NCBI GenBank assembly: GCA_963851325.1
Contig: CAWKOR010000002.1
Span: 263,289-327,288, forward strand
Direction: 5' to 3'
Length of the DNA: 64,000 nucleotides
Origin: an uncultured delta proteobacterium
Lineage (GTDB): Bacteria > Desulfobacterota > Binatia > Binatales > Binataceae
Both the position numbers and the translations under genes were made by a program. Positions 1 to 64,000 of the stretch are shown here, one piece after another. How positions within the stretch are numbered: position 1 is the stretch's first letter; the number at the start of each line of letters is the position of its first letter. The notes beneath the pieces are model-generated. The model saw nothing but the letters and a program-made list of their open reading frames with translations, did not search any database and was not told the origin of the DNA.

Positions 1-639
1 GACCGAGTTGAGGCGATAAAAAAGATCCTCGCGAAACTGTGACGCCTTCATCATCGCGCGCAAGTCGCGATTGGTCGCAGCCACCAATCGAATCGACACC
101 TGGTAGATCTTGGTTGAACCGACCGGCTGGATTTCCTGGTTCTCGACCGCGCGCAGCAGCTTGGGTTGGAGGCTCAGCGGAAGCTCACCGATCTCATCGA
201 GAAACAGCGTCCCGCCGTTGGCGGAACGAAAATAGCCGAGCGAATCCTCGCGGGCGTCGGTGAACGCGCCCTTGACGTGCCCAAAGAGCTGCGACTCAGC
301 CAGGCTGTCGACCAGATTGGAACAGTTGAACGTCACAAACGGACGGTCGGGGGCGGTTCCGAAGCTATGCAGCGCCCATGCGATCAGTTCCTTGCCGGTG
401 CCCGACTCGCCTTCGATCAGTACGGTCTGCGTGTGGGGTCCGAGACGCTTGAGCGTGTTCACTATGGCGCGCATTTCGTCCGACCGCACCACCATTCCGC
501 CGATGTGCTCGGTGCCTTCGGATAGCTTCTCGATCGAAATCCATTCGCAGCCAGGTTCTGTTAGAGCGTCATGTGCCAGGTCATCCACTGTGATTCTCCC
601 TGCGGTGGGGAAACACAGCCGACCGAGCGCACCTCGCAC
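1..639 (-). CDS. Sigma-54-dependent transcriptional activator (AAA+ EBP), 5' part only; C-terminus lies beyond the window start. Short N-terminus with no receiver or GAF domain.
   Basis: Hand translation of the minus strand (not in the ORF track, which requires a stop inside the window). It reads ...ITVDDLAHDALTEPGCEWISIEKLSEGTEHIGGMVVRS...VLIEGESGTGKELIA...FVTFNCSNLVDSLAESQLFGHVKGAFTDAREDSLGYFRSANGGTLFLDEIGELPL...LVAATNRDLRAMMKASQFREDLFYRLNSV. Walker A GESGTGKE, a GAFTDA loop and the ESQLFGH and FREDLFYRLN motifs identify the sigma-54 interaction domain. There is an in-frame stop at 706-708. Candidate GTG starts are at 637-639 (GGGGGGA 9 nt upstream) or 664-666. Confidence 0.75.
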   Translation of the reverse strand, partial: MRGALGRLCFPTAGRITVDDLAHDALTEPGCEWISIEKLSEGTEHIGGMVVRSDEMRAIVNTLKRLGPHTQTVLIEGESGTGKELIAWALHSFGTAPDRPFVTFNCSNLVDSLAESQLFGHVKGAFTDAREDSLGYFRSANGGTLFLDEIGELPLSLQPKLLRAVENQEIQPVGSTKIYQVSIRLVAATNRDLRAMMKASQFREDLFYRLNSV

Positions 640-839
640 GTCACCGATTCCCCCCGCTGATACACACAGCAAATGGCGGGCCTACCGAGGCATTCGCGGC
701 GGTACATCAAATCCTTGGTTTTAATCGGATGCCGGAGCATCCAGCCATGCGCCGGTGCGAGCATGACTCTTTGTGAATCATGCTCCATCGGATGGTTATC
801 GCAACGGTGAAGGGGACTGTCTCACAATGAGGCGTCGGC

Positions 840-1631
840 TTAGAGAATCGTTTCGAGCAGATCCGGAAGGCCAACCAGATTGGGCAGTTCGGCATCGGGG
901 ACGGGGGACTGCTCGGATACCTTGATTCCCATTCTGTTCAGCCAGATGCTCTTGATGCCTACTGCGGCCGCGCCTGCGACGTCGCGCACGAGGCTGTCGC
1001 CGATCATAACCGCCGACGCCTCATCCACCCCGAGCCGATCGATCGCGAGGCGAAAGATCTCCGGCTTCGGTTTGCCGAAGCCCTCTTCGCCCGAGACCAG
1101 GATCGCATCGAAGTATCCAGCCAGACCCGAGCCGTCGATCTTCTCGCGCTGGATGTCGGAGGCGCCGTTGGTGATCATGCCGATTCTCACTCGCGAGCGC
1201 AGCGCATCCAGCACGGCGCGCGACTCCGGAAAGACCACATGACGTTGTTTGCGATCGGCCAGAAAGAAGTCCGCCAGTTCGCGCGCCATCGCAGGATCGT
1301 CGATGCCCACATCGGCGAGCGCGCGGGTCCATGCGTCGATGCGATAGCTCGGAATCCATTCGCGCAAAATGTTCAGGTTCGGTTCGTCGCCGGTGAACGC
1401 GCCCCACAGACCCTCGCGTGAGCTGATTCCGATATCGCGGCAGTACTGCACGGCGGGGCCGGCGCGCCACAATTCGATGGAGCGCGCGCGCAATGCCTTC
1501 AGCATACCGGCGACGTCCACTCCGTGACGCAGACGCGCGATATCGCAGGCCGCCAGCGCCGAGGCATCGTTGGAGGCTTCTTCCAGGATGAGGGTCTCGT
1601 CGAGATCGAAGAGGACGGTTTCGACTTTCAC
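840..1631 (-). CDS. HAD-superfamily hydrolase
   Basis: 263-aa ORF with the HAD motif I FDLDETL near the N-terminus, a KPKPEIF-type motif and a terminal GDS..D motif. Confidence 0.8.
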   Translation of the reverse strand: MKVETVLFDLDETLILEEASNDASALAACDIARLRHGVDVAGMLKALRARSIELWRAGPAVQYCRDIGISSREGLWGAFTGDEPNLNILREWIPSYRIDAWTRALADVGIDDPAMARELADFFLADRKQRHVVFPESRAVLDALRSRVRIGMITNGASDIQREKIDGSGLAGYFDAILVSGEEGFGKPKPEIFRLAIDRLGVDEASAVMIGDSLVRDVAGAAAVGIKSIWLNRMGIKVSEQSPVPDAELPNLVGLPDLLETIL

Positions 1632-1637
1632 TTGCGT

Positions 1638-2084
1638 CTACGCGTCCAGAATCTCGGCGAGGACTTTGGCCGGATGATCGCGCGGATCGACGCGGTCATA
1701 AACCCGGGCGATAGCGCCTTGTTCATCGATGAGAAAGCTTATCCGCTCGGCGTACTTCGCCTTCACATCGGAGCATGCCCCGTAGGCCAGCGCGACTTCG
1801 CGATCGACATCACATAGCAGCGGGAATTTGAAATCGAATTTGCGCGCGAATGCGGCGTTGCGCTCGACCGGGTCGAAGCTGATCCCTAGAAGCTGAATCG
1901 CGTTGTCGTCGTAGTACTCCTGATGGTCGCGAAAGCCGCGACCTTCAAGTGAGCATCCGGGAGTGTCGGCCTCGGGATAAAACCACAGCAGGACCTTCTT
2001 GCCGCGCAAGCTCGAAAGCGAAACCGGAGCACCGGTGTGCGATTGAATCGTGAAATCGGGAGCAGTGTCGCCCACCTTAAGCAT
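1638..2084 (-). CDS. bcp: Thiol peroxidase / peroxiredoxin, Bcp type
   Basis: The ORF 1638..2174 contains MLKVGDTAPDFTIQSH...KKVLLWFYPEADTPGCSLE (peroxidatic Cys in a TPGC context). The internal Met (residue 31) gives a Bcp-length protein and removes the overlap with the upstream gene. Confidence 0.8.
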   Translation of the reverse strand: MLKVGDTAPDFTIQSHTGAPVSLSSLRGKKVLLWFYPEADTPGCSLEGRGFRDHQEYYDDNAIQLLGISFDPVERNAAFARKFDFKFPLLCDVDREVALAYGACSDVKAKYAERISFLIDEQGAIARVYDRVDPRDHPAKVLAEILDA

Positions 2085-2106
2085 CGAGGGTCCCGCGCCC
2101 GGCGAT

Positions 2107-2661
2107 CTAGTTGAGGCTGGCGCGCAAGCTGCGCAACTGTTTGTCGATCGACGCCGCGGCCGCTGCGTCGCCACCGGCGCGCTGCGCCAGGCGCAGCGCC
2201 TCTTCGAATTCCGCGATGGCCTTCAGCACCATGCCTTTCTGCGCGTACAGGCGGCCCAGATTCATGAACGGATAATGACGCGGTTCATACTTGGGCGCGG
2301 TCTTGGCTTTCTCGAGCCATTCGATCGCGTCATCGAGCTGGCCCTTCGCAATCAGGTACGCGCCGATGTCGTTGTAGGGGTTGCCGAACTCGGGATCGAC
2401 TTCGATGGCGCGCTTGCATTCCTCGATCGCATCGTCGGTGCGGCCGAAGGATTGATAAGCCCAGCCGCGAAAGGTGTAGGCCTCGGCGGTGGGAAAGGTT
2501 TCGATGGATTGCGAATAGAGGCTGACCGCGGTGGTGAGCTCATCGACGGCTTCGCGATCGCATTGGCCGCCGGCCAGCGCGAACGCACGGGTGTGATGGC
2601 TGTAACCTTCGCGCCACAACTCGACCGCCCGAATTTTTTGTATCGTCGCGTCCACTCTCAA
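2107..2661 (-). CDS. TPR-repeat protein (cytoplasmic; no signal peptide)
   Basis: 184 aa with tandem tetratricopeptide-like repeats (AEAYTFRGWAYQSFGRTDDAIEECKRAIEVDP..., NPYNDIGAYLIAKGQLDDAIEWLEKA..., HYPFMNLGRLYAQKGMVLKAIAEFEEAL). It is located at the distal end of the Tad operon. Confidence 0.7.
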   Translation of the reverse strand: MRVDATIQKIRAVELWREGYSHHTRAFALAGGQCDREAVDELTTAVSLYSQSIETFPTAEAYTFRGWAYQSFGRTDDAIEECKRAIEVDPEFGNPYNDIGAYLIAKGQLDDAIEWLEKAKTAPKYEPRHYPFMNLGRLYAQKGMVLKAIAEFEEALRLAQRAGGDAAAAASIDKQLRSLRASLN

Positions 2662-2718
2662 TCCAGTTATGTCCGGGAACGAGAAACGTCAAGTGGTAAG
2701 TCGCGCATCATTTCACCG

Positions 2719-3663
2719 CTAGCGCGCCCCCTGCGACATGGCGCGCACGATTTCCATCATCGCAGGCCCGACGATCACGATCATCATCGCGGGCAGGATA
2801 AAAAAGATCAGCGGAAATAAAATTTTTACGGTGGTCTTCTGCGCGGCTTCCTCGGCTCGCAGCCGCCGCGAGTTGCGCAAACTGTCCGACAACGCGCGCA
2901 ACGCCGGACCCATTCGCGAGCCCAGCTGCTCGCTCTGAATCATGGTGGCCGCCAATGGCTTGATGTCTTCGATTTTGGTGCGCTCCGCGAGCGCGCGGAG
3001 TGCGAAGCCCAGGCCGGTGCCGGAATTCAGTTCCGCGGACACCATCGCGAGTTCGCGTCCGATCAATTGTCCCTGGCGATCCGCTTCGTTACCGACCATC
3101 TTGATGGCCTCGGTCACCCCGAGGCCCGCCTCGACGCATACCACCAGCAAATCCAGGACATTGGAAAGCTGGCTGGAAATTTCGGCGCGGCGCTTTTTCG
3201 CGCGATGGACTATCACCTGTAACGGCAACCACGCGCCCAGCGCGGCGCCTGCGATCATCACCACTATGGTGCGTGGCCCGGACCATTCGAGCAGCACACT
3301 CAGCGCGAGGGCCGCGCATGTCATCCCAATCGCCGAGCTGATGCGCACCAACTGAAAGATGTGCATCGCGCGCGCGCCGGGATAGCCGGCTTGCACCATG
3401 ATCTTCGCGACCTTTGCGACTTCGGGGGCGTCGAGCTTGGGTTTGGGAACCTTGCGCAGCGCCCATCTGAACAGCATTTGCGCCATGCTCCGGCTCTCGA
3501 TGTCCCGCGCGTCGAGCGATCCATACGAGACGCGCATTTTGGCGCCCATCTCCGACATCCGCTCGTCGATGACACTGGAGCGCTCAGACATCGCGGCAGA
3601 GATGCATACCGCGACGATCGCCAGCAGGAGGAAAATCACCAGGCTTAGGATTAACGGCGACAT
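2719..3663 (-). CDS. tadC: Flp pilus assembly inner-membrane protein TadC (type II secretion F domain)
   Basis: The ORF 2719..3729 has multiple TM segments and a T2SS-F-type cytoplasmic domain. The likely start is the internal ATG at 3661-3663 (MSPLILSLVIFLLLA...), which overlaps the tadB stop (ATGA-type junction). The ORF-track start is a TTG. Confidence 0.8.
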   Translation of the reverse strand: MSPLILSLVIFLLLAIVAVCISAAMSERSSVIDERMSEMGAKMRVSYGSLDARDIESRSMAQMLFRWALRKVPKPKLDAPEVAKVAKIMVQAGYPGARAMHIFQLVRISSAIGMTCAALALSVLLEWSGPRTIVVMIAGAALGAWLPLQVIVHRAKKRRAEISSQLSNVLDLLVVCVEAGLGVTEAIKMVGNEADRQGQLIGRELAMVSAELNSGTGLGFALRALAERTKIEDIKPLAATMIQSEQLGSRMGPALRALSDSLRNSRRLRAEEAAQKTTVKILFPLIFFILPAMMIVIVGPAMMEIVRAMSQGAR

Positions 3664-3664
3664 T

Positions 3665-4615
3665 TCAATACTTGACCTTGAGCAACTTGCGAATCGACAG
3701 GAACGCGAGCACATCCAGGGTCGCCGCAATCTTCAGCAGTCGCTGGCCGCCCGGTTCATAAAACAGAGTGTGGGTGTACGAGGGCTGGATGACGCTGAAG
3801 GCGGCAAGCAGAATGGCTGGAAGCGCCGCCACCACCCATCCGCTCATCCGTGCCTGCGCCGTGAGCGCCTTCACCTGGCTGGTGAGGCGATGGCGAATGC
3901 GAACGATCTCGGCCAGCCGCTCGATTATCACCGCGAGACTGCTGCCGACTTCGGACTGAACGCGCACCGCGACGATCAGTAGCCGGAGGTCGTCATCGGG
4001 AACCCGCTTGAGCATCTCCTCCAAGGCACGCGGGAGCGGAAAACCAAGCCGGGTCTGCTCGATGACCGAGCGGAATTCGGTCGCAATCGGATCTTCGAAC
4101 TCGCCCACCACTACTTGCAGTCCGCGCAACAGTGAGTGGCCCGCTTCGAGCGAGGATTTGAGCAGGTCGAGCGCGAACGGAAGTTGCTGCCCGAAACGTT
4201 TGATGCGGCGCCCGCGCTTGATCCGGATGTAGAAGATCGGCAGGATGGCGAGCCCGCCGCCCAAAGCGATCGCGAAAACCGGATCCGACCACAGCGCGGC
4301 GCCAATCAAGGCGCCCGCCCCGAACATCAACAGCATCAGCAGCAAAATATCGCTGACCCGGCGATAGATGCCCGCTTGCCAGAGACTCTGCTCCAGCTTG
4401 TGCATCACGCCGAGGTCGTAGAACCATCCGAGCCCCGAGCTGAGGCCGCGCTCCTTCTTGAGATGATCGCGAAGGATTTCTTCGCCTGCCACCTGCGGCC
4501 TGCGGAGCCGATTCTCGAGCTGACGCGCTTCGTGCGCCGGGCGGGTGTTGCGCAACACAAAGTAGCCGACCACCCCCGCCACCAACGCCAACAACAAGAG
4601 CCCCAGGAGTTCCAT
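3665..4615 (-). CDS. tadB: Flp pilus assembly inner-membrane protein TadB (type II secretion F domain)
   Basis: 316 aa; N-terminal TM, then a GspF-like domain and C-terminal TM helices. It sits immediately downstream of cpaF and upstream of tadC. Confidence 0.85.
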   Translation of the reverse strand: MELLGLLLLALVAGVVGYFVLRNTRPAHEARQLENRLRRPQVAGEEILRDHLKKERGLSSGLGWFYDLGVMHKLEQSLWQAGIYRRVSDILLLMLLMFGAGALIGAALWSDPVFAIALGGGLAILPIFYIRIKRGRRIKRFGQQLPFALDLLKSSLEAGHSLLRGLQVVVGEFEDPIATEFRSVIEQTRLGFPLPRALEEMLKRVPDDDLRLLIVAVRVQSEVGSSLAVIIERLAEIVRIRHRLTSQVKALTAQARMSGWVVAALPAILLAAFSVIQPSYTHTLFYEPGGQRLLKIAATLDVLAFLSIRKLLKVKY

Positions 4616-4620
4616 CGCGT

Positions 4621-6006
4621 TTAAGCCTCGGCGGCGCGGATGAGCCGCGTGTCGGTCTTGTATCCGGCGATCTCCAGCCGGCGCGCATATGACGAACGAA
4701 TTCCGGTCGGCCGATAAACGCCGATGATCGCGCCGTCGGGCGCGCTGTCGGTCCGGCTGAATTCGTAGAGGTCCTGCATCATGATCATCTCGCCTTCCAT
4801 TCCGGAAATCTCGGAAATCTTCATCACCTTGCGCGAGCCGTCAGACAGGCGAGCGACGTGAACGATCATGTTGATGGCGGCAGCCACTTGCTGGCGCATC
4901 GCGCGTTGCGGAATAGGGAATCCGGAAAGCAGCATCATCATTTCGAGGCGGCCAAGGCATTCGCGCGCGCTGTTGGCGTGGATGGTGGCGATCGAACCAT
5001 CGTGCCCGGTGCTCATCGCCTGCAACATGTCGAACACCTCAGCGCCGCGGCATTCGCCGACCACGATTCGGTCGGGGCGCATTCGCAGCGTGTTTTTCAG
5101 TAGATCGCGCTGGGTGACTTCGCCCTTCCCTTCCATGTTCGCGGGGCGAGTCTCGAGGCGCACCACGTGCGGCTGCTGCAGTGACAACTCCGCAGAATCC
5201 TCGATGGTGACGATGCGCTCATTTTCGGGGACGAACGCCGAGAGGCAATTGAGCATCGTGGTCTTTCCGGAACCGGTCCCGCCACATACCAGGATGTTGA
5301 GGCGGGCCCGCACCACGGCCATCAGAAACTCGACCATCTCCCAGGTGACGGTGCCTTTTTCGACCAGACCTCCGATGTCGTAGCGCTTCTTTCCGAAACG
5401 TCGAATCGACAGCGAGGGCCCATCGATCGCAAGCGGCGGAATGATTGCGTTGATACGCGAGCCGTCGGGCAGGCGCGCATCGACCTTCGGCGACGCTTCA
5501 TCGATACGGCGTCCAACCCGCGAGACGATGCGATCGATGATCAGCATCACGTGCTGATCGTCATAGAACTGCACGTCGGTGAGATGGAGCTTACCGCCCT
5601 TCTCGACGTAAACCTGGTGGGCGCCATTGACCATGATGTCGGTCACCGCGTCGTCGCGCAGCAGCGGCTCCAGCGGCCCGAGGCCGAGCAACTCGTTTTT
5701 GATCTCCTCGACCAGCCGATCGCGGTCGGCATCGGTAAGCAGCCGCCCGTCCTCGCTCAGGATGTCGGTGATGGCCGCGATGACCTTGGTAGAAACCAGC
5801 GAAGGCTCGAGCGATTCCAGTTTCGAAATGTCGACCGTCTCGAACAGCCGGTTGTGAACCTTGATCTTGAGCCGCCGCGCGCCTTCGGAGAGGAGGTCCG
5901 GCTTGCGCTTGGCATTGCTTGCTATGAATGAACCGGGCGCGTCGGCGTCGCAACCATGCCGTGCGTCGTCGGATCGTTTTTGTCCCAGCCGGCCGGCAAG
6001 TCCCAT
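4621..6006 (-). CDS. cpaF: Flp pilus assembly secretion ATPase CpaF/TadA
   Basis: 461 aa with Walker [12 protein letters not shown], the Asp box, Walker B IVVGECRG and a His box (ATIHANSA), typical of the VirB11/GspE-family CpaF ATPase. Confidence 0.9.
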
Positions 6007-6017
6007 GATGCCCTACC

Positions 6018-7238
6018 TCAAGAGTGTGCGCTGAAGGCGGAGAACAGCCGCGCCATGAATGGCCGCTCGCGTTGCGCCGCCCCTTCGACATTGGCCATCC
6101 GGCACGCGAGCGACTCGAAGGTCTTCACCAGAGGCGAAGCAGCGGCGACCTGCCACAGATCCTTGCCGCTGAGTTCCGCGAGCTCGAACGATTTGTCGTC
6201 GCGCAGAATGTTCACGTACATCGGGCGTCCGAGCGTGTTCTCCACTTGTTTCTGCGTAATGCTGTGGGTGAGTTGAAAGCGATTGAGCAGGAAGTGCGGT
6301 TCGACCGCCAGGCTCAGCCGCTCGAACACGTCGATGAAGCGCCACGCCGAACGGACCGAAATGACCGACTGATTCAGCACATAAATGAGATGATTGGAGC
6401 GCTCCCAGGCCGAGACCGAATTCTCATCGAGGTGATGTCCGCCATCCACGATCACAAAGTCGAACATGTCGCGCATGAAATCGATTACCGTTCCCACGGT
6501 GCTGTCGGAAATCAGCTCGCCTTCCTCGATCCGCTTGGGCGCCGCGAGCAGATACACGCCTGACGAATGCTTGGTGAGCGCCGCTTCCAATTGAATCGAG
6601 TCCAGCTTCTTCTCCAGCCTGCATAGCGGCATGATGGTGAACTCGGGCTCGAGGTTGAGCAGCACCGCCAGTGCGCCGTTTTGCAAGTCCAGGTCGAGCA
6701 GCGCGACCCGCTTGTCCAGTTGGTAACGCAGCGCGAGCGCGAGGTTGACCGCAATCGAGCTGACCCCCACTCCGCCGACCATGCTGGCCAGCGAAATCAC
6801 CATGCCGCCATCGTGCCGTCCACTGCGGACGCGGGTCTCGCTGACTTTCAGGAGCGCACGGGTAAGGTCGCCCGGGTCCAACGGCAGGAAAAGCAGCTCG
6901 TCGGCGCCCGCGCGAATCACGCGCTTCATCAATCCGGGAGAACGCTCCTTGAGCAGGCCGAACAGAGCCGGGCGCGGCGTTTGCGATGCGTGACTCTGCA
7001 GGTAGGCGAGCGAACCGCCCTCGTCGCCGTTAAAAAGCACCATCGAGACGTCGACCGGTTCGCTCGCAGAGGTATCGGAATTCGAGTTGCCGTGTGGATC
7101 GGATTCGATTAGCTGCAGCGGCGGTTCGCTGATTCGTGCGAGCGCCAGCTTGACGGCGTCGCGAAGCTCGGACGCATGACCTATCAGGCCGATCCGCAAG
7201 GCCGCCTTCTTCGCGCTATTCACATCGATTACTGACAC
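6018..7238 (-). CDS. cpaE: Flp pilus assembly protein CpaE/TadZ (receiver-like N-domain plus ParA/MinD-like ATPase domain)
   Basis: 406 aa; an N-terminal response-regulator-like domain followed by a deviant Walker A region (ISLASMVGGVGVSSIAVNLA), characteristic of CpaE/TadZ. Confidence 0.85.
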   Translation of the reverse strand: MSVIDVNSAKKAALRIGLIGHASELRDAVKLALARISEPPLQLIESDPHGNSNSDTSASEPVDVSMVLFNGDEGGSLAYLQSHASQTPRPALFGLLKERSPGLMKRVIRAGADELLFLPLDPGDLTRALLKVSETRVRSGRHDGGMVISLASMVGGVGVSSIAVNLALALRYQLDKRVALLDLDLQNGALAVLLNLEPEFTIMPLCRLEKKLDSIQLEAALTKHSSGVYLLAAPKRIEEGELISDSTVGTVIDFMRDMFDFVIVDGGHHLDENSVSAWERSNHLIYVLNQSVISVRSAWRFIDVFERLSLAVEPHFLLNRFQLTHSITQKQVENTLGRPMYVNILRDDKSFELAELSGKDLWQVAAASPLVKTFESLACRMANVEGAAQRERPFMARLFSAFSAHS

Positions 7239-7252
7239 CCAATACTCCTTGG

Positions 7253-9049
7253 TTAGAACCGTGGACGGGCTGGATCGGGCTCGGCGAGTCGCTTGGTGCG
7301 GACTTCGTCTTCGGTCAATGGCCCGCGCTCGGACGGCTCCAACACCTGCCCGTTGGGCGGCAGCGGGCCTACGATTTGCGGACGTACGGACATAACCAGA
7401 TCGGTTTGCGCGTCCTGCCAGTCGGTGTTGCGGAACACCGCGCCCAGGTAAGGAATGTCGCCCAGATATGGAACCTTATGCACGACCGCGTTGCGGTTGC
7501 TGAGGATCAAACCCGCGATAATCAGCGTCTGGCCGTCTTTGAGCCGAACCATGGTGTCGGCCTTGCGGGTCACGAAAGCGGGGACGGTAAAGCCGAACAG
7601 CGATACTCCATGCGCATAATCAGGTTCTGAAACTTCGGTCTTGACCAGCAGCTCGATGTCGTCGCGGCCGATCACAGTCGGGCGGCAATTAATCTGGGTG
7701 CCGAACTGCTTGAAGACGATTGATGTGTTGAGCGCTTGCGCAAGCACGATCGGAATCTCGCCGCCGGACAGAAATGACGCGCTCTGTCCCGAGTTTGCCA
7801 GCAGATGCGGCTGCGCCAGGATGCGTCCAAGATTGTGCGACTCCAGGAACTGGAACAGCGATTGGGTCGCGATACCGGAACCCAGGGTCGACAATCCATA
7901 GGTCATCGTGCTGGAAAGCAGCAGCGGCAGCAGTTGCCCTCCAGGTGGAGCGACACCGGGCACCCCGCCGCTTCCGCCACTGAGCTGCGAGGTCGGACCA
8001 TAGGGGCTCGCGACCAGCCCGGGCAGACTCGATAGCGACACGCCGGTGTTCTGCAGGGCAACTGAAAAGTCGATTCCCTGGGTTTCGAGCTTGGTGCGAT
8101 CGAGTTCGGCCACGATTGCATTCAGCATCACCTGCTGCTTGCCGCCAGTGTCGATGCGGACCTGCCGTTCCTCGTAGTGGCCGCGATCGTCCCATACCGC
8201 CAGCGTGGTGAAGCCGGGGCGGTGACCAATCAGATTCAACTGATAAGGGCTGGTGACCTGGATATCGGCGATACTGCTGTCGGCAATCGAGATGCGCTTC
8301 AGGCGGCGGGGAAAATCGATGATCTCCGACGCACCGCTCATTACCGATATCACCTCGTCGGGCAGGTAATGGGGCCCTGTCGGTATCGGGTGCCCATGAT
8401 CCGTGATTGCCGGATCGTTTCGGTAGCGAACCGGAAGCGGCGCTTCAGCAGAAGCCGCCTGGCCATTTATCGGCAGCTTCACTGACGGACGATCGTCATT
8501 CGCGTGCGAGTCTTCTCCCGACGCTACATCCGAAGCGAACGCATCGGCGGCGTACGAGAGGCGCACGGTCTGCGACGTTCCGCCACTGATGCGGTTTGCG
8601 GGGGTGGATTTTGGAGACATCGCATCGGTCAGTGCGACCGGACCCGTCCCCGCATCGAGCGGGTTCGCGCGGTCGGCAATCGCGGCAACGTTGACGCGGT
8701 ATGCGACCTGGGCTCCATCATCCTGGGTTACAGTAACTTCCCACTGGCCTCGCTCAGCGCCCATCAGCACCAACTGGCCGGGCGTTTCGCCGTGGATGAC
8801 CAGAGCATGGGGATTTTCAATCACTCGAATCGCAGGTCTGGAATCAATCTTCAGATGATCGATGATCCGGGTTTGTCCGGCGTTCAAATTGATTGTCTGC
8901 GATTGCGCGACGTTTTCCGCGCACAACGGCCCTGCGGTCGCAAGCGAGATACTCGCGGCCAGAAGAAATCCCGCAGCGGCGGCGATGGTTGGTAACCTTC
9001 GGTTTTTGATGGTGTCCCGCATTTTCTCGCCGGCGAAGAATTCGCTCAT
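7253..9049 (-). CDS. cpaC: Flp pilus secretin CpaC/RcpA
   Basis: 598 aa with a signal peptide and a C-terminal secretin domain (VPYLGDIPYLGAVFRNT...). It overlaps the cpaB stop by 4 nt. Confidence 0.85.
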   Translation of the reverse strand: MSEFFAGEKMRDTIKNRRLPTIAAAAGFLLAASISLATAGPLCAENVAQSQTINLNAGQTRIIDHLKIDSRPAIRVIENPHALVIHGETPGQLVLMGAERGQWEVTVTQDDGAQVAYRVNVAAIADRANPLDAGTGPVALTDAMSPKSTPANRISGGTSQTVRLSYAADAFASDVASGEDSHANDDRPSVKLPINGQAASAEAPLPVRYRNDPAITDHGHPIPTGPHYLPDEVISVMSGASEIIDFPRRLKRISIADSSIADIQVTSPYQLNLIGHRPGFTTLAVWDDRGHYEERQVRIDTGGKQQVMLNAIVAELDRTKLETQGIDFSVALQNTGVSLSSLPGLVASPYGPTSQLSGGSGGVPGVAPPGGQLLPLLLSSTMTYGLSTLGSGIATQSLFQFLESHNLGRILAQPHLLANSGQSASFLSGGEIPIVLAQALNTSIVFKQFGTQINCRPTVIGRDDIELLVKTEVSEPDYAHGVSLFGFTVPAFVTRKADTMVRLKDGQTLIIAGLILSNRNAVVHKVPYLGDIPYLGAVFRNTDWQDAQTDLVMSVRPQIVGPLPPNGQVLEPSERGPLTEDEVRTKRLAEPDPARPRF

Positions 9050-10089
9050 GGCAACTCCAAAGTTTTCGGTACCGGCATGTAGGAGGCCGATGGCGCGCCC
9101 TCGGACTGGATGGAGCTTGCCGCAGCGCCGGTCACAGCAGAGCTGGAAGCATCGGGGGCTGCGGTCACGGTCGAGGTTTGAGGTACGCTGGGCGCCGCCA
9201 TCGGTGATTCGTGATGAGTTGAACTTCCGTTGGCGCCGGCAGAAATGAACGAAACGGTTTCGGCGTTCTTTCCATCGCGCATGATCTCGACCGCGAAGGG
9301 ATGGCGTCCGGCGCCGACAATTCTTCGCGGCATCAGATTGGACAGCGGCTGTGCGTTGATCGCAGGGGCAGTGCCATTGGGCCCCAGCAGATCAGCGAAG
9401 TCGCTGCCCGCAGTCGCGACGATCTTGTTATCGTTGTAGTTGCGCATCGCGAGCCGCAGGTTTCCTTCGCGGCTGGCGAGGCCGAGTTTTTCCCCGTCGT
9501 GCGGAGTGACCAGTAGCGTGACCACCTTGACGACTTCGGCCTCGTCCTTGCCCTTGTCGATCTGCTGGGCGACTGCGATCACTTCGATGTTCTGCAGCAC
9601 GATCTTCGAGTACGGTTTGTTGTTGTCGGCGCCGGTCCCCGACACCGCAACCAGCACGTCGACGTGGGTGTGAGGTTTCACGAAACCCGAAATGTCGCCG
9701 ACTTCGTCGACCGCGACCGACATCGCACGCATCCCGGGCGGAATGATCATCGGCATCACGCCGGGAATCCGGTCGCCCTGGATGAGATTGCGCCGGACCA
9801 GCGGCTGGCCCGCAACCATTTCATTTCTGGCGAAGCTGTTACCGACCATCGAGGGATCGGTGAAAGCGCCGTCCGGAACGCTCTGGCGCGACCACCGGAC
9901 CAGCTTCACATCAACTGGGGTAAGCTTCTCTCCGAGTTGCAGATCGCGCGCGGCGACCACAATGTCCTGGGTTTGTGCGCGCGCGACTTGAACCTGCGCC
10001 TCGCGGTTTTTCAGCGCGGAAAACACCACGATGCCTGCGAGCACCGCTGCTACCATCGCCAACATCAGGAAAATTGTCGGCCTTCTCAT
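9046..10089 (-). CDS. cpaB: Flp pilus assembly protein CpaB (SAF domain)
   Basis: 347 aa with an N-terminal TM anchor, a CpaB/RcpC-like SAF domain and a Ser/Ala/Thr-rich C-terminal tail. A GAGGGG RBS lies upstream of the ATG at 10087-10089. Confidence 0.85.
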   Translation of the reverse strand: MRRPTIFLMLAMVAAVLAGIVVFSALKNREAQVQVARAQTQDIVVAARDLQLGEKLTPVDVKLVRWSRQSVPDGAFTDPSMVGNSFARNEMVAGQPLVRRNLIQGDRIPGVMPMIIPPGMRAMSVAVDEVGDISGFVKPHTHVDVLVAVSGTGADNNKPYSKIVLQNIEVIAVAQQIDKGKDEAEVVKVVTLLVTPHDGEKLGLASREGNLRLAMRNYNDNKIVATAGSDFADLLGPNGTAPAINAQPLSNLMPRRIVGAGRHPFAVEIMRDGKNAETVSFISAGANGSSTHHESPMAAPSVPQTSTVTAAPDASSSAVTGAAASSIQSEGAPSASYMPVPKTLELP

Positions 10090-10141
10090 TTTCCCCTCTG
10101 AAAAACCCCTTCGCTCAAAACTTGCTTCGGCGCGCTTCGAG

Positions 10142-10185
10142 GCGAACCTCGCTCATGCGCGAATGAACGCGCTGGGCGAGGTTCG
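10142..10185 (-). other. Intercistronic stem-loop between flp and cpaB (candidate attenuator or partial terminator)
   Basis: A 10-11 bp inverted repeat gcgaacctcgc / gcgaggttcg encloses a nested gcgcg-aatgaa-cgcgc hairpin. It lies directly after the flp stop codon and before the cpaB RBS. Confidence 0.35.
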
Positions 10186-10199
10186 ACTTGAGGACGCTG

Positions 10200-10388
10200 C
10201 TATGCGGCATTCAGTGAATTGGTGACGGTGGTGATCAGGCCGTTGATGCCGGTTTCGAGGCCCTGGTAGGCGATGTAGCCCGCCACTGCGATCGCGGCGA
10301 TAATCAGCACATACTCGGTCATGGTCTGGCCGCGCTGACTGCGTTTGGTTTCGACGATTCGGGTGCAGATTGTGGTTAGAAAACTCAT
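10200..10388 (-). CDS. flp: Flp/Fap-family prepilin
   Basis: 62 aa. A leader ending ...SQRG is followed by QTMTEYVLIIAAIAVAGYIAYQGL, which fits the G/XXXXEY TadV cleavage motif plus a hydrophobic pilin core. It is the first gene of the tad operon. Confidence 0.75.
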   Translation of the reverse strand: MSFLTTICTRIVETKRSQRGQTMTEYVLIIAAIAVAGYIAYQGLETGINGLITTVTNSLNAA

Positions 10389-10474
10389 GCGTATCTCCTT
10401 CGAAATTCTTTTCCACCATCATCACCGCGTTTACTTCTGGCAACTGGATGTGATGGAGGTTCAAGCGGGAGATG

Positions 10475-10490
10475 TGCACGTCGCGTGCCA
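10475..10490 (-). promoter_or_regulatory. Candidate sigma-54 (-24/-12) promoter for flp
   Basis: The minus strand reads TGGCAC-GCGAC-GTGCA, with GG and GC at the canonical spacing of the TGGCAC-N5-TTGCW consensus. It lies ~85-100 nt upstream of the flp ATG. Sigma-54 activators are encoded at both ends of the region. Confidence 0.45.
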
Positions 10491-10533
10491 CCCGGGCTGG
10501 TCGGTCGTTAACACCGCCGCGTCCGGGAGCCCT

Positions 10534-10654
10534 TCTCAAAGTGGGACAGCCTTACGATTGGCGACGTTGGAGTTAGAGTCGTCACGAGCTGACGAGTTAC
10601 TCGCGGCGTTGGGCTCGATGCGATTGGGACCGCACGATGATTCCCACTTTGAGA
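10534..10654. promoter_or_regulatory. Pair of perfect 13-bp inverted-repeat arms (tctcaaagtggga / tcccactttgaga) 95 bp apart, upstream of the flp sigma-54 promoter; candidate enhancer (UAS) sites
   Basis: Arms at 10534-10546 and 10642-10654 are exact reverse complements. They lie ~55 and ~165 bp upstream of the -24 element, the usual range for EBP binding sites. Confidence 0.3.
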
Positions 10655-10793
10655 CGTTCCGTCCCAAGCGCGTCGCTCAAAGGTCGTCGCGTTGCGGGGC
10701 ATCGCGGACCGAGACATCGCCCATCGCCAGGCTTGCCAATTTGGGCACAGGGCGTCAGACTTTAGGTGTGGGCGGGGATCGAGGTACGCATGG

Positions 10794-11693
10794 ATGCGCA
10801 ATCGCAATGATTCCCGTTTTCTTAAGACGGCGCGGAGCGCGCTCGCGCTATCCGCAATCCCAGCGATCGTTGTCCTAGTCTCCGGATGTGCACCGACGGC
10901 ATTGTCGTCGGCACGTCAGAAAATGGCGGCCGGCCAGTACGCGGCAGCGCGCCAGGAGTTGCTCGCGATTCCGCTGGATACTCTTAGCGACTCGCAACGG
11001 ACCGAGGTCAAAGACGATCTTTGCTTTTCGGTCTTCATGCTCGGCGAACCGACCTACTCCTCCGGCGAGCAGCGCCGCGTATGCGCCGATGCCTCGAAGG
11101 AGCCGGGCAGCCAGAGCGCGCAGTTCGTCGAAAAGATCGACGATCGGATCCGCCGAACATCATCCGAGAAAGTCAACGCGGCCCTCGCCAGCGGCGACCT
11201 GGGCGGCGCGGAGCAGGCGGCGCAGGTATACGTGAACACTCCCGGCGCCGACCCGGCGGTGGTTACGCGCTGGTCACGGCAGATGTGGGGGCTGGTGAAT
11301 CAGCGCGATCATCGCACCGAAGCGCGTCATAAGAAGGAACTGGCGGCAGCCATCGCGGTGGTGCGCAAGCAGCATCCGGCGATGCGCAAAATGACCAACA
11401 ACCAGTTCGTGGTATGGGTTGCGCAGCAAGGCAGCGTGGCGGGGACCGCAATGTTTTCCTCGGTCGCGCTCAAAGACCAGCAGTTGGACCTCGCGATTCG
11501 AAAACAGGAGGTGCAAGTCGCCTCGCTCAAGCTCGATCGCCTTTCTGCAATCAATGATGCGACGATCGCCCGATGTGGCTGCGACGGGCGCACCAACGTT
11601 GGCCTTGCAGAAACCAACTTTCCGCTCTATCTGGTAAGACTCGACCCTGAAACCCAGCGATCGGAAGTGTTGATTCTGCCGCATCGCCAATAG
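10794..11693 (+). CDS. Hypothetical lipoprotein
   Basis: The ORF 10692..11693 has an internal start MRNRNDSRFLKTARSALALSAIPAIVVLVSGC with a lipobox (LVSGC) and a GAGGT RBS 8 nt upstream of the ATG at 10794. No recognisable catalytic motifs. Confidence 0.6.
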   Translation: MRNRNDSRFLKTARSALALSAIPAIVVLVSGCAPTALSSARQKMAAGQYAAARQELLAIPLDTLSDSQRTEVKDDLCFSVFMLGEPTYSSGEQRRVCADASKEPGSQSAQFVEKIDDRIRRTSSEKVNAALASGDLGGAEQAAQVYVNTPGADPAVVTRWSRQMWGLVNQRDHRTEARHKKELAAAIAVVRKQHPAMRKMTNNQFVVWVAQQGSVAGTAMFSSVALKDQQLDLAIRKQEVQVASLKLDRLSAINDATIARCGCDGRTNVGLAETNFPLYLVRLDPETQRSEVLILPHRQ

Positions 11694-11730
11694 ACCGCGT
11701 CGCCCGCGACGCATTTGGTGGGAGAACGTC

Positions 11731-12615
11731 ATGGCCAGTGCCGAGCTCAATAAGGTTCTCGAACTCCTCAAGTCGCAACCACGAAATCCCGATGCCACGG
11801 TGGCCCAGATGCGCGCCGGAATGGAACGGGTGAGCGAACATGTCGCCCGCGATGTGACCTGCGAGGGTTTCCGTATCGGCGACGTCGCCGCTGAATGGAT
11901 CGTTCCACCCGAAGCGGCACCCGATCGCGTCATTCTCTATCTCCATGGCGGCGGATACGTGATGGGCTCGATCGCGACGCATCGCGCGACCGTGGCTCGA
12001 ATCGCGCGCGCGGCGAAAGCTCGTGCGCTCGCCATCGAGTATCGGCTGGCCCCCGAGCATCAGTTCCCGGCCGCGGTCGACGACTCCGTGGCGGCCTACA
12101 AGTGGCTGCTCGCGCAAGGCTACAAGCCGGGTAAAATCGTTATCGCCGGTGACTCCGCGGGCGGCGGTTTGACTTTGGCGACGCTGCTGGCGATCCGCGA
12201 CGGCAAGATGCCGATGGCGGCCGCCGGAGTGGCGATCTCTCCATGGGCCGACCTGGAGGGAACCGGCGCTTCGCACCAGACCCGCGCGCAGCGGGATCCG
12301 ATGGTCGGGAAAAGCAACCTGGGGCCGATGGCGAAGCATTACATCGGCACACAGGATCCGAAGCATCCCCTGGCGTCGCCGATTCATGCCGACTATCACG
12401 GTCTGCCACCATTGTTGATCCAGGTTGGTGATGCGGAAACGCTGCTCGACGATTCGACGCGGGTTGCCTCGCGCGCGAAGGCGGCCGGGGTCAAAGTCGA
12501 TCTCGAAGTGTGGGACGACATGGTTCATGTGTGGCATGCGTTCGCCAAGATACTGCCCGAGGGACAACAGGCGATCGAAAAGATCGGAAAATTCGTGCTT
12601 GCGCAGACCCCCTGA
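11731..12615 (+). CDS. Alpha/beta-hydrolase esterase/lipase (hormone-sensitive-lipase-like family)
   Basis: 294 aa with an HGGG oxyanion motif (ILYLHGGGYVMGS), the nucleophile elbow GDSAGG, and C-terminal catalytic Asp/His (DDMVHVWH). Confidence 0.85.
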   Translation: MASAELNKVLELLKSQPRNPDATVAQMRAGMERVSEHVARDVTCEGFRIGDVAAEWIVPPEAAPDRVILYLHGGGYVMGSIATHRATVARIARAAKARALAIEYRLAPEHQFPAAVDDSVAAYKWLLAQGYKPGKIVIAGDSAGGGLTLATLLAIRDGKMPMAAAGVAISPWADLEGTGASHQTRAQRDPMVGKSNLGPMAKHYIGTQDPKHPLASPIHADYHGLPPLLIQVGDAETLLDDSTRVASRAKAAGVKVDLEVWDDMVHVWHAFAKILPEGQQAIEKIGKFVLAQTP

Positions 12616-12748
12616 ATCGAACGCTGCGGGCCCGGTGTTTGGATCGCACGCCGCGCCCTTGGTTGCCGGAACTGCTGTCGCAGGCCTAAGATAAATAATT
12701 CGATCTTAGCGGTGCGCTTTCGTCTGAGCGCGCCTCCTGTGAATCCCG

Positions 12749-14239
12749 ATGGCTAGATCCGAGCGCATAGCAGTTTCTCCAATCACCAACGGCAGGCACA
12801 TCGGCGACGTGCTTAACGGACGCAAATTGGTCGTGATGTCCAATCGCGCGCCGATTAAGGTGGTACGCGAGGGCCGCGAGGAGCGCATCGAGCCGACCGT
12901 GGGCGGGGTCGGAACCACTTTTTTGCGCCTGCTCGAACATCATGGCGGACTTTGGATCGCATGGAATGGTGGACAAAACATTCCCTCGCGCCTTTCGCTG
13001 CCTGCCGATCATCCCCGCTTCGATCTTACCTTCGTCGAATTAAGCGATCGCGATGTATCGCAGTACTACCACGGACTGTGCAATCGGGCGCTGTGGCCGT
13101 TGATGCATTTCATGATTTCCAACTGCCATTTTAATGTCGGTCAATGGCGGCAGTATCGCGCCGTCAATGAGTTGTTTGCCACCACGGCGAGCGAGCAGGC
13201 CGGCAATGGCGATGCGCTATGGATTCAGGATTTCCATCTTGCGCTGACGCCACGAATCATCCACGCGCGTCGCAAAGATCTCGCAATTGGAATGTTCTGG
13301 CACGTACCGTTTCCGCCGGTCGAGCTCTACCGCATATTCCCATGGCGGCGGGAACTTTTGATGGGCATGCTGGGCAGCGATCTGATCGGTTTCCATTGCG
13401 ATTCCTATGTCACCCATTTTCTCAATTCGTGCCGGCGGGTGCTGGGCGCGCAAGTCGATCCGGAGCGCGGCGAAGTCTACTTTGAAGGACGAACCTCGCG
13501 GGTCGCGGCCTTTCCACTCGGGATTCCGGTCGACTATTTCGAGAACCTCGCCGCCAGCTCCCGCACCCAGCAAAAGAGCGCACGCATTCGGCGCGGACTC
13601 CGCAGCGAAGTAGTGGTGCTTGGCGTCGATCGCCTCGACTACACCAAGGGGATCCTCGAGCGGCTACTCGGCTTCGAGCGCTTTCTGGAACGCAATCCCA
13701 ACTACCATCGCCGCGTAACCCTGGTGCTCATCGCAGTGCCCTCGCGCACCAAAGTCACCGAGTATGCGGCGCTCAAGCGTCAGCTCGACGAGGCGGTCGG
13801 GCGCGTGGTAGGCAGATTTTCCTCCGACGGATGGGTGCCGATCCGATACCTCTACACTCAGTTCGGCGCCGAAGACCTGGTCGCTTACTATCAGGCCGCC
13901 GATGTCGCGCTGCTGACTCCGCTGCGCGATGGGATGAACCTGGTGGCAAAGGAATTCGTCGCCTCGCATCCCGCCGATGACGCGGTCTTGATACTGAGCG
14001 AGTTCGCCGGCGCCGCGGAAGAGCTGACCGATGCGCTGCTGGTGAATCCCTACAACCCCGACGCGATCGCGGATCGCATTCGAGAGGCGTTGGAAATGCG
14101 CCCCGAATCGCGCGCCCAACGAATGCGCGCGCTCCGCGAGAAGATCCGCCACAACAACCTCGAGCGATGGTCGGCAAATTTCCTGAGCGCGCTCACGACG
14201 GAGACTGCCCTTGAGCCGCGAAGCATCGCGCAAGCCTGA
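12749..14239 (+). CDS. otsA: Alpha,alpha-trehalose-phosphate synthase (UDP-forming) OtsA
   Basis: 496 aa GT20-family; [10 protein letters not shown]-terminal motif, HDYHL-like WIQDFHLAL and C-terminal GMNLVAKEF. The start may instead be the internal Met at ~12836. Confidence 0.9.
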
Positions 14240-15035
14240 ACCTGCCCAGATACCCGTCCCGCTGCCGCCCGGACTGATCGCCGACCAACTCGCGCAAGGC
14301 CGCATGCTGCTATGCCTCGACTTTGACGGCACTCTCGCGGAACTCACCAATGATCCATGGAAGGCATTCCCGCTACCGCGCGCCAAAAACGCGATCGCCG
14401 AGTTGACTCGCTATCCTGAAAAACTCACCCTCGCGATAATCAGCGGGCGCGACCTCGACACCTTGCTCGGGCTGCTCGGCCTGCGCGACGGACTTCTTTT
14501 CGCAGGCACTCATGGACTGGAGTTCATCGGACTCGACGGACAGCGCCGATTCGCAGCAGGCGTCGATCGATGTTCGAAAGACATCGAGCTGGTGCGCGAG
14601 TTCGTCGCGCGATCGATTCCGCGCGATCTAGGGTTCATCGTCGAAGACAAGGGCGTCGCGCTTACCGTCAATTACCGCAACGCCAAACCGGACGACGCGC
14701 ACCAGATATTGGCCAGGTTTGACGATTTCGTGGGCCAGCGTCCGACGCTGCGATTGCTGCATGGAAAGATGATTCACGAGGCGGTTCCGCGCGGCATCGG
14801 CGGCAAGGGCGAAGCGCTGGAATTTTTCATCCGCGACTCCGGCGTTCCGGGACCTCGCACGACCTACTTCGGGGATGACATCACCGATGAAGATGCGTTT
14901 CGCGAGCTGGCGGCGCATCACGGAATTGGAGTGTTGGTGGGAGCCGCGCGGGCGAGCTTCGCCCGCTACCGGGTCGAGGCGCCCGCGAATGTGGCGGAGC
15001 TCCTCGAGCAACTGGCAGCCCTCGCACGAAGCTGA
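14211..15035 (+). CDS. otsB: Trehalose-6-phosphate phosphatase OtsB (HAD family)
   Basis: 274 aa with HAD motif I LCLDFDGTLAE and a C-terminal GDDITDEDAF motif. It overlaps the otsA 3' end (a translationally coupled pair). Confidence 0.85.
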   Translation: MSREASRKPEPAQIPVPLPPGLIADQLAQGRMLLCLDFDGTLAELTNDPWKAFPLPRAKNAIAELTRYPEKLTLAIISGRDLDTLLGLLGLRDGLLFAGTHGLEFIGLDGQRRFAAGVDRCSKDIELVREFVARSIPRDLGFIVEDKGVALTVNYRNAKPDDAHQILARFDDFVGQRPTLRLLHGKMIHEAVPRGIGGKGEALEFFIRDSGVPGPRTTYFGDDITDEDAFRELAAHHGIGVLVGAARASFARYRVEAPANVAELLEQLAALARS

Positions 15036-15152
15036 TTTACGCGGTGCCAGTCGACCACTCGCAATTCTGTTGGGTGCGGTTCCGTTCCTCTTTTGTGTAA
15101 GGAAGATGAAACGATGCTCCGGCAGAGGGTCCCTTAATGCCGATGACTTCGG

Positions 15153-15548
15153 CTACGACAATGCGCGGTCGATGGCGCCGAGAACATCCTGCAGCTTCAT
15201 TTCCGCGGTGAAGATTCCGATCACCCCCAGGTCCAGCAGAACCTGCCGGTCTTCCTTCGGAATCGTGCCGCCAATAAAAATCTTGATCTGCTCGCCGTCA
15301 AGTTTCTTCAGCCACTCGATGGTTTCCGCGACCAGCTCCAAATGCGCACCCGACAGCAGGCTCAGCCCAATCGCATCAACGTCCTCGTCGATGGCGACGC
15401 GCGCGATATACTCCGGGGTTTTACGCAAGCCGGTGTAAATCACCTCGGCGCCGGCGTCGCGCAGCGCCAGCACGATAATCTTCGCGCCGGCATCGTGACC
15501 ATCCAGTCCCGGCTTCGCGACCAGGATTCTCTTGCGCTGAAGGCTCAT
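15153..15548 (-). CDS. Methylmalonyl-CoA mutase-type B12-binding small subunit
   Basis: The ORF 15153..15584 has an internal Met giving MSLQRKRILVAKPGLDGHDAGAKIIVLAL... (the DxHxxG cobalamin-binding motif within GLDGHD) and a Rossmann-like B12-binding domain. It sits immediately downstream of the large subunit. Confidence 0.8.
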   Translation of the reverse strand: MSLQRKRILVAKPGLDGHDAGAKIIVLALRDAGAEVIYTGLRKTPEYIARVAIDEDVDAIGLSLLSGAHLELVAETIEWLKKLDGEQIKIFIGGTIPKEDRQVLLDLGVIGIFTAEMKLQDVLGAIDRALS

Positions 15549-15550
15549 GC

Positions 15551-17170
15551 CTATAGACCGGTGGGCTCGCGGAATTCTCCCCAATGCTTCTTCAGCGTCG
15601 CCACCATCTCGCCGACCGTCGCATATGAATGACAGCAGTCCACGATATAGGGCATCAGGTTCTCGCGATCGGTCCTCGCCGCGTCATTCAACCGCGCGAG
15701 GTTGCGTTCGACCGCTCGATTATCGCGGCTGTCGCGGACCTCATTGAACTTCGCGACGATGTTCTGCGCGGTCTTCGGATCCATCCGAAACAGTTCGCGC
15801 ACGCCGCCGGTCTCGTCGCCGTTGTGACTTTCACGCTGATACTTATTGACGCCTACCACCACGCGCACACCCGCATCCAACAGCTCCTTGCGCTGGCGGG
15901 CCCGCTCGGCGATGCGGCGCTGGATGTACCCTTGCTCGATCGCCTTGATGACGCCGCCGTAATCGTCGACCTCGCGCATCACGCGAACGATCTCTTCCTC
16001 CATCTTGTCGGTGAGATATTCGACGTAGTGGCTTCCCCCGAGCGCATCGACGGTTTGCGCGATTCCGCTCTCATCCGCGATGACCTGCTGCGTGCGCAGC
16101 GCGATTTCCGCGCTCTCCTCGGTGGGAATCTGAAACGCCTCATCATACGCAGCGGTGAAGATCGATTGCGCACCGCCCATCACCGCCGCCATCGTTTCGA
16201 TCGCAACCCGCACGATATTGTTGTAGGGCTGCGCCGCGGTCAGCGAGGCCCCGCCGCATACCACACCGAAGCGGAACAGGCAGCTCCTGGGATCGGACGC
16301 GCCGTAGCGCTCCTTCATGAGGCGCGCCCAGATGCGTCTACCCGCGCGAAACTTGCACACCTCCTCGAAGAAGTCGGTGTGGACATAGAAGAAGAAACTC
16401 AGCCGGCCGGCGAAGCTGTTCAGGTCCGCGCCGCGCGCCAGCAACTCATCGACATAGGCGAGGCCGTTGGCCAGGGTGAACGCCATCTCCTCGACGGCGT
16501 TGCATCCCGCGTCGCGCACGTGCGCGCCCGCGATGCTGATGGGATTAAATCGCGGCGTCTGCGTGTTGGCATAAAGGATGGAGTCAGCAACCAGCCGCAT
16601 CGACGGTCGCACCGGAAAAATCCACGTCCCACGCGCGACGAATTCTTTCAGGATGTCGTTCTGGATGGTGCCGGTCAGCTTCGCACGGGGCACACCCGCC
16701 TTATCCGCGGTCGCGAGGTACATTGCATAGATGATCGCGGCGGTGCCGTTGATGGTGAAGGAAGTGGAAATCTTCGCGAGGTCGATTCCTTTGAAGAGAA
16801 TCTCCATCTCGCGCAAATTCGACAGCGACACCCCGACCTTCCCGACTTCGGGCCGCGCCATCGCATCGATCGGGTCGTAGCCGCATTGGGTCGGCAGATC
16901 GAGCGCAACCGAGAGTCCGGTCTGTCCCTGTTCGAGGAGGAATTTGTAGCGCTGGTTGGATTCCTCGGGAGTCCCGAAGCCTGAATACTGGCGCATCGTC
17001 CACAAACGCCCGAGGTAGCCGTCGGGAAAGATCCCCCGCGTATAGGGATACTCACCCGGCATCTCGGCGATACGATGATGCATCTCCTCGGTCGCGACCG
17101 CAGGAATTTCGATTCCGGAAGGAGTGGTCCGTTTTCGCTCGTCATTATTAGGCTTCGAAGACGCCTTCAT
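15551..17170 (-). CDS. Methylmalonyl-CoA mutase-type catalytic (large) subunit, split-gene form
   Basis: 539-aa TIM-barrel acyl-CoA mutase domain (TMRQYSGFGTPEESNQRYK..., TIQNDILKEFVARGTWIFP). It carries the Tyr and Arg at the positions that distinguish MCM from isobutyryl-CoA mutase (Phe/Gln). Confidence 0.9.
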   Translation of the reverse strand: MKASSKPNNDERKRTTPSGIEIPAVATEEMHHRIAEMPGEYPYTRGIFPDGYLGRLWTMRQYSGFGTPEESNQRYKFLLEQGQTGLSVALDLPTQCGYDPIDAMARPEVGKVGVSLSNLREMEILFKGIDLAKISTSFTINGTAAIIYAMYLATADKAGVPRAKLTGTIQNDILKEFVARGTWIFPVRPSMRLVADSILYANTQTPRFNPISIAGAHVRDAGCNAVEEMAFTLANGLAYVDELLARGADLNSFAGRLSFFFYVHTDFFEEVCKFRAGRRIWARLMKERYGASDPRSCLFRFGVVCGGASLTAAQPYNNIVRVAIETMAAVMGGAQSIFTAAYDEAFQIPTEESAEIALRTQQVIADESGIAQTVDALGGSHYVEYLTDKMEEEIVRVMREVDDYGGVIKAIEQGYIQRRIAERARQRKELLDAGVRVVVGVNKYQRESHNGDETGGVRELFRMDPKTAQNIVAKFNEVRDSRDNRAVERNLARLNDAARTDRENLMPYIVDCCHSYATVGEMVATLKKHWGEFREPTGL

Positions 17171-17284
17171 CCTGAAATTTTCCTCGACTGCGCTCCATCC
17201 ACAATGAATTCTGATCTAGCATCTTTCCGGTGAATTCGTACAAGCCAATCTCCGGCGCTGGAGTCTCAACTGGCCCTATGCAAG

Positions 17285-17819
17285 TTGTTTCCGGACCTCA
17301 GGGCCGCGAGCGAGTTCATTTTCAGGCGCCGCCCGCTGGCAGGCATCGAGGCTGAAATGGAGGCCTTCCTTGCGTGGTTCAATCAATCGCAGGCAATCGA
17401 CGGTATCATTCGCGCTGCGGTTGCTCACCTGTGGTTTGTGACCATCCATCCATTCGATGACGGCAATGGAAGAATAGCCCGGGCACTCGCCGAAATGAGC
17501 CTCGCCCGTTCGGAAAACTCAACGCAGCGTTTCTACAGCCTTTCAGGTCAGATCCGCCGCGATCGCGCGGAGTTACTACGGCTCGTTGGAAGGCACGCAA
17601 AAAGGCGACCTCGACATCACCGCACGGCTGCTCTGGTTCGCGGAGTGCCTTTCCAAAGCTTTGGACGCAGCCGAAGAGGCTTGTGACGGAGTCTTGCGCA
17701 AGGCGGACTTTTGGCAGCGCCATGCGCTGAGCGCTCTCAACGTCGGTGGGAACAAGAACACCAGCTACGCGCTCGTGGAACCGCGGCCTGATGGTTCTAC
17801 GCTTTCCACTTCGAGGTGA
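17285..17819 (+). pseudogene. Fic/Doc-family (AMPylation-domain) gene remnant: N-terminally truncated and frameshifted
   Basis: ORF 17285..17686 contains the Fic motif HPFDDGNGRIARAL but starts about 110 nt after the mcm gene with no upstream domain. The conserved C-terminal continuation (GDLDITARLLWFAECLSKALDAAEEA...) is in another frame (ORF 17586..17819), which implies a frameshift near 17575-17590. Confidence 0.6.
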
Positions 17820-18579
17820 TTTTCGCGGCCGCTGCCCAATGGTCCTCATGCACCCAGGTGTCGGCGAACATCCGTGTCTCGATGTCATTCAACTCGGCAC
17901 GCGGAACGCCGCTACGAACACCTTTTGCTACCGCCTTGAACGCTCGCAGCACCTGCGGTGATTGCTTCAGGACCGGCGCGACGAAGTCTTCGATGAGCTC
18001 GTCGAGCGACTGACCCTCCCGCGCAACCGCATCGACCAGGCCAAGGGCAGCCGCTTCCGTGCCGGAGAGCATATCGCCTCGGCACAGCAGCCCCAGCGCT
18101 CGCGAAGTCCCCACCAGCCGCATCAGATCGATACCGCCACCCCATGCGGTCGAGATGTTGAGGCGGCCCTGCACAAAGCCGATTCGCGCGTGCGCGGCCG
18201 CGATTCGAAAATCGCACGCGACCGCGAGTTCCGCCCCACCCCCCATCGCATCGCCATTGAGCGCCGCGACAACCGGAAGGGGAAATTGACGGATCTCCTC
18301 GAGCGAGGCCTTCGCATCACGGGCCATTTCTGCCGCGCCATCGAGGGTCGTGATCGAGGCGAGTTCGCGCAAATCGCCGCCCGCCGCGAAGCACTGCTCG
18401 CCCGCGCCGCGCAAAATCGCCACTCGCAGATCGGGATCGCTCATGTTCGAGGCGAATACTTCGGCTAGCGATCGAAGCACCTCGCCACTGAGCGCATTGC
18501 GTTTGTCGGGACGATTGATAGTGACTCGCAGCACACCGCCGCTCGACTCAACTTTCAGCTCTGGAGAATGGGCGCTCAT
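17797..18579 (-). CDS. Enoyl-CoA hydratase/isomerase family protein (likely methylglutaconyl-CoA hydratase of the leucine-catabolic cluster)
   Basis: 260-aa crotonase fold (oxyanion-hole AAGGDL and GGG/ALNG motifs). It sits downstream of the MCC alpha/beta genes on the same strand. Confidence 0.85.
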   Translation of the reverse strand: MSAHSPELKVESSGGVLRVTINRPDKRNALSGEVLRSLAEVFASNMSDPDLRVAILRGAGEQCFAAGGDLRELASITTLDGAAEMARDAKASLEEIRQFPLPVVAALNGDAMGGGAELAVACDFRIAAAHARIGFVQGRLNISTAWGGGIDLMRLVGTSRALGLLCRGDMLSGTEAAALGLVDAVAREGQSLDELIEDFVAPVLKQSPQVLRAFKAVAKGVRSGVPRAELNDIETRMFADTWVHEDHWAAAAKITSKWKA

Positions 18580-19118
18580 TGCTCGTCCGGTGCGGGCCCC
18601 AACTCGATCAGGGTCGCGCCGTGGTCAACGCGCTGGCCGACCTGCACGCATACGCGCTTGATGATGGCAGGACTTTCTGCGCTCAAGGTGGTTTCGGTCT
18701 TCATCGCTTCCAGCACGATCAGCGGATCGTTGGTCGCCACCTTCGCGCCTTCGCTCACCAGAATCTTCAGCACCGTACCCGGCATCGGCGCATCGATGGT
18801 CGGCGCAGTGAGGCCGGCATGACCCGCGCCGCGACGGGCCTCGACCACTTGATACTCCGCACTCATCGGGCCGGCGGCGACGAGAATCGAGTTCGCGCGC
18901 CTGCGGCCGGCGATGCGATAGCGGCGCCCGCCGACCACAAGCATGGCGCTTCCGTCAGCCAAGGTTTCCAGCGCAGCAGAAATTTCCTCGCCGTCAATGC
19001 GCGCGGTGAGGTCCGAATCGGAAACCGCCACGAGATCCACCTCGCGCTCGGAACCACCGCCGATCCGTTTGAATCTCAGCGGTGTTGCCATAGTTGAAAC
19101 CTTCCCAGCGTGCTCCAC
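18576..19118 (-). CDS. Biotin carboxyl carrier domain protein (C-terminal part of an MCC-alpha-like carboxylase)
   Basis: The C-terminus has the biotinyl-lysine region IVLEAMKTETTLSAESPAI (EAMK). It overlaps the upstream BC ORF by 43 nt in a different frame. Confidence 0.7.
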   Translation of the reverse strand: MEHAGKVSTMATPLRFKRIGGGSEREVDLVAVSDSDLTARIDGEEISAALETLADGSAMLVVGGRRYRIAGRRRANSILVAAGPMSAEYQVVEARRGAGHAGLTAPTIDAPMPGTVLKILVSEGAKVATNDPLIVLEAMKTETTLSAESPAIIKRVCVQVGQRVDHGATLIELGPAPDEQ

Positions 19119-20584
19119 GGTGATTGATCGCGCCGATCAATTTTTCCATTTACGCTTGGCGACCGCGCGGATTCGCCGCTTCCGATCCGACGCGCAGCCA
19201 CCAGTGCGGCGGCAATCAGCGCCGCCTTTTCCGCACCACCGTCGTGCCGCCATCCATTGAGATGATCATCGACGAAGTGCGTCGAGAGCTCGCCGCGTTC
19301 GAAATGTCCGCTCCCGATAACGTCGCGCAGGAACGCAGCGGTATGATGCAGCCCGACGATCGCCACTTCCTCCAGCGCCAGTAGCATCCGACGCCGCGCC
19401 TCCTCGCGGTTCGCGCCATAGCAGATAATCTTCGCGAGCAGGCTGTCGTAGTTGGCGCTAATCTCGGTGCCTTCGGTCAAAAAGGTATCGACGCGAGTTC
19501 CGGGCGCATTGGGCAGATGCAGATACGACACCCGGCCGATCGCGGGACGGAAATCATGCTCGGCATCCTCCGCGGTCAGGCGGCATTCGATGGTTGCGCC
19601 GCGCGGCGCGGCAGGATCGCCAAGATGCTCACCGGCCGCGATTCGGAGTTGCTCGGCGACCAGGTCGCAGCCGAAGCGAATTTCGGTCACCGGATGTTCG
19701 ACCTGAAGGCGCGCGTTGACTTCGAGCAGATAGAACTCGCCATCCTGGAGCAGGAATTCGACAGTACCCGCGCTCTGGTACCCCACCGCACTTGCAAGCC
19801 GCACCGCAGCATCGCAAATGTGCGCGCGCAGTTTGTCGTCCACCGCGACCGAGGGCGATTCTTCGATCAGCTTCTGATGGCGGCGTTGAATCGAACATTC
19901 GCGCTCGCCCAGCGCTACGATTTTGCCGTAGCTGTCGCCGAGAATCTGAACTTCGATATGGCGCGGCCTCGGGAGGTACTTCTCGACGAAGATGCGCCCG
20001 TCGCCAAACGCTGCCTGCGCCTCGCGCGCGGCGGATTCGAGCGCGGTCTCCAGCGCGCCGGCCTCCTCGACCACGCGCATTCCGCGGCCGCCGCCACCCG
20101 CCGAAGCCTTCACCAAAATCGGGTAGCCCACTTTCTTCGCGAACGCGCGCACCGAAGCAGGGTCGGCAATCTCGATTCCCGGAACCACCGGCACCTTCGC
20201 CTCGGTCGCGAGACGGCGCGCGGCAACCTTGTCGCCGACCGCCTCCATCGCCGATGACGACGGACCCACGAAAGTGAGTCCTGCCTGTTCGACCGCGCGC
20301 GCAAACACCGGACGTTCAGAGAGAAATCCGTACCCCGGATGGATCGCGTCGGCTCCGGTCGAGGCCGCTGCAGCCAGCACCGCATCGATGTTCAGATAGC
20401 TCTCCGCCGGCGCTGCCGGACCGATCAGGCGAGCCTCATCGGCAGCTGCAACGTGAGTCGAATGTCGATCGGCCTCGGAAAAAACCGCCACCGTTTTCAG
20501 GCCGAGCAAATGGGCGCTTCGAATCACACGGAGCGCGATCTCGCCTCGATTCGCGATCAGCAATTTCTTGATCGCTCGCTTCAT
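19076..20584 (-). CDS. Biotin carboxylase domain protein (N-terminal part of the methylcrotonyl-CoA carboxylase alpha subunit)
   Basis: 502 aa; ATP-grasp biotin carboxylase (KLLIANRGEIALRVIRS, GGGGRGMRVV, EVNARLQVEHPVTE) plus the start of a BT-like linker (SPWSTLGRFQLW). Confidence 0.85.
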   Translation of the reverse strand: MKRAIKKLLIANRGEIALRVIRSAHLLGLKTVAVFSEADRHSTHVAAADEARLIGPAAPAESYLNIDAVLAAAASTGADAIHPGYGFLSERPVFARAVEQAGLTFVGPSSSAMEAVGDKVAARRLATEAKVPVVPGIEIADPASVRAFAKKVGYPILVKASAGGGGRGMRVVEEAGALETALESAAREAQAAFGDGRIFVEKYLPRPRHIEVQILGDSYGKIVALGERECSIQRRHQKLIEESPSVAVDDKLRAHICDAAVRLASAVGYQSAGTVEFLLQDGEFYLLEVNARLQVEHPVTEIRFGCDLVAEQLRIAAGEHLGDPAAPRGATIECRLTAEDAEHDFRPAIGRVSYLHLPNAPGTRVDTFLTEGTEISANYDSLLAKIICYGANREEARRRMLLALEEVAIVGLHHTAAFLRDVIGSGHFERGELSTHFVDDHLNGWRHDGGAEKAALIAAALVAARRIGSGESARSPSVNGKIDRRDQSPWSTLGRFQLWQHR

Positions 20585-22195
20585 CTACATCCTGAAAACG
20601 CCGAAGTTCGCGCCCTTGGGGATTGGGGCATTGATCGACGCGGCGATGCCAAGGGCGAGCGCCTGGCGCGTTTCAACCGGGTCGAGCACGCCGTCGTCCC
20701 ACAGCCGCGCGCTCGAATAGTAGCAACTCGATTCAGCTTCGTACTTTTCCAGGGTCGGTCGCATGAACTCGGCCTTCTCGCTGTCGCTCATGGTGCCGCC
20801 GCCGCGCGCCATCTGATCGAGTTTAACGGTCAGTAGAACGTTGGCGGCCTGCTCGCCGCCCATCACCGAGATTCGCGAATTGGGCCACATGAAAAGCAGC
20901 CGCGGCGAGAACGCGCGCCCGCACATCCCGTAGTTGCCCGCGCCGTTGGACGCGCCGATCACCACGGTGAACTTCGGCACCTGCGCATTGGCCACCGCAT
21001 TGACCATCTTGGCGCCATCCTTCGCGATGCCGCCCTGTTCGTAGCGTTTCCCGACAATGAAGCCGGTAATGTTTTGCAGGAACAACAGCGGGATGCCGCG
21101 CGCGCAGCACAGCTCGATAAAGTGGGTCGCCTTCAGCGCGGATTCGCTGAACAGCACGCCGTTGTTGGCCAGGATTCCGACCGGGTAGCCATGGATGCGC
21201 GCGAACCCGGTCACCAGCGTCGCGCCATAGCGATGCTTGAACTCGTGCATCCTGCTGCCGTCGACGATGCGCGCAATCACCTCGCGGACGTCATACGGCT
21301 TGCGGGTGTCGGTCGGGATGATTCCATACAGCTCCGCCGGATCGTAGTAGGGATCCTCCGGCGCATCCTGGTCGATCGACGCCAGCTCGCGACGGCCGAG
21401 ATTTTCGAAAATCGAACGCGCAATCTGCAGCGCATGCGCATCGTCGTCGGCAAGATGGTCGCTGACGCCGGAGAGCCGCGTGTGCACATCGCCGCCGCCC
21501 AGCTCCTCGGCGCTGACTTCCTCGCCGGTCGCGGCGCGCACCAGCGGCGGCCCACCCAGAAAGATAGTACCCTGCCCCTTAACAATGACGTTTTCGTCGC
21601 ACATGGCGGGGACATAGGCGCCGCCGGCGGTGCACGACCCCATCACCAGCGCGATCTGCGCAATTCCCATCGCCGACATGCGCGCCTGATTGTAGAAAAT
21701 CCGCCCAAAATGTTCGCGATCGGGAAACACCTCGGATTGAAGGGGCAGAAAGGCGCCGCCCGAATCGACCAGGTACACACAGGGCAGATGATTCTGAATC
21801 GCCACTTCCTGCGCGCGCAGGTGCTTCTTCACCGTGAGCGGATAGTAGGTCCCACCCTTCACGGTCGCGTCGTTGGCTACGACCACCGCTTCGCGGCCGG
21901 AAATCCTGCCGATACCGGTTACGATGCTCGCGCCCGGCGCCTCATTGTCATAAAGACCGTGCGCGGCGAGGGTGGAAAGCTCGAGAAAGGGCGTATCGGG
22001 ATCGATCAGCGTCTTGACCCGGTCGCGGACCAGCAACTTGCCGCGCTCGGTATGGCGCTGACGCGCCTGTTCCGGGCCGCCCTCGCAAATGCGATCGATG
22101 GTGGCGCGCAATTTGGCTACCGCCGCCTCCATCGCGGCGCGATTGGTCGCGTACTCGGCGCTCCCGGTTTTAAGATGCGATTCGATCCTGTCCAT
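20585..22195 (-). CDS. Methylcrotonyl-CoA carboxylase beta subunit (carboxyltransferase)
   Basis: 536-aa acyl-CoA carboxyltransferase with N- and C-terminal CT subdomains (HLKTGSAEY..., [19 protein letters not shown], ...[10 protein letters not shown]), typical of MCC beta. Confidence 0.9.
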
Positions 22196-22298
22196 GGCTC
22201 CTCAACCGCTGCAAATCTTTGTCGCAGAATCCGAAAGCCTCAGCAACGGGGCGACCTCGCAGGTCGCTTCGTTATCAGACGAGATGCGGTTTGATGAG

Positions 22299-22371
22299 TG
22301 AGCCGGGAGAGACTCGAACTCTCGACCCGCGCATTAAAAGTGCGCTGCTCTACCGCCTGAGCTACCGGCTC
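22299..22371 (-). tRNA. tRNA-Lys (anticodon UUU)
   Basis: The minus strand folds into a 73-nt cloverleaf: GAGCCGG-UA-GCUCAGGCGGUAGAGC-A-GCGCA-CUUUUAA-UGCGC-GGGUC-GAGAG-UUCGAGU-CUCUC-CCGGCUC-A. The anticodon loop CUUUUAA gives UUU, and the T-loop is UUCGAGU. CCA is not encoded. Confidence 0.85.
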
Positions 22372-22769
22372 CTCGAGGTGTGCGGAGCCCAACAGTAAAC
22401 CAGCATCGCGGCGCGAAGCCAAGGCGTCGGCGCAGGCGCCTGGACTCCCACCATCGGAGCGTGTGCGCGTCTGCCTCGTTCACCGCTGATACGGCGCCCG
22501 GATGGCAGTCACATTTTCTATACAAAAAGTAGCAGGCCGGCGCGCTCGATAGCTGCGTGGCGAGCGACGCTGAATCGCACCCGCCGATCGTCCCCAGAAG
22601 CGAGTTGACGTCAGGCTCCGATAACCCTCCGCGGCTCACCGGTATTTCGAATTGCTTGTAAATTCGCGCGGTTGCGGGGCATTCGCAAAAGTGTCAGCCG
22701 CGCTGGTGGGAATGCCCTCCGGAGTCTCGTCTGTGCAGTCGGTGCATGAGTGTGCGGACCAAAGGCCCT

Positions 22770-22879
22770 ATTTGCAATTGGTTGCCGCAACCTGCGCAAA
22801 TGAGTGTGTCACAGCCGATACCAGCCACTTGACATGAGTCCGGAAAAACCGTAACAATCAAAAACCTACAACTTGTAGG
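22770..22879 (+). promoter_or_regulatory. Promoter/operator region upstream of the sigma-54 activator gene: nested palindrome ATTTGC..GGTTGC-C-GCAACC..GCAAAT, a sigma-70-like TTGACA-N17-TAACAA, and palindrome CCTACAA-C-TTGTAGG at the predicted transcription start
   Basis: Read directly from the sequence. Nested palindrome at 22770-22801, TTGACA at 22829-22834, TAACAA at 22852-22857, and a 7-bp-arm palindrome at 22865-22879. A GGGGAGGGGGA RBS lies before the ATG at 22931. Confidence 0.3.
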
Positions 22880-22930
22880 CATACTTTCTGTACCGATTGT
22901 AGTTACGGTGCCACCTGGGGAGGGGGAACC

Positions 22931-24121
22931 ATGAGTCTGAGCGAGGATACAGTTGCGCAGTCGTCTACCGCGCCGGTTGCACACTTGCGTCATTCCGGAT
23001 CACTCGGCGCCGGGCCCGACTGGATAAGCATCGAGAGGCTGGTTGAAGGTTCCGAGCGGGTCGGCGGAATGCTGATTCGGTCGGTGCAGTTCAAGCGGCT
23101 TTTCGCCAGCATCATCCGGTTTGCACCGCACAAGGCCACCGTGCTGATTCAGGGCGAATCGGGTACCGGCAAGGAGCTGGTCGCTCGTTCCCTACATAGT
23201 CTGGGCGCCGTTCCTAACGGACCTTTCGTGACCTTCAACTGCTCGAACCTGGTCGATTCGCTGGCGGAATCGCAGCTATTCGGCCATGTGAAGGGCGCCT
23301 TCACCGATGCGCGCGAGGACTCCCTCGGCTACTTCCGTTCCGCGAACGGCGGCACCTTGTTTCTGGACGAGATCGGCGAGTTGCCCCTGAAACTCCAGCC
23401 CAAGCTGCTCCGCGCCGTCGAAATGCACGAGGTTCAGCCGGTAGGCTCCTCACACAGTTATAAGGTCGATATTCGGTTGGTTGCGGCCACCAATCGCGAC
23501 TTGCGCTCGATGGTGAAGGCCGGTGAGTTTCGCGACGATCTGTATTATCGCCTCAACGCCGCGGCGTTGATCATTCCGCCGCTGCGCGATCGGCGCGACG
23601 CGATTCCCGCCTTCGTCGGCCATTTCGTCGAACAATATTGCCGGCTCTTCGCCAAGGACATCCGGCGCATTTCTCGCCAGGCGGTCGAGGCATTGTGCGC
23701 CTACTCATGGCCGGGCAATGTTCGCGAACTCGCCCATGCGGTCGAGAGCGCGGTGCTGATGGCCGACGGAGATGGCATTACGCTCAACGAACTTCCCAGC
23801 AATGTGCTCGAAGGTCGCGATGCCTCGGCTGTCCCGATTACAGAGGTTACCGCGACCGCGCTTCCGGCGGAAATTCCGGATGCGGCCGTAGTACCAGCGA
23901 TCAACCCGGAAGCGGCTGCGGAATCGAAGTTTTCGCTCGACGCAGCGATTCGCGAAGCCTCCAAGGACGCCCTGGTTCGCGCGCTCAATGCCACCCACGG
24001 CAATTGCCATCGCGCGGCCGATCTCTTGGGAGTCTCGCGCTATACGGTTTACCGGATGCTTGCGCGCTACGGATTGACCGAATCGCGCGGCTATCGAAGC
24101 TGGCGCAAGAGCCCCGCTTAA
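22931..24121 (+). CDS. Sigma-54-dependent transcriptional activator (AAA+ EBP plus C-terminal Fis-type HTH), lacking an N-terminal regulatory domain
   Basis: 396 aa with Walker A GESGTGKE, a GAFTDA loop, ESQLFGH, FRDDLYYRLN and a C-terminal HTH (HGNCHRAADLLGVSRYTVYRML). Only ~30 aa precede the AAA+ core. It is a paralogue of the partial gene at 1..639. Confidence 0.9.
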   Translation: MSLSEDTVAQSSTAPVAHLRHSGSLGAGPDWISIERLVEGSERVGGMLIRSVQFKRLFASIIRFAPHKATVLIQGESGTGKELVARSLHSLGAVPNGPFVTFNCSNLVDSLAESQLFGHVKGAFTDAREDSLGYFRSANGGTLFLDEIGELPLKLQPKLLRAVEMHEVQPVGSSHSYKVDIRLVAATNRDLRSMVKAGEFRDDLYYRLNAAALIIPPLRDRRDAIPAFVGHFVEQYCRLFAKDIRRISRQAVEALCAYSWPGNVRELAHAVESAVLMADGDGITLNELPSNVLEGRDASAVPITEVTATALPAEIPDAAVVPAINPEAAAESKFSLDAAIREASKDALVRALNATHGNCHRAADLLGVSRYTVYRMLARYGLTESRGYRSWRKSPA

Positions 24122-25002
24122 CCGGGTTCGGAGGGGGGGCGCGGTCGGCCAAATTTCCACGCCGGCAGCTCGCGCCCGATGAGCTTCTCCAGTTTCTCGA
24201 TCTCGGGGCGATACAACTCGCGCATCCGCTGGACGACCTCGTCGGAGAGCGGAGGAAACGGATCGCCTCCTTCGAGCATGTACTTGATGATCCTGCTCTC
24301 GCGCACCAGGTTCGCCGCGCGATAGTAACGGCGCGCGACGAACCACGCGACCACATCGCGCGCGATCTTCGCGAGCCTGCGGTTGGGCGGTTGCGTGTTG
24401 ACACTAAGAACGCGCTCGGCGCCCACCCGCGATGATGAAATCGGAAAGCGCGCGATCCCGATAAAGTCGCACACCAGATCGAGGAAAGCCTGCGGATTCG
24501 ATTCCAAATCGTCGTAGATGAGAACCAGCACCCGCTCGCGGCCGAACGCTCTGATCCACTCGCCCAGATGAGTTCCGTAGCGGCTCGATTCAAGCAAATC
24601 GCCGCGCGTTGTCGCGGCGCGCTCGAAGTCGACCTTGGTCGATGCCAGGCGCCGCAGCAACCGGTAGTTCGAGTATGCGCGCTCAACCGGATCGCGAAAC
24701 GAGCAAATTATCTTGCATGTGGGCAGATGTTCGGCGATTCGTTCGCGCGCTTGCGGTGAGGCGAAATACATCGGGCTCAGCTCGCCGACCGGGATCCCGT
24801 CGGTGCAATTCCTAAAATAGTCCGCGTACCAATCGATGCCCCGATCGTAAAAGCGCGTGAAAAAATCGGTCTCCTTGCGATCGGCGGGCAGACAGACGTG
24901 GCCCTTGAGCACCTCGTGAAGCCAGGTCGTCGCGGTGCGAGGCGGCCCGACCGCGATAAAGTCGGGCAGGCGCGACGCGCGGTTTAAGGCGCTCTCGCTC
25001 AC
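24118..25002 (-). CDS. Sulfotransferase-family protein (PAPS-dependent), copy 1
   Basis: 294 aa with a 5'-PSB-like motif (PDFIAVGPPRTATTWL) and a 3'-PB-like motif (SFRDPVERAYS). Its stop overlaps the convergent activator stop by 4 nt. Confidence 0.85.
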   Translation of the reverse strand: MSESALNRASRLPDFIAVGPPRTATTWLHEVLKGHVCLPADRKETDFFTRFYDRGIDWYADYFRNCTDGIPVGELSPMYFASPQARERIAEHLPTCKIICSFRDPVERAYSNYRLLRRLASTKVDFERAATTRGDLLESSRYGTHLGEWIRAFGRERVLVLIYDDLESNPQAFLDLVCDFIGIARFPISSSRVGAERVLSVNTQPPNRRLAKIARDVVAWFVARRYYRAANLVRESRIIKYMLEGGDPFPPLSDEVVQRMRELYRPEIEKLEKLIGRELPAWKFGRPRPPSEPG

Positions 25003-25925
25003 GCCGCCCGGCCCGATTTGCCGCTGAGCGCGCGCACCATCCTGGCGGGCAGAACCGTTCTGACCAGCCGCAGGTAGTTTCGCACCCGATATGGATCGAG
25101 GCTGATGGCCCGCGCAAATGCGTTGCGCGCCGTCGTCCGGTCGCCATGCGCCAGCGCATCCAGGCCGATGTAGCCGAGGATGCTGCGCGGGGCGCGCTCA
25201 CGCGCAAGCACGTGCCTCACCGGATCGACGCCGTAACGCTCCTTAACCATCCGGCGGAAAATCCGACCAGCGGCTTCCTGTCCACCCGAGGGTTTCAAGG
25301 CGGCGGGAAAATGTGCGAACCTCCACGCTGCCAGCTTCTCAGGTACGTAGGCGAAGGGCCCCTGCTCGCGCAGCAGCAGCCACAAGTAGACATCTTCAAA
25401 GGCCCGCAACGATTCCGGAAAGCCGCCTGCCCTGGCGAGCGCGTCACGACGGATGATCACGCCACTGGGCATTATCGGCCACAGCGAATCGAGCATGTCC
25501 TGCACAGTTGGCGGATGATGGTCGCGCACCGCCATCAGCGAGGTTTGAAACGGCTTGCCGAGGCTATCCACTAACTGCAAGTCGCAGTAGGCCACGACGC
25601 ACTCGCGATCGCCATCGAGAGCCGCCGTCATCGCGGAGAGGAAGTCCGGCTTCCACCAGTCATCGGCATCAAGGAATGCGAGATACTCGCCGGTCGAGTG
25701 CGCGACGCCAAGATTTCGCGCGGCCGAAGGTCCGCGATTTTTCTGCTGCAGGATTTTTGCCGCACCGGCATGGCGCTTCAGGATTCCGATACTGCCATCG
25801 GTCGAACCGTCGTCCACCGCAACGATTTCGAAATCGCGCAACGTCTGCGCGCACACGCTCGCAATTGCCTGCTCGATGGTGCGGGCGGCGTTGAACACCG
25901 GAATGATGACGGATACGCGTGGCAT
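24999..25925 (-). CDS. Family-2 glycosyltransferase, copy 1
   Basis: 308 aa GT-A fold (VSVIIPVFNAARTIEQAIASV..., DDGSTDGS, DADD) with a C-terminal TPR-like tail. Confidence 0.85.
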   Translation of the reverse strand: MPRVSVIIPVFNAARTIEQAIASVCAQTLRDFEIVAVDDGSTDGSIGILKRHAGAAKILQQKNRGPSAARNLGVAHSTGEYLAFLDADDWWKPDFLSAMTAALDGDRECVVAYCDLQLVDSLGKPFQTSLMAVRDHHPPTVQDMLDSLWPIMPSGVIIRRDALARAGGFPESLRAFEDVYLWLLLREQGPFAYVPEKLAAWRFAHFPAALKPSGGQEAAGRIFRRMVKERYGVDPVRHVLARERAPRSILGYIGLDALAHGDRTTARNAFARAISLDPYRVRNYLRLVRTVLPARMVRALSGKSGRAA

Positions 25926-25940
25926 CAGATGGTGGGCGGC

Positions 25941-26828
25941 CTAGGCGCTGGACTTCATCAATGGCGCACGCGACCTCGCGTGGCCGGGCCTGGTTTTCCA
26001 CGCGGAGAGGTCGCGATCGATCAAATGCTCGAGCGCCTCGATTTCGGGTCTAAAATGTTCGCGCAGGCGCGCGTCGATTTCCGGATCGAGCGCGCCAAAT
26101 TCCTCGCCGCCACCGAAGCAGAAGCGCCACACCCCCGCATGTTCGAGCAGCTCGACCGCGCGGTGCCATCGACGAATGCGCATCCAGTCGCGCGCGTTGC
26201 GCGCATTTTGCGCGAGCTTGCGGCTGCGCGGGGCATGGGTGACGGTGTTAACGCGCTCCGACGCGATCGCTGAACCCTCCACTTTGATTCGCTTTGCTCC
26301 AATAAAGTCGCAAATTCCGTCAAGGAACTTTTGCGACGATTGCTCGAGGTCATCGTAGAGGCAGACCAGCACGCGATCCGGGCCGAAACTCCGCTGCCAA
26401 TTGATCAAATGATGCGCGTAGCGGCTGGATTCGCGAATGATGCGATTCTTCGCGATGGTTTCCTCGAAGCTGACCCGCGTCCAGGCGTCCCGACGCATTA
26501 CCCTATACGAGGAATACGCGCGCTCGACCGGGTCGCGCAGAGTCACAATGATCTTCGCGCGAGGTATGTCCTTCTCGATTCGCTCGCGGGCGAGCGCTTC
26601 GCCGAAATAGTTGGGATCCACTTCGCCCAGCGGCAAGTCGGCCGGATAGCCGCGGAAGAACTCCAGATACCACGGCAGTCCCCTGGAATAGTTTTTGAGG
26701 AAAAAATCCGTCTCCTTGATCCCGCGCGGGAGCCCCAACTGAGGCCTCATCACTTCATGAAGCCACGTCGTTCCGGTGCGCTGCGGCCCGACCGCCACAA
26801 AATCGGGCAGCCGCGAGGTGTCATTCAT
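25941..26828 (-). CDS. Sulfotransferase-family protein, copy 2 (paralogue of 24118..25002)
   Basis: 295 aa with PDFVAVGPQRTGTTWL and TLRDPVERAYS; about half its residues are identical to copy 1 by eye. Confidence 0.85.
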   Translation of the reverse strand: MNDTSRLPDFVAVGPQRTGTTWLHEVMRPQLGLPRGIKETDFFLKNYSRGLPWYLEFFRGYPADLPLGEVDPNYFGEALARERIEKDIPRAKIIVTLRDPVERAYSSYRVMRRDAWTRVSFEETIAKNRIIRESSRYAHHLINWQRSFGPDRVLVCLYDDLEQSSQKFLDGICDFIGAKRIKVEGSAIASERVNTVTHAPRSRKLAQNARNARDWMRIRRWHRAVELLEHAGVWRFCFGGGEEFGALDPEIDARLREHFRPEIEALEHLIDRDLSAWKTRPGHARSRAPLMKSSA

Positions 26829-26875
26829 GGCAGGAAATTATCAGCCTCGACGCGCCGCTCCAATATGCTCGCCAT

Positions 26876-27892
26876 CTAGTCCGGCGGGAGGATGGCTTTG
26901 GCCTCGCGATGCGCCGCCTTCCCGCTAAGCCGCAGCGCGAGCCAAGCCGGCATGACCGTTCGCATCAGACGCAACCAGGTTTTGCGTTCGGTGGGATTCC
27001 AGCGCAACGCGCGCAGGAAACAGAGCCGCGCCTCGCGTGTCTCTCCGTGCGCGAGTGCTAGCAGGCCGACACGGCTCAGCAGACTGACCTTGTGACGTCG
27101 ATAGTACGCCGCGAGCGCATCGGCGCGATGCCCGTAGCGTTGTTGGAGCATCGGGATGAAGTTCTGCGTGCCACCTTCGATATCGCGCCGCACGACTCTG
27201 AGCAGTTCCGGGTAGGTATCGTACGCGAAGCGCACCAGCTTCTCGGGCACATATGCGAAGGGCCCCTGCTCGCGCGCGACCAGCCAGAAGAAAATATCTT
27301 CGCATCCGGCAATCGCCGGCGAGAAGCCGCCGATTCGATCGAAAGCCTCGCGTCGGATGACCACCGTGCTCGGCACGATCGGCCATAGTTGCGTTAGCAG
27401 TTCCTCCATCGAAGGCGCACGCGCAACCGGTGGCGGAATCATTTCGATGGCGAGGCCGGCGCCGTCGGAGCCCATCGCAATCATGTTCGAGTATGCCAGA
27501 ACGCATCGCGAATCGCGGTCGAGCGCCTCGAGGCATCGCGCGAGCTTGTCAGGCAGCCACGAATCGTCGGCATCGAGAAACGCGAGGTATTCGCCGCGCG
27601 CGTTCTTCACCGCGAGGTTGCGCGCGATCGCCTGCTGCTTGTGCGCCTGCCTGAGCAGCGTCACCGGTTCGCCGAAGCTCGCGAGGATTTCCAGCGTGCC
27701 ATCGGTTGACCCGTCATCGACGACGATGATTTCCCAATCGTGGATACTCTGTGCGAGCACGCTTTCAATGGCGCGCGCGATGGTTCGAGCTCCGTTGTAG
27801 ACCGGCGTTATTACCGAGACTCGAGGCACTCGGGTTACTCGACTCGTGCTGATCGGCGAACGCCGGCGCACTTCAGCCGTTGATCGATCCAA
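26876..27892 (-). CDS. Family-2 glycosyltransferase, copy 2 (paralogue of 24999..25925)
   Basis: 338 aa (VSVITPVYNGARTIARAIESV, DDGSTDGT, DADD) with the same C-terminal architecture as copy 1. Confidence 0.8.
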   Translation of the reverse strand: MDRSTAEVRRRSPISTSRVTRVPRVSVITPVYNGARTIARAIESVLAQSIHDWEIIVVDDGSTDGTLEILASFGEPVTLLRQAHKQQAIARNLAVKNARGEYLAFLDADDSWLPDKLARCLEALDRDSRCVLAYSNMIAMGSDGAGLAIEMIPPPVARAPSMEELLTQLWPIVPSTVVIRREAFDRIGGFSPAIAGCEDIFFWLVAREQGPFAYVPEKLVRFAYDTYPELLRVVRRDIEGGTQNFIPMLQQRYGHRADALAAYYRRHKVSLLSRVGLLALAHGETREARLCFLRALRWNPTERKTWLRLMRTVMPAWLALRLSGKAAHREAKAILPPD

Positions 27893-27970
27893 TCAATGCT
27901 TCGCGATATCGCGGACCCGCGGGTCCGCTTCGTCCGAGTTCGCGTGCCTGCACACAGGGTTCCTTCCGGA

Positions 27971-29263
27971 CTACGCTTTTGCGATCGCGTCGAGCATCGA
28001 TGCTTCCAGGATTCCTAGTCCCTCGTCCGCCAGTTCCAGCGACATCGTAAGCGGCATCAGCACCCGGATCACATTTGCGTAGATGCCGCAGCTTAGCACG
28101 ATGAGCCCGCGCTCGGTGGCTTTCGCAGCGATGCTTTTCGCGAGCTGCGGCGCGGGCTCCTTGCTCCCGCGATGGCTGACAAACTCGATTGCGAGCATCG
28201 GGCCGAGCCCTCGCACATCGCCGATGCAGGCGAATCGGGGATCTGCTTGAAATGCGTGGAGTCTCTGCGCCACGTGCTCACCGAGCTTCTGTGCGCGGCC
28301 AATGATTCCCTCTTCTTCCATCACGTCCAGAACTGCGAGACCGGCGGCGCAGGATACAGCGTTGCCGGCGAAGGTGCTGCCAAGCCCACCGGGTGCCGGT
28401 GCGTCCATCACGTCGGCGCAGCCGATCACCGCCGAGATCGGAAATCCGCCACCGATGGCCTTGGCGATAGCGATGAGGTCCGGAACTACGCCGGAATGCT
28501 CGATCGCGAACATTTTTCCGGTTCTCCCGAAGCCGGTCTGAATCTCGTCCGCGACGAGCAGTATGCCGTGCCGGTCGCACAAGCGGCGCAGTGCGCGCAT
28601 AAATTCAAATGGCGCGACATTGAAGCCGCCCTCGCCTTGCACCGGTTCGATGACGATCGCGGCTACGCGCGAGGCTTCGACCTCGGCGCGGAAAATCTGC
28701 TCGATACTTGCGAGGCTGGCCTCGCTCGACCCGCCGCGATAGGCATCGGGAAACGCGGCATGAAACACGTCGGCGGAGAACGGACCGAAGCCGACTTTGT
28801 ATGGATTGACTTTTCCGGTCAGCGCCAAGGCCATCATGGTGCGGCCATGGAAGCCGCCGCTGAAGGAAATAATTGCCGGCCGTCCGGTCGCGGCGCGCGC
28901 GATTTTCACCGCGTTCTCAATTGCCTCTGCGCCGGTCGAAAGGATGATGGTCTTCTTCGGCGAGGCGCCGGGCGCGAGTTGATTCAGTCGTTCCGCCAGC
29001 CGGACGTAAACCTCATACGGCGTGACCTGAAAACAGGTGTGGGTGAACGCCTCAAGTTGGTCGCGCACCGCCGCGAGTACGCGCGGGTGACGATGCCCGA
29101 TGTTCTGCACCGCGATGCCGCCGGCGAAATCGATGTAACGGCGGCCCTCGACGTCCCACAGTTCAGCGTTTTCGGCGCGCGCGGCGAACAGCGGAGTGGC
29201 GATTGAAATTCCGCGCGGCACTGCGGTCGACAATCTGGCGGCGAGTTGTTGATTGGAATCCAT
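27971..29263 (-). CDS. Class-III PLP-dependent aminotransferase (GabT / 4-aminobutyrate aminotransferase-like)
   Basis: 430 aa with a PLP-lysine region (GKMFAIEHSGVVPDLIAIAKAIGGGFP) and the characteristic N-terminal motifs. Confidence 0.85.
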   Translation of the reverse strand: MDSNQQLAARLSTAVPRGISIATPLFAARAENAELWDVEGRRYIDFAGGIAVQNIGHRHPRVLAAVRDQLEAFTHTCFQVTPYEVYVRLAERLNQLAPGASPKKTIILSTGAEAIENAVKIARAATGRPAIISFSGGFHGRTMMALALTGKVNPYKVGFGPFSADVFHAAFPDAYRGGSSEASLASIEQIFRAEVEASRVAAIVIEPVQGEGGFNVAPFEFMRALRRLCDRHGILLVADEIQTGFGRTGKMFAIEHSGVVPDLIAIAKAIGGGFPISAVIGCADVMDAPAPGGLGSTFAGNAVSCAAGLAVLDVMEEEGIIGRAQKLGEHVAQRLHAFQADPRFACIGDVRGLGPMLAIEFVSHRGSKEPAPQLAKSIAAKATERGLIVLSCGIYANVIRVLMPLTMSLELADEGLGILEASMLDAIAKA

Positions 29264-29269
29264 CCTGGG

Positions 29270-31477
29270 TTAGTCGCCGATCGAAGCACGAAAATCAACC
29301 ACCACGGGCTGCACACCTTCACTGGAATCATTCGATCTCGCGATTGAGCCACGCACTTCGAACTTCACCGCATCGATCGCGTCGCCGGAAGCATCCACCA
29401 ACGCCAGGCGATGAGATCCGGCCACGGGCGTCCACAACTGTGCAGCAGTCGCGATGCCAAGATTCGAACCATCGAGCTGCCAGCGCATCGCGGGGGTGCA
29501 TTGCGAACCTTCGAAAGACACTTTCTGCCGCGCCAGCGGAATGTCGGGATCGAACGCAACGATACTTCCGTCGGCGGGCGAAGTGATGCGCGCCCGCGAG
29601 GAATCGAGGCGCATCGCGACAACGTTGGGTTCGGTTCCGGGGATGAACAGCTCGTCGCGCGCCGGTTCGATCGCGTTGGGAAATTCCACTCGCCTGGCGA
29701 CCAGCCCGCGAGGCCGGGGAAAATCCGCCGGCTCCCCGAAGCGCCGATGCAGGTAGCTGACAACCTCGAGCCACACCGGCGCCGCGCCGGTCATGCCGGT
29801 GATGTCGCGCATCGGCGCGCCCGATGAATTTCCCACCCATACTCCAACGGTGAAGGGTCGCGTATATCCAACGCACCAGTTGTCGCGCATGTCTTTGCTG
29901 GTTCCGGTTTTAACCGCGCTCCAGAACGGCGTGGCGAGGCTGTTCTCGAGGCCGAACGTCGCGCTGCGGCTGGCGCGATCGGAAAGGATATCGGAAATCA
30001 GAAAGGCGGTTTCGTCGCTGTAGATGCGGCGGCGCGCAACATCATTCGGATCCGGTTGCACGCGCAGCGGCGACCATTCGCCGCGATTGGCCAGCGTGCG
30101 ATACGCGTTGACGATTTCCCACAACGTCACATCCGCGGAACCCAGCGCAATCGCGCCGCCGTAGTAATCGCCGGCCTCGGACACACCGTTGAATCCGAGC
30201 GCGCGCAGATGCTCGACAAACTGATCGACGCCCACCATGTCGGCGGTGCGCACTGCCGGTACATTCAGCGACGACGCCAGCGCAGTTCGCATGGAGACCA
30301 GACCACGGAAACGGCGATCGTAGTCGAGTGGGCGATAAAGCCCGCGCTGCTCGGGCAACTCCAGCGGCGAATCGTCGAGCATCGAGGCTGGAGTGAGCAG
30401 GCGTCGCTGCAACGCGAGCGCATACAGAAAAGGCTTCAATGCGGAGCCGGGCTGGCGCAAAGCATGGACCGCGTCGACATATGGCGCGTCGGAAAGCTCG
30501 CCGGCCCCGCCCACGTACGCCCTTACCTCCCCGCTCGAGTTGTCGGCAACGAGCACCGCGCCGTCGTCGACATTGCGATCGTGAACCTGGGCCACCTGAT
30601 GACGAAGCGCATCGGTCGCGAAGCGCTGCAGGTCGCGGTCCAGGGTGCATTGCGTTTGCGCGCCGCCCTCGGGCATCAGATGCTGCGCGAGATGAGGCGC
30701 GAGCGCCAACCTCGCAAAACGGCTGGGGCGGTGGGCAAATGCAGCGTCCATCGCGACCACCACGTCGCCGCGACTCGGCGCATCCGGGCTATCCTGCCGA
30801 AGCCGCATTGCGCGACGCTCGACCGCCGCGCGATTGGCGTTCGGCGCGCGTAGCAATGACGCGAGCACGATCGCCTCGCCGCGATTGATTCCGTGGGGTG
30901 CCTTACCGAACAGCACGCGCGATGCGGCGCCGACTCCCTGCAACTCGCCGCGCCAGGTGACCATGTTCAAATAGCTTTCGAGGATTTGGTCCTTGGACCA
31001 ACTGCGTTCGAGCGCGAGCGCCGCCCGCATTTGTTCGAGTTTCTGGATGATCCCGCGATGACGGGCGCGCCGCTGCAGCGCCGGATCGAGCATCGCCACC
31101 AACTGCATCGTGATGGTACTCGCACCGCGCGGAGGTTTGCCTATGATGGTTTTGGCGAGCGCGCCCGCAACTGCGATCGCATCGACGCCATGGTGTGTCG
31201 CGAAGCGATGATCCTCCGACGCGACAACTTCCTGCCCAAGCGCCGGTGAGATGGCATTCAACGGAGTCCATGCGAGGCGGCGTCCATGGCGATCGATACG
31301 GATTTCATGCAGCGGCTCGCCGTATCGATCGACCAGTTGCACATCCGACGGATGCCAGCGCGCGCGCACCTCCGGGAACGTGGGCAGCATCGGCGCCGAC
31401 AGCAGCCATCCCGCGCAAATAGCGGTGATCGCGACCGCTCCGAGAGCGGGCAGCATGGGCATGCGATGAATCTTCAT
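29270..31477 (-). CDS. pbpC: Penicillin-binding protein 1C (PbpC): GT51 transglycosylase, transpeptidase and PbpC C-terminal domain
   Basis: 735 aa with the GT51 motif EDHRF, transpeptidase SALKPF (SxxK) and KTGTS, and a C-terminal PBP1C-specific domain. The start overlaps the upstream A2M stop (ATGA). Confidence 0.9.
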   Translation of the reverse strand: MKIHRMPMLPALGAVAITAICAGWLLSAPMLPTFPEVRARWHPSDVQLVDRYGEPLHEIRIDRHGRRLAWTPLNAISPALGQEVVASEDHRFATHHGVDAIAVAGALAKTIIGKPPRGASTITMQLVAMLDPALQRRARHRGIIQKLEQMRAALALERSWSKDQILESYLNMVTWRGELQGVGAASRVLFGKAPHGINRGEAIVLASLLRAPNANRAAVERRAMRLRQDSPDAPSRGDVVVAMDAAFAHRPSRFARLALAPHLAQHLMPEGGAQTQCTLDRDLQRFATDALRHQVAQVHDRNVDDGAVLVADNSSGEVRAYVGGAGELSDAPYVDAVHALRQPGSALKPFLYALALQRRLLTPASMLDDSPLELPEQRGLYRPLDYDRRFRGLVSMRTALASSLNVPAVRTADMVGVDQFVEHLRALGFNGVSEAGDYYGGAIALGSADVTLWEIVNAYRTLANRGEWSPLRVQPDPNDVARRRIYSDETAFLISDILSDRASRSATFGLENSLATPFWSAVKTGTSKDMRDNWCVGYTRPFTVGVWVGNSSGAPMRDITGMTGAAPVWLEVVSYLHRRFGEPADFPRPRGLVARRVEFPNAIEPARDELFIPGTEPNVVAMRLDSSRARITSPADGSIVAFDPDIPLARQKVSFEGSQCTPAMRWQLDGSNLGIATAAQLWTPVAGSHRLALVDASGDAIDAVKFEVRGSIARSNDSSEGVQPVVVDFRASIGD

Positions 31478-34400
31478 GGTGCGACGTCGAAGCGAGCGTT
31501 GGGGATCTCGCCAAACATTTCGGGCTCGTAGAGCGCCTCGACGCGCGTCGACGGCATCTGAAATTGCCCGGCCTGGTTGAGGCGAATGGTGTATTCGGCC
31601 TCGAAGCCACCCTTCGGAATGTAGTGATAATAGGCGCGATAGGCATCGAACGGGCGCTCAACGAAATCGGGCCAGAACAAATCGTTGGCGAACACCGCGG
31701 TGAGTCCGCCACGACTCGGCATCAGCAAGGCGTCCGAAGTCTGCTCGCCGGACACCGCGATCCGCGAATCGCGCTGAAGACCGCCGCCGAGATGCGATGC
31801 GCCTGCCGGAATCGGATCGTTGACGACAACCCAAGTCATATCGCTTTGAGCGTCGATCTTGAGGTGAATGCGAACGAGATCGCCGCTGTGCCATGCCCCG
31901 GTGCGCGAAGCCTCGACCGGCGTGATGGTCTTCGTAATGGTGTAGCCGCTCAAAACCGGTTGCGTAAGCGGTACCGCGGCATTGGCCTGAATAGTCGCCC
32001 ACGGATTGCCGGTTCCGGAATGCACGAGATGCAACTCGCTCGGCATCGCCGGCCACGGGAGATCCAATTTTCCGCCGGCCGGTTCTTTCGCCCAGGCGAG
32101 GACCTGCTTCGCCTCATTCAGAGTCGCCGCGGTATCACCGGTCACCGGCTGCGATTCGAAGGCCGCGGCGAATTTTTCGGTCGCGAGCGTTCCCCATGCA
32201 TTGGCGACGGTGGTGCCCCAGTTGCCGCGGACCTGCATCGCGATCATGCCGGAGGTCACCCGCGAAACGTCGTCGGTCCAAAGTTTGTGATCGATCAGAA
32301 GTAGCGTCAGGCGCGCCATATTCTCGGATGGCGAAACCATCAGCCACCAGAAATTGTTGCGCGGATCGGATGACAGATGCATCGCGGTTCCCTGCGAGTT
32401 CAGCCTTGCGCGAATGATCTGCTCCGCCGCTTCGATCAGCTTCTCGCGATCGGGGAGCGCCGGCGTGCGCAGCAGGATGCTCCACCAATCGAGCACGGCA
32501 GAATCGGGCCATAGATTCGGATCGATGGTGAGACTGCCGAGCAGCGCGGGCTTGATCGTTCCGATGCGCGCGAGTGCTTCGATGGCCGCCAGCTTACGCA
32601 TCGGGAGATCGACGGTCTGGATCGATTCGTTGCGAATGATCTTGCCTTCAACGAAGCCGTGCAGCCCGCCGCGCATCTGCTCCTGGAGCGGCGCGGGAAT
32701 TTTCAGCCCGGCTTCGTTGGTAACCGCAAGCACGTAGGAAGTAAGGACATCGCTGCCCTGCTGCATCATCGGGAAATATTTCAGCAGACCATCGGAATCG
32801 ACGTATGAAGGAAGCTCGGCAACCACGCCGCTCCACAGCTTCGCATCGTGCAGCGCCACTGCGCGCGAGACTCGCTGCTCGAGACATATATAAGGGTAGT
32901 CGCGCATCCATTGACGCACGGCCTCCAAACCGGCAACCAGCGATGGACGCAGCCCGACCACGATGCCGCCGGCGCCGGGTAGCGCGCCCTGCGGCGCGGC
33001 AACTGGAACCTCGATCGGTTTGTCGACCCGCATCAGAGTCGCCTGATAGGTCCGAATCGGCACCGCGGGCAATACACGCTGGGTCACCTGCAAATGATCG
33101 GAGGCCCCCTTGGCGAGCGCATCGAGGCGGTAGGTCAAATCGCCCGACGATGACGCGGGAACCCTGACGTTCCAGTTCATGATTTTCCCGTCGCCAGGAG
33201 CAAGATTCACCTTCTGCGCGAAAGGCTGATTGAGGCCGACGATTTTCCCGTTGACGCCTGCTTCGAGAGAACGCTCGGAGGCGTTACGCACCGTGAACGC
33301 GGCCATGAAGGCGTCGCCGTTTCGAATGATTGGCGAAATGCCCGGCAGGATCATGAGGTCCTGGGTTGATTTGATAGTCGCCGCGCCGGTCCCGAAAAGT
33401 CCGGCCTCGCTGCTGGCAATCGCGACGATGCGGAAGCTGGTCAGCGAATCGTTCAGCGGCACTTCAATCGAGGCATCGCCGTTTGCATCGATGGGAACGC
33501 TCGCCTTCCACAGCAGCAGCGTGTCGAAGAGTTTGCGGGTGACCTGGCGCCCACCTCCACCGCCGGGCGGAATTGCCTTCAATCCGTAATGACGCTTGCC
33601 CACCACCTCCATCTGCGCGGTCGCGGTCTCGATTTGGTACGAGCGGCGTCCCATCATCGCGTCAAGGAGCTTCCAACTGTCGTTGTGCATCAGCTCGAGG
33701 AGGCCTTCGTCGACCGCAGCGAGCGCGACCTCGCTTCCCGCAGGCGGCGCCTTCCCGTTGGCGGTCCGCACGGAAACTTTGACTCGCGCTTTTTCTCTGA
33801 CGCGATAGACCGCGCGGTCGGGCGTGACGCCGACCTTGAGTTCGTGATCGCGCCATCCGACGCGGATCTCCGCGATGCCGAGTTTGAAGGCCGGCTTGCC
33901 GAGGTCCACCATCGCGGTCGGCTGGATCGACCCGATCCGGCCGCGAACCGCCAGCACCGAGACGTATACGTTGGGCGCGTAGTCGCGCACCGGCAGCGTG
34001 ATGCTTGGATCCTTACCCGAGAGGGACAGCACCGACGCGGCGATCACCCCTTCGCGCTCGACGGTGACCAGGGCGGTCGCCGCGCCGAACGGCATCCGAA
34101 CCTGGAAGCGCGCGGTGTCGCCTGGCTGATACTGCCGCTTCTCGGGCAGCACATCCATGCGATCGTCGTCGTGGCCGCGAAAGACGAATCGGTCGGGGCC
34201 AGGAATGTAAATTTCGAGAAATGACGACGACGAATGGCCCGCGTCATCGGTCACGGTTGCCTGCGCGACGACCTCGCCGGTCGCGGCAGTCTGCGCCTCG
34301 CACACCATCAGGCCGTGGCGATCGGTCTTGCCGGAGCACAAGTCGCCGATGCGTCTGGTGTCGGTGATATTCTCGTAGGCGTAAAATCCACCAATCAGGC

Positions 34401-37284
34401 GTTTGCGATAGCCATAGCGTTTGCGGGCGAAGAGCGCGACGCTGACCGGCGCATTCGCGACCGCCTTGCCGGCATCGTCGACCACCGCGATGTGAACCTT
34501 CGGCTTGTCGGAGGCCGCAATCCAATCGGGAATCGAAACTCCGACCAAGCGCTTCGACGGCCAAATCGTGGTCCTATTGGAAACGGTTTGGGTCTCGCCG
34601 TTGGGGTCGCGATATTCCATCTCGGCGGTCAACTCGATCGGCGTCGTCGCGGTCTTGATGCCGGTGATCTCGGTGCGCGCACCACCCGCCGCATCGAGCA
34701 CCAGGTCGATCCGTTGATGAACACCCTGGTGCTGCTGCGCGGGCGTCGCCTCCTCGATGTCCTCGCCCTCGCGCACGATGCCCTCGGTCACCGTTCCATT
34801 GGCGAAGGTGAAATTCTCGAAATCGGGGAACTGCGGAAACGCGTTGGGGTTGAGCTGGCTGCGAATTGTAACCGGAAGCCCTTTGGCTGCGCCGCCGGAA
34901 AGGTATTCTGCGCTGACATCGATGGGAACCCTGGTGGCCGCGACCTGCGCCGCGGTGGGCATCCGGATCTGCGCGCGCATCAGCGGAACGCGAAACTCCT
35001 CGACGCGAAAACCACCGCTGCTCAACTCCACCGAAGTTCCGCCGTCGCCGGAATCATCGGGGCCTGGGGACGCGGTTGCCTTCCGGCTATGCAGCATCGC
35101 GATTTGGTACTGGCCGAGCCGGGCGGTTTTAGGAATTTCCCAATCCAATTCGGCGGTGCCATTCGGGTTCCAGGTCAGATCGAAATCGAAGTGCTGGTCG
35201 CTGCCGGAATGCCGAATTGAAAGCGAGTTCGGCAGATCCTCGATGTGCGGTATAGAAAACCCATCAAGGGTTTTCGCACGAATGAAATGCTTCATGTGAA
35301 CCGTTTCGCCGGCCCGAAATAGCGGACGATCCAGCACCGTATGCGCGGCCAGGTTCGGCGATGAATCATCGCTCGGAAGATGAAAGCGCCACGCCTCGAT
35401 GCCTTGCCGCCAACTGGAATGGACGAAGCTGAAATCTGTGCCCTTGCGCGCGGTCACGATCACTCCCGAATCGAGATCGTTGATGGGGGTCAGTTGTTCG
35501 GAAAATGAATCGGGATCGGGATGTTCGTCCGGCGTCCGATCGCATCGGGGCAACGCACTAAGCGCCGAGACGCCAGTCACGATCGCGAGGCCGCGCGCAT
35601 CGGTGCTCCCGTACCAGAGCTCCTTGCCGCTGCAATCGGCGATCGCGACGGTCGCGTCGGGGACCGGCTTGGCGCTCTCGAGCTCGGTGACCCAAATCAG
35701 GGAGTTCTGGTTGCCCTTCTTGAAGTGCACCGCGAGGTCGGTGACCAGGGCGATGGTCGGCACGTACATCGGCGCGTCGGTGTCGAGCAAATCCTGGCCC
35801 AACTTTTTGCTTTCGAGCTCGACGACATAAAATCCGGTCCTCTTCAGCGGGATGCCCATCACCTCGAAAGCCTTGGCGCCGTTGGGCTTCGGAATGGTGA
35901 ACTCGCGTGCGCCCGCTTTTAAATCGCCCGCGAAAACCGAGTCGGCGCGATGCGCGCCTGCGACTTTGCGCATCCAGGATAGTGAGGATGCGGCATCCGG
36001 GTCAGGCATCCTCCACAATGTCGCCTCGATCCGGGTGAGGGCGTCGGCATTCGCGGATGCGCTCTCATCCAGGCGCATCTGATGGCCGCGGATCTGCGCC
36101 TCGAGGTTGCGCACGGTGACGGGAAGTACAGGATCGACCGCCTCGATGATGCCGAAGCGCGAAGAAAATTTCGCGAGCGGTGGAAACTCGCCGGTTGCGA
36201 CAGTCATCGGAAAGCGCGCGGCATTGGACAAGGCGTGCCCCGCGTCGTCCACGACCTTGGGTGGCAGCTCGATTTTGTATTGCGTCGATTCCTTGAACGG
36301 TCCCCGAAAAGTCACCTCGGAGATCGAGGCCTTGCCCTGATCGTAAATTGCGATGGTCGGGGTAATCCGCGAGCCGTCGGACGCGACCAGCGCGACCTGT
36401 TTCGCCAGTGCCGTCGCGATTGGCTCGCTAAACCACAACGACATTGGGGTGACGGGGATGCAGGCGGCGTGCGCATTCTCGCGCTCGCATCGAAGCGCGG
36501 CCTCGAATGGCTTGCGACTTTTGAAGTTGAGGATCTGGTCCTTGATGGTCGCCACGCCGGAGGTCGCCCTGATGCCTTTGCCCCAAATCAAGCTGATCGC
36601 GGCGCCGTTCGGAAAACTCTGTTTGGCCTGGAGAACGAGCGCCGGCCGATTCGAGATGAAATTCTTGAAGTGCTTCAGCAGGATATCGCGATCGGCAGCG
36701 CCCATGATCTTGACGCCGACTCGCTCGGGAATGCCTTCGATAGAAAATCCCGCGTTTGCGACGACTGATGCGAGGTCGGGCTCAGCGTCCAGGACCAGCA
36801 CGAACGCCTGCTGTTCATCGAGATCCTCGCTTCCACCCCATGGCATCGATTCGACGACTGAGGGCCCACCGGTATCGAAGTGGAACTCAGGTCGCGAAGT
36901 GAATGAGGTCCCCGCCAGAGTGCGCAGTTTGGCACGCAGGCGGAAACTACAGCGCACGCCGGCCGGCAGATCGTGCGCGAAGTCGTAGGCCCATCGATTC
37001 GTGTCGATCCATCGCGCGGAACCTTTCGCAGAGCAATCGACCTCGAAGGGCATCGCGCCCTCGAATGCCCTTCCGAGCGGAACCATCGGCTCGGAAAATT
37101 GCGCCGTCACCTGGCGAACATCCTTGACGGTTCCCTGCGGCGAGAACCGAAGCACTCGCGGCGACGATTGCGCACGCGCGACGGCAGAACTCAGAATTAG
37201 GATCGCAGACAGCAGCGGAAGGCAGCGCGCGAGGGGCCAACAACTCGGCCGAGAGTCGATGTGCGTCGAACCGTTCGCTTCCAA
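31474..37284 (-). CDS. Bacterial alpha-2-macroglobulin (YfhM/ECAM family), thioester-containing
   Basis: 1,936 aa with a signal peptide, multiple MG domains and the thioester motif CLEQ (YPYICLEQ). It is in the conserved A2M-pbpC gene pair arrangement. Confidence 0.9.
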   Translation of the reverse strand: MEANGSTHIDSRPSCWPLARCLPLLSAILILSSAVARAQSSPRVLRFSPQGTVKDVRQVTAQFSEPMVPLGRAFEGAMPFEVDCSAKGSARWIDTNRWAYDFAHDLPAGVRCSFRLRAKLRTLAGTSFTSRPEFHFDTGGPSVVESMPWGGSEDLDEQQAFVLVLDAEPDLASVVANAGFSIEGIPERVGVKIMGAADRDILLKHFKNFISNRPALVLQAKQSFPNGAAISLIWGKGIRATSGVATIKDQILNFKSRKPFEAALRCERENAHAACIPVTPMSLWFSEPIATALAKQVALVASDGSRITPTIAIYDQGKASISEVTFRGPFKESTQYKIELPPKVVDDAGHALSNAARFPMTVATGEFPPLAKFSSRFGIIEAVDPVLPVTVRNLEAQIRGHQMRLDESASANADALTRIEATLWRMPDPDAASSLSWMRKVAGAHRADSVFAGDLKAGAREFTIPKPNGAKAFEVMGIPLKRTGFYVVELESKKLGQDLLDTDAPMYVPTIALVTDLAVHFKKGNQNSLIWVTELESAKPVPDATVAIADCSGKELWYGSTDARGLAIVTGVSALSALPRCDRTPDEHPDPDSFSEQLTPINDLDSGVIVTARKGTDFSFVHSSWRQGIEAWRFHLPSDDSSPNLAAHTVLDRPLFRAGETVHMKHFIRAKTLDGFSIPHIEDLPNSLSIRHSGSDQHFDFDLTWNPNGTAELDWEIPKTARLGQYQIAMLHSRKATASPGPDDSGDGGTSVELSSGGFRVEEFRVPLMRAQIRMPTAAQVAATRVPIDVSAEYLSGGAAKGLPVTIRSQLNPNAFPQFPDFENFTFANGTVTEGIVREGEDIEEATPAQQHQGVHQRIDLVLDAAGGARTEITGIKTATTPIELTAEMEYRDPNGETQTVSNRTTIWPSKRLVGVSIPDWIAASDKPKVHIAVVDDAGKAVANAPVSVALFARKRYGYRKRLIGGFYAYENITDTRRIGDLCSGKTDRHGLMVCEAQTAATGEVVAQATVTDDAGHSSSSFLEIYIPGPDRFVFRGHDDDRMDVLPEKRQYQPGDTARFQVRMPFGAATALVTVEREGVIAASVLSLSGKDPSITLPVRDYAPNVYVSVLAVRGRIGSIQPTAMVDLGKPAFKLGIAEIRVGWRDHELKVGVTPDRAVYRVREKARVKVSVRTANGKAPPAGSEVALAAVDEGLLELMHNDSWKLLDAMMGRRSYQIETATAQMEVVGKRHYGLKAIPPGGGGGRQVTRKLFDTLLLWKASVPIDANGDASIEVPLNDSLTSFRIVAIASSEAGLFGTGAATIKSTQDLMILPGISPIIRNGDAFMAAFTVRNASERSLEAGVNGKIVGLNQPFAQKVNLAPGDGKIMNWNVRVPASSSGDLTYRLDALAKGASDHLQVTQRVLPAVPIRTYQATLMRVDKPIEVPVAAPQGALPGAGGIVVGLRPSLVAGLEAVRQWMRDYPYICLEQRVSRAVALHDAKLWSGVVAELPSYVDSDGLLKYFPMMQQGSDVLTSYVLAVTNEAGLKIPAPLQEQMRGGLHGFVEGKIIRNESIQTVDLPMRKLAAIEALARIGTIKPALLGSLTIDPNLWPDSAVLDWWSILLRTPALPDREKLIEAAEQIIRARLNSQGTAMHLSSDPRNNFWWLMVSPSENMARLTLLLIDHKLWTDDVSRVTSGMIAMQVRGNWGTTVANAWGTLATEKFAAAFESQPVTGDTAATLNEAKQVLAWAKEPAGGKLDLPWPAMPSELHLVHSGTGNPWATIQANAAVPLTQPVLSGYTITKTITPVEASRTGAWHSGDLVRIHLKIDAQSDMTWVVVNDPIPAGASHLGGGLQRDSRIAVSGEQTSDALLMPSRGGLTAVFANDLFWPDFVERPFDAYRAYYHYIPKGGFEAEYTIRLNQAGQFQMPSTRVEALYEPEMFGEIPNARFDVAP

Positions 37285-37697
37285 ATGGCCCCTCCGAGAT
37301 ATGGACGACGGAAAATTGTCCGGCAGAATGCTCTCGCCGAAACAATCGAGGCAAGGGTGGCATAAAGCGGCAAGCTTGCGAAAGCGACCGCAGTAAAAGG
37401 AGTTAGATTAGGCGAAGTCTTCTAATGGATAAGCAATGGATATGAATCGTACACGACCTATATTATCCGATGGGTCAGAAATTCTATCGATATCGCGCGA
37501 ACACAGTCAGCCGGAGTCTGTTGCTGCTTATAGTTGCCACTCTTGGCTTAATCTTCTGAGAGGCGTATATTCCGACGCTCAATCGGCAAGTGTGGGTAAC
37601 CCGCCCGGAGCACACCTGACGATCTGGGGTTCTGGTGGGGAGCGGGTTGGTTCTGGGGAGCATTAAAGCAGCCAACGACTCCGGGCGTGGGGGGCTT

Positions 37698-39731
37698 ATG
37701 AGTGCAGGTTTCCAGCTCGGGTCTGGTCCGGAAGAGACTCCGTATTCCCGTCGCGATGAGTTTCTGGCCGGCCTGGATTGGGCTATCGAGCGTTCGCGCC
37801 GCGCGCTGCTGGCCCTCCAGCATCCGCAGGGCTATTGGGATGCGGCGCTAGAAGCGCCCGCGCAGATGAACGCCGAGTTCATCATCTTCAATCATTTCAT
37901 GGATAGCGTCGATCGCGGCCTCGAGGCGCGAATCGCGAAATACCTGCTCGAAACCCAGCAACCGGATGGAAGCTGGAATCTGTTTCCCAATGGCGATGGA
38001 TACGCCTCCTACACCATCGAAGCGTACGCGGCCCTGAAGCTAGCGGGCGTGCACGCCGAGGATGATCCGCTGGTGCGCGCCCGCAGATGGATCATGGCCA
38101 ACGGCGGCATCACTCGGGCCGGGGCGCTCGCGCGTTTCTACCTGGCCTCGATTGGGCTGGTGCCGTGGAGCTCGACTGCGGCTTGTCCAGTGGAGTTGCT
38201 GCTGCTGCCGAACTGGTTCCCGCTCAACATTTATGAATTGGGATCGTGGGCGCGCGGGACCTTCGTGGCGCTGGCATTGCTGCAGGCCGCGAAGCCGGTG
38301 GTGCAGGTGAGCGACGGGAATCTGATCGCCGAATTGTATGAAAACCCGCCCCATCTGACGAATTTCGCGCAGCCCCGCGGCGCGACCACTTTTTCGATGC
38401 GCAACGTCCTCAATCAAATCGATCGGCTGCTGCGCCTGTACGATCGCCATCCCGCCAGGCAGTTGCGCCCGAAAGCCAGGTGGGCCGCCGAGAAGTGGCT
38501 CATCGATCATCAGGAAGCCAACGGCTCTTTCGGCGGAATCGAACCGTGCTACCTGCTCAGCCCTATGGCGCTCAAAGGGGTCGGTTACCGCAATGAGCAT
38601 CCGGTGATTCGCAAATCGCTGGAGGCGTCGCGCGAGTTGATTTGGGAGATGGGGGACAAGGCGCTCTACATGCCTTGCGTATCCCCCAACTGGAATACCG
38701 CGCTCGCGTGCAAGGCATTGCTGGCGTCGGGAATGCGCGGCGACGATCCTGCACTCACCGCTGCGACGCAGTGGTTCATCGATCACCAGGTCTTCACCAC
38801 GGGCGACTGGTCGATCAAGCGTCCCGACCTGAAACCGGGTGGATGGCCGTTTGAGTTCTTCAACAATGCTTACCCCGATGTCGATGACTCTGCGGTGATC
38901 GTAGCGGTGCTCGCCGAGACCGGGGGCCTCGACGACGCGACGAAGCAGCACGCCATCGCGGCCGGCGCCAACTGGGTCACTGGAATGCAATCGAAGGACG
39001 GGGGTTTTGCGGCTTTCGACACCGATACGGATTCCAAGTGGCTGAATGAATTGCCGCTCGCCGATGTCGAGGCAGTCACTGATCCATCGTGCCCCGATCT
39101 CACTGGACGTGTGCTCGAAATGCTCGGCGCATTGCACTACAGCAGCGATCATCCGGTGGCGCGCCGCGCGATCCAATGGCTCCAGCGCAACCAGTCGATC
39201 GAGGGCTCATGGTGGGGGCGATGGGGCGTCAACCACATCTATGGAACCTTCTCCGCGTTGCTGGGACTGCGTGCGATTGGAGTCGACCTTCGTGAGCCGT
39301 GGATTCGGCGCGCGGTGGGCTGGCTCAAATCCAAACAGAACGTGGACGGTGGATGGGGCGAAAGTTGCCTGAGCGACAAGGACCCGAGCTGGCGCGGACG
39401 CGGGGAGAGCACCGCATCCCAAACGGCGTGGGCGCTGATTGGGCTGCTCGCGGGTGAGGATGCGATCGGCGAAAACGTCCTGCGCGGGGTGCGATGGCTC
39501 ATCGAGCGGCAAAATCCCGCGGGTTCGTGGGACGAGCAAGCCTTCACCGGCAACGGATTCCCGAATCATTTCTACATGCGCTACTACCTCTATCCGCACT
39601 ATTTCCCGTTGCTGGCGCTGGCAAATTTCAGGACCCGCCTGCAGGAAGCCGGGGTCGAGGCGCCTGCGGAGACCGTCGCACTAACCAGCGGCGAACTGGT
39701 GCGGCTGCGGCGCACCCCGCTGCTACGCTGA
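37698..39731 (+). CDS. shc: Squalene-hopene cyclase (triterpene cyclase)
   Basis: Repeated QW motifs, GWPFEFFNNAYPDVDDSAVIV (a DxDD[T/S]A catalytic motif) and GNGFPNHFYMRYY at the C-terminus. The ORF-track start 37635 is a GTG; the ATG at 37698 (MSAGFQ...) is more plausible. Confidence 0.9.
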   Translation: MSAGFQLGSGPEETPYSRRDEFLAGLDWAIERSRRALLALQHPQGYWDAALEAPAQMNAEFIIFNHFMDSVDRGLEARIAKYLLETQQPDGSWNLFPNGDGYASYTIEAYAALKLAGVHAEDDPLVRARRWIMANGGITRAGALARFYLASIGLVPWSSTAACPVELLLLPNWFPLNIYELGSWARGTFVALALLQAAKPVVQVSDGNLIAELYENPPHLTNFAQPRGATTFSMRNVLNQIDRLLRLYDRHPARQLRPKARWAAEKWLIDHQEANGSFGGIEPCYLLSPMALKGVGYRNEHPVIRKSLEASRELIWEMGDKALYMPCVSPNWNTALACKALLASGMRGDDPALTAATQWFIDHQVFTTGDWSIKRPDLKPGGWPFEFFNNAYPDVDDSAVIVAVLAETGGLDDATKQHAIAAGANWVTGMQSKDGGFAAFDTDTDSKWLNELPLADVEAVTDPSCPDLTGRVLEMLGALHYSSDHPVARRAIQWLQRNQSIEGSWWGRWGVNHIYGTFSALLGLRAIGVDLREPWIRRAVGWLKSKQNVDGGWGESCLSDKDPSWRGRGESTASQTAWALIGLLAGEDAIGENVLRGVRWLIERQNPAGSWDEQAFTGNGFPNHFYMRYYLYPHYFPLLALANFRTRLQEAGVEAPAETVALTSGELVRLRRTPLLR

Positions 39732-39903
39732 CCATTGCGCGAGGGGGCGGAGCTCCATCCGGCGATGATCCGGATTTCGCTGACCTGCACCTTTATCCAC
39801 AACATCGGTAGCAAAATCGTACTACTGGTCTGGTGTCATTCCCTACAATCTGTTAAATGGTGAGTCACTAAGCGCTACGGAAGGACAGGCCTTTCGATGG
39901 AGC

Positions 39904-40212
39904 TTGGCAGTGGCGGGGGAATCAGTTCGAGGAGGCGGGGTTATGTTCGGGGTAATGCTTTCCAAGTTCGAGATTGTGGCCGACCGCAGCGAGGACAATC
40001 TTCTTCATTCACTTTCTTCGGCGATGCGCGAGCGCGGCTTTACGCTGCTCGGGGTTGTTGCGATCCATGATGAAGAAGGCTCGCTGGTCACTTTCGGCGA
40101 TGCCGAAACCACGCAGAGCGTGGAGTTTGCGGGCGTCCTGCGATGCCTCGCCGACCAGATCGAGCTCAACCAGGAGGAGCCGGCGCACCACGAAATGGTT
40201 GCGTCCGCCTAG
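39904..40212 (+). CDS. Hypothetical small protein
   Basis: 102-aa ORF (likely start at the internal Met MFGVMLSKFEIVADR...). Coding-like composition but no recognisable motif. Confidence 0.4.
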   Translation: MAVAGESVRGGGVMFGVMLSKFEIVADRSEDNLLHSLSSAMRERGFTLLGVVAIHDEEGSLVTFGDAETTQSVEFAGVLRCLADQIELNQEEPAHHEMVASA

Positions 40213-40353
40213 TCGCCGGCAAATCGAAGCGTCGCGCGAGCGCGGTTGGCCTTCGGGCTCGCCGATGCGTTATCGCGGTATTCCCTTTGCAATTTCGATC
40301 GACGCGGGACAAATTGTCCTCGAGGCGACGCTTTCCGTCGCTTCGAGGTAATC

Positions 40354-41331
40354 AAGATGAACCCGATCACGAGCAAGTGGCCATTCAAGAAAGGTCTGCA
40401 GGATCTCGGCAGCGGATGCTACGCGTATCTTCAGCCCGACGGCTCCTGGGGATGGAGTAACGCCGGACTGGTAGTCGATAGCGGACAATCGCTGCTGGTC
40501 GATACGCTGTTCGATCTCAAGCTCACGCGCGAGATGCTCGACACCATGCGTCGGGCCGAACCGGCTGCGACCGCGAAAATCGCCACTCTCGTCAACACGC
40601 ATTCCAACGGCGATCACTGCTTCGGCAATGAGCTGGTCGAAGGCGCCGAAATCATCGCCTCGAAGGGATGCGACGAGGAGATGCGCCATGACGGCGGCGC
40701 GCAGGGCCTCGCGCAGATGAAGCGCAATGCGTCGCAGATGGGAGAAACCGGCGCCTACTTCGCGCGCATATTCGGTCCCTTCGATTTCGAGGGCATCAAC
40801 ATGCCGATGCCAACCACCACCTTCGAGGGCCAACTCGAGCGGCGTGTCGGCAACAAGACGGTGCGCCTCATCGAGGTCGGACCCGCGCACACCCGTGGCG
40901 ATGTGCTGGCCTATGTGCCGGCCGACCGCGTCATCTTTACCGGCGACATCCTTTTCATCAACGGCCACCCGATCATCTGGGCGGGGCCCATCGCCAACTG
41001 GATCAAGGCCTGCCAACTGATGCTCGATCTCGACGTTGAAACTGTGGTTCCCGGGCACGGCCCGATCACCGACAAGAAGGGCGTCGCCGCGATGAAGGGT
41101 TACTTCGAATACATCGAGGCACAGGCGCGCAAACGCTTCGACGCCGGGATGTCGATTGCCGAAGCCGCCAACGACATTTCGCTGGCGGATTATTCGGCGT
41201 GGGGCGACAGCGAGCGCATCGTGATCAACGTCGCGAGTCTGTACCGGGAATTTTCCGGGGGCAAGATGACCTCGAGCATCACCGATCTATTCGGCCTGAT
41301 GGCGCAGCTCGATAAGAATCGGCGCAACTAG
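40354..41331 (+). CDS. MBL-fold metallo-hydrolase
   Basis: The ORF 40246..41331 has a metallo-beta-lactamase fold with metal-binding motif variants (THSNGDHCFG, HTRGD, PGHGP). The internal start MNPITSKW... at 40354 is preferred. Confidence 0.75.
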   Translation, partial: KMNPITSKWPFKKGLQDLGSGCYAYLQPDGSWGWSNAGLVVDSGQSLLVDTLFDLKLTREMLDTMRRAEPAATAKIATLVNTHSNGDHCFGNELVEGAEIIASKGCDEEMRHDGGAQGLAQMKRNASQMGETGAYFARIFGPFDFEGINMPMPTTTFEGQLERRVGNKTVRLIEVGPAHTRGDVLAYVPADRVIFTGDILFINGHPIIWAGPIANWIKACQLMLDLDVETVVPGHGPITDKKGVAAMKGYFEYIEAQARKRFDAGMSIAEAANDISLADYSAWGDSERIVINVASLYREFSGGKMTSSITDLFGLMAQLDKNRRN

Positions 41332-41777
41332 CTCGGTCGAATCGTCAGCACCGGGCGCGTCGATTCGCGCACCACGCGCTCGGTCACGCTGCCCAGCTTC
41401 TCATACTTCACGCCGGTGCGCCCGTGGGTCGCCATTACCACCAGGTCGACGCCGAGTTCCTCTTCCAGCTTGACGATTTCCGCGGCCGGGTCGCCGACCC
41501 GCACAATCGTCTCGTAGGGTATTTTTCCCTCCAACCAGTTATGTGCGACGCCGCGCAACGCATCGTCGGCCAACCGCCGAACGTCGGCGCTGTCCTCGGG
41601 GATCGCGCACATCAGGTAGATGTAACGATCACTCTGGCGCGCCAGTTGGGTCACCATTTCGAGCGCCGGAATTGCGATTCGATCGAACTGGACCGGGAAC
41701 AGGATCTTCCTGAACAGTGGAGTCTCCACGGCAATGTGCCTCCATCTGATCGTTGCCTGTTGCGATGCGGATGGCAA
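41328..41777 (-). CDS. Universal stress protein (UspA family)
   Basis: Usp fold with the C-terminal ATP-binding motif VVMATHGRTG...GSVTERVV. The true start is probably internal (GTG, VETPLFRKILFPVQF). Confidence 0.75.
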   Translation of the reverse strand: MPSASQQATIRWRHIAVETPLFRKILFPVQFDRIAIPALEMVTQLARQSDRYIYLMCAIPEDSADVRRLADDALRGVAHNWLEGKIPYETIVRVGDPAAEIVKLEEELGVDLVVMATHGRTGVKYEKLGSVTERVVRESTRPVLTIRPS

Positions 41778-41799
41778 GCCGGCCGCGCGCGAGCGACTA

Positions 41800-42675
41800 T
41801 CACTGCATCGCGAGTTTCAGCTTCTCGGGGATTATCACCAGTCGGCGATTCTCGCGGGTCACGACCTTCTCGCGCTCGAACTCCACCAGCTGCATCGTCA
41901 CGTGCTGGCGCGACGCACCTACCATCGCGCCCAGCATCGCGTGGCTGACCATGAAGGGCAGCAGGCGGCCGCGATCGTTGCTGACCCCGAAGCGGTCCGC
42001 CAACTCCAGCAGGGCGGCGGCGATGCGTCCGCGCGCGCCCAGCATCATGAACTGCGCGTAGCGCTTGAGCAGCAGTTCCCAGCGCCCGAAGGTCGCCTGC
42101 ATCGCTTTCTCGAAGGTCGCAGGTTCACTGAACACTATCGAACGAAAGGCGGCGGCGTTGAGCGCGGCGACCTTGCACTCGGTGAGCGCTTCACATCGAA
42201 ACGGGCGCGCGCCGCCGGCCAGCAGCGCCGAGATTCCAACGATATCGCCGGGACCGACGATGCCGACCAACACGCGCCGGTCGAAGTCATTCATCGACAA
42301 GGCGGCCATGCCGGAAAGAATGAAATAGATGAAGTCGGCGCTTTCGGTCTGCGCGTACACGCTGCCCCCGCGTTTAACCTCCAGCATCCGCGAGGCATCG
42401 GCGATGGCGCGGATCTGTTCCTGGGAAAGCCACGCTAGCCGCCGCAGGCGGTCGAGCAGATGATGCTTCGAGCCGGGCGTGAAGTTATCCGAAAGGGGAA
42501 TCCGACCAGTGGGGCGAATAATTGGGCGAGGTATTGTGGTATCCAATATTCGTACGTCCGTGTTTGGTTGCGCATTTAGGCTGCGCGATTTTGTCAGATA
42601 TTGGACGCAGCGATCTCGCCGATGATTCATCGGGGCTGAAAATTGTCCATCGCGGCACGCGGCAGAATGCGCCAA
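41800..42675 (-). CDS. Crp/Fnr-family transcriptional regulator (cNMP-binding domain plus C-terminal HTH)
   Basis: A beta-roll cNMP-binding domain (GDIVGISALLAGG..RPFRCEAL) and a C-terminal HTH (GASRQHVTMQLVEFEREKVV). The N-terminal ~50 aa of the called ORF are probably not translated. Confidence 0.75.
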   Translation of the reverse strand: MAHSAACRDGQFSAPMNHRRDRCVQYLTKSRSLNAQPNTDVRILDTTIPRPIIRPTGRIPLSDNFTPGSKHHLLDRLRRLAWLSQEQIRAIADASRMLEVKRGGSVYAQTESADFIYFILSGMAALSMNDFDRRVLVGIVGPGDIVGISALLAGGARPFRCEALTECKVAALNAAAFRSIVFSEPATFEKAMQATFGRWELLLKRYAQFMMLGARGRIAAALLELADRFGVSNDRGRLLPFMVSHAMLGAMVGASRQHVTMQLVEFEREKVVTRENRRLVIIPEKLKLAMQ

Positions 42676-42716
42676 TGCGGAAGGATGCGGCGAAAACTTC
42701 TCTTAGGCGAGCAGCC

Positions 42717-43916
42717 CTACTTGATCGATCCTTCTTCGCGCCAGCGCTCGATCTGCGCCTGCTCGTAGCCGAGGTCGGCCAGGATCTCGTCGGTATGCTG
42801 TCCCAGCTTGGGCGCGAGACTACGAATCGATCCCGGCGTCTCCGAGAGCTTCACCGAGATTCCGACCTGCTTGACCTTGCCGCCATCGGGGGTGTCGAGC
42901 TCGACGATCATCTTGCGCGCGAGCACCTGCGGATCGTTCGGCACTTCGTCGAGGGTGAGCATCTTGCCGACGCAGATGTCGAGCTGGGTCATGATCTCGT
43001 ACCATTCGTCGCGCGTTTTGGTCTTGAACTTCTCGGTGAAGTAGCTATGGATCTCCGCCCGCTTCGATGAATCAAATTCATACGGAATGTATTGTTCGCA
43101 TTCGAGCGTGCGGCACAGATTCGCGAAGAACCACGGCTCCATCGATCCGATCGTAATGTATTTGTCGTCCTTGGTCAGATAGACGTTGTAGTTGGGGATG
43201 CCGCCGTCGGTCGGGTTCTCGCCCCGGCGCGGAATCTTGTTGGTGGCGAAGTAGGTCGAGAACGCCGGCGCGAGCAACGCCAGGGTCCCGTCCATCATCG
43301 AGATGTCGACATACTGGCCGCGCCCGGTCTGGGTCCGCGCCATCAGCGCCGCGAGGACTCCAATCGCGCCATGCATTCCGCCGCCCGCGTAGTCGGCGAG
43401 GAGATTGTGCGGAATCGTCGGCGGCTGCCCGGGGCGTCCCAGCATCGAGAGCGCGCCCGCGGTCGCGATGTAGTTGAGGTCATGTCCGACGTAATCGCGA
43501 TACGGCCCATCCTGTCCGAAGCCGGTGATCGCGCAGTAGATCAGTTTCTGATTGCGAGTGCGAAGTTTCTCGTAGTCGATGCCGAGGCGCTTGGCGACGC
43601 CGGGGCGATATTCTTCGACTACCACATCGGCGCGTTGCGCGAGGCGCAGATAAATTTCCTTGCCCGCGCCGCTCTTGAGGTTGAGCCCGATCGATTTCTT
43701 GTTGCGCATCAACGCGTTGCCCGGCGACCATCCCGCACCGCTCGATGCCACCCGCGCATTGCCGGCTTGCGCGGCGCGCCGCCCGGTCGGCGGCCCCGGC
43801 TCCTCGATCTTGATGATCTCCGCGCCCAGGTCGCCGAGGATCATCGTACAGAACGGGCCCGGCGCGAGTTTCGTCAGATCGAGAACTTTGATTCCGCTAA
43901 GTGGCGCTGATGGCAT
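42717..43916 (-). CDS. Family-III CoA-transferase (CaiB/BaiF family)
   Basis: 399 aa with N-terminal LSGIKVLDLTKLAPGPFCTMILGDLGAEIIKIE, a conserved Asp region and the overall CaiB architecture. Confidence 0.85.
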   Translation of the reverse strand: MPSAPLSGIKVLDLTKLAPGPFCTMILGDLGAEIIKIEEPGPPTGRRAAQAGNARVASSGAGWSPGNALMRNKKSIGLNLKSGAGKEIYLRLAQRADVVVEEYRPGVAKRLGIDYEKLRTRNQKLIYCAITGFGQDGPYRDYVGHDLNYIATAGALSMLGRPGQPPTIPHNLLADYAGGGMHGAIGVLAALMARTQTGRGQYVDISMMDGTLALLAPAFSTYFATNKIPRRGENPTDGGIPNYNVYLTKDDKYITIGSMEPWFFANLCRTLECEQYIPYEFDSSKRAEIHSYFTEKFKTKTRDEWYEIMTQLDICVGKMLTLDEVPNDPQVLARKMIVELDTPDGGKVKQVGISVKLSETPGSIRSLAPKLGQHTDEILADLGYEQAQIERWREEGSIK

Positions 43917-43974
43917 TGTGATTTCTCCTCTTCAAAGGCTGCGAGACAAAGTCGCCGGCGTTGCCCGTTAATTT

Positions 43975-44838
43975 TCAGGTCAGTGGGATCTGCAGCGCGG
44001 CGCGCAGGCGCGCGAGCTTCGCCGCCAGCGTCATCAGCCCCTTCACCATATGCACGCCGTACCAATGAAGGTCGCGCCCACTGACCAACATCACGCGACG
44101 CGCGAGCGCCGCCGGCAAAACCTTCTTCAACTCCTCGATATCGCGATCCTTGAATTCGTACGGCTCGTCCGGCAGCAACACGATGTCCGGCTTGCGCTCG
44201 ATCGCCTCGGCCAGCGTGGTGGTTGGATAGCGCTCGCCGGCGGATGCGAAAATATTATTGAAGCCGAGCATGCGCAGAACGTCGTGCGCGTAGGTGTCGG
44301 CGTTGAACGCCATCCAGGGATTTTTCCAAATCGGGCAGAACACCCGGAACGGCAGCTTCGACCATACGCCCACGCTGGCCTCGATGCCGCTGACGTTGCG
44401 CACGATCTCGCGCGCCATCACGTTCGCTTCGCTCTCGCGGCGCAGCGCCGTGCCCAGCTTGAGGATCGAATCGACCGCACCCGGAATCGTTTTCGGATAG
44501 GTGGTGAAAACCGCGACGCCGTGCTCGCGGATCTTCTCGACATCTTCGCGCCGATTCTCCTCGGCGTTGGCGATAACGAAATCCGGTTGCAGCTTCTCGA
44601 TCGCGCGCAGGTCCGGATTTTTGGTGCCCCCGATTTTAGCGATCGATGCGACCGCGTCGGCGGGCTCGACACAGAACCTGGTTACGCCGACGACCTCGCT
44701 GCCGAGTCCCATCGCGAACAGGGTTTCGGTCCAACTGGGCACCAGCGAGATGATGCGTTGCGGCGGAGCCTTGAGTTCGAGGCGGAAGCCCAGGTCATCG
44801 GTGATGCTGACTGGAGGGATGTTGCTTGGCGCCGCCAT
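43975..44838 (-). CDS. TroA/BtuF-like (cluster-A ABC-type) substrate-binding protein, apparently without a signal peptide
   Basis: 287 aa, similar in pattern to cobalamin/Fe-siderophore periplasmic binding proteins (RIISLVPSWTETLFAMGLGSEVVGVTRFC). No N-terminal signal or lipobox is visible. Confidence 0.65.
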   Translation of the reverse strand: MAAPSNIPPVSITDDLGFRLELKAPPQRIISLVPSWTETLFAMGLGSEVVGVTRFCVEPADAVASIAKIGGTKNPDLRAIEKLQPDFVIANAEENRREDVEKIREHGVAVFTTYPKTIPGAVDSILKLGTALRRESEANVMAREIVRNVSGIEASVGVWSKLPFRVFCPIWKNPWMAFNADTYAHDVLRMLGFNNIFASAGERYPTTTLAEAIERKPDIVLLPDEPYEFKDRDIEELKKVLPAALARRVMLVSGRDLHWYGVHMVKGLMTLAAKLARLRAALQIPLT

Positions 44839-44861
44839 CGGTTCGCCGCATTATGCCTGAA

Positions 44862-45149
44862 CTAGTGGCCGCCTGTCTTGCGCCGAATGACCTCGTCTAA
44901 TGCGCGCCGGTCGCTGTCGCTGAGATGCTCGCCCGCGCCGCCGTTAGAGCGCGCGGCCGGCTGGTTGTCATTCTGCGGAGCCTCGGGCTCGGGTCTGGAG
45001 GCAGCATCGTCGCGCGCGGGATGACTCAGGTAGCGCGCCGCGCTCGGCATCATCAGGCGACGCGCCATGAAGCCCGCAATTAGTAGAGCGATCGCGACAA
45101 TTACCAGCCATCGGGCCTGGCCGCGCTTGCGCCGGCGACGCTTGGCCAT
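44862..45149 (-). CDS. Hypothetical small membrane protein
   Basis: 95 aa; an Arg-rich N-terminus, one TM helix (WLVIVAIALLIAGFMA), then a low-complexity tail. Lies between operon genes. Confidence 0.35.
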   Translation of the reverse strand: MAKRRRRKRGQARWLVIVAIALLIAGFMARRLMMPSAARYLSHPARDDAASRPEPEAPQNDNQPAARSNGGAGEHLSDSDRRALDEVIRRKTGGH

Positions 45150-45153
45150 GGCG

Positions 45154-46386
45154 CTATCTTAGCGGAGCATCGAACAGTGCCGCACGCATCCATTTTCCGA
45201 GCAGCGCGCGGACCCCAAGCTCATCGACATTTTCCGCGCCGTTGTACCAATCGACGCCGACTTCCTGGGCGCGTTTGCTGAGCCCGGCGAGCTTGAAATA
45301 CAGGCGATGGCGCGGGCCGTAGAAATGGCGCGCCGCAAATGCGAGCTTGCGCAACTTCTTGCCGACCGCGCCGGTATGCAGCGCGGCATCGTATCGCGCG
45401 AGCGCCGAACGGTCTCCCGCCAGCAATTCGCCGATGTGCCGGGCCGCGAGCTTGCCGTGCTCGAAGGCGCAGGAAATCCCCTCGCCCATCAGCGGATCGA
45501 CGCCTGCCGCATCGCCGGCGAGCATCACGCGATCGTTCACGAAGCGATTTTTGCGGTTGAACCAGCGGATCGGAAACGCCTTGAAGTTCATCGCGCCATG
45601 TTCGAAATCGTCGAGTTGCAATTCGGGAAATGCTTCGCGCAAGCGGTCCGGCAACGGCGACTTCTGCGACGATCCGGTATGCGGCGGATGCTGATCGTAG
45701 ATCCCGACATTCAGATGCGGGCGATTATCGATCAGACACGGAAACGACCATGCGTAGCCGCTGGTACCCGCGGTGACACATTTGAAATCGAAGAGATATC
45801 GCTGCTCGAGGAACTGGGGCGTGCGCTCCGGGTCCACCGCAATATCCATCATCAACGCGCGCCCGATGCTCTTCTTGCCGCCGCCGAAGACCGACGCGCG
45901 CACCCGGCTCCCGGAGCCATCGGCGCCCACCAACACGGCGGTTTCGAAGGTTGCGCGCTCGGTGCGGACTCGCACCAGTCCGGCCTCCTGCTCGACCTCC
46001 CACACCCGGCACTGATCGATGATCTCGAGGCCCGCTTCCCTGGCTGCGCGCGCGAGCCGTGCGTCGAATTGATCGCGTCTGACCACGGTGCATAGCGGAT
46101 CGCCGCGGAACATATCGACTTCGCCAATCTCGGTTCGCGCGGTGCCGCGCATCACCTCGACGGCGGGGACTTCCAGTTCCAGACCGAGTTCCTTGAGCGC
46201 AAGCATTGTTTTGGGAATCAGTCCGCCGGCGCAGGTCTTGGGTCGGGGATGGCGGGCCTTCTCGATCGCAACCACGCGTCCCCTGAGTTCGGGATGCTCG
46301 CGCAACAGGTGCAATGCGGTCGCCAAACCGGCGGGGCCGGCACCTGCGATCAGCACTTCGCATTTAATCAAAGAAGGCGTTCTCAT
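45154..46386 (-). CDS. FAD-dependent oxidoreductase (geranylgeranyl-reductase-like family)
   Basis: 410 aa with the N-terminal dinucleotide-binding motif VLIAGAGPAGLATAL and GDAAG near the C-terminal region. A GGAGG RBS is present. Confidence 0.8.
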   Translation of the reverse strand: MRTPSLIKCEVLIAGAGPAGLATALHLLREHPELRGRVVAIEKARHPRPKTCAGGLIPKTMLALKELGLELEVPAVEVMRGTARTEIGEVDMFRGDPLCTVVRRDQFDARLARAAREAGLEIIDQCRVWEVEQEAGLVRVRTERATFETAVLVGADGSGSRVRASVFGGGKKSIGRALMMDIAVDPERTPQFLEQRYLFDFKCVTAGTSGYAWSFPCLIDNRPHLNVGIYDQHPPHTGSSQKSPLPDRLREAFPELQLDDFEHGAMNFKAFPIRWFNRKNRFVNDRVMLAGDAAGVDPLMGEGISCAFEHGKLAARHIGELLAGDRSALARYDAALHTGAVGKKLRKLAFAARHFYGPRHRLYFKLAGLSKRAQEVGVDWYNGAENVDELGVRALLGKWMRAALFDAPLR

Positions 46387-46440
46387 TGAGAGCCTCCATA
46401 GTGACTGCTCTATTTAAGCGAGAAAAGGGCCGTTGAAAGT

Positions 46441-46480
46441 GGCGGAAGAAAGGCGCGGCATTCCTGTCGAATACCGCGCC
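46441..46480 (-). terminator. Rho-independent terminator downstream of degP
   Basis: Minus-strand hairpin GGCGCGG-(15 nt loop)-CCGCGCC (46452-46480) followed by TTTCTTCC, 17 nt after the degP stop. Confidence 0.45.
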
Positions 46481-46496
46481 CTGCGAACGATGCGGC

Positions 46497-48080
46497 CTAG
46501 CCCTTACCCGACGACTTTATCACCAGGTAGATGGTGGTACCGCCGCGCTGGACCAGGAGCAGCGCCGATTTCTTGGTGCTCTTGGCCGCTTTGGCCTTGC
46601 TCAGGAAGTCGCTTACCGACGACACCTTGTCATGATCGACTTCCAGGATTAGGTCGCCGGCCTGAATTCCGGCGTCAGCCGCCGGCGAGTCAGGCGCAAC
46701 ATGCCGCACCACCACCCCCTTGTCGGCCTGGAGATGGAACTGGCGCGCAATCTCGGCCGTGATATCGCCGACCTGCATGCCCCAGTTGGTGCCCGGCTCC
46801 TCGGCCTTGGCAGTCTGCACCTGCGCCTCTTTCAACTCGCCGACTGTGACCTGAAGGGTCTTATGCTTGCCGTTGCGGACGACCTCGACGTCGACCGTCT
46901 TGTTGATCGGGGTGTCGGCGACCAGCACCGGGAGTTCATGCTCGTCATGCACTTCCTTACCGTTGAACTTGAGCACCACATCGCCACGCTCCAGCCCCGA
47001 CTTCGCCGCGGGACCGTCCTTCTCGATGCTCGCGACCAGCGCGCCCTCAGGCTTGGCGAGGCCGAACGACTGCGCGAGGTCCGGGGTCACTTCCTGGATC
47101 TCCACTCCCAGCCATCCGCGCACCACGCGTCCATGCGCCTTGAGCTGGTCCATCACGTGCTTGGCGAGATTGACCGGGATCGCGAAACCGATTCCCGCAT
47201 TGGTTCCGGTGCGGCTGTAGATCGCGGTATTGATGCCGATGACCTGCCCCTGGGTATTGAACAACGGGCCACCCGAATTTCCGGGATTGATGGAAGCGTC
47301 GGTCTGGATGAAATCGTCGTAGTTGCCGCCGAGCATGCGCCCTTTGGCGCTGATGATGCCGGCCGTGGTGGTCAGCGTGAACCCGAATGGATTGCCGATC
47401 GCGACCACCCAGTCGCCAACATCCATGTTGTCGGAATTGCCCAGCTCGGCGACCGGCAGCGGATCCTTGCTCTCGATCTTGATCAGCGCGAGATCGGTCT
47501 TGGCGTCCTTGCCGATGACCTTGGCGGTGAATTCGCGCTTGTCCATCAACGTGACATGGATTTCTTCAGCGCCGCCCACCACGTGATTGTTGGTCATGAT
47601 GTAGCCGTCGGGCGAAACGATGACACCCGATCCCAAGCCGTGTTGCTTGTAATCGTGCGGAGTCTGGCCGAAGAAGCGCCGGAACTGCTCAAATGGATCG
47701 CCGCCGCTGCCGGGAGGCATTCCTGGAGGTCCTTCGGGGCCGGCGCCCTCATCAGGGCCACCTTCATCGGGTCCGCCCTGCATCCCGCCGACCTTGACTT
47801 CCTGAACCACCGCGACGTTGACCACCGTGGGTTTCACGTGCTTGACCAACGGCGCGAACGAGGTGATGACGCCCACCTTTTCGTTCGGCTCGGGCTGATT
47901 GGCCGGGGCGGGCGAAACGTTCTGGGCGGTGGATTGCTCCTGCTGTGGAGACTCCGCGGCAGGGCTGGACTGGGCTGCGGGCTTTTCCGAACCCCAAAGC
48001 TGAAACGCGCCCGCACGCGCGAATGCGACGACCAATCCGATGATGACGCCAATCGACACGGCGCCGATTTTCTTGATCAT
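46497..48080 (-). CDS. degP: Periplasmic serine endoprotease DegP/HtrA (trypsin domain plus two PDZ domains)
   Basis: 527 aa with a signal/TM N-terminus, catalytic triad contexts (TNNHVV, DLALIKI, GNSGGPL) and two PDZ domains. Confidence 0.9.
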   Translation of the reverse strand: MIKKIGAVSIGVIIGLVVAFARAGAFQLWGSEKPAAQSSPAAESPQQEQSTAQNVSPAPANQPEPNEKVGVITSFAPLVKHVKPTVVNVAVVQEVKVGGMQGGPDEGGPDEGAGPEGPPGMPPGSGGDPFEQFRRFFGQTPHDYKQHGLGSGVIVSPDGYIMTNNHVVGGAEEIHVTLMDKREFTAKVIGKDAKTDLALIKIESKDPLPVAELGNSDNMDVGDWVVAIGNPFGFTLTTTAGIISAKGRMLGGNYDDFIQTDASINPGNSGGPLFNTQGQVIGINTAIYSRTGTNAGIGFAIPVNLAKHVMDQLKAHGRVVRGWLGVEIQEVTPDLAQSFGLAKPEGALVASIEKDGPAAKSGLERGDVVLKFNGKEVHDEHELPVLVADTPINKTVDVEVVRNGKHKTLQVTVGELKEAQVQTAKAEEPGTNWGMQVGDITAEIARQFHLQADKGVVVRHVAPDSPAADAGIQAGDLILEVDHDKVSSVSDFLSKAKAAKSTKKSALLLVQRGGTTIYLVIKSSGKG

Positions 48081-48356
48081 GAATCCCTCCTGGCCTGTGC
48101 AGACGGATCACACACTAATCCGGCCGCAACGAAAACCACACTCTCTCGCATATTGTGACGATAGCCATCGTCCAAAATTCAGCCGCTGCCCCAAATAGTT
48201 AGACGAATGCAAAGTGTAGCGCGGCGATGGCGGGTCGCCCTGATCGTAGCAAGCAGCGCCGATGTATCAAGTAGGGGCTATCAAAAAAGGCATCGCAGCG
48301 CCGGTGACGCGAACTCCGGCATCCGCCGCCACAGCGTCCAAAATAGAAGTATCGCT

Positions 48357-49043
48357 TTAGATTTGTCCGCGACGCGAAATCCGCCGCGCTTCCCGCCCCG
48401 CAGCCGGGTCATCCTCGAACAGATCACGATGCCGATCGATCTCGGCCATCGCCCATTCGCAGAACTCCACCTCCTCGCTGGCAAACCCGATTCCGCGCCG
48501 CAGCGTGAAGTAGACGAACATCTGGTTGACGTCCTGGTAGGGCCCGGCCTCAGTGATCGCGCGATCGTAGCCGCGCAGCTCTTCGAGGTAGGCTGCCATC
48601 GCATCGCGCATTTCGGCAAACTTCGCGCGTGCACCGTCGGCGCCCAGATGCCCGAAGAAGCGGCTCTTGAGCAGCGGAGGATTCTTCATCTTGAACGGCT
48701 CGTACCGGCTCCCGAGCCATTCGAGCATCACCCGGCGACCCTCGGCGGTGATCGAGTAAACCCGTTTGTTGGGACGTCCGCGCTGGATGATCTCGCGTCC
48801 GGCAATCCATCCGTCGTGCTCCATCCGATCCAGGGTGGGATAAATCTGGCCGGGATGTGCATGCCAGTAGTGCACCATCGAGATACGGAAGATCTGCACC
48901 AGGTCATAACCGGAGCGCGCGGGTTGCTCGGCGATGAGACCGAGCAGTGCGAGTTCGAGCGACGCCTTGATGCGCGGCGAGGCAGCCTCGCGCCGCCCCG
49001 CCGCCATCGTCGTATCTCTTCTATTTGTAGTCTTCTTCTTCAT
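48357..49043 (-). CDS. PadR-family transcriptional regulator
   Basis: Winged-helix PadR N-terminal domain (LELALLGLIAEQPARSGYDLVQIF...WHAHPGQIYPTLDRMEHDGWI). A GGAAGGGG RBS lies 6 nt upstream of the ATG. Confidence 0.8.
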   Translation of the reverse strand: MKKKTTNRRDTTMAAGRREAASPRIKASLELALLGLIAEQPARSGYDLVQIFRISMVHYWHAHPGQIYPTLDRMEHDGWIAGREIIQRGRPNKRVYSITAEGRRVMLEWLGSRYEPFKMKNPPLLKSRFFGHLGADGARAKFAEMRDAMAAYLEELRGYDRAITEAGPYQDVNQMFVYFTLRRGIGFASEEVEFCEWAMAEIDRHRDLFEDDPAAGREARRISRRGQI

Positions 49044-49049
49044 TCGGTT

Positions 49050-49073
49050 CCCCTTCCACTTTAGGGGAAGGGG
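49050..49073. other. Perfect 8-bp inverted repeat CCCCTTCC-N8-GGAAGGGG between the carotenoid oxygenase stop and the padR start
   Basis: Read directly from the sequence. It overlaps the padR RBS and could be an operator or an intercistronic hairpin. Confidence 0.3.
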
Positions 49074-49085
49074 TTAGGAGTTAGG

Positions 49086-50441
49086 TCAGCTCGCCTGCAC
49101 CCAATTCCCATGGAACCCGAATGGTACCCGATGCGCCAGCTTCACACGCGCCACCGGCGTCGAGGTGAAATCCGCCGCATCCTGGATCACCAGCTCGCTG
49201 CGATTGTTGTCGCCGTCGTACCACACTGACAGCACCCATCCATCGAGCTCACCAGATTTGTGCGCGCGAGGAACGAACACCGGCTCGCCAGGGCGGGTGT
49301 TGGGTCCGAGCGAGAACTTCTCCGCGGTGTTCTTCTGATAGTCGCGCTTGGTCAGACTGGTGAAGCCGAACCCCGAGGCCGGACGCGCGGAGCCGAAGTA
49401 TCCGTAGCGATGCTTGAAGCCCGCGAGACGATCATCGATGCGCGGGAACTCATTGGTCTCGTCATCGATCTGGATCTGCTTCACTCCGCCTTCTTTCATA
49501 TCGAGCGCGAAGCGATACGGCTGCGGCTGCCCGCTCGGCCCATTGCCGCTCATGTCGAGGCTGGCCATCCGGCAGAAATCGATCACCACCGAATTGCCCT
49601 CTTCGTAGGCGTTGAGGAAGTGGAACACGAAGAACGCATCGGTCTGGAACCACTTCACCTCGAGGCTCTTGCGATTCATCACTCCGATGCGCGTGCCATG
49701 TTGCGGCTCCCACTGCAGCGGCGCCTTGCCCTGCGCGACATTCTCGAGGCGAAAGACCGAAGGGCACACGAAGAAGATCGCATAGTTCTCGGTGGTCACG
49801 AAGTCGTGCATCATCACCGGCAGTCCGGTATCGATCGGATGCGACTCGACCAGGTTCCCTTTCACATCCGCGCGATGCCACGTGACGTACGGCGGCACCG
49901 GCTGATAGCCGAAGAACAGCAGCTCCCCGGTTTTCGGATCGAACTTCGGATGCGCCGTCATCGGGCCGGTAAGGCGATCGCAGAAGTTGTACATCCCCAC
50001 CGTCTCGAGCGTCACCGGTTTGAGCTCGTGCGGCAGTCCCCCTTCCCACAACGCCAGCAGCCGATTCGCGTATCCGATGATGTTGGTGTTGGCGGCATTC
50101 TTGAACGGACCCTCGGGACCGACTTCCTTGGGCATCTCGGCCAGCCCGCCGAACAGCGACTTGCCCGCACGCATCTCGGCTGCGAGGCCCGCGGTCTTCA
50201 CGTAGCGATTGCGATAGCTGGCCTTGCCGTCGCGCAAGGTGAAGCCGTGAATCATCCCGTCGCCGTCGAACCAGTGATAGCGGCCGCGCGGCGGATAATG
50301 CGGATTGGGCCCGATGCGATAAAGCGAGCCGTCGAGGTCTTTGGGAATCTCGCCGTCGACCAGCAGGTCGAACTCGTCGCCCTCCTCACGCCATGGAGCA
50401 TAGTTGCCATTGAGGAATTGATTGGTGGAGTCGTACATCAT
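49086..50441 (-). CDS. Carotenoid cleavage oxygenase (RPE65/CCO family)
   Basis: 451-aa seven-bladed propeller pattern with the four conserved iron-ligand His contexts (HWFDGDG, HPK.D, HDFVTTENY, FHG). Confidence 0.85.
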   Translation of the reverse strand: MMYDSTNQFLNGNYAPWREEGDEFDLLVDGEIPKDLDGSLYRIGPNPHYPPRGRYHWFDGDGMIHGFTLRDGKASYRNRYVKTAGLAAEMRAGKSLFGGLAEMPKEVGPEGPFKNAANTNIIGYANRLLALWEGGLPHELKPVTLETVGMYNFCDRLTGPMTAHPKFDPKTGELLFFGYQPVPPYVTWHRADVKGNLVESHPIDTGLPVMMHDFVTTENYAIFFVCPSVFRLENVAQGKAPLQWEPQHGTRIGVMNRKSLEVKWFQTDAFFVFHFLNAYEEGNSVVIDFCRMASLDMSGNGPSGQPQPYRFALDMKEGGVKQIQIDDETNEFPRIDDRLAGFKHRYGYFGSARPASGFGFTSLTKRDYQKNTAEKFSLGPNTRPGEPVFVPRAHKSGELDGWVLSVWYDGDNNRSELVIQDAADFTSTPVARVKLAHRVPFGFHGNWVQAS

Positions 50442-50516
50442 GCGGAGCTCTCCTCGCGCGGAATTTACTCAAGGAATGTACTATTCCAATATTGAACTAT
50501 AGAGTCAAGCGACGAT

Positions 50517-51089
50517 TTGATCTCATCTGATGCCGGGTTGTACGGTCATGTTAAGGTTCTGCCGATGCTGCTTCTTCTGCTGATGTTTGGGCTTGGGTTG
50601 TTGGCGTGGACGTTCATCGAATATGCGATTCACGGATTCCTGAGCCACATCTTCACCACCTTCGCGACGCCCCTGCACCACGAGCATCATCGCAATCCGC
50701 ATGCGGTGTTCACGGTAGGTGCATGGCTCCCGACCGCGATCGTCTCGATGCTCACTTTCGGCATGTTCGGCGTGACTCCGGCGACCACGGTATGGCTCGG
50801 GATCGTGGCGGGCTTTCTCGGCTATGAACTCTTCCACTATCGGATCCACTTCGCGCGCCCGATTTGCGCGCTGGAGGATCGCATGCGCACCCGTCATCTC
50901 GCGCATCATCTTCGTGCGCCGGCGCAGATTTTCGGGGTGACCAATCGCATCTGGGATCGCATACTTGGCACCGAGCCGGATGATGCCCGCCTCGCGGAAA
51001 TGCGAGCATCGGTGGCGACCACCCAACCGCTGACCGGGCCAAGCAACTTCCTTCTCATCTTCCAGCCTTGGTTCTTCCTCACGCGCTAG
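50517..51089 (+). CDS. Fatty-acid hydroxylase / sterol-desaturase superfamily membrane protein (carotene-hydroxylase-like)
   Basis: Four TM helices with histidine boxes HHEHH, HYRIH and HLAHH. Divergent from the carotenoid oxygenase gene. Confidence 0.7.
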   Translation: MISSDAGLYGHVKVLPMLLLLLMFGLGLLAWTFIEYAIHGFLSHIFTTFATPLHHEHHRNPHAVFTVGAWLPTAIVSMLTFGMFGVTPATTVWLGIVAGFLGYELFHYRIHFARPICALEDRMRTRHLAHHLRAPAQIFGVTNRIWDRILGTEPDDARLAEMRASVATTQPLTGPSNFLLIFQPWFFLTR

Positions 51090-51310
51090 CCCCGGCCTTT
51101 CCAGCCCCTGAGTTTGCGAAGCCGCAATTTGGGAGAGGACAGTTGGCGGCATTGCCGCTAACTTGGTGAGGGCCGGAGGCGCTGCGCCACCGGCGTTGGC
51201 CCACCATCCGCGCTCCGGAAAGTGCAGCATTTGTGCGGATAAAGTGGCTTTGTTTTTGCGCATTCGGCGTTCCACTTCGCGCCATTCGAGGTTTTTCGCC
51301 GTCCCTCAGG

Positions 51311-51351
51311 ACCATCGCTCGACGTTGTCGAGTGGTGGCTTTGTTTTTTGC
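51311..51351 (+). terminator. Intrinsic-terminator-like hairpin (12-bp stem with 2 G-U pairs, loop GUU) plus CTTTGTTTTTTGCG, at the end of repeat unit 1
   Basis: ccatcgctcgac-gtt-gtcgagtggtgg followed by a T-rich tract. Confidence 0.5.
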
Positions 51352-51685
51352 GATTTTGTATCTCTTCTGGCGTCCCTTCTCTCGCTTGCGGGAGAAGGTG
51401 GACGGCGCGCTGGTCGCTCTTGGTGTTGCGACCAGCGTGACGGCCGGATGAGGGCCGGTCGCGCTTCGCGACCGGTGGTGGAAGACCACCTGCCTCCGTA
51501 AAAGCGCAGCATTCGTGCGGATAAAGTGGGTTTGTTTTTGCGATTTCTGAGGTTCGACTTCGCACCACGCGAGGTTCTTCGCGCAACGCTCAGGACCACC
51601 GCTCGCGATGCTCGCGATGGCTTTGTTTTTGCGCATTCGGCGTTCCACTTCGCACCACGCGAGGTCCTTCGCCGAGACCTCAGGA

Positions 51686-51730
51686 CCACCACTCGACGTT
51701 GTCGAGTGGTGGCTTTGTTTTGTCATTTTC
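51686..51730 (+). terminator. Intrinsic-terminator-like hairpin (perfect 12-bp stem, loop GTT) plus CTTTGTTTTGTCATTTTCC, at the end of repeat unit 3
   Basis: ccaccactcgac-gtt-gtcgagtggtgg followed by a T-rich tract. Confidence 0.55.
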
Positions 51731-51815
51731 CGATGCTGTGCCACGTCAAAACGACTGCGACGCACATGCGGCGCCGCAACTGCATGATAGCAGAGCTCGA
51801 CCGGCAGCGAATCAG

Positions 51816-52592
51816 CTATTTCCGAATCGTCACGCGCATCCCCGACCACTCATCGTTGATGCGCGTGATGCGGAAGTCCACCAGGCCCACATCCAAGACC
51901 GCTTTGCGAATGATGTTCTGGTTGAGCAATTCCGCACCCTTGCGCCAGATGATCCATAGCCGCCCCGATGCCGCATGAGGTTTCATCGCGACGATGCGAT
52001 CGCGGAGTTTCTCCGGCGAGTGCACGAACCATAGCGTCAGGTCGCGCGGGGAATTGCCGCTATGCATCTTCGCGCCCTCGGGAAGCATGCCCAAGGTCGC
52101 TCGGAATTCGGACGGCTCGCTCATCGACGCGACGATCGAGCCCGCCTTGATGCCCAACTTGTCCGTTAGCGACTTTCCCTCGTAGGCCGCGAACACCGAC
52201 AGCTTCTTCCCACCCTTTGGAGGCTTGGCGCGCGCCTTCTCAAGCGCAGATCCGATGCGAGGCCATGTCGTAGCGATTGCATCGGGCAGCAGTTTCTTGA
52301 TCGATGCGACTTTGTCGTCGGCGCCCTCCACGAGGATGAACGGAACGGTCACCAGCGCGCTATGCGATCGCATCGCCACTGCGATATCGCGTCCGGTGGA
52401 TGGGCTGCGCGAGAGATCGATCACCACCGCGCATGGCACCTCCGTCTTCTTGCGGATGATCGCGGGACTGCTCCACGGCCCGCCCACGATGCGATATCCG
52501 AGCGCGCTCAGTGCCGCCGCGCGCGTCGATGCATCGGCGCTCGAATGCAGCCACACCAGCGGCGTTTCGCTTTTCTTCGGTTTCAGCTTCAA
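51816..52592 (-). CDS. Hypothetical protein with a DUF3052-like C-terminal domain and a receiver-like N-terminal region
   Basis: 258 aa. The C-terminal region (LGIKAGSIVASMSEPSEFRATLGMLPEGAKM...GRLWIIWRKGAELLNQNIIRKAVLDVGLVDFRITRINDEWSGMRV) matches my recollection of DUF3052 family patterns. Confidence 0.55.
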   Translation of the reverse strand: MKLKPKKSETPLVWLHSSADASTRAAALSALGYRIVGGPWSSPAIIRKKTEVPCAVVIDLSRSPSTGRDIAVAMRSHSALVTVPFILVEGADDKVASIKKLLPDAIATTWPRIGSALEKARAKPPKGGKKLSVFAAYEGKSLTDKLGIKAGSIVASMSEPSEFRATLGMLPEGAKMHSGNSPRDLTLWFVHSPEKLRDRIVAMKPHAASGRLWIIWRKGAELLNQNIIRKAVLDVGLVDFRITRINDEWSGMRVTIRK

Positions 52593-52593
52593 G

Positions 52594-54003
52594 CTATTCG
52601 GCGACCGGCTCGATCTTTCGAAAGGCCCACGAATGCGACATCAGGAAGCCGGTCACTCTTCCGTCGTTGGCGACCCGGAAAAGCAACGGCTCTCCGGCGG
52701 GCCGACCGCTCTCGACGGTGAACAGCGTCGGGTCATCGGTGGGGATCAAGCGCTGATCCGGCGCGGGCGGTACGATGGCACTGCCCGGATTCAAAATCAC
52801 CAGCTCTGCATTGCGGCTCGCGATCAACGCGACGCCGCCCATTTGCACATCCTCGTATCTGCCGATGAAGCGCTGATACTTCTCCGGCGTGGGAACCATT
52901 TTGCGCAACGGGAGCGCCGCGTCCGACGACTCGCGAATCGCTGGAATTATGGTTTCGAGTATCTCGTGGCCCAGGACATCGAACGCCATGTTTGGATTGC
53001 CGTTGGTCAAGACGATCGTTCCGACGCGATGCAGCTTGTTGAAGGTGATCTTGGTCAGGAAGCCATGAATGCCACCGCTATGGTGATGATAGATGTTCTC
53101 GCCGCGGCGGTCCGCGCGCCATCCGAGCCCATAGCCGCCCATCCAGTTCGGCTCCATGAACCGCGGGCGATGCATCGCGGTAAGCGACGCGCCCTTGAGC
53201 ACCTGCGTCCCGTCGCGCTTCTCGGCCTTGGTGCGAAACTGCAATGAGATCCAACGCGCGAGATCTTTCACCGATGAGTACAGCGAGCCGGCGGCATCCC
53301 ATCCGCGTAGCGGCGGATGCGGCGCGACCTGCGGGGCGCCCTCAAGCATGCGAATTGTGTATCCGGTCGCCATGCCCGGACGCATTGTATCGGTGAGCAC
53401 GAAGCCGCTGGCGCTCATCCCGAGCGGGTGCAGGAGGTTGCACTCGATGTAGTCGGCATACGGTATCCCGCTGAGGCGACGAATCACCTCGCCCATCAGC
53501 GCGAAGCCAAGGTTGGAATATTTGTATTGGGTCTCTGGTTCGATGACGATTTCGGTGTGCGGCAGCGCCGCAATCATCTCCTCGATCGAAGGAAACTCCA
53601 GCCGCTCCCATCCGCTGTTCGGCCCCTCGCCCGAGAGTCCCGAGGTGTGCGTGAGCAGACGGCGAATGGTCACGCCTTCGGGAGTACCGAAGCGCGCTTT
53701 CGCTGCGGCAAATTCCGGGATGTAGCGAACGATCGGATCATCGATGGCGAGCTTGCCCTCGTCGCGAAGCTGCATGATGGCAGTTGCGGTGAAGGTCTTG
53801 GTGATCGAGCCGCATCGAAACAGCGTATCGGCATCCATCGCGCGATCGCCGGCGAGGTCGGCATAGCCGAAGCCGCGGCTCCATGCGAGTTGCTGGTCGC
53901 GCACGATTCCAATCGCGGCGCCCGGAATGTGCTCGCGCTCCAGCGCGCGATTGACGATCGCCTCGAGTTTCGGGATCAGCGGCTGCAACACCTGGTCTTT
54001 CAT
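52594..54003 (-). CDS. Beta-lactamase-family serine hydrolase (class C / PBP4*-like)
   Basis: The C-terminal 470 aa of ORF 52594..55032 carry the SxxK motif (CGSITKTF), a YxN-like YSN and an HSGG-type motif. The start is assigned to the ATG at 54001-54003 (MKDQVLQPL...) with a GAGGT RBS. The upstream 343 codons have no protein-like features and overlap the divergent gene. Confidence 0.85.
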   Translation of the reverse strand: MKDQVLQPLIPKLEAIVNRALEREHIPGAAIGIVRDQQLAWSRGFGYADLAGDRAMDADTLFRCGSITKTFTATAIMQLRDEGKLAIDDPIVRYIPEFAAAKARFGTPEGVTIRRLLTHTSGLSGEGPNSGWERLEFPSIEEMIAALPHTEIVIEPETQYKYSNLGFALMGEVIRRLSGIPYADYIECNLLHPLGMSASGFVLTDTMRPGMATGYTIRMLEGAPQVAPHPPLRGWDAAGSLYSSVKDLARWISLQFRTKAEKRDGTQVLKGASLTAMHRPRFMEPNWMGGYGLGWRADRRGENIYHHHSGGIHGFLTKITFNKLHRVGTIVLTNGNPNMAFDVLGHEILETIIPAIRESSDAALPLRKMVPTPEKYQRFIGRYEDVQMGGVALIASRNAELVILNPGSAIVPPAPDQRLIPTDDPTLFTVESGRPAGEPLLFRVANDGRVTGFLMSHSWAFRKIEPVAE

Positions 54004-54125
54004 GGAATACCTCGCGGACTGGATTGACAGCGTCGCACCGGCGCGGCGGGTCTGCAACTTTGGGCTCCACCACAGGCGGTGCGGTCCGCAATACCGCTCG
54101 TCGCCGACTGGGGTAGAATATATTA

Positions 54126-54245
54126 CGTGAAGTCGAATCCGTTTCCGTGGTTTCCGTGGTGGCCCAAGATCGAGGAAACCCACTATCTGCCGATCCTGGT
54201 CATCGGCCTGCTGCTTGCGGCGACACTCGCGTATCTGGTTTTGTA
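54126..54245 (+). CDS. Candidate small membrane peptide (~39 aa) upstream of the cytochrome c peroxidase gene
   Basis: A GTG-initiated ORF VKSNPFPWFPWWPKIEETHYLPILVIGLLLAATLAYLVL with an aromatic/Pro-rich head and a single TM helix. It contains a perfect tandem 9-bp repeat TTTCCGTGG x2 (54141-54158). It is below the ORF-track size cutoff. Confidence 0.3.
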
Positions 54246-54255
54246 AACCGAGCCG

Positions 54256-55950
54256 ATGCTGAAAGCGCGTTTGCCGATTCTGGCGATTCTGGGATGTTTC
54301 ATCGCCGTGACCTTCCTGCAGGGCCGAGCCAGTGGCTGCGCGGACCCTATCGATGCTCCCGCCGAGGTGCAGGTCGGCGATCGCCTGTTTCGCGAGACCC
54401 GTTTCGCCCAGTTCTTCTTCAACTTCATTCAGGCGCCGAATCGGGATGTGAACACCAGGCTGAAGCGCGGCGATCCGGTAATGACCAACGAGCAGAACGC
54501 CGCCGGTAAGCCGCTGCGCGATCCTTTTCGCAACCAGAGCATGAACTGCCGCAACTGCCACCTCGGCGATGACCTGCTTCATCTCTCCAGGCTGCGAGGC
54601 CGCACCTACTGCGACTTCGCGCGACGCAGCCCGATCCCTGCGCGCTCCGATGGCCTCACCACCACGCCGCGCAACGCTCAGCCGCTGGTCAGCGTGAGCA
54701 TTCCGCGCGAGGTTCCGACGCTGCTGCACTTCGATGGCGAGTTCGCAAGCATCGAGGATCTCTCCATCGCCACGATGACCGGTCGCAACTTCGGATGGCT
54801 GCCGAGCGAGTTCACGCAGGCGCGTGCTCACGTCCTCAACGTCATCAAAAATGACAATGGAAAGAACGCGCTGGCGAGGCGCTACGGATGTGGCGGATTT
54901 CCCTACCGCGTGGTGTTGAAGGGAACCGATTCGCGCCTGCCCAGGCGCCTGGTGCTTCCGCCGCAGTATCGCATCGACGTAACGACGGCGACCGATGACG
55001 AGATTTTCCAGGCCATCGGCAAACTGATCCATGCCTACATGGACTCGATCGCGTTCAACCTCGACCAGCCGCCGTCACCCTACGATGTATTCCTGGCTAA
55101 GAATGACCTGCCGACCAAGCCGGACCCCGGCGAATCGAATCTAGCTTACGCGCAACGCCTGTTCGGCCTGATCAACAATTTGCAAAATCCGCGGTTCGTC
55201 ACGCAGCCCAAGGATGGCGTGCTGCGGCTGCACAAGGGACAGAGGTTTCAATTCGGGCCGTTGGAGCTGCAGGGGCTCAAGGTATTCTTCACCCAAGCGA
55301 CCTCGTCACCGGCGAGCTTTGGCGGCGCCGGCAACTGCATCGCGTGTCATACGCCGCCGGCATTCACCGATAATTTGTTCCACAACACCGCGGTAGCAGA
55401 GCTCGAGTTCGATGACGTTGCATGGCACGCCCTCGGCGGGTTCGCGTCTCTGGCGGCAACCCTGCCCAGTCTGGAGGATCGAAATAATAACTTCGACCTG
55501 TATCTGCCGCCGTCGCCCAACCATCCGAATGCAAGCGGGAGGTTTCGCTCCCCGGCGGCGTTTAACAATTCGAATCTGGCCGATTTTGGCGTATGGAACA
55601 TCGTCGGCAATCCCGACATTCCCAACCCGCAAAGCGCGCTAAAGCAAATTCTGTGCGCGGAGTTTAACCTGATCGGCGACCAGTGCACGGCTGACAACCT
55701 CCTTCCCAGAACGATTGGCTTTTTTAAAACCCCGTCGGTCCGCGATACTGGCCAGTCCGCTCCATACATGCACAACGGATCGATCGAAACAGTGCCCGAC
55801 GTGCTCGCTTTCTATTTGCGGACTGCCGCTCAGGCGCGCGTGAACTGGTTTTTCAATCCGTCGCCGGAGTTTCTTAACGTCTTCATCAACGGCGAAGACT
55901 TGGCGCCGCTGAACGCCTTTCTCAATTCGCTGAATGAGGACTATCGATAG
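54256..55950 (+). CDS. Di-haem cytochrome c peroxidase family protein (CCP/MauG-like)
   Basis: 564 aa with a signal peptide, two CxxCH haem motifs (CRNCH, CIACH) and the conserved FKTPSVRD and PYMHNG motifs. Confidence 0.85.
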   Translation: MLKARLPILAILGCFIAVTFLQGRASGCADPIDAPAEVQVGDRLFRETRFAQFFFNFIQAPNRDVNTRLKRGDPVMTNEQNAAGKPLRDPFRNQSMNCRNCHLGDDLLHLSRLRGRTYCDFARRSPIPARSDGLTTTPRNAQPLVSVSIPREVPTLLHFDGEFASIEDLSIATMTGRNFGWLPSEFTQARAHVLNVIKNDNGKNALARRYGCGGFPYRVVLKGTDSRLPRRLVLPPQYRIDVTTATDDEIFQAIGKLIHAYMDSIAFNLDQPPSPYDVFLAKNDLPTKPDPGESNLAYAQRLFGLINNLQNPRFVTQPKDGVLRLHKGQRFQFGPLELQGLKVFFTQATSSPASFGGAGNCIACHTPPAFTDNLFHNTAVAELEFDDVAWHALGGFASLAATLPSLEDRNNNFDLYLPPSPNHPNASGRFRSPAAFNNSNLADFGVWNIVGNPDIPNPQSALKQILCAEFNLIGDQCTADNLLPRTIGFFKTPSVRDTGQSAPYMHNGSIETVPDVLAFYLRTAAQARVNWFFNPSPEFLNVFINGEDLAPLNAFLNSLNEDYR

Positions 55951-55953
55951 CTC

Positions 55954-56739
55954 TCATCTGCCGACCCAGCGCCCGGGCCGACGCTCGGCGACCGCCTTGA
56001 TGCCCTCGCGATGATCTTCCGTCTTCATCAGTCTCGACTGCTCAACGAATTCGATGTCGGTCTGCGCCTTGACCGCCTCCGCCAGGCCGCGCCGGATCGT
56101 GGTCCGGGTTGAAACCACTGCCAGCGGCGCATTCTCCGCGATTTCAGCCGCGAGCGCGGTCGCCGCTTCCCGCAATTTGCTCGCCTCGACCAGAACATCA
56201 GCGAGGCCCCAGGCCAGCGCTTCCTCGCCATTGATGCGCCGTCCGGTGAGGAACATCAGGTTGGCTTTCTGATGGCCGATGAGACGCGGCAAGGTGTGCG
56301 TCAATCCAAATCCCGGATGAAATCCGATCTTCACGAAGTTGGCCGCGAAGCGCGCCTCGGGCGACGCAACTCGAAAATCCGCCACCAGCGCGAGACCGAA
56401 TCCGCCACCGATCGCGGGTCCCTGGATCGCTGCGACGATCGGCTTTTTGCAACTGAAGAGCCGCACCGCTTCGGAGTACAGCGGATTTCCGCCCGCCTGG
56501 CCGGGCGCGGCGCCGGTCGGCTGTCGATTGGCGAAGTTGGCGCCGGCGCAAAATGATTTGCCCTCCGCCGACAGCACCGAGGCGCGGCAGTCGCCATCAT
56601 TGTCGAGGGTGTCGAATGCGCTGACCAGATCCTTGATCAGTTGAACGTCGAAGAAGTTGTGCGGCGGGCGATGAATCTCGACCTGCGCCACGTTGCCATT
56701 CATCGCGACCGACACGTCGCCATATTTTGCTTCTGTCAT
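55954..56739 (-). CDS. Enoyl-CoA hydratase/isomerase family protein
   Basis: 261-aa crotonase fold (FCAGANF oxyanion-hole region, AAIQGPAIGGGFGLAL). Confidence 0.85.
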   Translation of the reverse strand: MTEAKYGDVSVAMNGNVAQVEIHRPPHNFFDVQLIKDLVSAFDTLDNDGDCRASVLSAEGKSFCAGANFANRQPTGAAPGQAGGNPLYSEAVRLFSCKKPIVAAIQGPAIGGGFGLALVADFRVASPEARFAANFVKIGFHPGFGLTHTLPRLIGHQKANLMFLTGRRINGEEALAWGLADVLVEASKLREAATALAAEIAENAPLAVVSTRTTIRRGLAEAVKAQTDIEFVEQSRLMKTEDHREGIKAVAERRPGRWVGR

Positions 56740-56800
56740 GTGAAATCCTCCTCGGGTGCGCGCCCATCATTACAATCACCGGCCCTCGCGGTCGAGTCCG

Positions 56801-59308
56801 CTAATCGGATCTGCCGGCGCCGGCGCGCCGGTTCATGGTGCTGCGAGTGCTCGCCACGGTGGCGATCTGCGACTGGATCTCGTGATCGCTGCGCAGGAGA
56901 TTTTTGAAATCCACCTCTCTCAGCACCAGCAATTGACAGTAGCCGCGCGCGTAGACATTGCCCTGGCGGCGCTGGCCGCTGACCAGCGCCATTTCGCCCA
57001 CGAAGTCGCCCGGGTTCAGCCGGATCTTCTGGCCCACCACTTCCACCTCCATACTGCCCGAGGAGATGAAGTACATCGCATCGGCATGGTCGCCGTCGCG
57101 AATGAGCTGCTCGCCGGGAACCGCGAAGCGCGGCCGCAACAATCGCGCGATGGTATCAAGCTGCGCCTCGGTGAGCTTCGCAAACATCGGGACCTTCGAA
57201 ATCAATGCGCGGGTTTCGAGGCCGAGATCGAGACGCGGACGCACCTCGACCTCGGTGCGGGTAAGCTGCACCTCGCGGCGCAAGGCGCTGTAAAGCTCGG
57301 GGCCGATCACGCCGTCTTCGAACAGCGTGCGATACTCCATGTCTTCGCGCCGCAGCCACACCTTGTTGAGGATGCGACGCTCCAGATCCTCGGCATAGGC
57401 CGGATACTGCTGCCGCAATGCATCGAGCGCGGCGCCGGTCATCTCATGGCGAGCGCGCAAGACCTCGCGCAGCCGCAATGCCACCGTCTCACCGAGCAGC
57501 GGCACCAGCTTCTCCTCGATGTAAGGCTCCAGCTCCTTAAGCACGATTTGCTGGACCAGCAGCGACTCGAAACGATCGGCGAGGCGATCGACCAGTGGTC
57601 CCTCGATCCGGAGGTGGCGGTGAACCCAGTGAGCAAATCGAAACTGCCGCGAGAAATCGACCATGTGCCTCGCGGTCCGAAGATACTCAGCCGGATCCCC
57701 CGCCCGGGTCCGATCGATGAGCCGTCCGACGAAGGCAAGCATCTCCTCGACGATGCGGCTGGAAGTGGTGCGTTCGGCAAAATGGTGCAACACCAGTTCG
57801 CGCTCGTGGCTGGCCAGCGCCGCCAGCCCGAGCAGGAACTGATGGTGGTCGGCATTGCCGGCGTGCGGCGTCGCACCATCAAGAGGCGCCTCGGCTTCAG
57901 CCATGACGCGCCCGCGAATCACGTCGGAGACCAGCGCATCGGGAAATTCATAACCGGCGCCGATGGTCTTGACGGTGTCCGAAACGCGCGCGCGCGACAG
58001 GCTCAACACCTGATCGCGCAATGCCTGATCGACCGCGGAAAGCCGATCGAGGCCGAGCAGCCGAATCAGCAGCCGCAGCGTCGTCCCATTGATGAGCAGG
58101 GTGAACAGAACAAATCCAGTGGCCAGGATGGCGATGAAGCGTTGCACCTCGGGCGTCACTTTGGTGTTCTCGGTCACCGAGAGCGCCAGCACCAGGGTGA
58201 CTGCGCCGCGCAATCCGCCCCACAGGATGACGGTCTTGTAGCGATTGCTGACGGCCTGGCTCAGGCGCAGCAACGTCATCAGAGGAAGCAATCCGAACAG
58301 TACAATCCCGCGCGCCAGCAGCGCCGCGCCGACCAGCACCGCGAGCAAGGTCACATCGTGCGAGCTGACATCGAACAGCATCCGCGGAACCAGCAGCGAG
58401 GCGAGCACGAAAATCAGCGAGCTGGCCCAGAACGCCAACTGCTCCCACACCTCGTGCAGAAAATGCCAGTCATCCGGCGACATGCGGCGCTGCGCCATCG
58501 CGCTCATCACCAGACCGGCGGTCACGGTTGCGACGACACCGGAGACATCGAGCTGGCGCTCGGCCACGATGTAGACGAGATACGGCAGCGCGAGAGTGAG
58601 CGTGACTTGCGCGAGGCGCATATCGAGTAGCCACCGCAACACGCCAACGATGACGCGGGCGCCCACATAGCCGGTGAGGACTCCTCCGACGAAGCTATGT
58701 ACGAACGTCACTGCCGCCTCGCCGAGGCCGAGCCGCTGCCCGCCGATGAGGCTCTGCATCAACATTACGAACAGCGTGATCGCCGCGGCATCGTTCAGCA
58801 GGCTCTCGCCTTCAACCAGCCGGCTCAGGCGTGACGGCGCGCCAACGTCGCGGAAAATCCCGATCACGGCGACCGGATCGGTGGTGGCGACGATCGCCCC
58901 AAGCATGAAGCATGCGACTGCTGGAACCGCGACCAGAGGCATCAACGCAGCGCCAATCACGATAGTCGCGACCAACACCGCGACGACCGCGAGCAGCAGA
59001 ATCGGCGCGGCGTCCTCCACCATGCGCCTCACGTCGATATTCAGCGACGCCTCGAACAACAGAATCGGCAGGAAGATGTCGAGGAACGCTTCGGAATGAA
59101 ACGGCAGGTTGACGATCACGTTGGCGACCGAAGCGAACCTTTCGAGGCCGGTGGCGCGCATCAGGTACATCGAGGTCAGACCGATCGCGATACCGATAAG
59201 CGCCAGCAAAACGGTGGGCGACAAACCGAGGCGGTCGGCAATCGGAGCGCTGAGCGCGACCGCGATCAGCAGAGCGGCGACCAGTAACAGAATGACTTGC
59301 AAATCCAT
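56801..59308 (-). CDS. Na+/H+ antiporter (CPA1/NhaP family) fused to a C-terminal cyclic-nucleotide-binding domain
   Basis: ~12 TM helices with the TDPVAV motif, a long cytoplasmic linker, and a C-terminal cNMP-binding beta-roll (VPGEQLIRDGDHADAMYFISSGSMEV...GDFVGEMAL). The ORF-track start 59362 is a TTG; the ATG at 59308 (MDLQVILLLVA) is preferred. Confidence 0.85.
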   Translation of the reverse strand: MDLQVILLLVAALLIAVALSAPIADRLGLSPTVLLALIGIAIGLTSMYLMRATGLERFASVANVIVNLPFHSEAFLDIFLPILLFEASLNIDVRRMVEDAAPILLLAVVAVLVATIVIGAALMPLVAVPAVACFMLGAIVATTDPVAVIGIFRDVGAPSRLSRLVEGESLLNDAAAITLFVMLMQSLIGGQRLGLGEAAVTFVHSFVGGVLTGYVGARVIVGVLRWLLDMRLAQVTLTLALPYLVYIVAERQLDVSGVVATVTAGLVMSAMAQRRMSPDDWHFLHEVWEQLAFWASSLIFVLASLLVPRMLFDVSSHDVTLLAVLVGAALLARGIVLFGLLPLMTLLRLSQAVSNRYKTVILWGGLRGAVTLVLALSVTENTKVTPEVQRFIAILATGFVLFTLLINGTTLRLLIRLLGLDRLSAVDQALRDQVLSLSRARVSDTVKTIGAGYEFPDALVSDVIRGRVMAEAEAPLDGATPHAGNADHHQFLLGLAALASHERELVLHHFAERTTSSRIVEEMLAFVGRLIDRTRAGDPAEYLRTARHMVDFSRQFRFAHWVHRHLRIEGPLVDRLADRFESLLVQQIVLKELEPYIEEKLVPLLGETVALRLREVLRARHEMTGAALDALRQQYPAYAEDLERRILNKVWLRREDMEYRTLFEDGVIGPELYSALRREVQLTRTEVEVRPRLDLGLETRALISKVPMFAKLTEAQLDTIARLLRPRFAVPGEQLIRDGDHADAMYFISSGSMEVEVVGQKIRLNPGDFVGEMALVSGQRRQGNVYARGYCQLLVLREVDFKNLLRSDHEIQSQIATVASTRSTMNRRAGAGRSD

Positions 59309-59429
59309 GCTGCGAAAAATTTCCGCGCCGTGGGCGATCCCCGGCAGCTTTTGATTTTCCAACTAGTCCGAACGAACGAAACGTATCGCGGGAGCCCCCC
59401 GCGTCTGATTAAGGCATTGAGGCAGGGGG

Positions 59430-59834
59430 TCAGATCTGGAGTCGCGAAAGTCGCGCCTGCGAAACCTCGGCGCCCGCGCGCGTCATCAGCGGCGCCGCAG
59501 CGAGCAGCCCGAGCGGTCGAGCCTTCGCGATGAAGCATGTGGCGATCGATGAGAACTCCATCGGCTTCCGGCGCGGTGCGCGAACTACCGGCGCGTTGGC
59601 GCAGATTGGCCCAACTGCCGCGGCCGGATGTCCGCTCATGGTGCCGGTATTCGAGCTGGCGATCTGATCGTGCATCGGCGCGGTTCGCGGCGGACCCGCG
59701 AGCCAGGTCGCCACCAGGATCATCACCGCCGATGCGGCTATGGCCAGGAATCTCACTGCGGCAAATCTATAGCGCTCGCGCGCACTGCGGCAAGGCTCGT
59801 AACAATGCGCATGTTGATCGCGTGGCGTTCGCAT
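59430..59834 (-). CDS. Hypothetical protein (one predicted TM helix)
   Basis: 134-aa ORF in an otherwise empty 530-bp gap. No motifs seen. Confidence 0.3.
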   Translation of the reverse strand: MRTPRDQHAHCYEPCRSARERYRFAAVRFLAIAASAVMILVATWLAGPPRTAPMHDQIASSNTGTMSGHPAAAVGPICANAPVVRAPRRKPMEFSSIATCFIAKARPLGLLAAAPLMTRAGAEVSQARLSRLQI

Positions 59835-59891
59835 GCCAGACCTAGCAATTCAGCACCCCAATCACTATCGATGAACTGCGAATAATTTCCG

Positions 59892-60848
59892 ATGAGTAAC
59901 GCCGAACGCGCACCAATGCTCGAGGCGATCGAGATCTCGAAAAGCTACGGCGCGCGGCTCGCACTCGACCAGGTCAGCCTCGCCGTGAGGCCCGGTGAGA
60001 TCGCGGGATTGCTCGGTCCCAACGGCGCCGGCAAAACCACCACGCTGTCGATTCTGTCCACCCTGATGCGGCCCGATCGCGGCCGCGTGCTCATCGACGG
60101 CAAGTCGCCCAAGTCGGACCCGCGCGGGCTTGGACGCATGCTCGGGCTGGTGCCGCAGTCGCTCGCGCTTTATCCATCTTTGAGTGCCGCCCAGAACGTG
60201 CGGCATTTCGCTCGGATGCAGGGGCTGTCGCGCGCCGAAGCGAGCGATGCATGCGGCCGCGTGCTGGAAGAAGTGGGACTGAGCGAGCGCGCCGAAGACC
60301 CGATGCATTCGTTCTCGGGGGGAATGAAACGGCGGCTCAACCTCGCGTGCGGAATCGTGCATCGACCTGCCGTGCTGATGCTCGACGAGCCAACCGTAGG
60401 CGTCGATCTGCAATCGCGCGAACAGATCTTGACTCTGGTTCGGCGCTGCGCCGACGCTGGTGCGGCGGTGATATACAGCACCCACTATATGGAGGAGGCC
60501 GAACGGATTTGCGATCGGGTGCTGCTGATCGATCGCGGCAAACTGGTAGCCGATGGCACCGTCGAGCAGTTAGTCGCGCTCGGTGGCGGCCGTCCGCGCC
60601 TTGAATTGACCTATCGCGGACATTTACCGGAGCGGTGGACTCAAAGCCTCGATGGCGTCAACGAGATCGCGCAGTCGGGTGGCGAAGGACAGCTCTCTTT
60701 GGAAATGAATGCGCTCGCGCAGGTGCCGGAAGTGCTCCAGCGGTTGCGCACCTCAAACATCAATGTGCTCGACTTCAGCGTCCATAGCCCGAACCTTGCC
60801 GACGCCTTCATCGCGCTAACCGGGCGCAGCCTGCGCGATAACGTTTAG
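59892..60848 (+). CDS. ABC transporter ATP-binding protein
   Basis: Walker A GPNGAGKTT, signature FSGGMKRRL, Walker B LMLDEPT and an H-loop. Confidence 0.9.
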   Translation: MSNAERAPMLEAIEISKSYGARLALDQVSLAVRPGEIAGLLGPNGAGKTTTLSILSTLMRPDRGRVLIDGKSPKSDPRGLGRMLGLVPQSLALYPSLSAAQNVRHFARMQGLSRAEASDACGRVLEEVGLSERAEDPMHSFSGGMKRRLNLACGIVHRPAVLMLDEPTVGVDLQSREQILTLVRRCADAGAAVIYSTHYMEEAERICDRVLLIDRGKLVADGTVEQLVALGGGRPRLELTYRGHLPERWTQSLDGVNEIAQSGGEGQLSLEMNALAQVPEVLQRLRTSNINVLDFSVHSPNLADAFIALTGRSLRDNV

Positions 60849-60860
60849 CCGAGACCCAGA

Positions 60861-62549
60861 ATGCTGCGCGCGATATGGCTGACTATCCAGAACGAGGCGC
60901 GGCTGCTGATCAAGGATCCCATCGTGCTGTTCATGCTGCTGTTCGCGCCGGTGGTGATCATCACGGTGGCCGGATATTCGCTCGGAGCGCTCTACGGTGG
61001 CGGTGGTAATACCTTCCGCCTCCCGGTCGTAAACCATGACAAGGGCGAAGTAGCGGACGGCATCATCGATGCGCTGAACCATCAGCAATCGATCACCGTT
61101 GAGCTGCTGGACGACTCCGCTGATGCGCGCCGCCTCGTGAGCCATCGCGATCGCACACCGATAGCGATCGAAATTCCCGCCGGCACCACCGATGCGGTTG
61201 CAGCAGGCCGCGATCCGCAACTACGCCTGTTCGTCGATCCGGTCAGGCGGATCGAGGTTGACGCGCTCGAACTTCGCATCGCCGAGCTGTGCCGCAAGGT
61301 CAGCATGCAGGCGCGCGCGGCTGCGCATACACGCATCGTGAAGGCTGATGCGCAGTTGCGCGCGACTCTTCGCCATCTTTCGAACGAAGTCGCCAATGAG
61401 CAAAAGCAATTCAAAAGCGCGGCAGCGAGTGCGCAGGCCAAGGTGCGGGCATCGATTCGCGCACACATCGAAACCGCACTGAAACGGATCACCGATGAAA
61501 CTGCGGCGACCATAAAGACACAGGAAGACCAGGCGTGGTCCGGGGTGCAACAGCAGCTCGCGGAGCGCGAAGCTATACTGCGTCGGATTCAGAACTACCT
61601 GGCGCAATTGCAGGCGAGCCAGCGCGCCTTCAAGGAATGGCTCGCAAAGCTGAAAACCCTGGCGGGCAGCCACGCATCGGATATACCGCCACCGCCGGCG
61701 TTTCCCGCGCCGCTCGCAGAGGCAGATCTTGCGGAGTTGAGCCGGCCCATCACGCCGCCGAAACTCAACGCCACTTTGCCGATGCCCTCGATCGATGCCA
61801 TTGCAATCGAGATTCCCAAACCGCCGGCCATGCGCGAAAGCAGCACTATCGCCGATCTCCAGCGCTTCGAATCCTCACGCGCGCCGACGCTGCCCGGCTA
61901 CCTCGGATTCATCGAGCACCCGGCGATCGAGGGCGCACCGACAACTGTTAACGCTTTCGATCAGTACGTGCCCGGCTTCGGCATCACGTTCCTGCTCATC
62001 GGGATGATGCTCGGCATCGCGCTGACGCTCTTCGACGAGCGCGACTGGGGCACGCTGCGGCGGTTGCGCGTTAGCGGCGCGCCGCTGACGGGACTGCTGC
62101 TGGGAAAACTGATCGCTCGCTTCTTGGTCGGAATCGTACAGATGGTGTTGCTGTTCGCGGTCGGATGGGCGCTGTTCGGAATCACGCTTGGGCGCTATCC
62201 GCTCGCGCTGCTGATACCCACCGTCGGGATCTCATTCGCAGCAGCGGCGCTGGGCCTGGTGATCGCGTCGATCTCGCGCGCGCACGATTCGGTGATGCCA
62301 TTCGGCGTCACCTTGAGCATGGCGATCGCGGCAATCGGCGGATGCTGGTGGCCGCTGGATTTCGAACCGGGCTGGATGCGCGTGCTGGCGCGCTTCGCAC
62401 CGACGACCTGGACGATGCAGTCGTTCAACGATCTGATGATCCGCAACCAGTCACCATCGGCAACGCTATGGCCCTTCGCCGCGACCATCGCTCTCGGGAC
62501 TCTGTTCCTCGTGGCGGGTCTGATCCGGTTTGCGACGCTTGAAGAATGA
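60861..62549 (+). CDS. ABC-2-type transporter permease with a large extracytoplasmic domain
   Basis: 562 aa with an N-terminal TM, a ~330-aa coiled-coil-rich soluble domain, then 5 C-terminal TM helices of ABC-2 type. Immediately downstream of the ATPase gene. Confidence 0.8.
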   Translation: MLRAIWLTIQNEARLLIKDPIVLFMLLFAPVVIITVAGYSLGALYGGGGNTFRLPVVNHDKGEVADGIIDALNHQQSITVELLDDSADARRLVSHRDRTPIAIEIPAGTTDAVAAGRDPQLRLFVDPVRRIEVDALELRIAELCRKVSMQARAAAHTRIVKADAQLRATLRHLSNEVANEQKQFKSAAASAQAKVRASIRAHIETALKRITDETAATIKTQEDQAWSGVQQQLAEREAILRRIQNYLAQLQASQRAFKEWLAKLKTLAGSHASDIPPPPAFPAPLAEADLAELSRPITPPKLNATLPMPSIDAIAIEIPKPPAMRESSTIADLQRFESSRAPTLPGYLGFIEHPAIEGAPTTVNAFDQYVPGFGITFLLIGMMLGIALTLFDERDWGTLRRLRVSGAPLTGLLLGKLIARFLVGIVQMVLLFAVGWALFGITLGRYPLALLIPTVGISFAAAALGLVIASISRAHDSVMPFGVTLSMAIAAIGGCWWPLDFEPGWMRVLARFAPTTWTMQSFNDLMIRNQSPSATLWPFAATIALGTLFLVAGLIRFATLEE

Positions 62550-62834
62550 TCGCGCCCAGTAGTTGACATTGCCATGATCCGGTGGAACCCTTTCACTGTT
62601 CGAAGCCAATTTGTTCCTCGGTTTTGACAATCCCCGATTAAGTTCAGAGCCGCTTGAGAGACTCCGACTGGATGCGTTTGCGCCAAGCCGATTATCGGTA
62701 AGCGCCAGCGCGCGCAGCCAGCTCTCCGCAACCCGCGCTCCTGGCGGGACTGATGTCAGGTCGCGGCCCCCAATCGTTTTCTAAACCGTCGCGCGATCGT
62801 CGATCACGCGCGTAGATGAAAGGAGGTCCCCAGT

Positions 62835-63119
62835 ATGCTCACCGTTTCTGACAAGGCAGTGTCCATTCTCAAGGCCGCCAAATTGACGGAAGGAGCACCG
62901 GCGCGTGCCGGCGTCCGCATCCAGCGAGGTGCCCCAATCGGGGACCGCGAGGCGGTCACACTTAGCCTGGCGATCCGGGAGAATCCGGTGCCGAGCGACG
63001 AATCCTTCGAGCAGGATGGCCTTCGTATCTTTGTGGAAGATGCGTTGGTGCAGCCACTCGAAGGCCGCACCCTGGATGTTAATGAAGAGGGAGACCGAGT
63101 GCAGCTCGTCCTTCGTTAA
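62835..63119 (+). CDS. HesB/IscA-like domain protein lacking the conserved cysteine ligands
   Basis: 94 aa. The pattern MLTVSDKAVSILKAA...GVRIQ...FEQDGLRIFVEDALVQPLEGRTLD parallels IscA (ITLTD.A...GLRLGV...FEQDGVKVVIDPKSLQFLDGTEID), but there are no Cys residues. An AGGAGG RBS is present. Confidence 0.55.
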   Translation: MLTVSDKAVSILKAAKLTEGAPARAGVRIQRGAPIGDREAVTLSLAIRENPVPSDESFEQDGLRIFVEDALVQPLEGRTLDVNEEGDRVQLVLR

Positions 63120-63143
63120 CAGCATCCTGTAAATGACTAACTG

Positions 63144-64000
63144 ATGAGGTTCCAGGTGCTCGCGCCTGGAGCCTCATTGCTTGAAGCCGCTCTCGCCTTG
63201 CAGGACGGAGCGCGATCGCAGAGGATCGCCGATGTGATCCGTCTGTCGCTGCTGAACCTGATGCGCAATCGGCGCCGCACGATTCTGACCGTGCTGGATA
63301 TCGCGGTCTCAGTCTTCGTGTTGGCAGTTTTGCTCAGTTTGCCGGGGATTGCCGATAGCGTGCTGCGCGATCGCGCCTCTTCATTGCGCGTGATAACTCG
63401 CAGCAAAGCCGGTCCGCTTTATGTTCTGCCTGAATCCTATGGGCGCCGAATCGCGAGCCGTCCTCACGTCGAGGCGGTGAGCGCGTTCTCGCTCTTTTTG
63501 GGCATCTATCATCTCCCGAGCGATCAGTTCCCCAATGCAGCGATCGATCACGAACAGTTACTGGATATCTGGCCGGACTGGGGAATTTCGACGGTCGCGG
63601 CGAATGAGTTCAAGCGCCGCCGCACCGCGTGTCTGGCGGGGCCAGCGCTGATGGAACGCTTTCACTGGCATCTCGGTCAGCAAATCATGTTGCGCGGCAC
63701 CATCTATCCGGTTGACCTCACGTTTCAGATCGTGGGCGAGCTGGGGGATAAAGCGCCGCCGCCCATCCTGCTTTTTCGCCGCGACTACCTCGAGGAGGCC
63801 ACCAATCATCGCGCGCAGGTGAACATGTACATGACGAAGGTCGACGATTCGAGCGCCATCCCGGGCGTGATCGCTGATATCGATCGGACATTCGCAAACT
63901 CGGGGGCCGACACGAGCACCGAAACCGAGCTCGCGTTTTTTTCGAATATGATCGGCAATTTCCGCGCGTTGTTCGCGATCACCAAGGTGGTGGCCCTGAT
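63144..64000 (+). CDS. FtsX/MacB-like ABC transporter permease, N-terminal part (continues beyond the window end)
   Basis: Hand translation: ...IRLSLLNLMRNRRRTILTVLDIAVSVFVLAVLLSL... (TM1), followed by a MacB-type periplasmic domain. No stop occurs before the window end, so it is absent from the ORF track. The start is the ATG at 63144 or the GTG at 63234. Confidence 0.7.
   Translation, partial: MRFQVLAPGASLLEAALALQDGARSQRIADVIRLSLLNLMRNRRRTILTVLDIAVSVFVLAVLLSLPGIADSVLRDRASSLRVITRSKAGPLYVLPESYGRRIASRPHVEAVSAFSLFLGIYHLPSDQFPNAAIDHEQLLDIWPDWGISTVAANEFKRRRTACLAGPALMERFHWHLGQQIMLRGTIYPVDLTFQIVGELGDKAPPPILLFRRDYLEEATNHRAQVNMYMTKVDDSSAIPGVIADIDRTFANSGADTSTETELAFFSNMIGNFRALFAITKVVAL

Follow-up and report, generated by a model that had tools for sequence, protein, structure and literature searches.

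How is the flp pilin gene of an uncultured soil bacterium of the family Binataceae transcribed, and what is the role of two 13-mers that lie upstream of it? The window, a 64-kb stretch of the DNA of this bacterium, was analysed as a whole. Gene flp (10388..10200, minus strand, ATG at 10388) encodes a protein of 62 residues and is the first gene of a tad operon. Its product matches the Pfam family Flp_Fap with E = 3e-6 and 27.4 bits, against a gathering score of 32.2, and exhibits 76–89% identity with the orthologues in six related loci (L001–L006). The Tad assembly genes cpaB, cpaC (secretin), tadZ/cpaE, tadA/cpaF, tadB and tadC follow downstream on the same strand (2719..10089), with Pfam matches to RcpC, Secretin, T2SSE, T2SSF and ParA-like families. 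The intergenic region upstream of flp is 405 nt and contains a promoter element and palindromic sites. The original prediction read these as a candidate sigma-54 promoter and as paired enhancer sites or a DNA-looping element, and linked both to sigma-54 activators (enhancer-binding proteins, EBPs) encoded in the window.

The minus-strand sequence TGGCACGCGACGTGCA at 10490..10475 carries GG at 10489–10488 and GC at 10477–10476. The two are correctly spaced for a -24/-12 element (GG-N10-GC), as had been proposed, and the match to TGGCACG-N4-TTGCW extends to 11 of its 12 specified positions. The element is on the sense strand in non-coding DNA, and the first G of GG is 101 nt from the flp ATG (98–107 nt in the orthologues), in keeping with the distance of about 85–100 nt first given. 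Every other site in the window has at least two mismatches to the sigma-54 consensus. By chance, 0.73 matches of such quality are expected somewhere in the window, and at least one was present in 50 of 100 shuffles; scaled to a single 300-nt stretch on the sense strand ahead of a gene, the expected number is about 0.002.

TGGCACGC-N4-TGCA is invariant in six orthologous genome loci, where the flanks have diverged. In the alignment of the seven orthologous sequences, the 13-column mean identity at the promoter is 0.91, versus 0.68 for the whole alignment. The element is also conserved in a 24-sequence alignment of the clade, with few substitutions, e.g., TGGCATG and CGGCA. Of 56 Binataceae genome loci, 52 carry the pattern TGGCA[CT]-N6-TGC[AT] on the sense strand no more than 450 nt ahead of their first flp; the count expected from the background rate of the same loci is 0.2, so that the pattern is found at about 250 times background. 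A slightly looser pattern,.GG[CT]A[CT]-N6-TGC[AT], is present no more than 200 nt upstream in 64 of the 78 metagenome loci. A point against the assignment is the -12 region, which has GTGCA or CTGCA in place of TTGCA. Phylogenetic footprinting of this kind strongly supports the sigma-54 reading of the original prediction; the flp promoter is very likely a sigma-54 promoter and would then depend on RpoN. Gene rpoN is absent from the window, and translating the window and loci L001–L062 in all six frames revealed no RpoN box. Since EBP genes and conserved promoters of this type occur, we infer that sigma-54 is present.

From the standard geometry of sigma-54 promoters, the predicted transcription start is some 12 nt past the -12 GC, within 10462..10466 of the minus strand. 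A start near 10464 would give flp a 5′ UTR of about 76 nt. The leader (10389..10461, minus strand) harbors the ribosome-binding site AAGGAGAT and conserved blocks, one starting with ATCACA and one ending in TGATGATCG. Its potential stem is weak, with one compensatory pair in RNAalifold and a single-sequence fold z-score of -1.25. An Rfam scan of 9900–11100 by E-value gave sub-threshold chance matches only, and a terminator scan of 10050–10900 found none.

The two 13-mers are present as described in the original prediction: TCTCAAAGTGGGA at 10534–10546 and its exact reverse complement at 10642–10654, these two arms being separated by 95 nt. Of 2000 sequences simulated for the 405-nt intergenic region with a first-order Markov model, 0.15% contained an exact, non-overlapping inverted repeat of 13 nt or longer (p ~0.0015). 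Judged by their sequence, the 13-mers are copies of one putative palindromic operator, TCyCA-N3-TGrGA, or more fully TGTCyCA-N3-TGrGA, and a third copy is located at 10702–10714. The proximal site S1 (10534..10546) reads TCCCACTTTGAGA on the minus strand, the distal site S2 (10642..10654) reads TCTCAAAGTGGGA, and S3 (10714..10702) reads TCTCGGTCCGCGA. Their centres are 51, 159 and about 219 bp upstream of GG or, counted from the predicted start, about 75, 183 and 243 bp. Measured from centre to first G of GG, the first two values replace the 55 and 165 bp given earlier. For EBP enhancers, dyads at a distance of about 70–250 bp from the -24/-12 element are expected, and the set of sites was judged to agree. 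The proposed enhancer stands in substance but needs revision. The positions of the two 13-mers are conserved, but their mutual complementarity is not, and they are better described as copies of one operator accompanied by a third site.

Conservation in both sequence and position is strong for S2 and S3, and for S1 it is confined to the left half. S2 has the consensus GTc.CaAa.tGAGAa and is better conserved than S1. A PWM for the palindrome, built from the window and the six related loci, finds S2 157–171 bp upstream of GG in 14 of about 20 independent metagenome loci of the window clade; several of these sites are perfect palindromes, including TCTCAAAATGAGA and TCTCGAAACGAGA. S3 carries the half-site TGTCTCA and is contained in a third conserved block, GATGTCTCGGTCCGCGATGCCCC (10694..10718, minus strand; consensus gaTGTC.CAgtTcGcGATG.CCC), the longest conserved run upstream of the promoter, with a 13-column mean identity of 0.80–0.87. 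The spacing between S2 and S3 is 60 bp in six of the seven loci and that between S1 and S2 is 105–108 bp, while the DNA between the sites has diverged. Across the six related loci of 15–21 kb and the 64-kb window, all PWM scores of at least 16 belong to flp-upstream sites. Other copies in the window are weak and at chance level, except for a partly conserved palindrome-like match at 832..820, upstream of the gene for an activator described below.

Two genes for receiver-less sigma-54 activators with the loop sequence GAFTDA are present in the window, which bears out the domain-less EBPs of the original prediction. EBP1 (22931–24121, plus strand, 396 residues) is encoded about 13 kb from flp and matches Sigma54_activat (1.8e-62), AAA_lid_14 and HTH_8. 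Its AAA+ domain begins at residue 50 and in-frame stops limit the N-terminus, leaving no receiver domain. EBP2 (588..<1, minus strand, GTG start at 588) is the tad-linked paralogue, whose gene closely follows the tad operon and is cut by the window start. Its translation carries the AAA+ sigma-54 interaction domain (PF00158) up to the window edge, with the C-terminus beyond it. The EBP2 orthologue in L001 has Sigma54_activat (3.9e-60), AAA lid and HTH_8, and no receiver domain. The lack of an N-terminal receiver domain excludes the window EBPs from the two-component response regulators of NtrC/PilR type. In GAFTDA an Asp occupies the position where most EBPs have Gly. The loop is GAFTDA in both window EBPs and their orthologues, and one tandem paralogue has GAYTDA; both are listed among the loop variants expected to retain activation in a study of Desulfovibrio vulgaris (PMC4641369).

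A paralogue in the EBP2 position is found in L001, L003, L004 and L006, and all collinear close loci, as well as about 30 more distant ones, have an EBP paralogue downstream of tad. Locus L005 is without an EBP because it is no longer collinear with L004 after about 14.6 kb, and is therefore not a counter-example. Two EBP genes are in tandem in L001. The recognition helices of EBP1 and EBP2 are nearly identical, so the sequence does not tell which of them would act at flp. Upstream of EBP2, a GG-N10-GC element, AGGCCCGCCATTTGCT (668..683, minus strand), has two mismatches to the consensus. The form GGCCyG-N4-TTGC is conserved there in five loci, as are its flanks, and the element is a candidate sigma-54 promoter of the EBP2 gene itself. 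A TGAGACA half-site upstream of the EBP2 gene is also conserved. The corresponding sequence upstream of EBP1, AGGCCCTATTTGCAA, has GG-N8-GC and was rejected for its wrong spacing.

A sister, more distant clade of the Binataceae reveals a different combination. Its EBP has a receiver domain (REC-AAA-HTH) and the loop GSFTGA, and 47 of 48 of its loci have an enhancer of the form GTTGC-N6-9-GCAAC-N4-8-GTTGCA starting 89–101 nt upstream of TGGCAC. In the window clade, GAFTDA EBPs are paired with TCyCA palindromes. Since both the EBP type and the upstream palindrome differ by clade, the activator type and the enhancer appear to change together, a correlation across two clades only. This joint switch and the gene neighbourhood suggest that the receiver-less EBPs and the palindromes belong together, in line with the link first proposed.

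The best reading, to which we give a probability of about 0.6, is a sigma-54 promoter activated from the palindromes by the adjacent EBP. The closed complex of sigma-54 RNA polymerase does not open DNA unaided and needs ATP hydrolysis by an EBP. According to this model, flp, and probably also the tad operon behind it, would be transcribed from the RpoN promoter at 10490..10475 with a start near 10464. The enhancer would consist of the three imperfect palindromes, S1 and S2 being the 13-mers noted earlier. The most likely binder would be EBP2, with its GAFTDA loop, although the assignment of protein to site is drawn from context. Its dimers would bind through a C-terminal Fis-type helix-turn-helix, form a hexamer and reach the promoter by DNA looping. 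The conserved spacing of 105–108 bp is also compatible with the DNA-looping element first suggested as an alternative. Having neither a receiver nor a sensor domain, EBP2 would presumably be controlled by its own level or by a trans partner; the former is considered because its gene has the conserved -24/-12-like element. With spacings of 60 and 107 bp, the sites are more widely scattered than those of textbook enhancers, which counts against the EBP model.

Other explanations differ from this one at the promoter or at the sites. An incidental -24/-12 match, with flp expressed instead from a promoter of sigma-70 type within the leader or beyond it upstream, seems very improbable. About 0.7 such matches are indeed expected by chance across the whole window, and the leader has conserved blocks without an assigned function; yet chance would explain neither the family-wide conservation far above background nor a motif that stays invariant where its flanks diverge, and a strict sigma-70 consensus scan of 10050–10900 gave no match. 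Still harder to credit is mutual pairing of the 13-mers, in a DNA cruciform or a long-range stem of RNA, in place of a role as protein sites. Their complementarity is perfect over 13 nt in the window, but in the orthologues the arms pair in 73.6% of the cells, compared with 71.2% in shuffles. The observed percentage was reached by 47 of 500 shuffles and the covariation score by 107 of 500. Compensatory change that keeps the arms complementary was thus rejected, and there was no Rfam match. RNAalifold on seven orthologues leaves the two arms unpaired, and each arm is an internal palindrome. Transcription from the sigma-54 promoter, if it occurs, would also leave the arms outside the flp transcript. 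A hairpin around the S2 arm, from a 21-nt imperfect inverted repeat (10616–10636 and 10655–10675), is absent from the consensus fold.

The remaining alternatives accept the promoter and reassign the sites. Next to S1 is a conservation island, CGCCAATCGTAAGGCTG (10547..10566, minus strand), and the consensus across it and S1 is CatcGCc.atc.ta.G..TGTC.CA. The block may be an extension of S1 or the site of a DNA-bending protein. IHF sites, with the consensus WATCAA-N4-TTR, usually lie between enhancer and promoter. The enhancer could accordingly be S2 alone, with or without S3, while 10534–10566 is bound by IHF or HU and the complementarity of S1 and S2 is partly coincidental. The location of the block between enhancer and promoter fits this proposal, and the adjacent conserved CCAATCGTAAGG loosely resembles the IHF consensus. 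The right half of S1, TTTGA, is poorly conserved; the PWM score of S1 is only 7–10 bits in four of the seven loci (L002, L004–L006), and S1 reaches the threshold in just three independent metagenome loci. The left half of S1, TGTCyCA, is nevertheless the half-site of S2 and S3 and is kept in nearly all 24 clade sequences, and the match to the IHF consensus is poor and has no A/T tract. We regard the bending site as quite unlikely. Somewhat less unlikely, though still well short of even odds, is that the promoter is sigma-54-dependent and the palindromes are operators for another factor. That factor could be a repressor or a co-activator with the divergent lipoprotein gene (ATG at 10794) likewise under its control, and the EBP would act from solution or from other DNA. 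Some EBPs, e.g., FlgR, work without DNA binding, and EBP sites are not usually spaced by 60 and 107 bp. In addition, S3 is directly upstream of a conserved TTGCCA-N17-CAGACT on the opposite strand (10733..10761, plus strand; the consensus, read on the minus strand, is aAAGTcTG.CGC ... Tt.GCAAGc). This could be a sigma-70-type promoter of the lipoprotein gene, a possibility offered as a suggestion only; it fails the strict consensus scan. S3 could be part of the control of that gene, whose product has no NCBIfam match. Against a separate factor, no further regulator gene was present among the ORFs of at least 150 residues scanned in the tad neighbourhood (1–17 kb), the EBP type and the palindrome switch jointly between clades, and the TGAGACA half-site is conserved upstream of the EBP2 gene too.

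Activation of the sigma-54 promoter by the adjacent EBP, the preferred reading, invites a further and tentative scenario, possible but on balance doubtful. An ancestral REC-AAA-HTH activator with GSFTGA would have been replaced by a receiver-less one with GAFTDA, perhaps as a tandem pair like HrpR/HrpS, and the enhancer replaced with it. As the activator gene has a conserved -24/-12-like element and a related half-site of its own, a self-activating sigma-54 loop could then run piliation. It would act through three palindromes, set widely but rigidly 60 and 107 bp apart, by which about 200 bp of DNA would be wrapped or looped. We know of no description of such an enhancer geometry for pilus genes.

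The finding provides a concrete, testable regulatory model for Tad/Flp pili in the Binataceae, a lineage of soil and peat that is uncultured and lacks a genetic system. In this one family the -24/-12 promoter stays while activator and enhancer appear to be swapped jointly, a clear natural case of regulator swapping at a fixed promoter. A literature search found no paper on sigma-54 or pili in Binatota. The conserved motif is useful for annotating flp operons and their start sites in metagenome-assembled genomes. Current understanding is not overturned; a sigma-54 promoter with upstream palindromes is a real but ordinary form of pilus-gene control among bacteria.

Among known systems, the flp/tad expression of Pectobacterium is independent of the sigma-54-dependent activator VasH and hence offers no precedent. 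For Vibrio vulnificus, mere co-upregulation of rpoN with one tad locus is reported, with no regulatory link shown. In architecture the window EBPs are similar to PspF and HrpR/HrpS, which have no N-terminal regulatory domain, only the AAA+ sigma-54 interaction domain and a C-terminal helix-turn-helix. The alignment to the NCBIfam PspF model runs over its full length (positions 4–336 of 336), yet the score of 258.6 bits against the equivalog cut-off of 443.55 (TIGR02974) excludes membership, and the EBPs reach no other NCBIfam equivalog cut-off. The tandem EBP genes of L001 are analogous to the HrpR/HrpS pair. The differences are that no PspA- or HrpV-like partner was identified for the window EBPs, and that they would act on a pilus operon and not on one for stress or type III secretion.

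PilS-PilR exerts sigma-54 control of type IVa pilin genes in Pseudomonas aeruginosa, Myxococcus xanthus and Geobacter sulfurreducens. The likeness is a pilin gene on a -24/-12 promoter with an upstream EBP-binding region (cited in PMC3333781), which is predicted in the window. The pilins of that system are type IVa, however, not Flp/type IVc, and PilR carries a receiver domain and is partnered by a kinase. With its REC-AAA-HTH EBP, the sister Binataceae clade is nearer to PilS-PilR than the window clade is. In D. vulgaris Hildenborough, Flp-type pilin genes and tad genes are targets of the sigma-54-dependent regulator DVU2114 (Rajeev et al. 2011, PMC3333781). This system resembles the one proposed here in that a sigma-54 activator acts at the promoter of an Flp-type pilin gene heading a tad/cpa-like cluster (PMC3333781; Kazakov et al. 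2015, PMC4641369); its host lies outside the Binataceae. DVU2114 is a two-component response regulator with the canonical GAFTGA, whereas the tad-linked EBP of the window clade is receiver-less and has GAFTDA. The flp promoter described here would thus extend sigma-54 control of Flp pilins beyond Desulfovibrio.

The minus-strand sequence TGGCACGCGACGTGCA at 10490..10475, in the gap that separates the flp start (10388) from the divergent gene, was originally predicted to be a sigma-54 (-24/-12) element with GG and GC correctly spaced. This is borne out: the GG-N10-GC spacing is exact, and the element agrees with TGGCACG-N4-TTGCW at 11 of its 12 specified positions. No other site in the window comes as close as one mismatch to the consensus; chance predicts 0.73 sites of this quality, and at least one turned up in half of the shuffles. 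A consensus match alone, anywhere in the window, is weak evidence for a promoter. What makes the flp element notable is its placement, on the sense strand of a 405-nt intergenic region, 101 nt from the flp ATG. A promoter scan of 10050-10900 found no strict sigma-70 consensus. The flp gene encodes a 62-aa product (Pfam Flp_Fap, E = 3e-6, slightly under the gathering score) and heads a complete tad operon (cpaB, cpaC, tadZ, tadA, tadB and tadC; 10089..2719, minus strand).

Scanning the genome collection with CpaB gave 62 loci, all in metagenome-assembled genomes whose labels read Candidatus Binataceae, Candidatus Binatus or uncultured (delta)proteobacterium, which places the window in the Binataceae. 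Six orthologous loci (L001-L006) have CpaB 75-83% identical and, like the window, a single flp gene. In a MAFFT alignment of the 520 nt upstream in these six and the window, TGGCACGC-N4-TGCA is unchanged in 7/7 sequences and its flanks are mostly unalignable; mean identity is 0.91 over 13 columns at the promoter versus 0.68 for the full alignment. A further 80 loci came from scanning metagenomes with Flp, 78 of them with sufficient upstream DNA. Counted over mutually related loci, whose trials are not independent, TGGCA[CT]-N6-TGC[AT] occurs on the sense strand in the 450 nt preceding the first flp in 52 of the 56 loci with a recognisable flp, whereas the 17 matches in the remainder of those loci (2.06 Mb, both strands) predict 0.2 in the upstream zones; the looser.GG[CT]A[CT]-N6-TGC[AT] lies within 200 nt upstream of flp in 64 of the 78 metagenome loci. 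Leader length varies by sub-clade (about 62-68, 82, 100-112 or 190 nt), and the motif persists across these differences. Since it persists where surroundings and leader length differ, the counts are telling despite the kinship of the loci. They support the sigma-54 reading, and a sigma-54 promoter upstream of flp is very likely (probability about 0.9), with a predicted transcription start near 10464 and rpoN presumably present in the genome.

Several other features flank the promoter. The flp 5' UTR (10389-10461, minus strand) contains the conserved blocks ATCACA(T/C)TCAGT and (T/C)TGATGATCG, between which weak pairing is possible, on thin support (one compensatory pair, fold z-score -1.25); they may act as a stabilising stem at the 5' end or be bound by a regulator. 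Between the flp stop codon and cpaB lies a hairpin, GAaCCTCGC...GCGAGGtTC (10144-10184, minus strand), whose 9-bp stem is nearly invariant in seven orthologues, with one compensatory pair. The hairpin lacks a T-run and hence resembles an attenuator or an element that stabilises mRNA, which would allow pilin mRNA to exceed assembly-gene mRNA. The divergent gene (10794-11693, plus strand), paired with flp in 7/7 close loci, encodes a lipoprotein (MRNRNDSRF...LVSGC) with no match in Pfam or NCBIfam; its start is most likely the ATG at 10794, not the TTG of the mechanical ORF, and a conserved TTGCCA-N17-CAGACT stands upstream at 10733-10761 (plus strand).

The two exact reverse-complement 13-mers of the original prediction are present, as TCTCAAAGTGGGA at 10534-10546 (S1) and its complement at 10642-10654 (S2). 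When the intergenic region was simulated 2000 times with a Markov model, 0.15% of the runs gave an exact inverted repeat of at least 13 nt, and both sites fall within conserved islands in the alignment of orthologues. Such a pair might form a stem, but the arms of orthologues are not mutual complements (TTCCAAAGTGAGA versus TCCCATTTTGAAA in L001, TATCGAAGTGAGA versus TCCCATTGTGAAG in L002), 73.6% of cells in the hypothetical stem are paired versus 71.2% in column shuffles, pair counting among the orthologues gave no covariation above shuffles, and RNAalifold leaves the arms unpaired; the stem was therefore rejected. Each site matches one internal palindrome, TCyCA-N3-TGrGA, which is perfect in L003 (TCTCAAGATGAGA) and has both half-sites altered symmetrically in metagenome loci with TCTCAAAATGAGA and TCTCGAAACGAGA. 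Because the arms are non-complementary in orthologues and each is itself palindromic, the perfect complementarity in the window reflects two good copies of the palindrome. The 13-mers thus read as copies of one putative palindromic operator; their proposed role as enhancer-binding protein (EBP) sites is supported, and their obligate complementarity is not.

A third conserved block, GATGTCTCAGTTCGCGATG (10718..10694, minus strand), holds the same TGTCTCA half-site and contains site S3 (10702-10714). Across the seven loci the spacings are kept while the intervening DNA is not conserved: S3-S2 is 60 bp in 6/7, S2-S1 spans 105-108 bp (close to 10 helical turns) and S1-GG is 49-62 bp. A PWM of the palindrome built from the seven loci scored 16 or more, across the six related loci and the window, at flp-upstream sites only. 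Among about 20 independent metagenome loci from the window's sub-clade, it finds the distal site in 14, at 157-171 bp upstream of GG. An alignment of 24 sequences gave the consensus blocks gaTGTC.CAgtTcGcGATG.CCC, GTc.CaAa.tGAGAa, CatcGCc.atc.ta.G..TGTC.CA.tTtgA and TGGCACGCGA.CTGCac upstream of flp; conservation is highest at S2 and S3, and at S1 is strong in the left half only.

The window holds two paralogous sigma-54 activator genes, EBP1 (22931-24121, plus strand) and EBP2 (588..<1, minus strand, truncated by the window start, about 2 kb past tadC). In both the AAA+ domain begins at about residue 50, without a receiver or sensor domain, and the loop reads GAFTDA; the usual EBP loop is GAFTGA. 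No NCBIfam equivalog names them, and alignment to the PspF model, though full-length, scores far under its cut-off. The recognition helix LGVSR(Y/S)T(V/L)YRMLARY is nearly identical in EBP1 and EBP2 orthologues, so that the sequence does not tell which paralogue acts at flp. Among D. vulgaris EBPs, GAFTDA and GAYTDA are variants expected to keep activity (PMC4641369). L001 carries tandem EBP genes (18794-19870 and 20174-20986) downstream of its tad operon, one GAFTDA and one GAYTDA, reminiscent of the HrpR/HrpS pair. Near EBP1, a tRNA-Lys(ttt) (22298-22371, minus strand) separates it from a carboxyltransferase gene; a tRNA-Phe(gaa) call at 60717-60810 (minus strand), unusually long at 94 nt and within an ABC-transporter ORF (59892-60848), is probably a false positive.

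In the window, L001, L003, L004 and L006, an EBP2-type gene lies downstream of the tad operon and shares its strand; L002 stops short of the region, and L005 is not collinear with L004 past 14.6 kb. The latter two are 91% identical over that length and lose all similarity beyond about 14,570, mid tad operon, owing either to a genuine rearrangement or to chimeric assembly of the genome bin. Some 30 more distant Binataceae loci also have an EBP gene after the tad operon, but on the opposite strand; unlike that of the window clade, it encodes REC-AAA-HTH_8 with GSFTGA. There, GTTGC-N6-9-GCAAC-N4-8-GTTGCA begins 89-101 nt upstream of TGGCAC in 47/48 loci, a classical position for an enhancer. A second conserved sigma-54-type element, TGGCATATTTGCTGCA, lies near the REC-type gene in L026, L036, L042-L044, L047, L053, L057 and L058 (minus strand, about 9-10 kb downstream of the cpaB start).

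Between the two clades the promoter is constant, and activator type and upstream palindrome change jointly, as expected if the palindromes bind the adjacent EBP. This correlation, which is not proof, suggests that they are its binding sites and, together with the gene neighbourhood, favours the proposed tie between Tad pilus expression and the receiver-less EBPs. In the resulting model, sigma-54 RNA polymerase would form a closed complex at 10490..10475; receiver-less GAFTDA EBP dimers on S1-S3 would assemble an active hexamer, which would contact the polymerase through looping, and ATP hydrolysis would open the promoter for transcription of flp and the tad genes. Since a sensory domain is lacking, the EBP would be controlled through its own expression or through a partner.

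Upstream of EBP2 (GTG at 588), the GG-N10-GC element cGGCCCG-N4-TTGCTG (683..668, minus strand) and the block ATTGTGAGACAG, with the TGAGACA half-site common to the flp upstream region, are conserved in five loci (window, L001, L003, L004 and L006), which hints at sigma-54-dependent autoregulation; TGATTCACAAnGAGTCAT is a further conserved block there (upstream blocks 760-832, minus strand). Elsewhere, TGGCATCGCGACTGCT (29444-29459, minus strand), a good -24/-12 match inside the PBP1C gene at its 3' end, lies some 180 nt ahead of an operon (29263..24118: aminotransferase, GT2, sulfotransferase, GT2, sulfotransferase) convergent with EBP1, and may be an EBP1 target.

Control of pilin genes by sigma-54 and an EBP (PilR) is standard in type IVa pili. 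Our literature search found no paper dealing with sigma-54 or with pili in Binatota. With such control of pilins already known, the present case adds a small twist, namely that activator and enhancer are swapped at a promoter that stays conserved. For Flp pili the direct precedent is D. vulgaris DVU2114, a sigma-54-dependent regulator whose targets are Flp-type pilin and tad genes and whose motif is kept in a few relatives (PMC3333781, PMC4641369). The REC-type arrangement of the sister clade resembles DVU2114 and PilR, whereas the window clade differs from both in its receiver-less, PspF-like architecture, its GAFTDA loop and its widely spaced sites.

Follow-up and report, generated by a model that had tools for sequence, protein, structure and literature searches.

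What do two sulfotransferase genes alternating with two glycosyltransferase genes make in an uncultured soil bacterium of the family Binataceae, and how did they come to lie side by side? The window (the whole 64-kb stretch of DNA that we analysed) has four co-directional ORFs on the minus strand at 24118-27892, and the ORFs confirm the order GT2b, STb, GT2a, STa given in a preliminary description. That description took the genes for an old tandem duplication of a two-gene module, paired with an envelope-repair module, that builds a sulfated glycoconjugate. We believe, with a probability of roughly 0.6, that the genes assemble and sulfate, in the cytoplasm, a glycoconjugate that is then exported, and that they form a variable Binataceae array and not a recent copy of a module. 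The features are:

22931-24121, plus strand: sigma-54-dependent activator, convergent with STa (Pfam Sigma54_activat, AAA_lid_14, HTH_8)
24118-25002, minus strand: STa, PAPS-type sulfotransferase, 294 aa (Pfam, 49% identity to STb)
24999-25925, minus strand: GT2a, soluble family-2 (GT-A) glycosyltransferase with a conserved helical C-terminal region, 308 aa (Pfam, motifs, AF2/Foldseek)
25941-26828, minus strand: STb, PAPS-type sulfotransferase of the heparan-sulfate NST/3-OST-like class, 295 aa (Pfam, motifs, PDB sequences, Foldseek)
26876-27829, minus strand: GT2b, soluble family-2 (GT-A) glycosyltransferase, 317 aa (Pfam PF00535, homology to GT2a)
27830-27970, minus strand: spacer of 141 nt, aminotransferase to GT2b (blastn against relatives)
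27971-29263, minus strand: class-III aminotransferase (gabT-like), 430 aa (Pfam Aminotran_3, NCBIfam TIGR00700)
29270-31477, minus strand: PBP1C, context gene (TIGR02073)
31474-37284, minus strand: bacterial alpha-2-macroglobulin (A2M), context gene (A2M domains)
37635-39731, plus strand: squalene-hopene cyclase, context gene, divergent from A2M (Pfam SQHop_cyclase_N, SQHop_cyclase_C)

The run from A2M to STa has the short or overlapping junctions that had been described. Twice, the start codon of one gene overlaps the stop codon of the gene before it, by 4 nt each time: ATGA between A2M and PBP1C, and GTGA between GT2a and STa, where the GTG start of STa lies over the GT2a stop. The remaining gaps are 6 nt (PBP1C/gabT), 141 nt (gabT/GT2b), 47 nt (GT2b/STb) and 15 nt (STb/GT2a), and the stop of STa overlaps that of the convergent activator by 4 nt. 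Promoters or terminators isolating the ST/GT2 genes had been named as evidence against a shared transcript. We found none, and terminator-like sites are fewer than in shuffled sequence, a result compatible with co-transcription in this genome. There is no G+C anomaly at the array, which points to native status. One boundary had to be moved. The longest ORF of GT2b extends to a TTG at 27892, the edge of the stretch described before, and the GTG at 27829 is the most likely start because of an independent gene call on an identical contig and because MPRVSVITPVYN matches MPRVSVIIPVFN of GT2a.

All four enzymes look active, as family thresholds are passed and catalytic motifs are intact. STa and STb both match Sulfotransfer_3 and Sulfotransfer_1 (PF13469 and PF00685; 53-66 bits, cut-offs 22-27), and their 49% identity over 278 aa (E 6e-98) is far above chance. 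STb carries the motifs GPQRTGTTW, KETDFF and RDPVERAYS. The PSB-loop Arg is kept in 123 of 125 STs from related loci, the K-E of the KETxFF motif in 120-123, and the Arg and Ser of the PB motif in all 125. These features fit the published definition of a polysaccharide sulfotransferase, with Lys or Arg in the PSB, Ser in the PB and either Glu or His as the base (PMC11625862). The PDB sequences nearest to STb are 3rnl (an uncharacterised Alicyclobacillus protein), NDST1 and 3-OST-3, at ~1e-14. An AF2 model of STb (pLDDT 89.4) gave the same top matches with Foldseek (TMq 0.63-0.66), with TPST and CurM at only ~0.4. The best solved-structure matches are the NST domain of animal NDST1 and 3-OST-1/3/5 (PDB 1NST, 1T8U, 6XKG; ~1e-14, TMq ~0.63), which have in common with the Binataceae enzymes the PSB loop GPQ(K/R)TGTT, the base motif K/E-E-x-x-F-F and the PB Arg...Ser. 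However, the PSB Lys of the animal enzymes is Arg in Binataceae, as in NodH and Stf0 (PMC11625862), and the Binataceae enzymes are soluble and bacterial, with a distinct C-terminal segment ...PE(V/I)EALE..DLSAWK that is common to 3rnl.

GT2a and GT2b score 120 and 124 bits with Glycos_transf_2 (PF00535, cut-off 23) and are 44% identical over 306 aa (E 5e-85), far above chance. The shared GT-A motifs noted before are well conserved, with DxD (LDADD in GT2a) kept in 94/94 GT2s and ED in 90/94. The description of the tails as TPR-like needs correcting. An AF2 model of GT2a (pLDDT 89.6) has a conserved helical C-terminal region of ~90 residues (helices 216-300), but a TPR match was seen in GT2b only and was sub-threshold (TPR_2 17 bits, cut-off 27). 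The best PDB sequence match of GT2a is K4 chondroitin polymerase (3e-26), and its top Foldseek matches are CgT/GalT1, K4 chondroitin polymerase, WrtF, SpsA and TarS/TarP. These soluble, glycan-elongating GT2 enzymes, which include the A2 domain of the E. coli polymerase and CgT/GalT1 of S. parasanguinis, have the GT-A fold, DxD and ED in common with GT2a, yet they are only 18-27% identical and have no specific counterpart of the highly conserved helical C-terminal region. None of the four array proteins has a transmembrane segment.

Given these families, motifs and folds, and the glycan context of relatives, the sulfated glycoconjugate suggested earlier is the most reasonable product. Of the four gene products, two are soluble inverting GT-A glycosyltransferases and two are PAPS-dependent sulfotransferases of the carbohydrate type, and these enzymes most likely extend and sulfate a carrier-borne oligosaccharide at the cytoplasmic face. 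The carrier is probably lipid-linked and bound for the cell surface or secretion, and would be made and exported by genes outside the locus. Both the sugar acceptor and the delivery of the product to the surface or to the outside are inferred. There is no priming glycosyltransferase, flippase, polymerase or exporter in the window or in Binataceae type-1 loci, so this locus falls short of a full pathway to a polysaccharide or glycolipid, and we can only guess at the acceptor. We also found no PAPS-synthesis genes within the 64-kb window.

The relatives supply the glycan context. Acidobacteriota STs that are ~50% identical adjoin a Wzx-type flippase, GT2s and methyltransferases, a second type of Binataceae locus has an MsbA-like exporter between its GT2s and STs, and seven arrays contain a UDP-sulfoquinovose-synthase-like gene. 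Distant homologues (~27% identity) are found in the synechan (xss) cluster of Synechocystis and in an EPS plasmid locus of Phaeobacter; among relatives studied by experiment, even the nearest have less than 30% identity. The xss cluster, on pSYSM of Synechocystis sp. PCC 6803, is a sulfated-exopolysaccharide cluster with the sulfotransferases XssA and XssE and eight glycosyltransferases (PMC8205485). Both systems interleave several PAPS-type sulfotransferases with GT2 and other glycosyltransferases, have a dedicated transcriptional activator, and lie beside a chromate-transporter-family gene and an ArsR-type regulator; STb is 27% identical to the xssA-region sulfotransferase over 73% of STb length. 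They differ in that the Wzx, Wzy and PCP genes inside the xss cluster are missing from the Binataceae array. What that array has instead is a gabT-like aminotransferase, together with a sigma-54 activator and a number of STs that varies far more. Identity between the two systems is low. The rhizobial and mycobacterial glycolipid and LPS sulfotransferases NodH, LpsS, KpsS and Stf0 are likewise bacterial enzymes that sulfate sugars from PAPS and have an Arg in the PSB loop, and there is a Sinorhizobium pSymB homologue at ~27% identity whose gene is unannotated in the record, but these systems have no tandem ST/GT2 arrays.

A less likely alternative is that the product of the array is a small sulfated glycoside, for instance a compatible solute or a natural product. 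The aminotransferase, and ancestrally an aldo-keto reductase as well, would then provide or alter the aglycone, which could be an amine, an aldehyde or a hydroxy acid, and the NST-like enzyme might N-sulfate an amine. Every enzyme is soluble, genes for a lipid carrier or for export are missing from the locus, the STs are equally close to the NDST1 N-sulfotransferase domain and to the 3-OSTs, and genes for trehalose-phosphate synthase and phosphatase lie 9 kb off. The aminotransferase (Aminotran_3 431 bits; TIGR00700 575 bits, cut-off 507) is the first gene of 28 arrays, where it immediately precedes the ST/GT2 genes, at 65-89% identity and with gaps that measure 15-50 nt. It scores as a genuine GABA transaminase, which fits no known glycan pathway and could point to a small-molecule substrate. 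It is present in 11 of 19 fully framed loci. What speaks against the small glycoside is that the aminotransferase is truly missing from at least three otherwise complete arrays (L017, L037, L069), that the reductase is deleted in this genome, that ST relatives outside the family occur in Wzx-type polysaccharide loci, and that such big swings in ST/GT2 copy number are more typical of surface-glycan loci.

The 141-nt spacer is the scar of that reductase gene after an internal deletion. By blastn, it retains ~31 nt from the beginning and ~41 nt from the end of the 987-nt gene, which lies between the aminotransferase and GT2b/STb in L012, L009, L008 and L010. An 18-nt palindrome, GCGGACCCGCGGGTCCGC, at 27911-27928 spans the deletion junction. 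The RNA fold of the spacer is unremarkable (z = 0.07).

Our preferred reading, an exported glycoconjugate made by a variable array, also concerns the age of the four genes. We placed 125 STs and 94 GT2s from 72 related loci in NJ trees (NJ only), with heuristic gene calls and frameshifts in some MAGs. STa, STb, GT2a and GT2b each cluster with counterparts from distant Binataceae and not with one another, with quartet bootstraps of 40/40 (STs) and 60/60 (GT2s). The four genes are separate old orthogroups spanning Candidatus Binataceae. STb has orthologues across the family at 62-85% identity, and the STa orthogroup adjoins the activator in 16 loci. GT2a belongs to the array's most widely conserved GT2 orthogroup, and GT2b, which is in a different GT2 clade, has orthologues at 76-81% identity only in L008, L009, L011 and L012. 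The zone between the gabT-like aminotransferase and the convergent sigma-54 activator is variable: the conserved core is STb-GT2a-STa, and related loci have 1-6 STs, 0-4 GT2s and other orders (17 fully framed loci). The four genes are one version of an array found throughout Binataceae, in which genes come and go; it comprises several old ST/GT2 orthogroups, is usually headed by the aminotransferase and is closed by the activator. They are not a recently duplicated module.

The duplications are old, as had been claimed, but they were not of one two-gene module copied in tandem. Duplication of a GT2+ST pair en bloc, followed by divergence into two specificities, would suit the alternating order GT2-ST-GT2-ST and the similar divergence of both pairs (44% and 49%). 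We consider it unlikely given the clustering of each gene with distant-genome counterparts. In addition, GT2b and STb are adjacent in this subclade only, three close relatives (L001, L005, L010) have STb-GT2a-STa without GT2b, and the GT2b-type gene of L022 and L002 has different ST neighbours. Any recent event is already contradicted; a very old event that was reshuffled later is possible.

The upstream genes are a typical bacterial A2M and PBP1C pair (PBP1C at 591 bits with TIGR02073 PBP_1c, cut-off 494; A2M with bMG3, MG2, A2M_BRD, A2M and bMG10 domains). The functional pairing with envelope repair proposed earlier would make the ST/GT2 genes part of an envelope-defence operon, for example one that decorates the envelope alongside peptidoglycan repair. 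We find this improbable, even though the seven genes all run the same way, their junctions are short or overlap, no terminator was detected, and GT2b and A2M-PBP1C have the same presence/absence pattern in the eight closest loci. That correlation could reflect just one or two evolutionary events, and the aminotransferase and, ancestrally, the reductase gene stand between the pair and GT2b. Besides the window, just four relatives (L008, L009, L011, L012) have the pair upstream of the array, which makes 5 of the ~45 arrays having an aminotransferase and/or activator flank. Equally close relatives (L001, L005, L010; 80-85% ST identity) have no A2M-PBP1C and keep the core downstream of a divergent squalene-hopene cyclase gene, which abuts the aminotransferase on its upstream side. 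Elsewhere in the family, the same spot is held by a chromate-transporter-family pair and a conserved hypothetical gene. A2M-PBP1C was inserted in this lineage between the cyclase and the aminotransferase; the pair is a neighbour of the array and not a component, and the array's position beside cell-wall-repair genes is a lineage-specific accident.

Tailoring of hopanoid side chains, with the aminotransferase likened to HpnO and the GT2 to HpnI (likenesses that we assume) and the STs sulfating bacteriohopanepolyols, is very improbable: the cyclase adjoins the aminotransferase in those three relatives and in the window lies just beyond the inserted pair, but this adjacency is confined to the subclade, co-occurrence of cyclase and array is largely missing across the family, where the left flank is different, the aminotransferase scores above the GabT equivalog cut-off, and the neighbourhood has no further hpn genes.

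The aminotransferase and the activator may both play a role in the function of the array. We found no sigma-54 promoter near the array. The activator has no N-terminal sensor domain and has a PspF-like architecture; TIGR02974 (PspF) aligns over its full length with a score under the cut-off. It occupies the same position in 34 loci, which makes it the conserved right-hand border of the array.

The two sulfotransferases and two family-2 glycosyltransferases lie at the end of a minus-strand run of seven genes from A2M to STa. The run and its two neighbours have the following coordinates in the window.

Genes of the run and its flanks.
37635-39731, plus strand: squalene-hopene cyclase, divergent from A2M
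31474-37284, minus strand: alpha-2-macroglobulin (A2M)
29270-31477, minus strand: penicillin-binding protein 1C (PBP1C)
27971-29263, minus strand: class-III aminotransferase, above the GabT equivalog cut-off
26876-27829, minus strand: GT2b, family-2 glycosyltransferase
25941-26828, minus strand: STb, sulfotransferase
24999-25925, minus strand: GT2a, family-2 glycosyltransferase
24118-25002, minus strand: STa, sulfotransferase
22931-24121, plus strand: sensor-less sigma-54 activator, convergent with STa, stop codons overlapping

Going from A2M to STa, neighbouring genes overlap by ATGA at the first junction and by GTGA at the last, with gaps of 6, 141, 47 and 15 nt in between, and GT2b likely starts at the GTG at 27829 rather than the TTG at 27892. 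The G+C content of the window is about 61%, with no compositional break around the ST/GT2 genes. The gene run and the identities between the copies confirm that the four-gene set noticed in the preliminary description is real: STa and STb are 49% identical (E 6e-98) and GT2a and GT2b 44% (E 5e-85). We looked for promoters or terminators that would cut these genes off from the ones upstream and found none; no intrinsic-terminator-like or sigma-70-like site isolates them in the window, and promoter-like sites occur only before the activator and between the divergent cyclase and A2M genes. In this genome the ST/GT2 genes may plausibly be transcribed together with the genes upstream of them.

The best protein matches are to MAGs of Candidatus Binataceae, abundant uncultured soil bacteria, from soils and peat (the phylum Binatota is Desulfobacterota_B by another name). 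For comparison we used 72 distinct loci from species-representative genomes, plus several metagenome contigs, and sorted their ORFs by match to the window's proteins; the gene models of these loci come from heuristic calling, and several MAGs have frameshifts. What emerges is a hypervariable ST/GT2 array across Binataceae, a wider pattern that was previously undescribed. Elsewhere in the family the interior is made of the aminotransferase, sulfotransferases and GT2s, with the activator as a border. The left flank in the rest of the family is an ArsR-type regulator and one or two DUF1329 genes, and then a divergent block of two half-size chromate-transporter-family genes and a conserved 293-aa hypothetical protein with zero Pfam or NCBIfam matches. 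This left-flank block is present in one related array (L002:340-4585) and in about 26-29 further loci; the window does not have these genes. Where both borders are present (17 loci), they enclose 1-6 sulfotransferases and 0-4 GT2s. We found no prior report of Binataceae ST/GT2 arrays in the searchable literature, nor any literature there tying Binatota or Binatia to sulfotransferases, and sulfotransferases go undiscussed in the phylum's main genomic survey (PMC8262859).

The window's own arrangement recurs in four species-level relatives (L008, L009, L011 and L012; 76-83% identity), where an aldo-keto reductase gene sits between the aminotransferase and GT2b. Three equally close loci (L001, L005 and L010; STb 80-85% identity) are without A2M-PBP1C and without GT2b, and their order is divergent cyclase, aminotransferase, reductase or DUF899 gene, STb, GT2a, STa and convergent activator. 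The A2M-PBP1C pair is upstream in 5 loci, and it is absent from L001, L005, L010 and all more distant arrays. The ST/GT2 genes had initially been joined to an envelope-repair module, and this pairing does not hold up as conserved co-occurrence; the comparative data show that the ST/GT2 genes and the genes upstream are not a conserved functional unit. A hopanoid link was rejected as a general explanation because the cyclase adjacency is restricted to the window's subclade. Among the eight closest loci, GT2b and A2M-PBP1C share a presence/absence pattern (5 with both, 3 with neither) though they are not adjacent; one shared ancestral rearrangement or a genuine link could explain this, and the events are too few to choose between them.

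The 141-nt spacer between the aminotransferase and GT2b (27830-27970) is the sole sizeable gap in the run. The aldo-keto reductase is intact in L012, L011, L009, L008, L001 and L010, and the spacer matches both ends of this gene in L012, L009, L008 and L010, over ~31 nt at the 5' end and ~41 nt at the 3' end. Since only the ends of the gene are matched, about 0.9 kb has been deleted from the reductase in the window's lineage. An 18-nt perfect palindrome (27911-27928) lies across the deletion junction. We rejected this hairpin as a structured RNA element, as its site is the deletion junction and the fold energy of the spacer is ordinary (z = 0.07 against shuffled sequence).

The four genes had been described as a two-gene module, sulfotransferase plus GT2, duplicated in tandem. 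We built trees of 125 sulfotransferases and 94 GT2s, by neighbor joining only, and STa, STb, GT2a and GT2b fall into four separate orthogroups, each with members family-wide. In quartets, STa joins the activator-proximal sulfotransferase of three distant arrays (L022, L025 and L033) and STb joins the STb-type gene of the same genomes, 40/40; the matching GT2 quartet bootstraps are 60/60. Support for the exact clades is weaker: as drawn, the STa clade reaches 65% and the STb clade 17%. Identity between orthologues (53-85%) is greater than between paralogues (44-49%). GT2a-STa and STb-GT2a adjacencies recur widely, while GT2b-STb is seen only in the window, L008, L009, L011 and L012, and the GT2b-type genes in L002 and L022 have different neighbours. 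With the copies grouping with counterparts from distant genomes and the GT2b-STb pairing confined to one subclade, the tandem-module reading is not supported. The orthogroups and adjacencies together therefore make the GT2-ST-GT2-ST pattern a conserved core, STb-GT2a-STa, plus one extra GT2. A very ancient duplication of the block, shuffled later, is possible. We conclude that the tidy alternation and the A2M/PBP1C 'train' are local accidents of a dynamic locus and not a designed unit; the hypervariable array is the moderately interesting part.

The lineage is uncharacterised, and all four of its proteins are ordinary representatives of known families; none has a transmembrane segment. Both sulfotransferases clear the curated cut-offs of the Pfam families PF00685/PF13469 (27 and 22 bits), at 66.3 and 58.2 bits for STa and at 62.7 and 53.2 bits for STb. 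The PSB loop, GP(Q/P)RTGTTW, has its Arg in 123 of 125 paralogues, and the PB motif, RDPVERAYS, keeps Arg and Ser in all 125. The K-E of KETDFF (K38-E39) is kept in nearly all 125 and aligns, at sequence level with HMMER, with the NDST1 segment E-(E/V)-x-x-F-F, making it a candidate catalytic base. Polysaccharide sulfotransferases have been defined by a PSB Lys/Arg, a PB Ser and a Glu/His base, and Arg in the PSB loop is the condition of NodH and Stf0 (PMC11625862). The STa and STb motifs appear to match this definition. By sequence, the nearest solved structures are 3rnl (an uncharacterised Alicyclobacillus sulfotransferase), human heparan-sulfate NDST1 and the 3-OST enzymes. Foldseek with the AF2 model of STb (pLDDT 89.4) gave 3rnl, 3-OST-3 and NDST1 at TMq 0.63-0.66, and TPST, CurM (polyketide) and cytosolic SULTs at only ~0.4, so the modeled fold is predicted to be closest to carbohydrate sulfotransferases. 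We rejected a tyrosine-sulfotransferase reading, since the TPST matches are far weaker than those to glycan enzymes. The specific subfamily is modest in size, with 224 clusters at 50% identity (E<=1e-30), inside a bacterial superfamily of 8,012 clusters (E<=1e-10). The NCBIfam search gave no named family for STa or STb, and an exact-sequence look-up of STb returned zero matching records. By family membership both are predicted to be PAPS-dependent; genes for PAPS supply (ATP sulfurylase, APS kinase) are absent from the annotated ORFs of the 64-kb window.

GT2a and GT2b are inverting GT-A family-2 enzymes by profile, fold, DxD and ED. They score 120 and 124 bits against PF00535, DxD is present in 94/94 of the GT2s and ED in 90/94. 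The AF2 model of GT2a (pLDDT 89.6) is a GT-A domain with a helical tail of ~90 residues and matches solved GT2 structures with Foldseek E-values down to 8e-19. It resembles CgT/GalT1, K4 chondroitin polymerase, WrtF, SpsA and TarS/TarP, which are soluble glycan-elongating GT2s. The C-terminal tail had been called TPR-like: it is strongly conserved within the family, but the TPR match is sub-threshold and found in GT2b only. NCBIfam gave generic matches only for the GT2s, all sub-threshold (TuaG, EpsE, WcaA and others). A peptide S-glycosyltransferase reading was discarded because SunS matches are far weaker than those to glycan enzymes.

Every functional statement here is based on homology. 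The best-supported reading is that the GT2s would elongate a glycan at the cytoplasmic face, which the sulfotransferases would then sulfate with PAPS before it is completed and exported through genes located elsewhere. The window and the Binataceae aminotransferase-to-activator arrays contain no priming transferase, flippase, polymerase/co-polymerase or exporter, and we rejected a Wzx/Wzy-type cluster like xss (the synechan cluster) as these assembly genes are not encoded with the STs and GTs. Acidobacteriota sulfotransferases, ~50% identical, adjoin a Wzx-type flippase, GT2s, a FemAB/GNAT-like protein and methyltransferases; the flippase adjacency is found only in these relatives. A second Binataceae locus type (L043-L052), downstream of secA, argJ and a Rieske gene, has STs and GT2s flanking an MsbA-like ABC exporter (for example L043:12781-14970; TIGR02203 578 bits against a cut-off of 602), and several genomes carry both types. 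A UDP-sulfoquinovose-synthase-like gene adjoins a minus-strand GT2 in seven arrays (L057, at 11959-13278 (-), L069, L070, L072, L073, L075 and L078) and is not in the window. It matches NF041015 over its full length at 485 bits, below the cut-off of 575. This suggests that some arrays may use a sulfonated sugar besides sulfate esters.

The main rival is a small-molecule glycoside whose aglycone the aminotransferase supplies. The aminotransferase scores 575 bits against TIGR00700 (cut-off 506.65) and the L002 orthologue 592 bits, so by score it is a bona fide GabT. It was found in 28 loci; at least three arrays that are complete in other respects (L017, L037 and L069) truly lack it. It often opens the array and is dispensable in some. 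Trehalose-6-phosphate synthase (GT20) and trehalose-phosphatase genes lie at 12749-15035 (+), ~9 kb from the STs; sulfotrehalose is a sulfated sugar of other organisms, and nothing ties the trehalose genes to the STs here.

The xss cluster on Synechocystis pSYSM and a Wzc/GT2-rich locus on a Phaeobacter plasmid both contain homologues with 25-30% identity, and Sinorhizobium pSymB has an ST homologue in an unannotated record. The product of xss carries two sulfates per eight sugars, in agreement with the cluster's two sulfotransferases and eight glycosyltransferases (PMC8205485). The xss and Binataceae systems are alike in having a chromate-transporter-family gene and an ArsR regulator as flanks; on pSYSM, chrA and the ArsR regulator adjoin the xssA sulfotransferase (L082 12152-15560). 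Chromate is a sulfate analogue, and we speculate that this flank may reflect sulfate supply.

Sulfated glycans are considered uncommon among bacteria. A widespread uncultured soil family carries 2-6 heparan-sulfate-like sulfotransferases beside glycosyltransferases, with content that differs from species to species, and the synechan study treats sulfated polysaccharides as essentially a cyanobacterial trait (PMC8205485). A bolder reading, unlikely at roughly 15%, is an expandable combinatorial array for sulfation and glycosylation that yields heavily and variably sulfated GAG-like surface glycans or glycolipids with species-specific patterns, outside cyanobacteria and animals. Such an array may span up to six heparan-sulfate-type STs and four GT2s, at times joined by a UDP-sulfoquinovose-synthase-like enzyme and by a chromate-transporter-family protein that may carry sulfate. 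Within it, the aminotransferase might create an amine for N-sulfation. A sulfated surface glycan, if that is the product, would matter for soil aggregation and metal binding, for recognition by phages and predators, and for the supply of new regiospecific carbohydrate sulfotransferases with which to synthesise sulfated oligosaccharides.

We searched for targets of the activator with the sigma-54 pattern TGGCAC-N5-TTGC, tolerating at most 2 mismatches. Sites are fewer in the window than in shuffled sequence, and none lies upstream of the array; in the 72 loci no site recurs ahead of the aminotransferase, ST or GT2 genes. Some relatives have a small membrane protein encoded divergently from the activator, and it has no sigma-54 promoter either. 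A perfect consensus, TGGCACATCGGTTGC, is present at L001:3644 and L010:1281 (+), 24-31 nt upstream of a 320-340-aa gene with a weak GNA1162-like match. This gene, which sits between a metallo-beta-lactamase-fold gene and the cyclase, could be a target of the nearby activator in L001 and L010; it is missing at the corresponding place in the window (39732-40245).

Conserved motifs are present in the intergenic regions between the 293-aa hypothetical and the aminotransferase (L002, L016, L017, L020, L022, L032-L036 and others). There, TCGAAGTATCAGTC...GGTCAATT corresponds to TTGACC-N17-TACTTC on the minus strand, likely the promoter of the hypothetical/transporter operon. Just ~8 nt before the aminotransferase ATG there is a TTGAYY-N~17-CAYTTA box, and this position suggests that the aminotransferase transcript may be leaderless.

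Elsewhere in the window, a Tad/Flp-pilus assembly cluster at 2719-10089 (-) encodes RcpC/CpaB, a secretin, a ParA-like ATPase, a T2SSE ATPase and T2SSF, and a near-consensus sigma-54-type site, TGGCACGCGACGTGC, lies at 10476-10490 (-), ~390 nt upstream of the first Tad gene. An imperfect direct-repeat array at 51167-51721, between a fatty-acid-hydroxylase-family gene and an unannotated ORF, has units of ~57-99 nt at spacings of ~283 and 90 nt with 61-95% identity.

Follow-up and report, generated by a model that had tools for sequence, protein, structure and literature searches.

The 726-bp gap between two convergent genes (positions 51090-51815 of the window, as the whole 64-kb stretch of DNA analysed is called here) carries an array of structured modules, whose families recur in related uncultured soil bacteria, dispersed over unrelated intergenic sites, and represent lineage-specific modular repeats, not a one-off sRNA locus. 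Relatives differ in the modules that they carry at the orthologous site, and the breakpoints fall at a conserved junction motif. One of the components, designated Lc, is under strand-specific structural selection and lies in sense orientation just downstream of genes. The whole is best explained as a mosaic of three families (Lc, D, and S) of 3'-end or terminator-type RNA modules swapped as cassettes, a reading whose chances of being correct are about even.

Organization of the array

The region from 51096 to 51721 consists of repeat modules throughout, five in number, arranged head-to-tail on the + strand in the order L1-S1-L2-S2-S3 (Table 1). The initial annotation, made from the sequence of the window, had correctly recognized that the gap is not plain spacer; its layout of three units, two 'heads' and an insert, however, has to be replaced by this order. 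The three ~90-bp units are genuine and correspond to S1, S2, and S3: TRF gave a period of 90 in the array, and a repeat finder placed ~90-bp units at spacings of 283 and 90 (families D1/D3 of that program). The sequence GGCTTTGTTTTTGCG occurs three times against 0.13 expected from shuffles, and a 34-mer of the array twice against an expectation of 0; within the 64-kb window, the units are confined to this gap. The two ~45-bp 'heads' are also real, albeit parts of a longer direct repeat shared by L1 and L2 (51167-51265 and 51449-51547; 99 nt, 78% identity). The '145-bp unique insert' turned out to be the core of the Lc element of L2, which has a diverged copy in L1 and homologues in other genomes; the hairpin ccggtcgcg-ctt-cgcgaccgg reported from it is present.

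The stop codon of the upstream fatty-acid hydroxylase gene (GC123 0.61/0.44/0.73) lies 7 nt before the first module. The 258-aa protein of the convergent gene is 100% identical to P0001 and 76% identical to its homologue in MFD05512.bin.2.16, while remoter homologues are labelled Candidatus Binataceae; the homologues are named CheY-like in some sources and assigned to PF11253/DUF3052 in some. This gene was used to fetch the syntenic loci in relatives. For the non-repeat spacer in front of it, no blastn match was reported at word size 7. A counterpart was visible by eye in the syntenic loci L018 and L019, both of which hold an inverted Lc copy ('R2') at the spacer position, whereas the window is without it.

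Every module terminates in TGG(C/G)TTTGTTTT, and a hairpin precedes this end. A GG-N10-GC spacing is intact at the junctions starting at 51245, 51527, and 51618, and the last junction (51710) has the terminal form …TTTTGTCA. In every array examined, the junction motifs lie on one strand; the rest of the 64 kb shows no excess of the motif. As it flanks the S1-S3 block on both sides, it could mimic a target-site duplication, yet it belongs to every module.

Table 1. Modules of the intergenic array, their parts, and the flanking genes (positions in the window).
Feature	Position	Strand	Description
Upstream gene	50517-51089	+	FA_hydroxylase (fatty-acid hydroxylase family), PF04116, Pfam E 5.5e-14; co-oriented with the array
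L1	51096-51257	+	Lc' + D1
Lc'	51096-51210	+	Diverged Lc, 5' part of L1; covariance model R1 18.7 bits, E 0.0045
D1	51201-51257	+	3' part of L1; irregular hairpin, then CTTTGTTTTT; ends in junction motif
Junction motif TGGCTTTGTTTTTGCG	51245-51260	+	Further starts at 51336 (one extra T), 51527 (TGGG…), 51618, and 51710
S1	51258-51349	+	S module, ~90 nt; nhmmer 59.7 bits
L2	51350-51539	+	Leader + Lc + D2
L2 leader	51350-51369	+	Between the S1 T-run and Lc; outside covariance model R1; read from the sequence
Lc	51370-51492	+	Structured element of ~120 nt; covariance model R1 111.2 bits
D2	51490-51539	+	3' part of L2; …CCGTAAAAGCGCAGCATTCGTGCGGATAAAGTGGGTTTGTTTTT; ends in junction motif
S2	51540-51630	+	S module; nhmmer 75.5 bits
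S3	51631-51721	+	S module; final module of the array
Non-repeat spacer	51722-51815		Reaches the stop codon of the convergent gene
Convergent gene	51816-52592	-	258 aa; 1034 homologues

The Lc element and the D hairpins

In L2, the Lc element is built of hairpin A (CCCTTCTCTCGC/GCGGGAGAAGG), GGTGGACGGCGC, the long hairpin B (CGCGCTGGTCGC/GCGACCAGCGTG), GACGGCCGGATGAGGG, hairpin C (CCGGTCGCG/CGCGACCGG), and GGTGG/CCACC, in this order, and the complete L2 module folds at -92.5 kcal/mol. Across relatives, the family keeps the succession of hairpin A, GGTGGAYGGCRC, long hairpin B, GTGACRGNCGGRTGAGRG, and hairpin C. Profile and covariance-model searches recovered 14 strong copies (72-112 bits) from ten sources, 13 of them outside the window in related MAGs and metagenome contigs; Lc' and its orthologue in L019 were recovered as weak copies. 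Approximately two to three extra Lc or junction sites were found in ~150 kb of flanking DNA.

The predicted pairing is formed in 94.6% of the cells of the model-fitted alignment, in comparison with 36-48% when the partners are slid. Double changes were found in 9 of the 16 pairs (39 cells), with none of 500 shuffles reaching the observed values, and RNAalifold applied to an independent MAFFT alignment gave 8 of the 16. Moreover, the pairs include 33 G.U cells at 7 positions against 0 A.C, so that only one strand folds properly. Wherever the upstream gene could be called, doublets included, the folding strand is the sense strand of that gene, with the Lc element starting within a short distance of the stop codon: 56 and 8 nt in L019, 56 nt in L022, 48 nt in L018, 38 nt in L010, 59 nt in L001, 43 and 36 nt behind the two convergent genes of L004, and 7 nt for Lc' of the window. 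Inverted convergent doublets of Lc were seen in two loci only, L004 (1895-2007 on the + strand and 2194-2074 on the - strand) and L009 (613-493, -, and 406-530, +).

The D module consists of an A-rich hairpin of ~50 nt with AAAGTGG(C/G)TTTGTTTTT at its end. That of D1 reads CCAC-C-ATCCGCGC ... GTGCGGAT-AAA-GTGG and has orthologues in L019 and L022. The stems of D1 and D2 are irregular, and neither was called as terminator-like in the terminator scan.

The S module

S1 contains the blocks TTCCAC, CGAGGTTTTTCGC, and CTCAGGACCA, followed by a 12-bp stem with two G.U pairs and by CTTTGTTTTTT. In S3, the stem is a perfect 12-bp pairing of ccaccactcgac with gtcgagtggtgg and is followed by CTTTGTTTT, exactly as initially described, while the terminal hairpin of S2, TCGCGA-TGC-TCGCGA, represents the commoner type in the family. 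In total, 12 copies of S were collected from 9 loci. They have CGAGGTCCTTCGC, CTCAGGACCAC, and the tail in common; the search patterns themselves demanded CTCAGGACCAC, CTCAGGACCA, TGGCTTTGTTT, and the tail, whose invariance is by construction. Therefore, only CGAGGTCCTTCGC, near-invariant in 11 copies, is independent evidence of constraint. Conservation of the S blocks extends to genomes with no more than 65-76% identity in the neighbouring proteins.

Covariation in the terminal stem (columns 85/103 and 86/102) involves four types of stem. Substitutions that keep G-U pairs had been taken as a sign of selection on RNA structure; the two G.U pairs of the S1 stem are real, but the trend is not general, since the stems of 11 copies contain 2 G.U against 4 C.A mismatches, with no strand bias. 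Because of its two G.U pairs, S1 folds better on the + strand than on the - strand (-35.0 versus -24.1 kcal/mol); the corresponding values for S3 are -45.2 and -40.4 kcal/mol. The S3 fold has a z-score of -6.2, while for 4 of the 8 S copies at the other loci the fold is no improvement on that of the shuffled sequence. No common minimum-free-energy fold was found for the 5' half of S.

The terminator scan called all three S modules of the array, S1 and S3 with a 12-bp and S2 with a 6-bp stem, each GC-rich with a short loop and a U-tract directly 3' of it. Among the terminator-like sites in 60 kb of the window, S1 and S3 rank highest, and the original description of the units as structured, strand-oriented, and terminator-like is supported. 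Otherwise, canonical hairpin-plus-U sites occur at or below the shuffle expectation in this genome.

Distribution and turnover in relatives

Outside the window, S was recovered in two MAGs labelled 'uncultured delta proteobacterium' (L001, L004, and L005) and in five metagenome contigs (L009, L010, L011, L014, and L015), always at intergenic sites with differing flanking genes; the copy in L014 is 92% identical to S2 over 61 nt. Pattern scans covered one genome per species plus metagenome contigs, and the strict S pattern matched 2 of 185,579 species genomes, at one to two loci each. A profile search of the 217 kb of examined sequence added no S copies. Thus, S appears to be narrow in distribution and low-copy. 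The array had been regarded as local, which does not stand, since related MAGs and metagenomes also carry S, L, and the junction motif, at intergenic positions unrelated to this one. Dispersal over dozens of sites, together with a lack of transcription, had been named as the outcome that would point to a REP/MITE-like element: the unit was indeed found elsewhere, though S occupies a handful of sites rather than dozens. The pattern matches in L002, L003, L006, L007, L008, L012, and L013, as well as those in the viral sequences L024 and L025, were dismissed as chance matches upon reading of the sequences. A plasmid-collection megablast with 50500-52600 gave no match.

At the syntenic loci L018, L019, and L022, an array occupies the corresponding position with unchanged orientation, and L1 is the sole module common to them and the window. 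Positions 51114-51257 of the window are 83% identical to 5110-4964 of L019, with 80.6% identity in the adjacent gene; judged from this alignment, L1 is orthologous to its counterpart in L019. S1-L2-S2-S3 is without a counterpart in the three syntenic loci, where other modules take its position and an inverted Lc copy lies behind the 257-aa gene. S1-L2-S2-S3 does align collinearly with S-L-S modules found in another MAG, L001, at a locus unrelated to this one (76% identity over 401 nt). A second syntenic trio, the PPK2-like locus in L005, L015, and L010, has differing module sets with the S copy kept. All of these module exchanges are bounded by the junction motif. In L020 and L021, an IS1595-family transposase gene occupies the same intergenic site.

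Comparison with known systems

No known protein, tRNA, or CRISPR architecture had been recognized in the gap initially, and this was confirmed by the lack of a Rfam/tRNA, Pfam, or coding fit and by the contiguity of the units. At the gathering threshold, Rfam 15 returned one tRNA only for the window; a search over 51000-51900 at E<=10 produced nothing credible, and the 11 related loci gave nothing, with noise at permissive thresholds consisting mainly of miRNA-precursor matches to long hairpins. A literature search on the array motifs and on Binatia repeats or ncRNA found nothing relevant.

Resemblance is closest to three known kinds: REP/BIME/REPIN elements, mosaics of BOX and RIME, and sRNA families with several copies. 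Enterobacterial REP/BIME elements and the REPIN-RAYT systems of Pseudomonas are extragenic, dispersed hairpin repeats forming mosaic clusters, often between convergent genes; through transcription they become part of the 3' ends of mRNAs and can stabilize or terminate the transcript there. REPs are palindromes of ~20-40 nt with a 5' GT[AG]G, present in hundreds of copies, usually alternating, and tied to a RAYT gene. The modules described here are likewise extragenic, dispersed, hairpin-forming mosaics, with Lc doublets in L004 and L009. In contrast, they are 50-190 nt long with several hairpins and conserved unpaired blocks; GTGG forms the 3' arm of the terminal stem instead of a 5' flank; the array runs head-to-tail on one strand, with a T-rich junction ending each D and S; the modules lie on the sense strand of the upstream gene; S is present in few copies, and no RAYT turned up among the called genes of L016-L023. 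Since several defining REP features were tested and are absent, the array is not a member of the REP/BIME/REPIN group.

BOX of Streptococcus pneumoniae (boxA-boxB(n)-boxC) and RIME of Rhizobium are modular, lineage-restricted intergenic elements with variable tandem internal modules and stable predicted RNA folds. The array has in common with them the modular architecture, the intergenic site, and the restriction to one lineage, but no sequence relationship. Neither is known to have a shared terminator-like junction at each module end, and a uniform sense orientation to the upstream gene has not been reported for them.

Among small RNAs, the sigma-54-dependent Qrr1-5 of Vibrio, PrrF1/PrrF2, and AbcR1/AbcR2 are paralogues of ~80-110 nt with conserved blocks and their own intrinsic terminators, some of them in tandem, and these families have demonstrated promoters and transcripts at stable loci. 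S similarly has several paralogues with conserved blocks and a terminator-like end, and its junction might suggest sigma-54 as in Qrr. It differs in its absence from the syntenic locus of close relatives, in being always embedded among other modules, and in having no Rfam sRNA match. With intrinsic and tandem terminators, S1 and S3 share the 12-bp GC-rich stem, the 3-nt loop, the U-rich tail, and the position downstream of a co-oriented gene; ordinary terminators, however, do not carry conserved non-stem blocks as sequence families and are not exchangeable cassettes of ~90-190 nt.

Overall, the array is a new lineage-specific family of the general kind of modular intergenic repeats. Its strict directionality, the shared terminator-like junction, and an Lc element with clean strand-specific covariation after stop codons are unusual for that kind.

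Possible function of the modules

At all loci with callable genes (the one in the window, L001, L004, L005/L015/L010, L019, and L020), the array runs in the direction of the upstream gene, a rule that rests on about five independent loci. A scan detected no sigma-70-like promoter within the array. Transcription from the upstream gene is favoured because of this co-orientation, the rank of S1 and S3 as the top terminator-like sites, and the absence of such a promoter. The co-orientation and the lack of a sigma-70-like promoter tell against the sRNA array proposed in the initial annotation, as the orientation follows the upstream gene in the way that 3'-end elements, rather than free-standing genes, would. 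On the favoured reading, the transcript of the upstream gene would include the modules as its 3' region, and they would act as RNA, as structures that form or protect 3' ends, namely stacked intrinsic terminators and exonuclease blocks. Such stacked modules may also insulate the convergent gene, and RNAs the length of S that end at the U-tracts may be released, either as by-products or as functional small RNAs. Recombination, or insertion targeted to the ~16-nt junction motif, is the probable means by which the cassettes spread or shuffle.

Several observations fit the 3'-end reading less well. A hairpin with a U-tract would suffice for this role, which leaves the near-invariant CGAGGTCCTTCGC unexplained, and five stacked ends are odd given that terminators are not enriched in this genome. 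Half of the S copies from other loci (4 of 8) do not outperform shuffles in folding, and the D hairpins are irregular. The low copy number of S is more in keeping with a small sRNA family than with a repeat that proliferates. Furthermore, strand-specific G.T pairing could equally reflect recognition of single-stranded DNA.

A composite reading is more novel but rather unlikely: Lc would be a new structured 3'-UTR motif of ~120 nt located immediately behind stop codons, and S a new low-copy sRNA family, possibly driven by sigma-54 from a promoter within the terminator of the preceding unit, with head-to-tail stacking and cassette swapping in a Binatia-like lineage.

The S units might also be tandem independent sRNA genes, a somewhat unlikely case in which TGGCTTTGTTTTTGCG would combine the preceding U-tract with a sigma-54-type -24/-12 promoter (TGGC-N9-TGC). 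The RNAs of ~80 nt would extend from near the TTCGAC block to the next U-tract, with D as a possible upstream control region. The GG-N10-GC spacing is exact at three of the four internal junctions of the window, and a manual count found it at 9 of 11 junctions directly upstream of S, in comparison with approximately 4 of 23 other internal junctions. The TTCGAC/TTCCAC block begins 9-11 nt past the GC, near the expected sigma-54 start site. Being low-copy and terminator-ended, S is similar to known multi-copy sRNA families; its blocks have been kept despite the divergence of neighbouring proteins noted above, and it has been retained at the PPK2-like locus while the surrounding modules differ. 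On the other hand, the sigma-54 consensus is matched by the TGG and TGC cores only, with ACG of TGGCACG mismatched; overall, terminal and internal junctions do not differ in the frequency of GC; and the T-run length varies by one at several junctions, the one at 51336 included. The association of GG-N10-GC with S is explained equally well if TGCG… is the conserved 5' end of S. In addition, S is always co-oriented with the upstream gene and missing at the syntenic locus in three relatives.

The modules could alternatively be selfish DNA repeats of a REP/REPIN- or MITE-like kind, recognized as single-stranded DNA hairpins by a transposase or recombinase and without RNA function, so that the terminator-like look and the gene-sense orientation would be side effects of target choice. 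This is unlikely. It would account for the dispersal of the families and the fast turnover of locus content, the inverted Lc doublets of L004 and L009 resemble REPINs, and tolerance of G.T on one strand is also expected for hairpins read on one DNA strand; the IS1595-family transposase gene in L020/L021 marks the site as insertion-prone. The array of the window, however, is strictly head-to-tail on one strand and not alternating, and its inverted repeats are internal hairpins only, with no terminal inverted repeats around the modules, on which ground a MITE was rejected. No Y1_Tnp/RAYT (PF01797) was found among the called genes of L016-L023, a small sample, and S is low-copy and narrowly distributed. 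Finally, the sense orientation of Lc to every callable upstream gene fits a transcription-linked function better than random insertion.

Should the modules act as RNA, they would illustrate how the 3' ends of transcripts are built, and convergent genes insulated, in a poorly known uncultured soil lineage whose genome shows no enrichment of ordinary hairpin-plus-U terminators. Lc and S would then join the catalogue of structured RNAs as two motifs not recorded before, one of them with unusually clean strand-specific covariation. If merely selfish, they would be an ordinary new repeat family.

An attenuator or riboswitch-like leader for the downstream gene, as had also been suggested initially, is very improbable. 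Stacked terminator-like hairpins, alternative pairings that may form (GGUCC/GGACC, overlapping the terminal stem at its base), and a co-directional gene after the array in L004 and L005 are compatible with it; this reading was rejected because the downstream gene is convergent in the window, as it is in L001, while the downstream genes differ at every locus and no Rfam cis-regulatory family matches.

That the region encodes a repeat protein is scarcely credible: the 256-aa ORF spanning the gap (51079-51849, - strand) is unusual in staying open over 771 bp of ~60% GC intergenic DNA, and similar ORFs are annotated over the arrays in L019 (4432-5115), L022 (5061-5780), and L018 (6149-7069), but its codon-position GC is flat (0.62/0.56/0.61, against a GC3 of 0.71-0.80 in flanking genes), its low-complexity, basic translation has no Pfam match, and the copies are 282, 283, and 284 nt apart and thus in different reading frames.

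Other identities were considered and rejected. For a CsrA sponge, L2 has ~6 GGA motifs against ~3.4 expected by a rough, informal estimate, and S has one. Resemblances to integron attC, to uptake sequences (USS/DUS), and to the sigma-28 promoter fail at the core sites, and the motif is not enriched in the remainder of the 64 kb. CRISPR does not apply: the units, 22-260 nt apart and contiguous, are themselves repeated, with no unique uniform spacers.

The arrays also affect the sequence record. They break short-read assemblies, and two short-read contigs of the same organism (L016 and L017) stop within the S3 hairpin; in public MAG annotations, the arrays are miscalled as hypothetical proteins of 200-300 aa.

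Assembly breaks and possible insertions at the array sites

Two independent short-read assemblies of the source organism both end inside the hairpin of S3, the last module of the array (contig L016 at 6907 and contig L017 at 1031), and the array therefore breaks assemblies. The same intergenic site suggests a proneness to insertion when relatives are compared, since in one of them (L020/L021) an IS1595-family transposase gene occupies the position held by the repeat array in the syntenic loci L019 and L022, directly 3' of the homologous 257-aa gene and with a GFO_IDH_MocA gene on its other side. In a further relative, L018, two near-duplicates of one gene's 3' end, each with the same TTATTTGGCTTCGTTTT terminator module, lie on either side (7440-7370 and 6240-6150) of a stretch lacking gene-like codon bias; this arrangement looks like an insertion or rearrangement brought about by the modules.

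Features of the window and of the related loci
Feature	Locus	Position	Strand	Remark
Lc doublet	L004	1895-2007; 2074-2194	+; -	convergent, inverted
Lc doublet	L009	493-613; 406-530	-; +	convergent, inverted
IS1595-family transposase gene	L020/L021	4984-5877		PF12762; one relative
Stretch without gene-like codon bias	L018	6250-7370		~1.1 kb
Variant terminator module, example	L019	5210-5150
tRNA gene, single	window	22299-22371	-	Rfam, 70.2 bits
Long array-spanning ORF	window	51079-51849	-
Long array-spanning ORF	L019	4432-5115		public gene call
Long array-spanning ORF	L022	5061-5780		public gene call
Long array-spanning ORF	L018	6149-7069		public gene call

RNA structure and coding potential

Both doublets of Lc, the ~120-nt structured element, lie in gaps between convergent genes, each copy being sense to its respective upstream gene, and the paired copies would form a joint hairpin of ~200 nt. 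Rfam miRNA-precursor models matching this hairpin were judged to be noise. A variant terminator module (AAAGCGAAG…GGTTATTTGGCTTCGTTTTGTCAAATTCG) is located just 3' of the stop of the GFO_IDH_MocA-type gene in L018, L019, L020 and L022. Its junction motif, the T-rich end of the D and S modules, carries a T-to-C change paired with an upstream CGAAGC, so that the junction itself is a stem arm in this module type.

The public annotation presents the array ORFs of L018, L019 and L022 as proteins of 227-306 aa, for which there were no Pfam matches. The GC content by codon position, computed from the ORF list made in this analysis, was flat in the array-spanning ORFs, and they are therefore probably spurious 'hypothetical proteins'.

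An Rfam search of the 64-kb window gave no match besides the tRNA gene. Counts of terminator-like hairpin-plus-T-run sites across positions 1-60000 were at or below shuffle expectation (21 vs 18.6, 12 vs 17.6 and 12 vs 17.0), which suggests that, in general, the source organism is not dependent on canonical intrinsic terminators.
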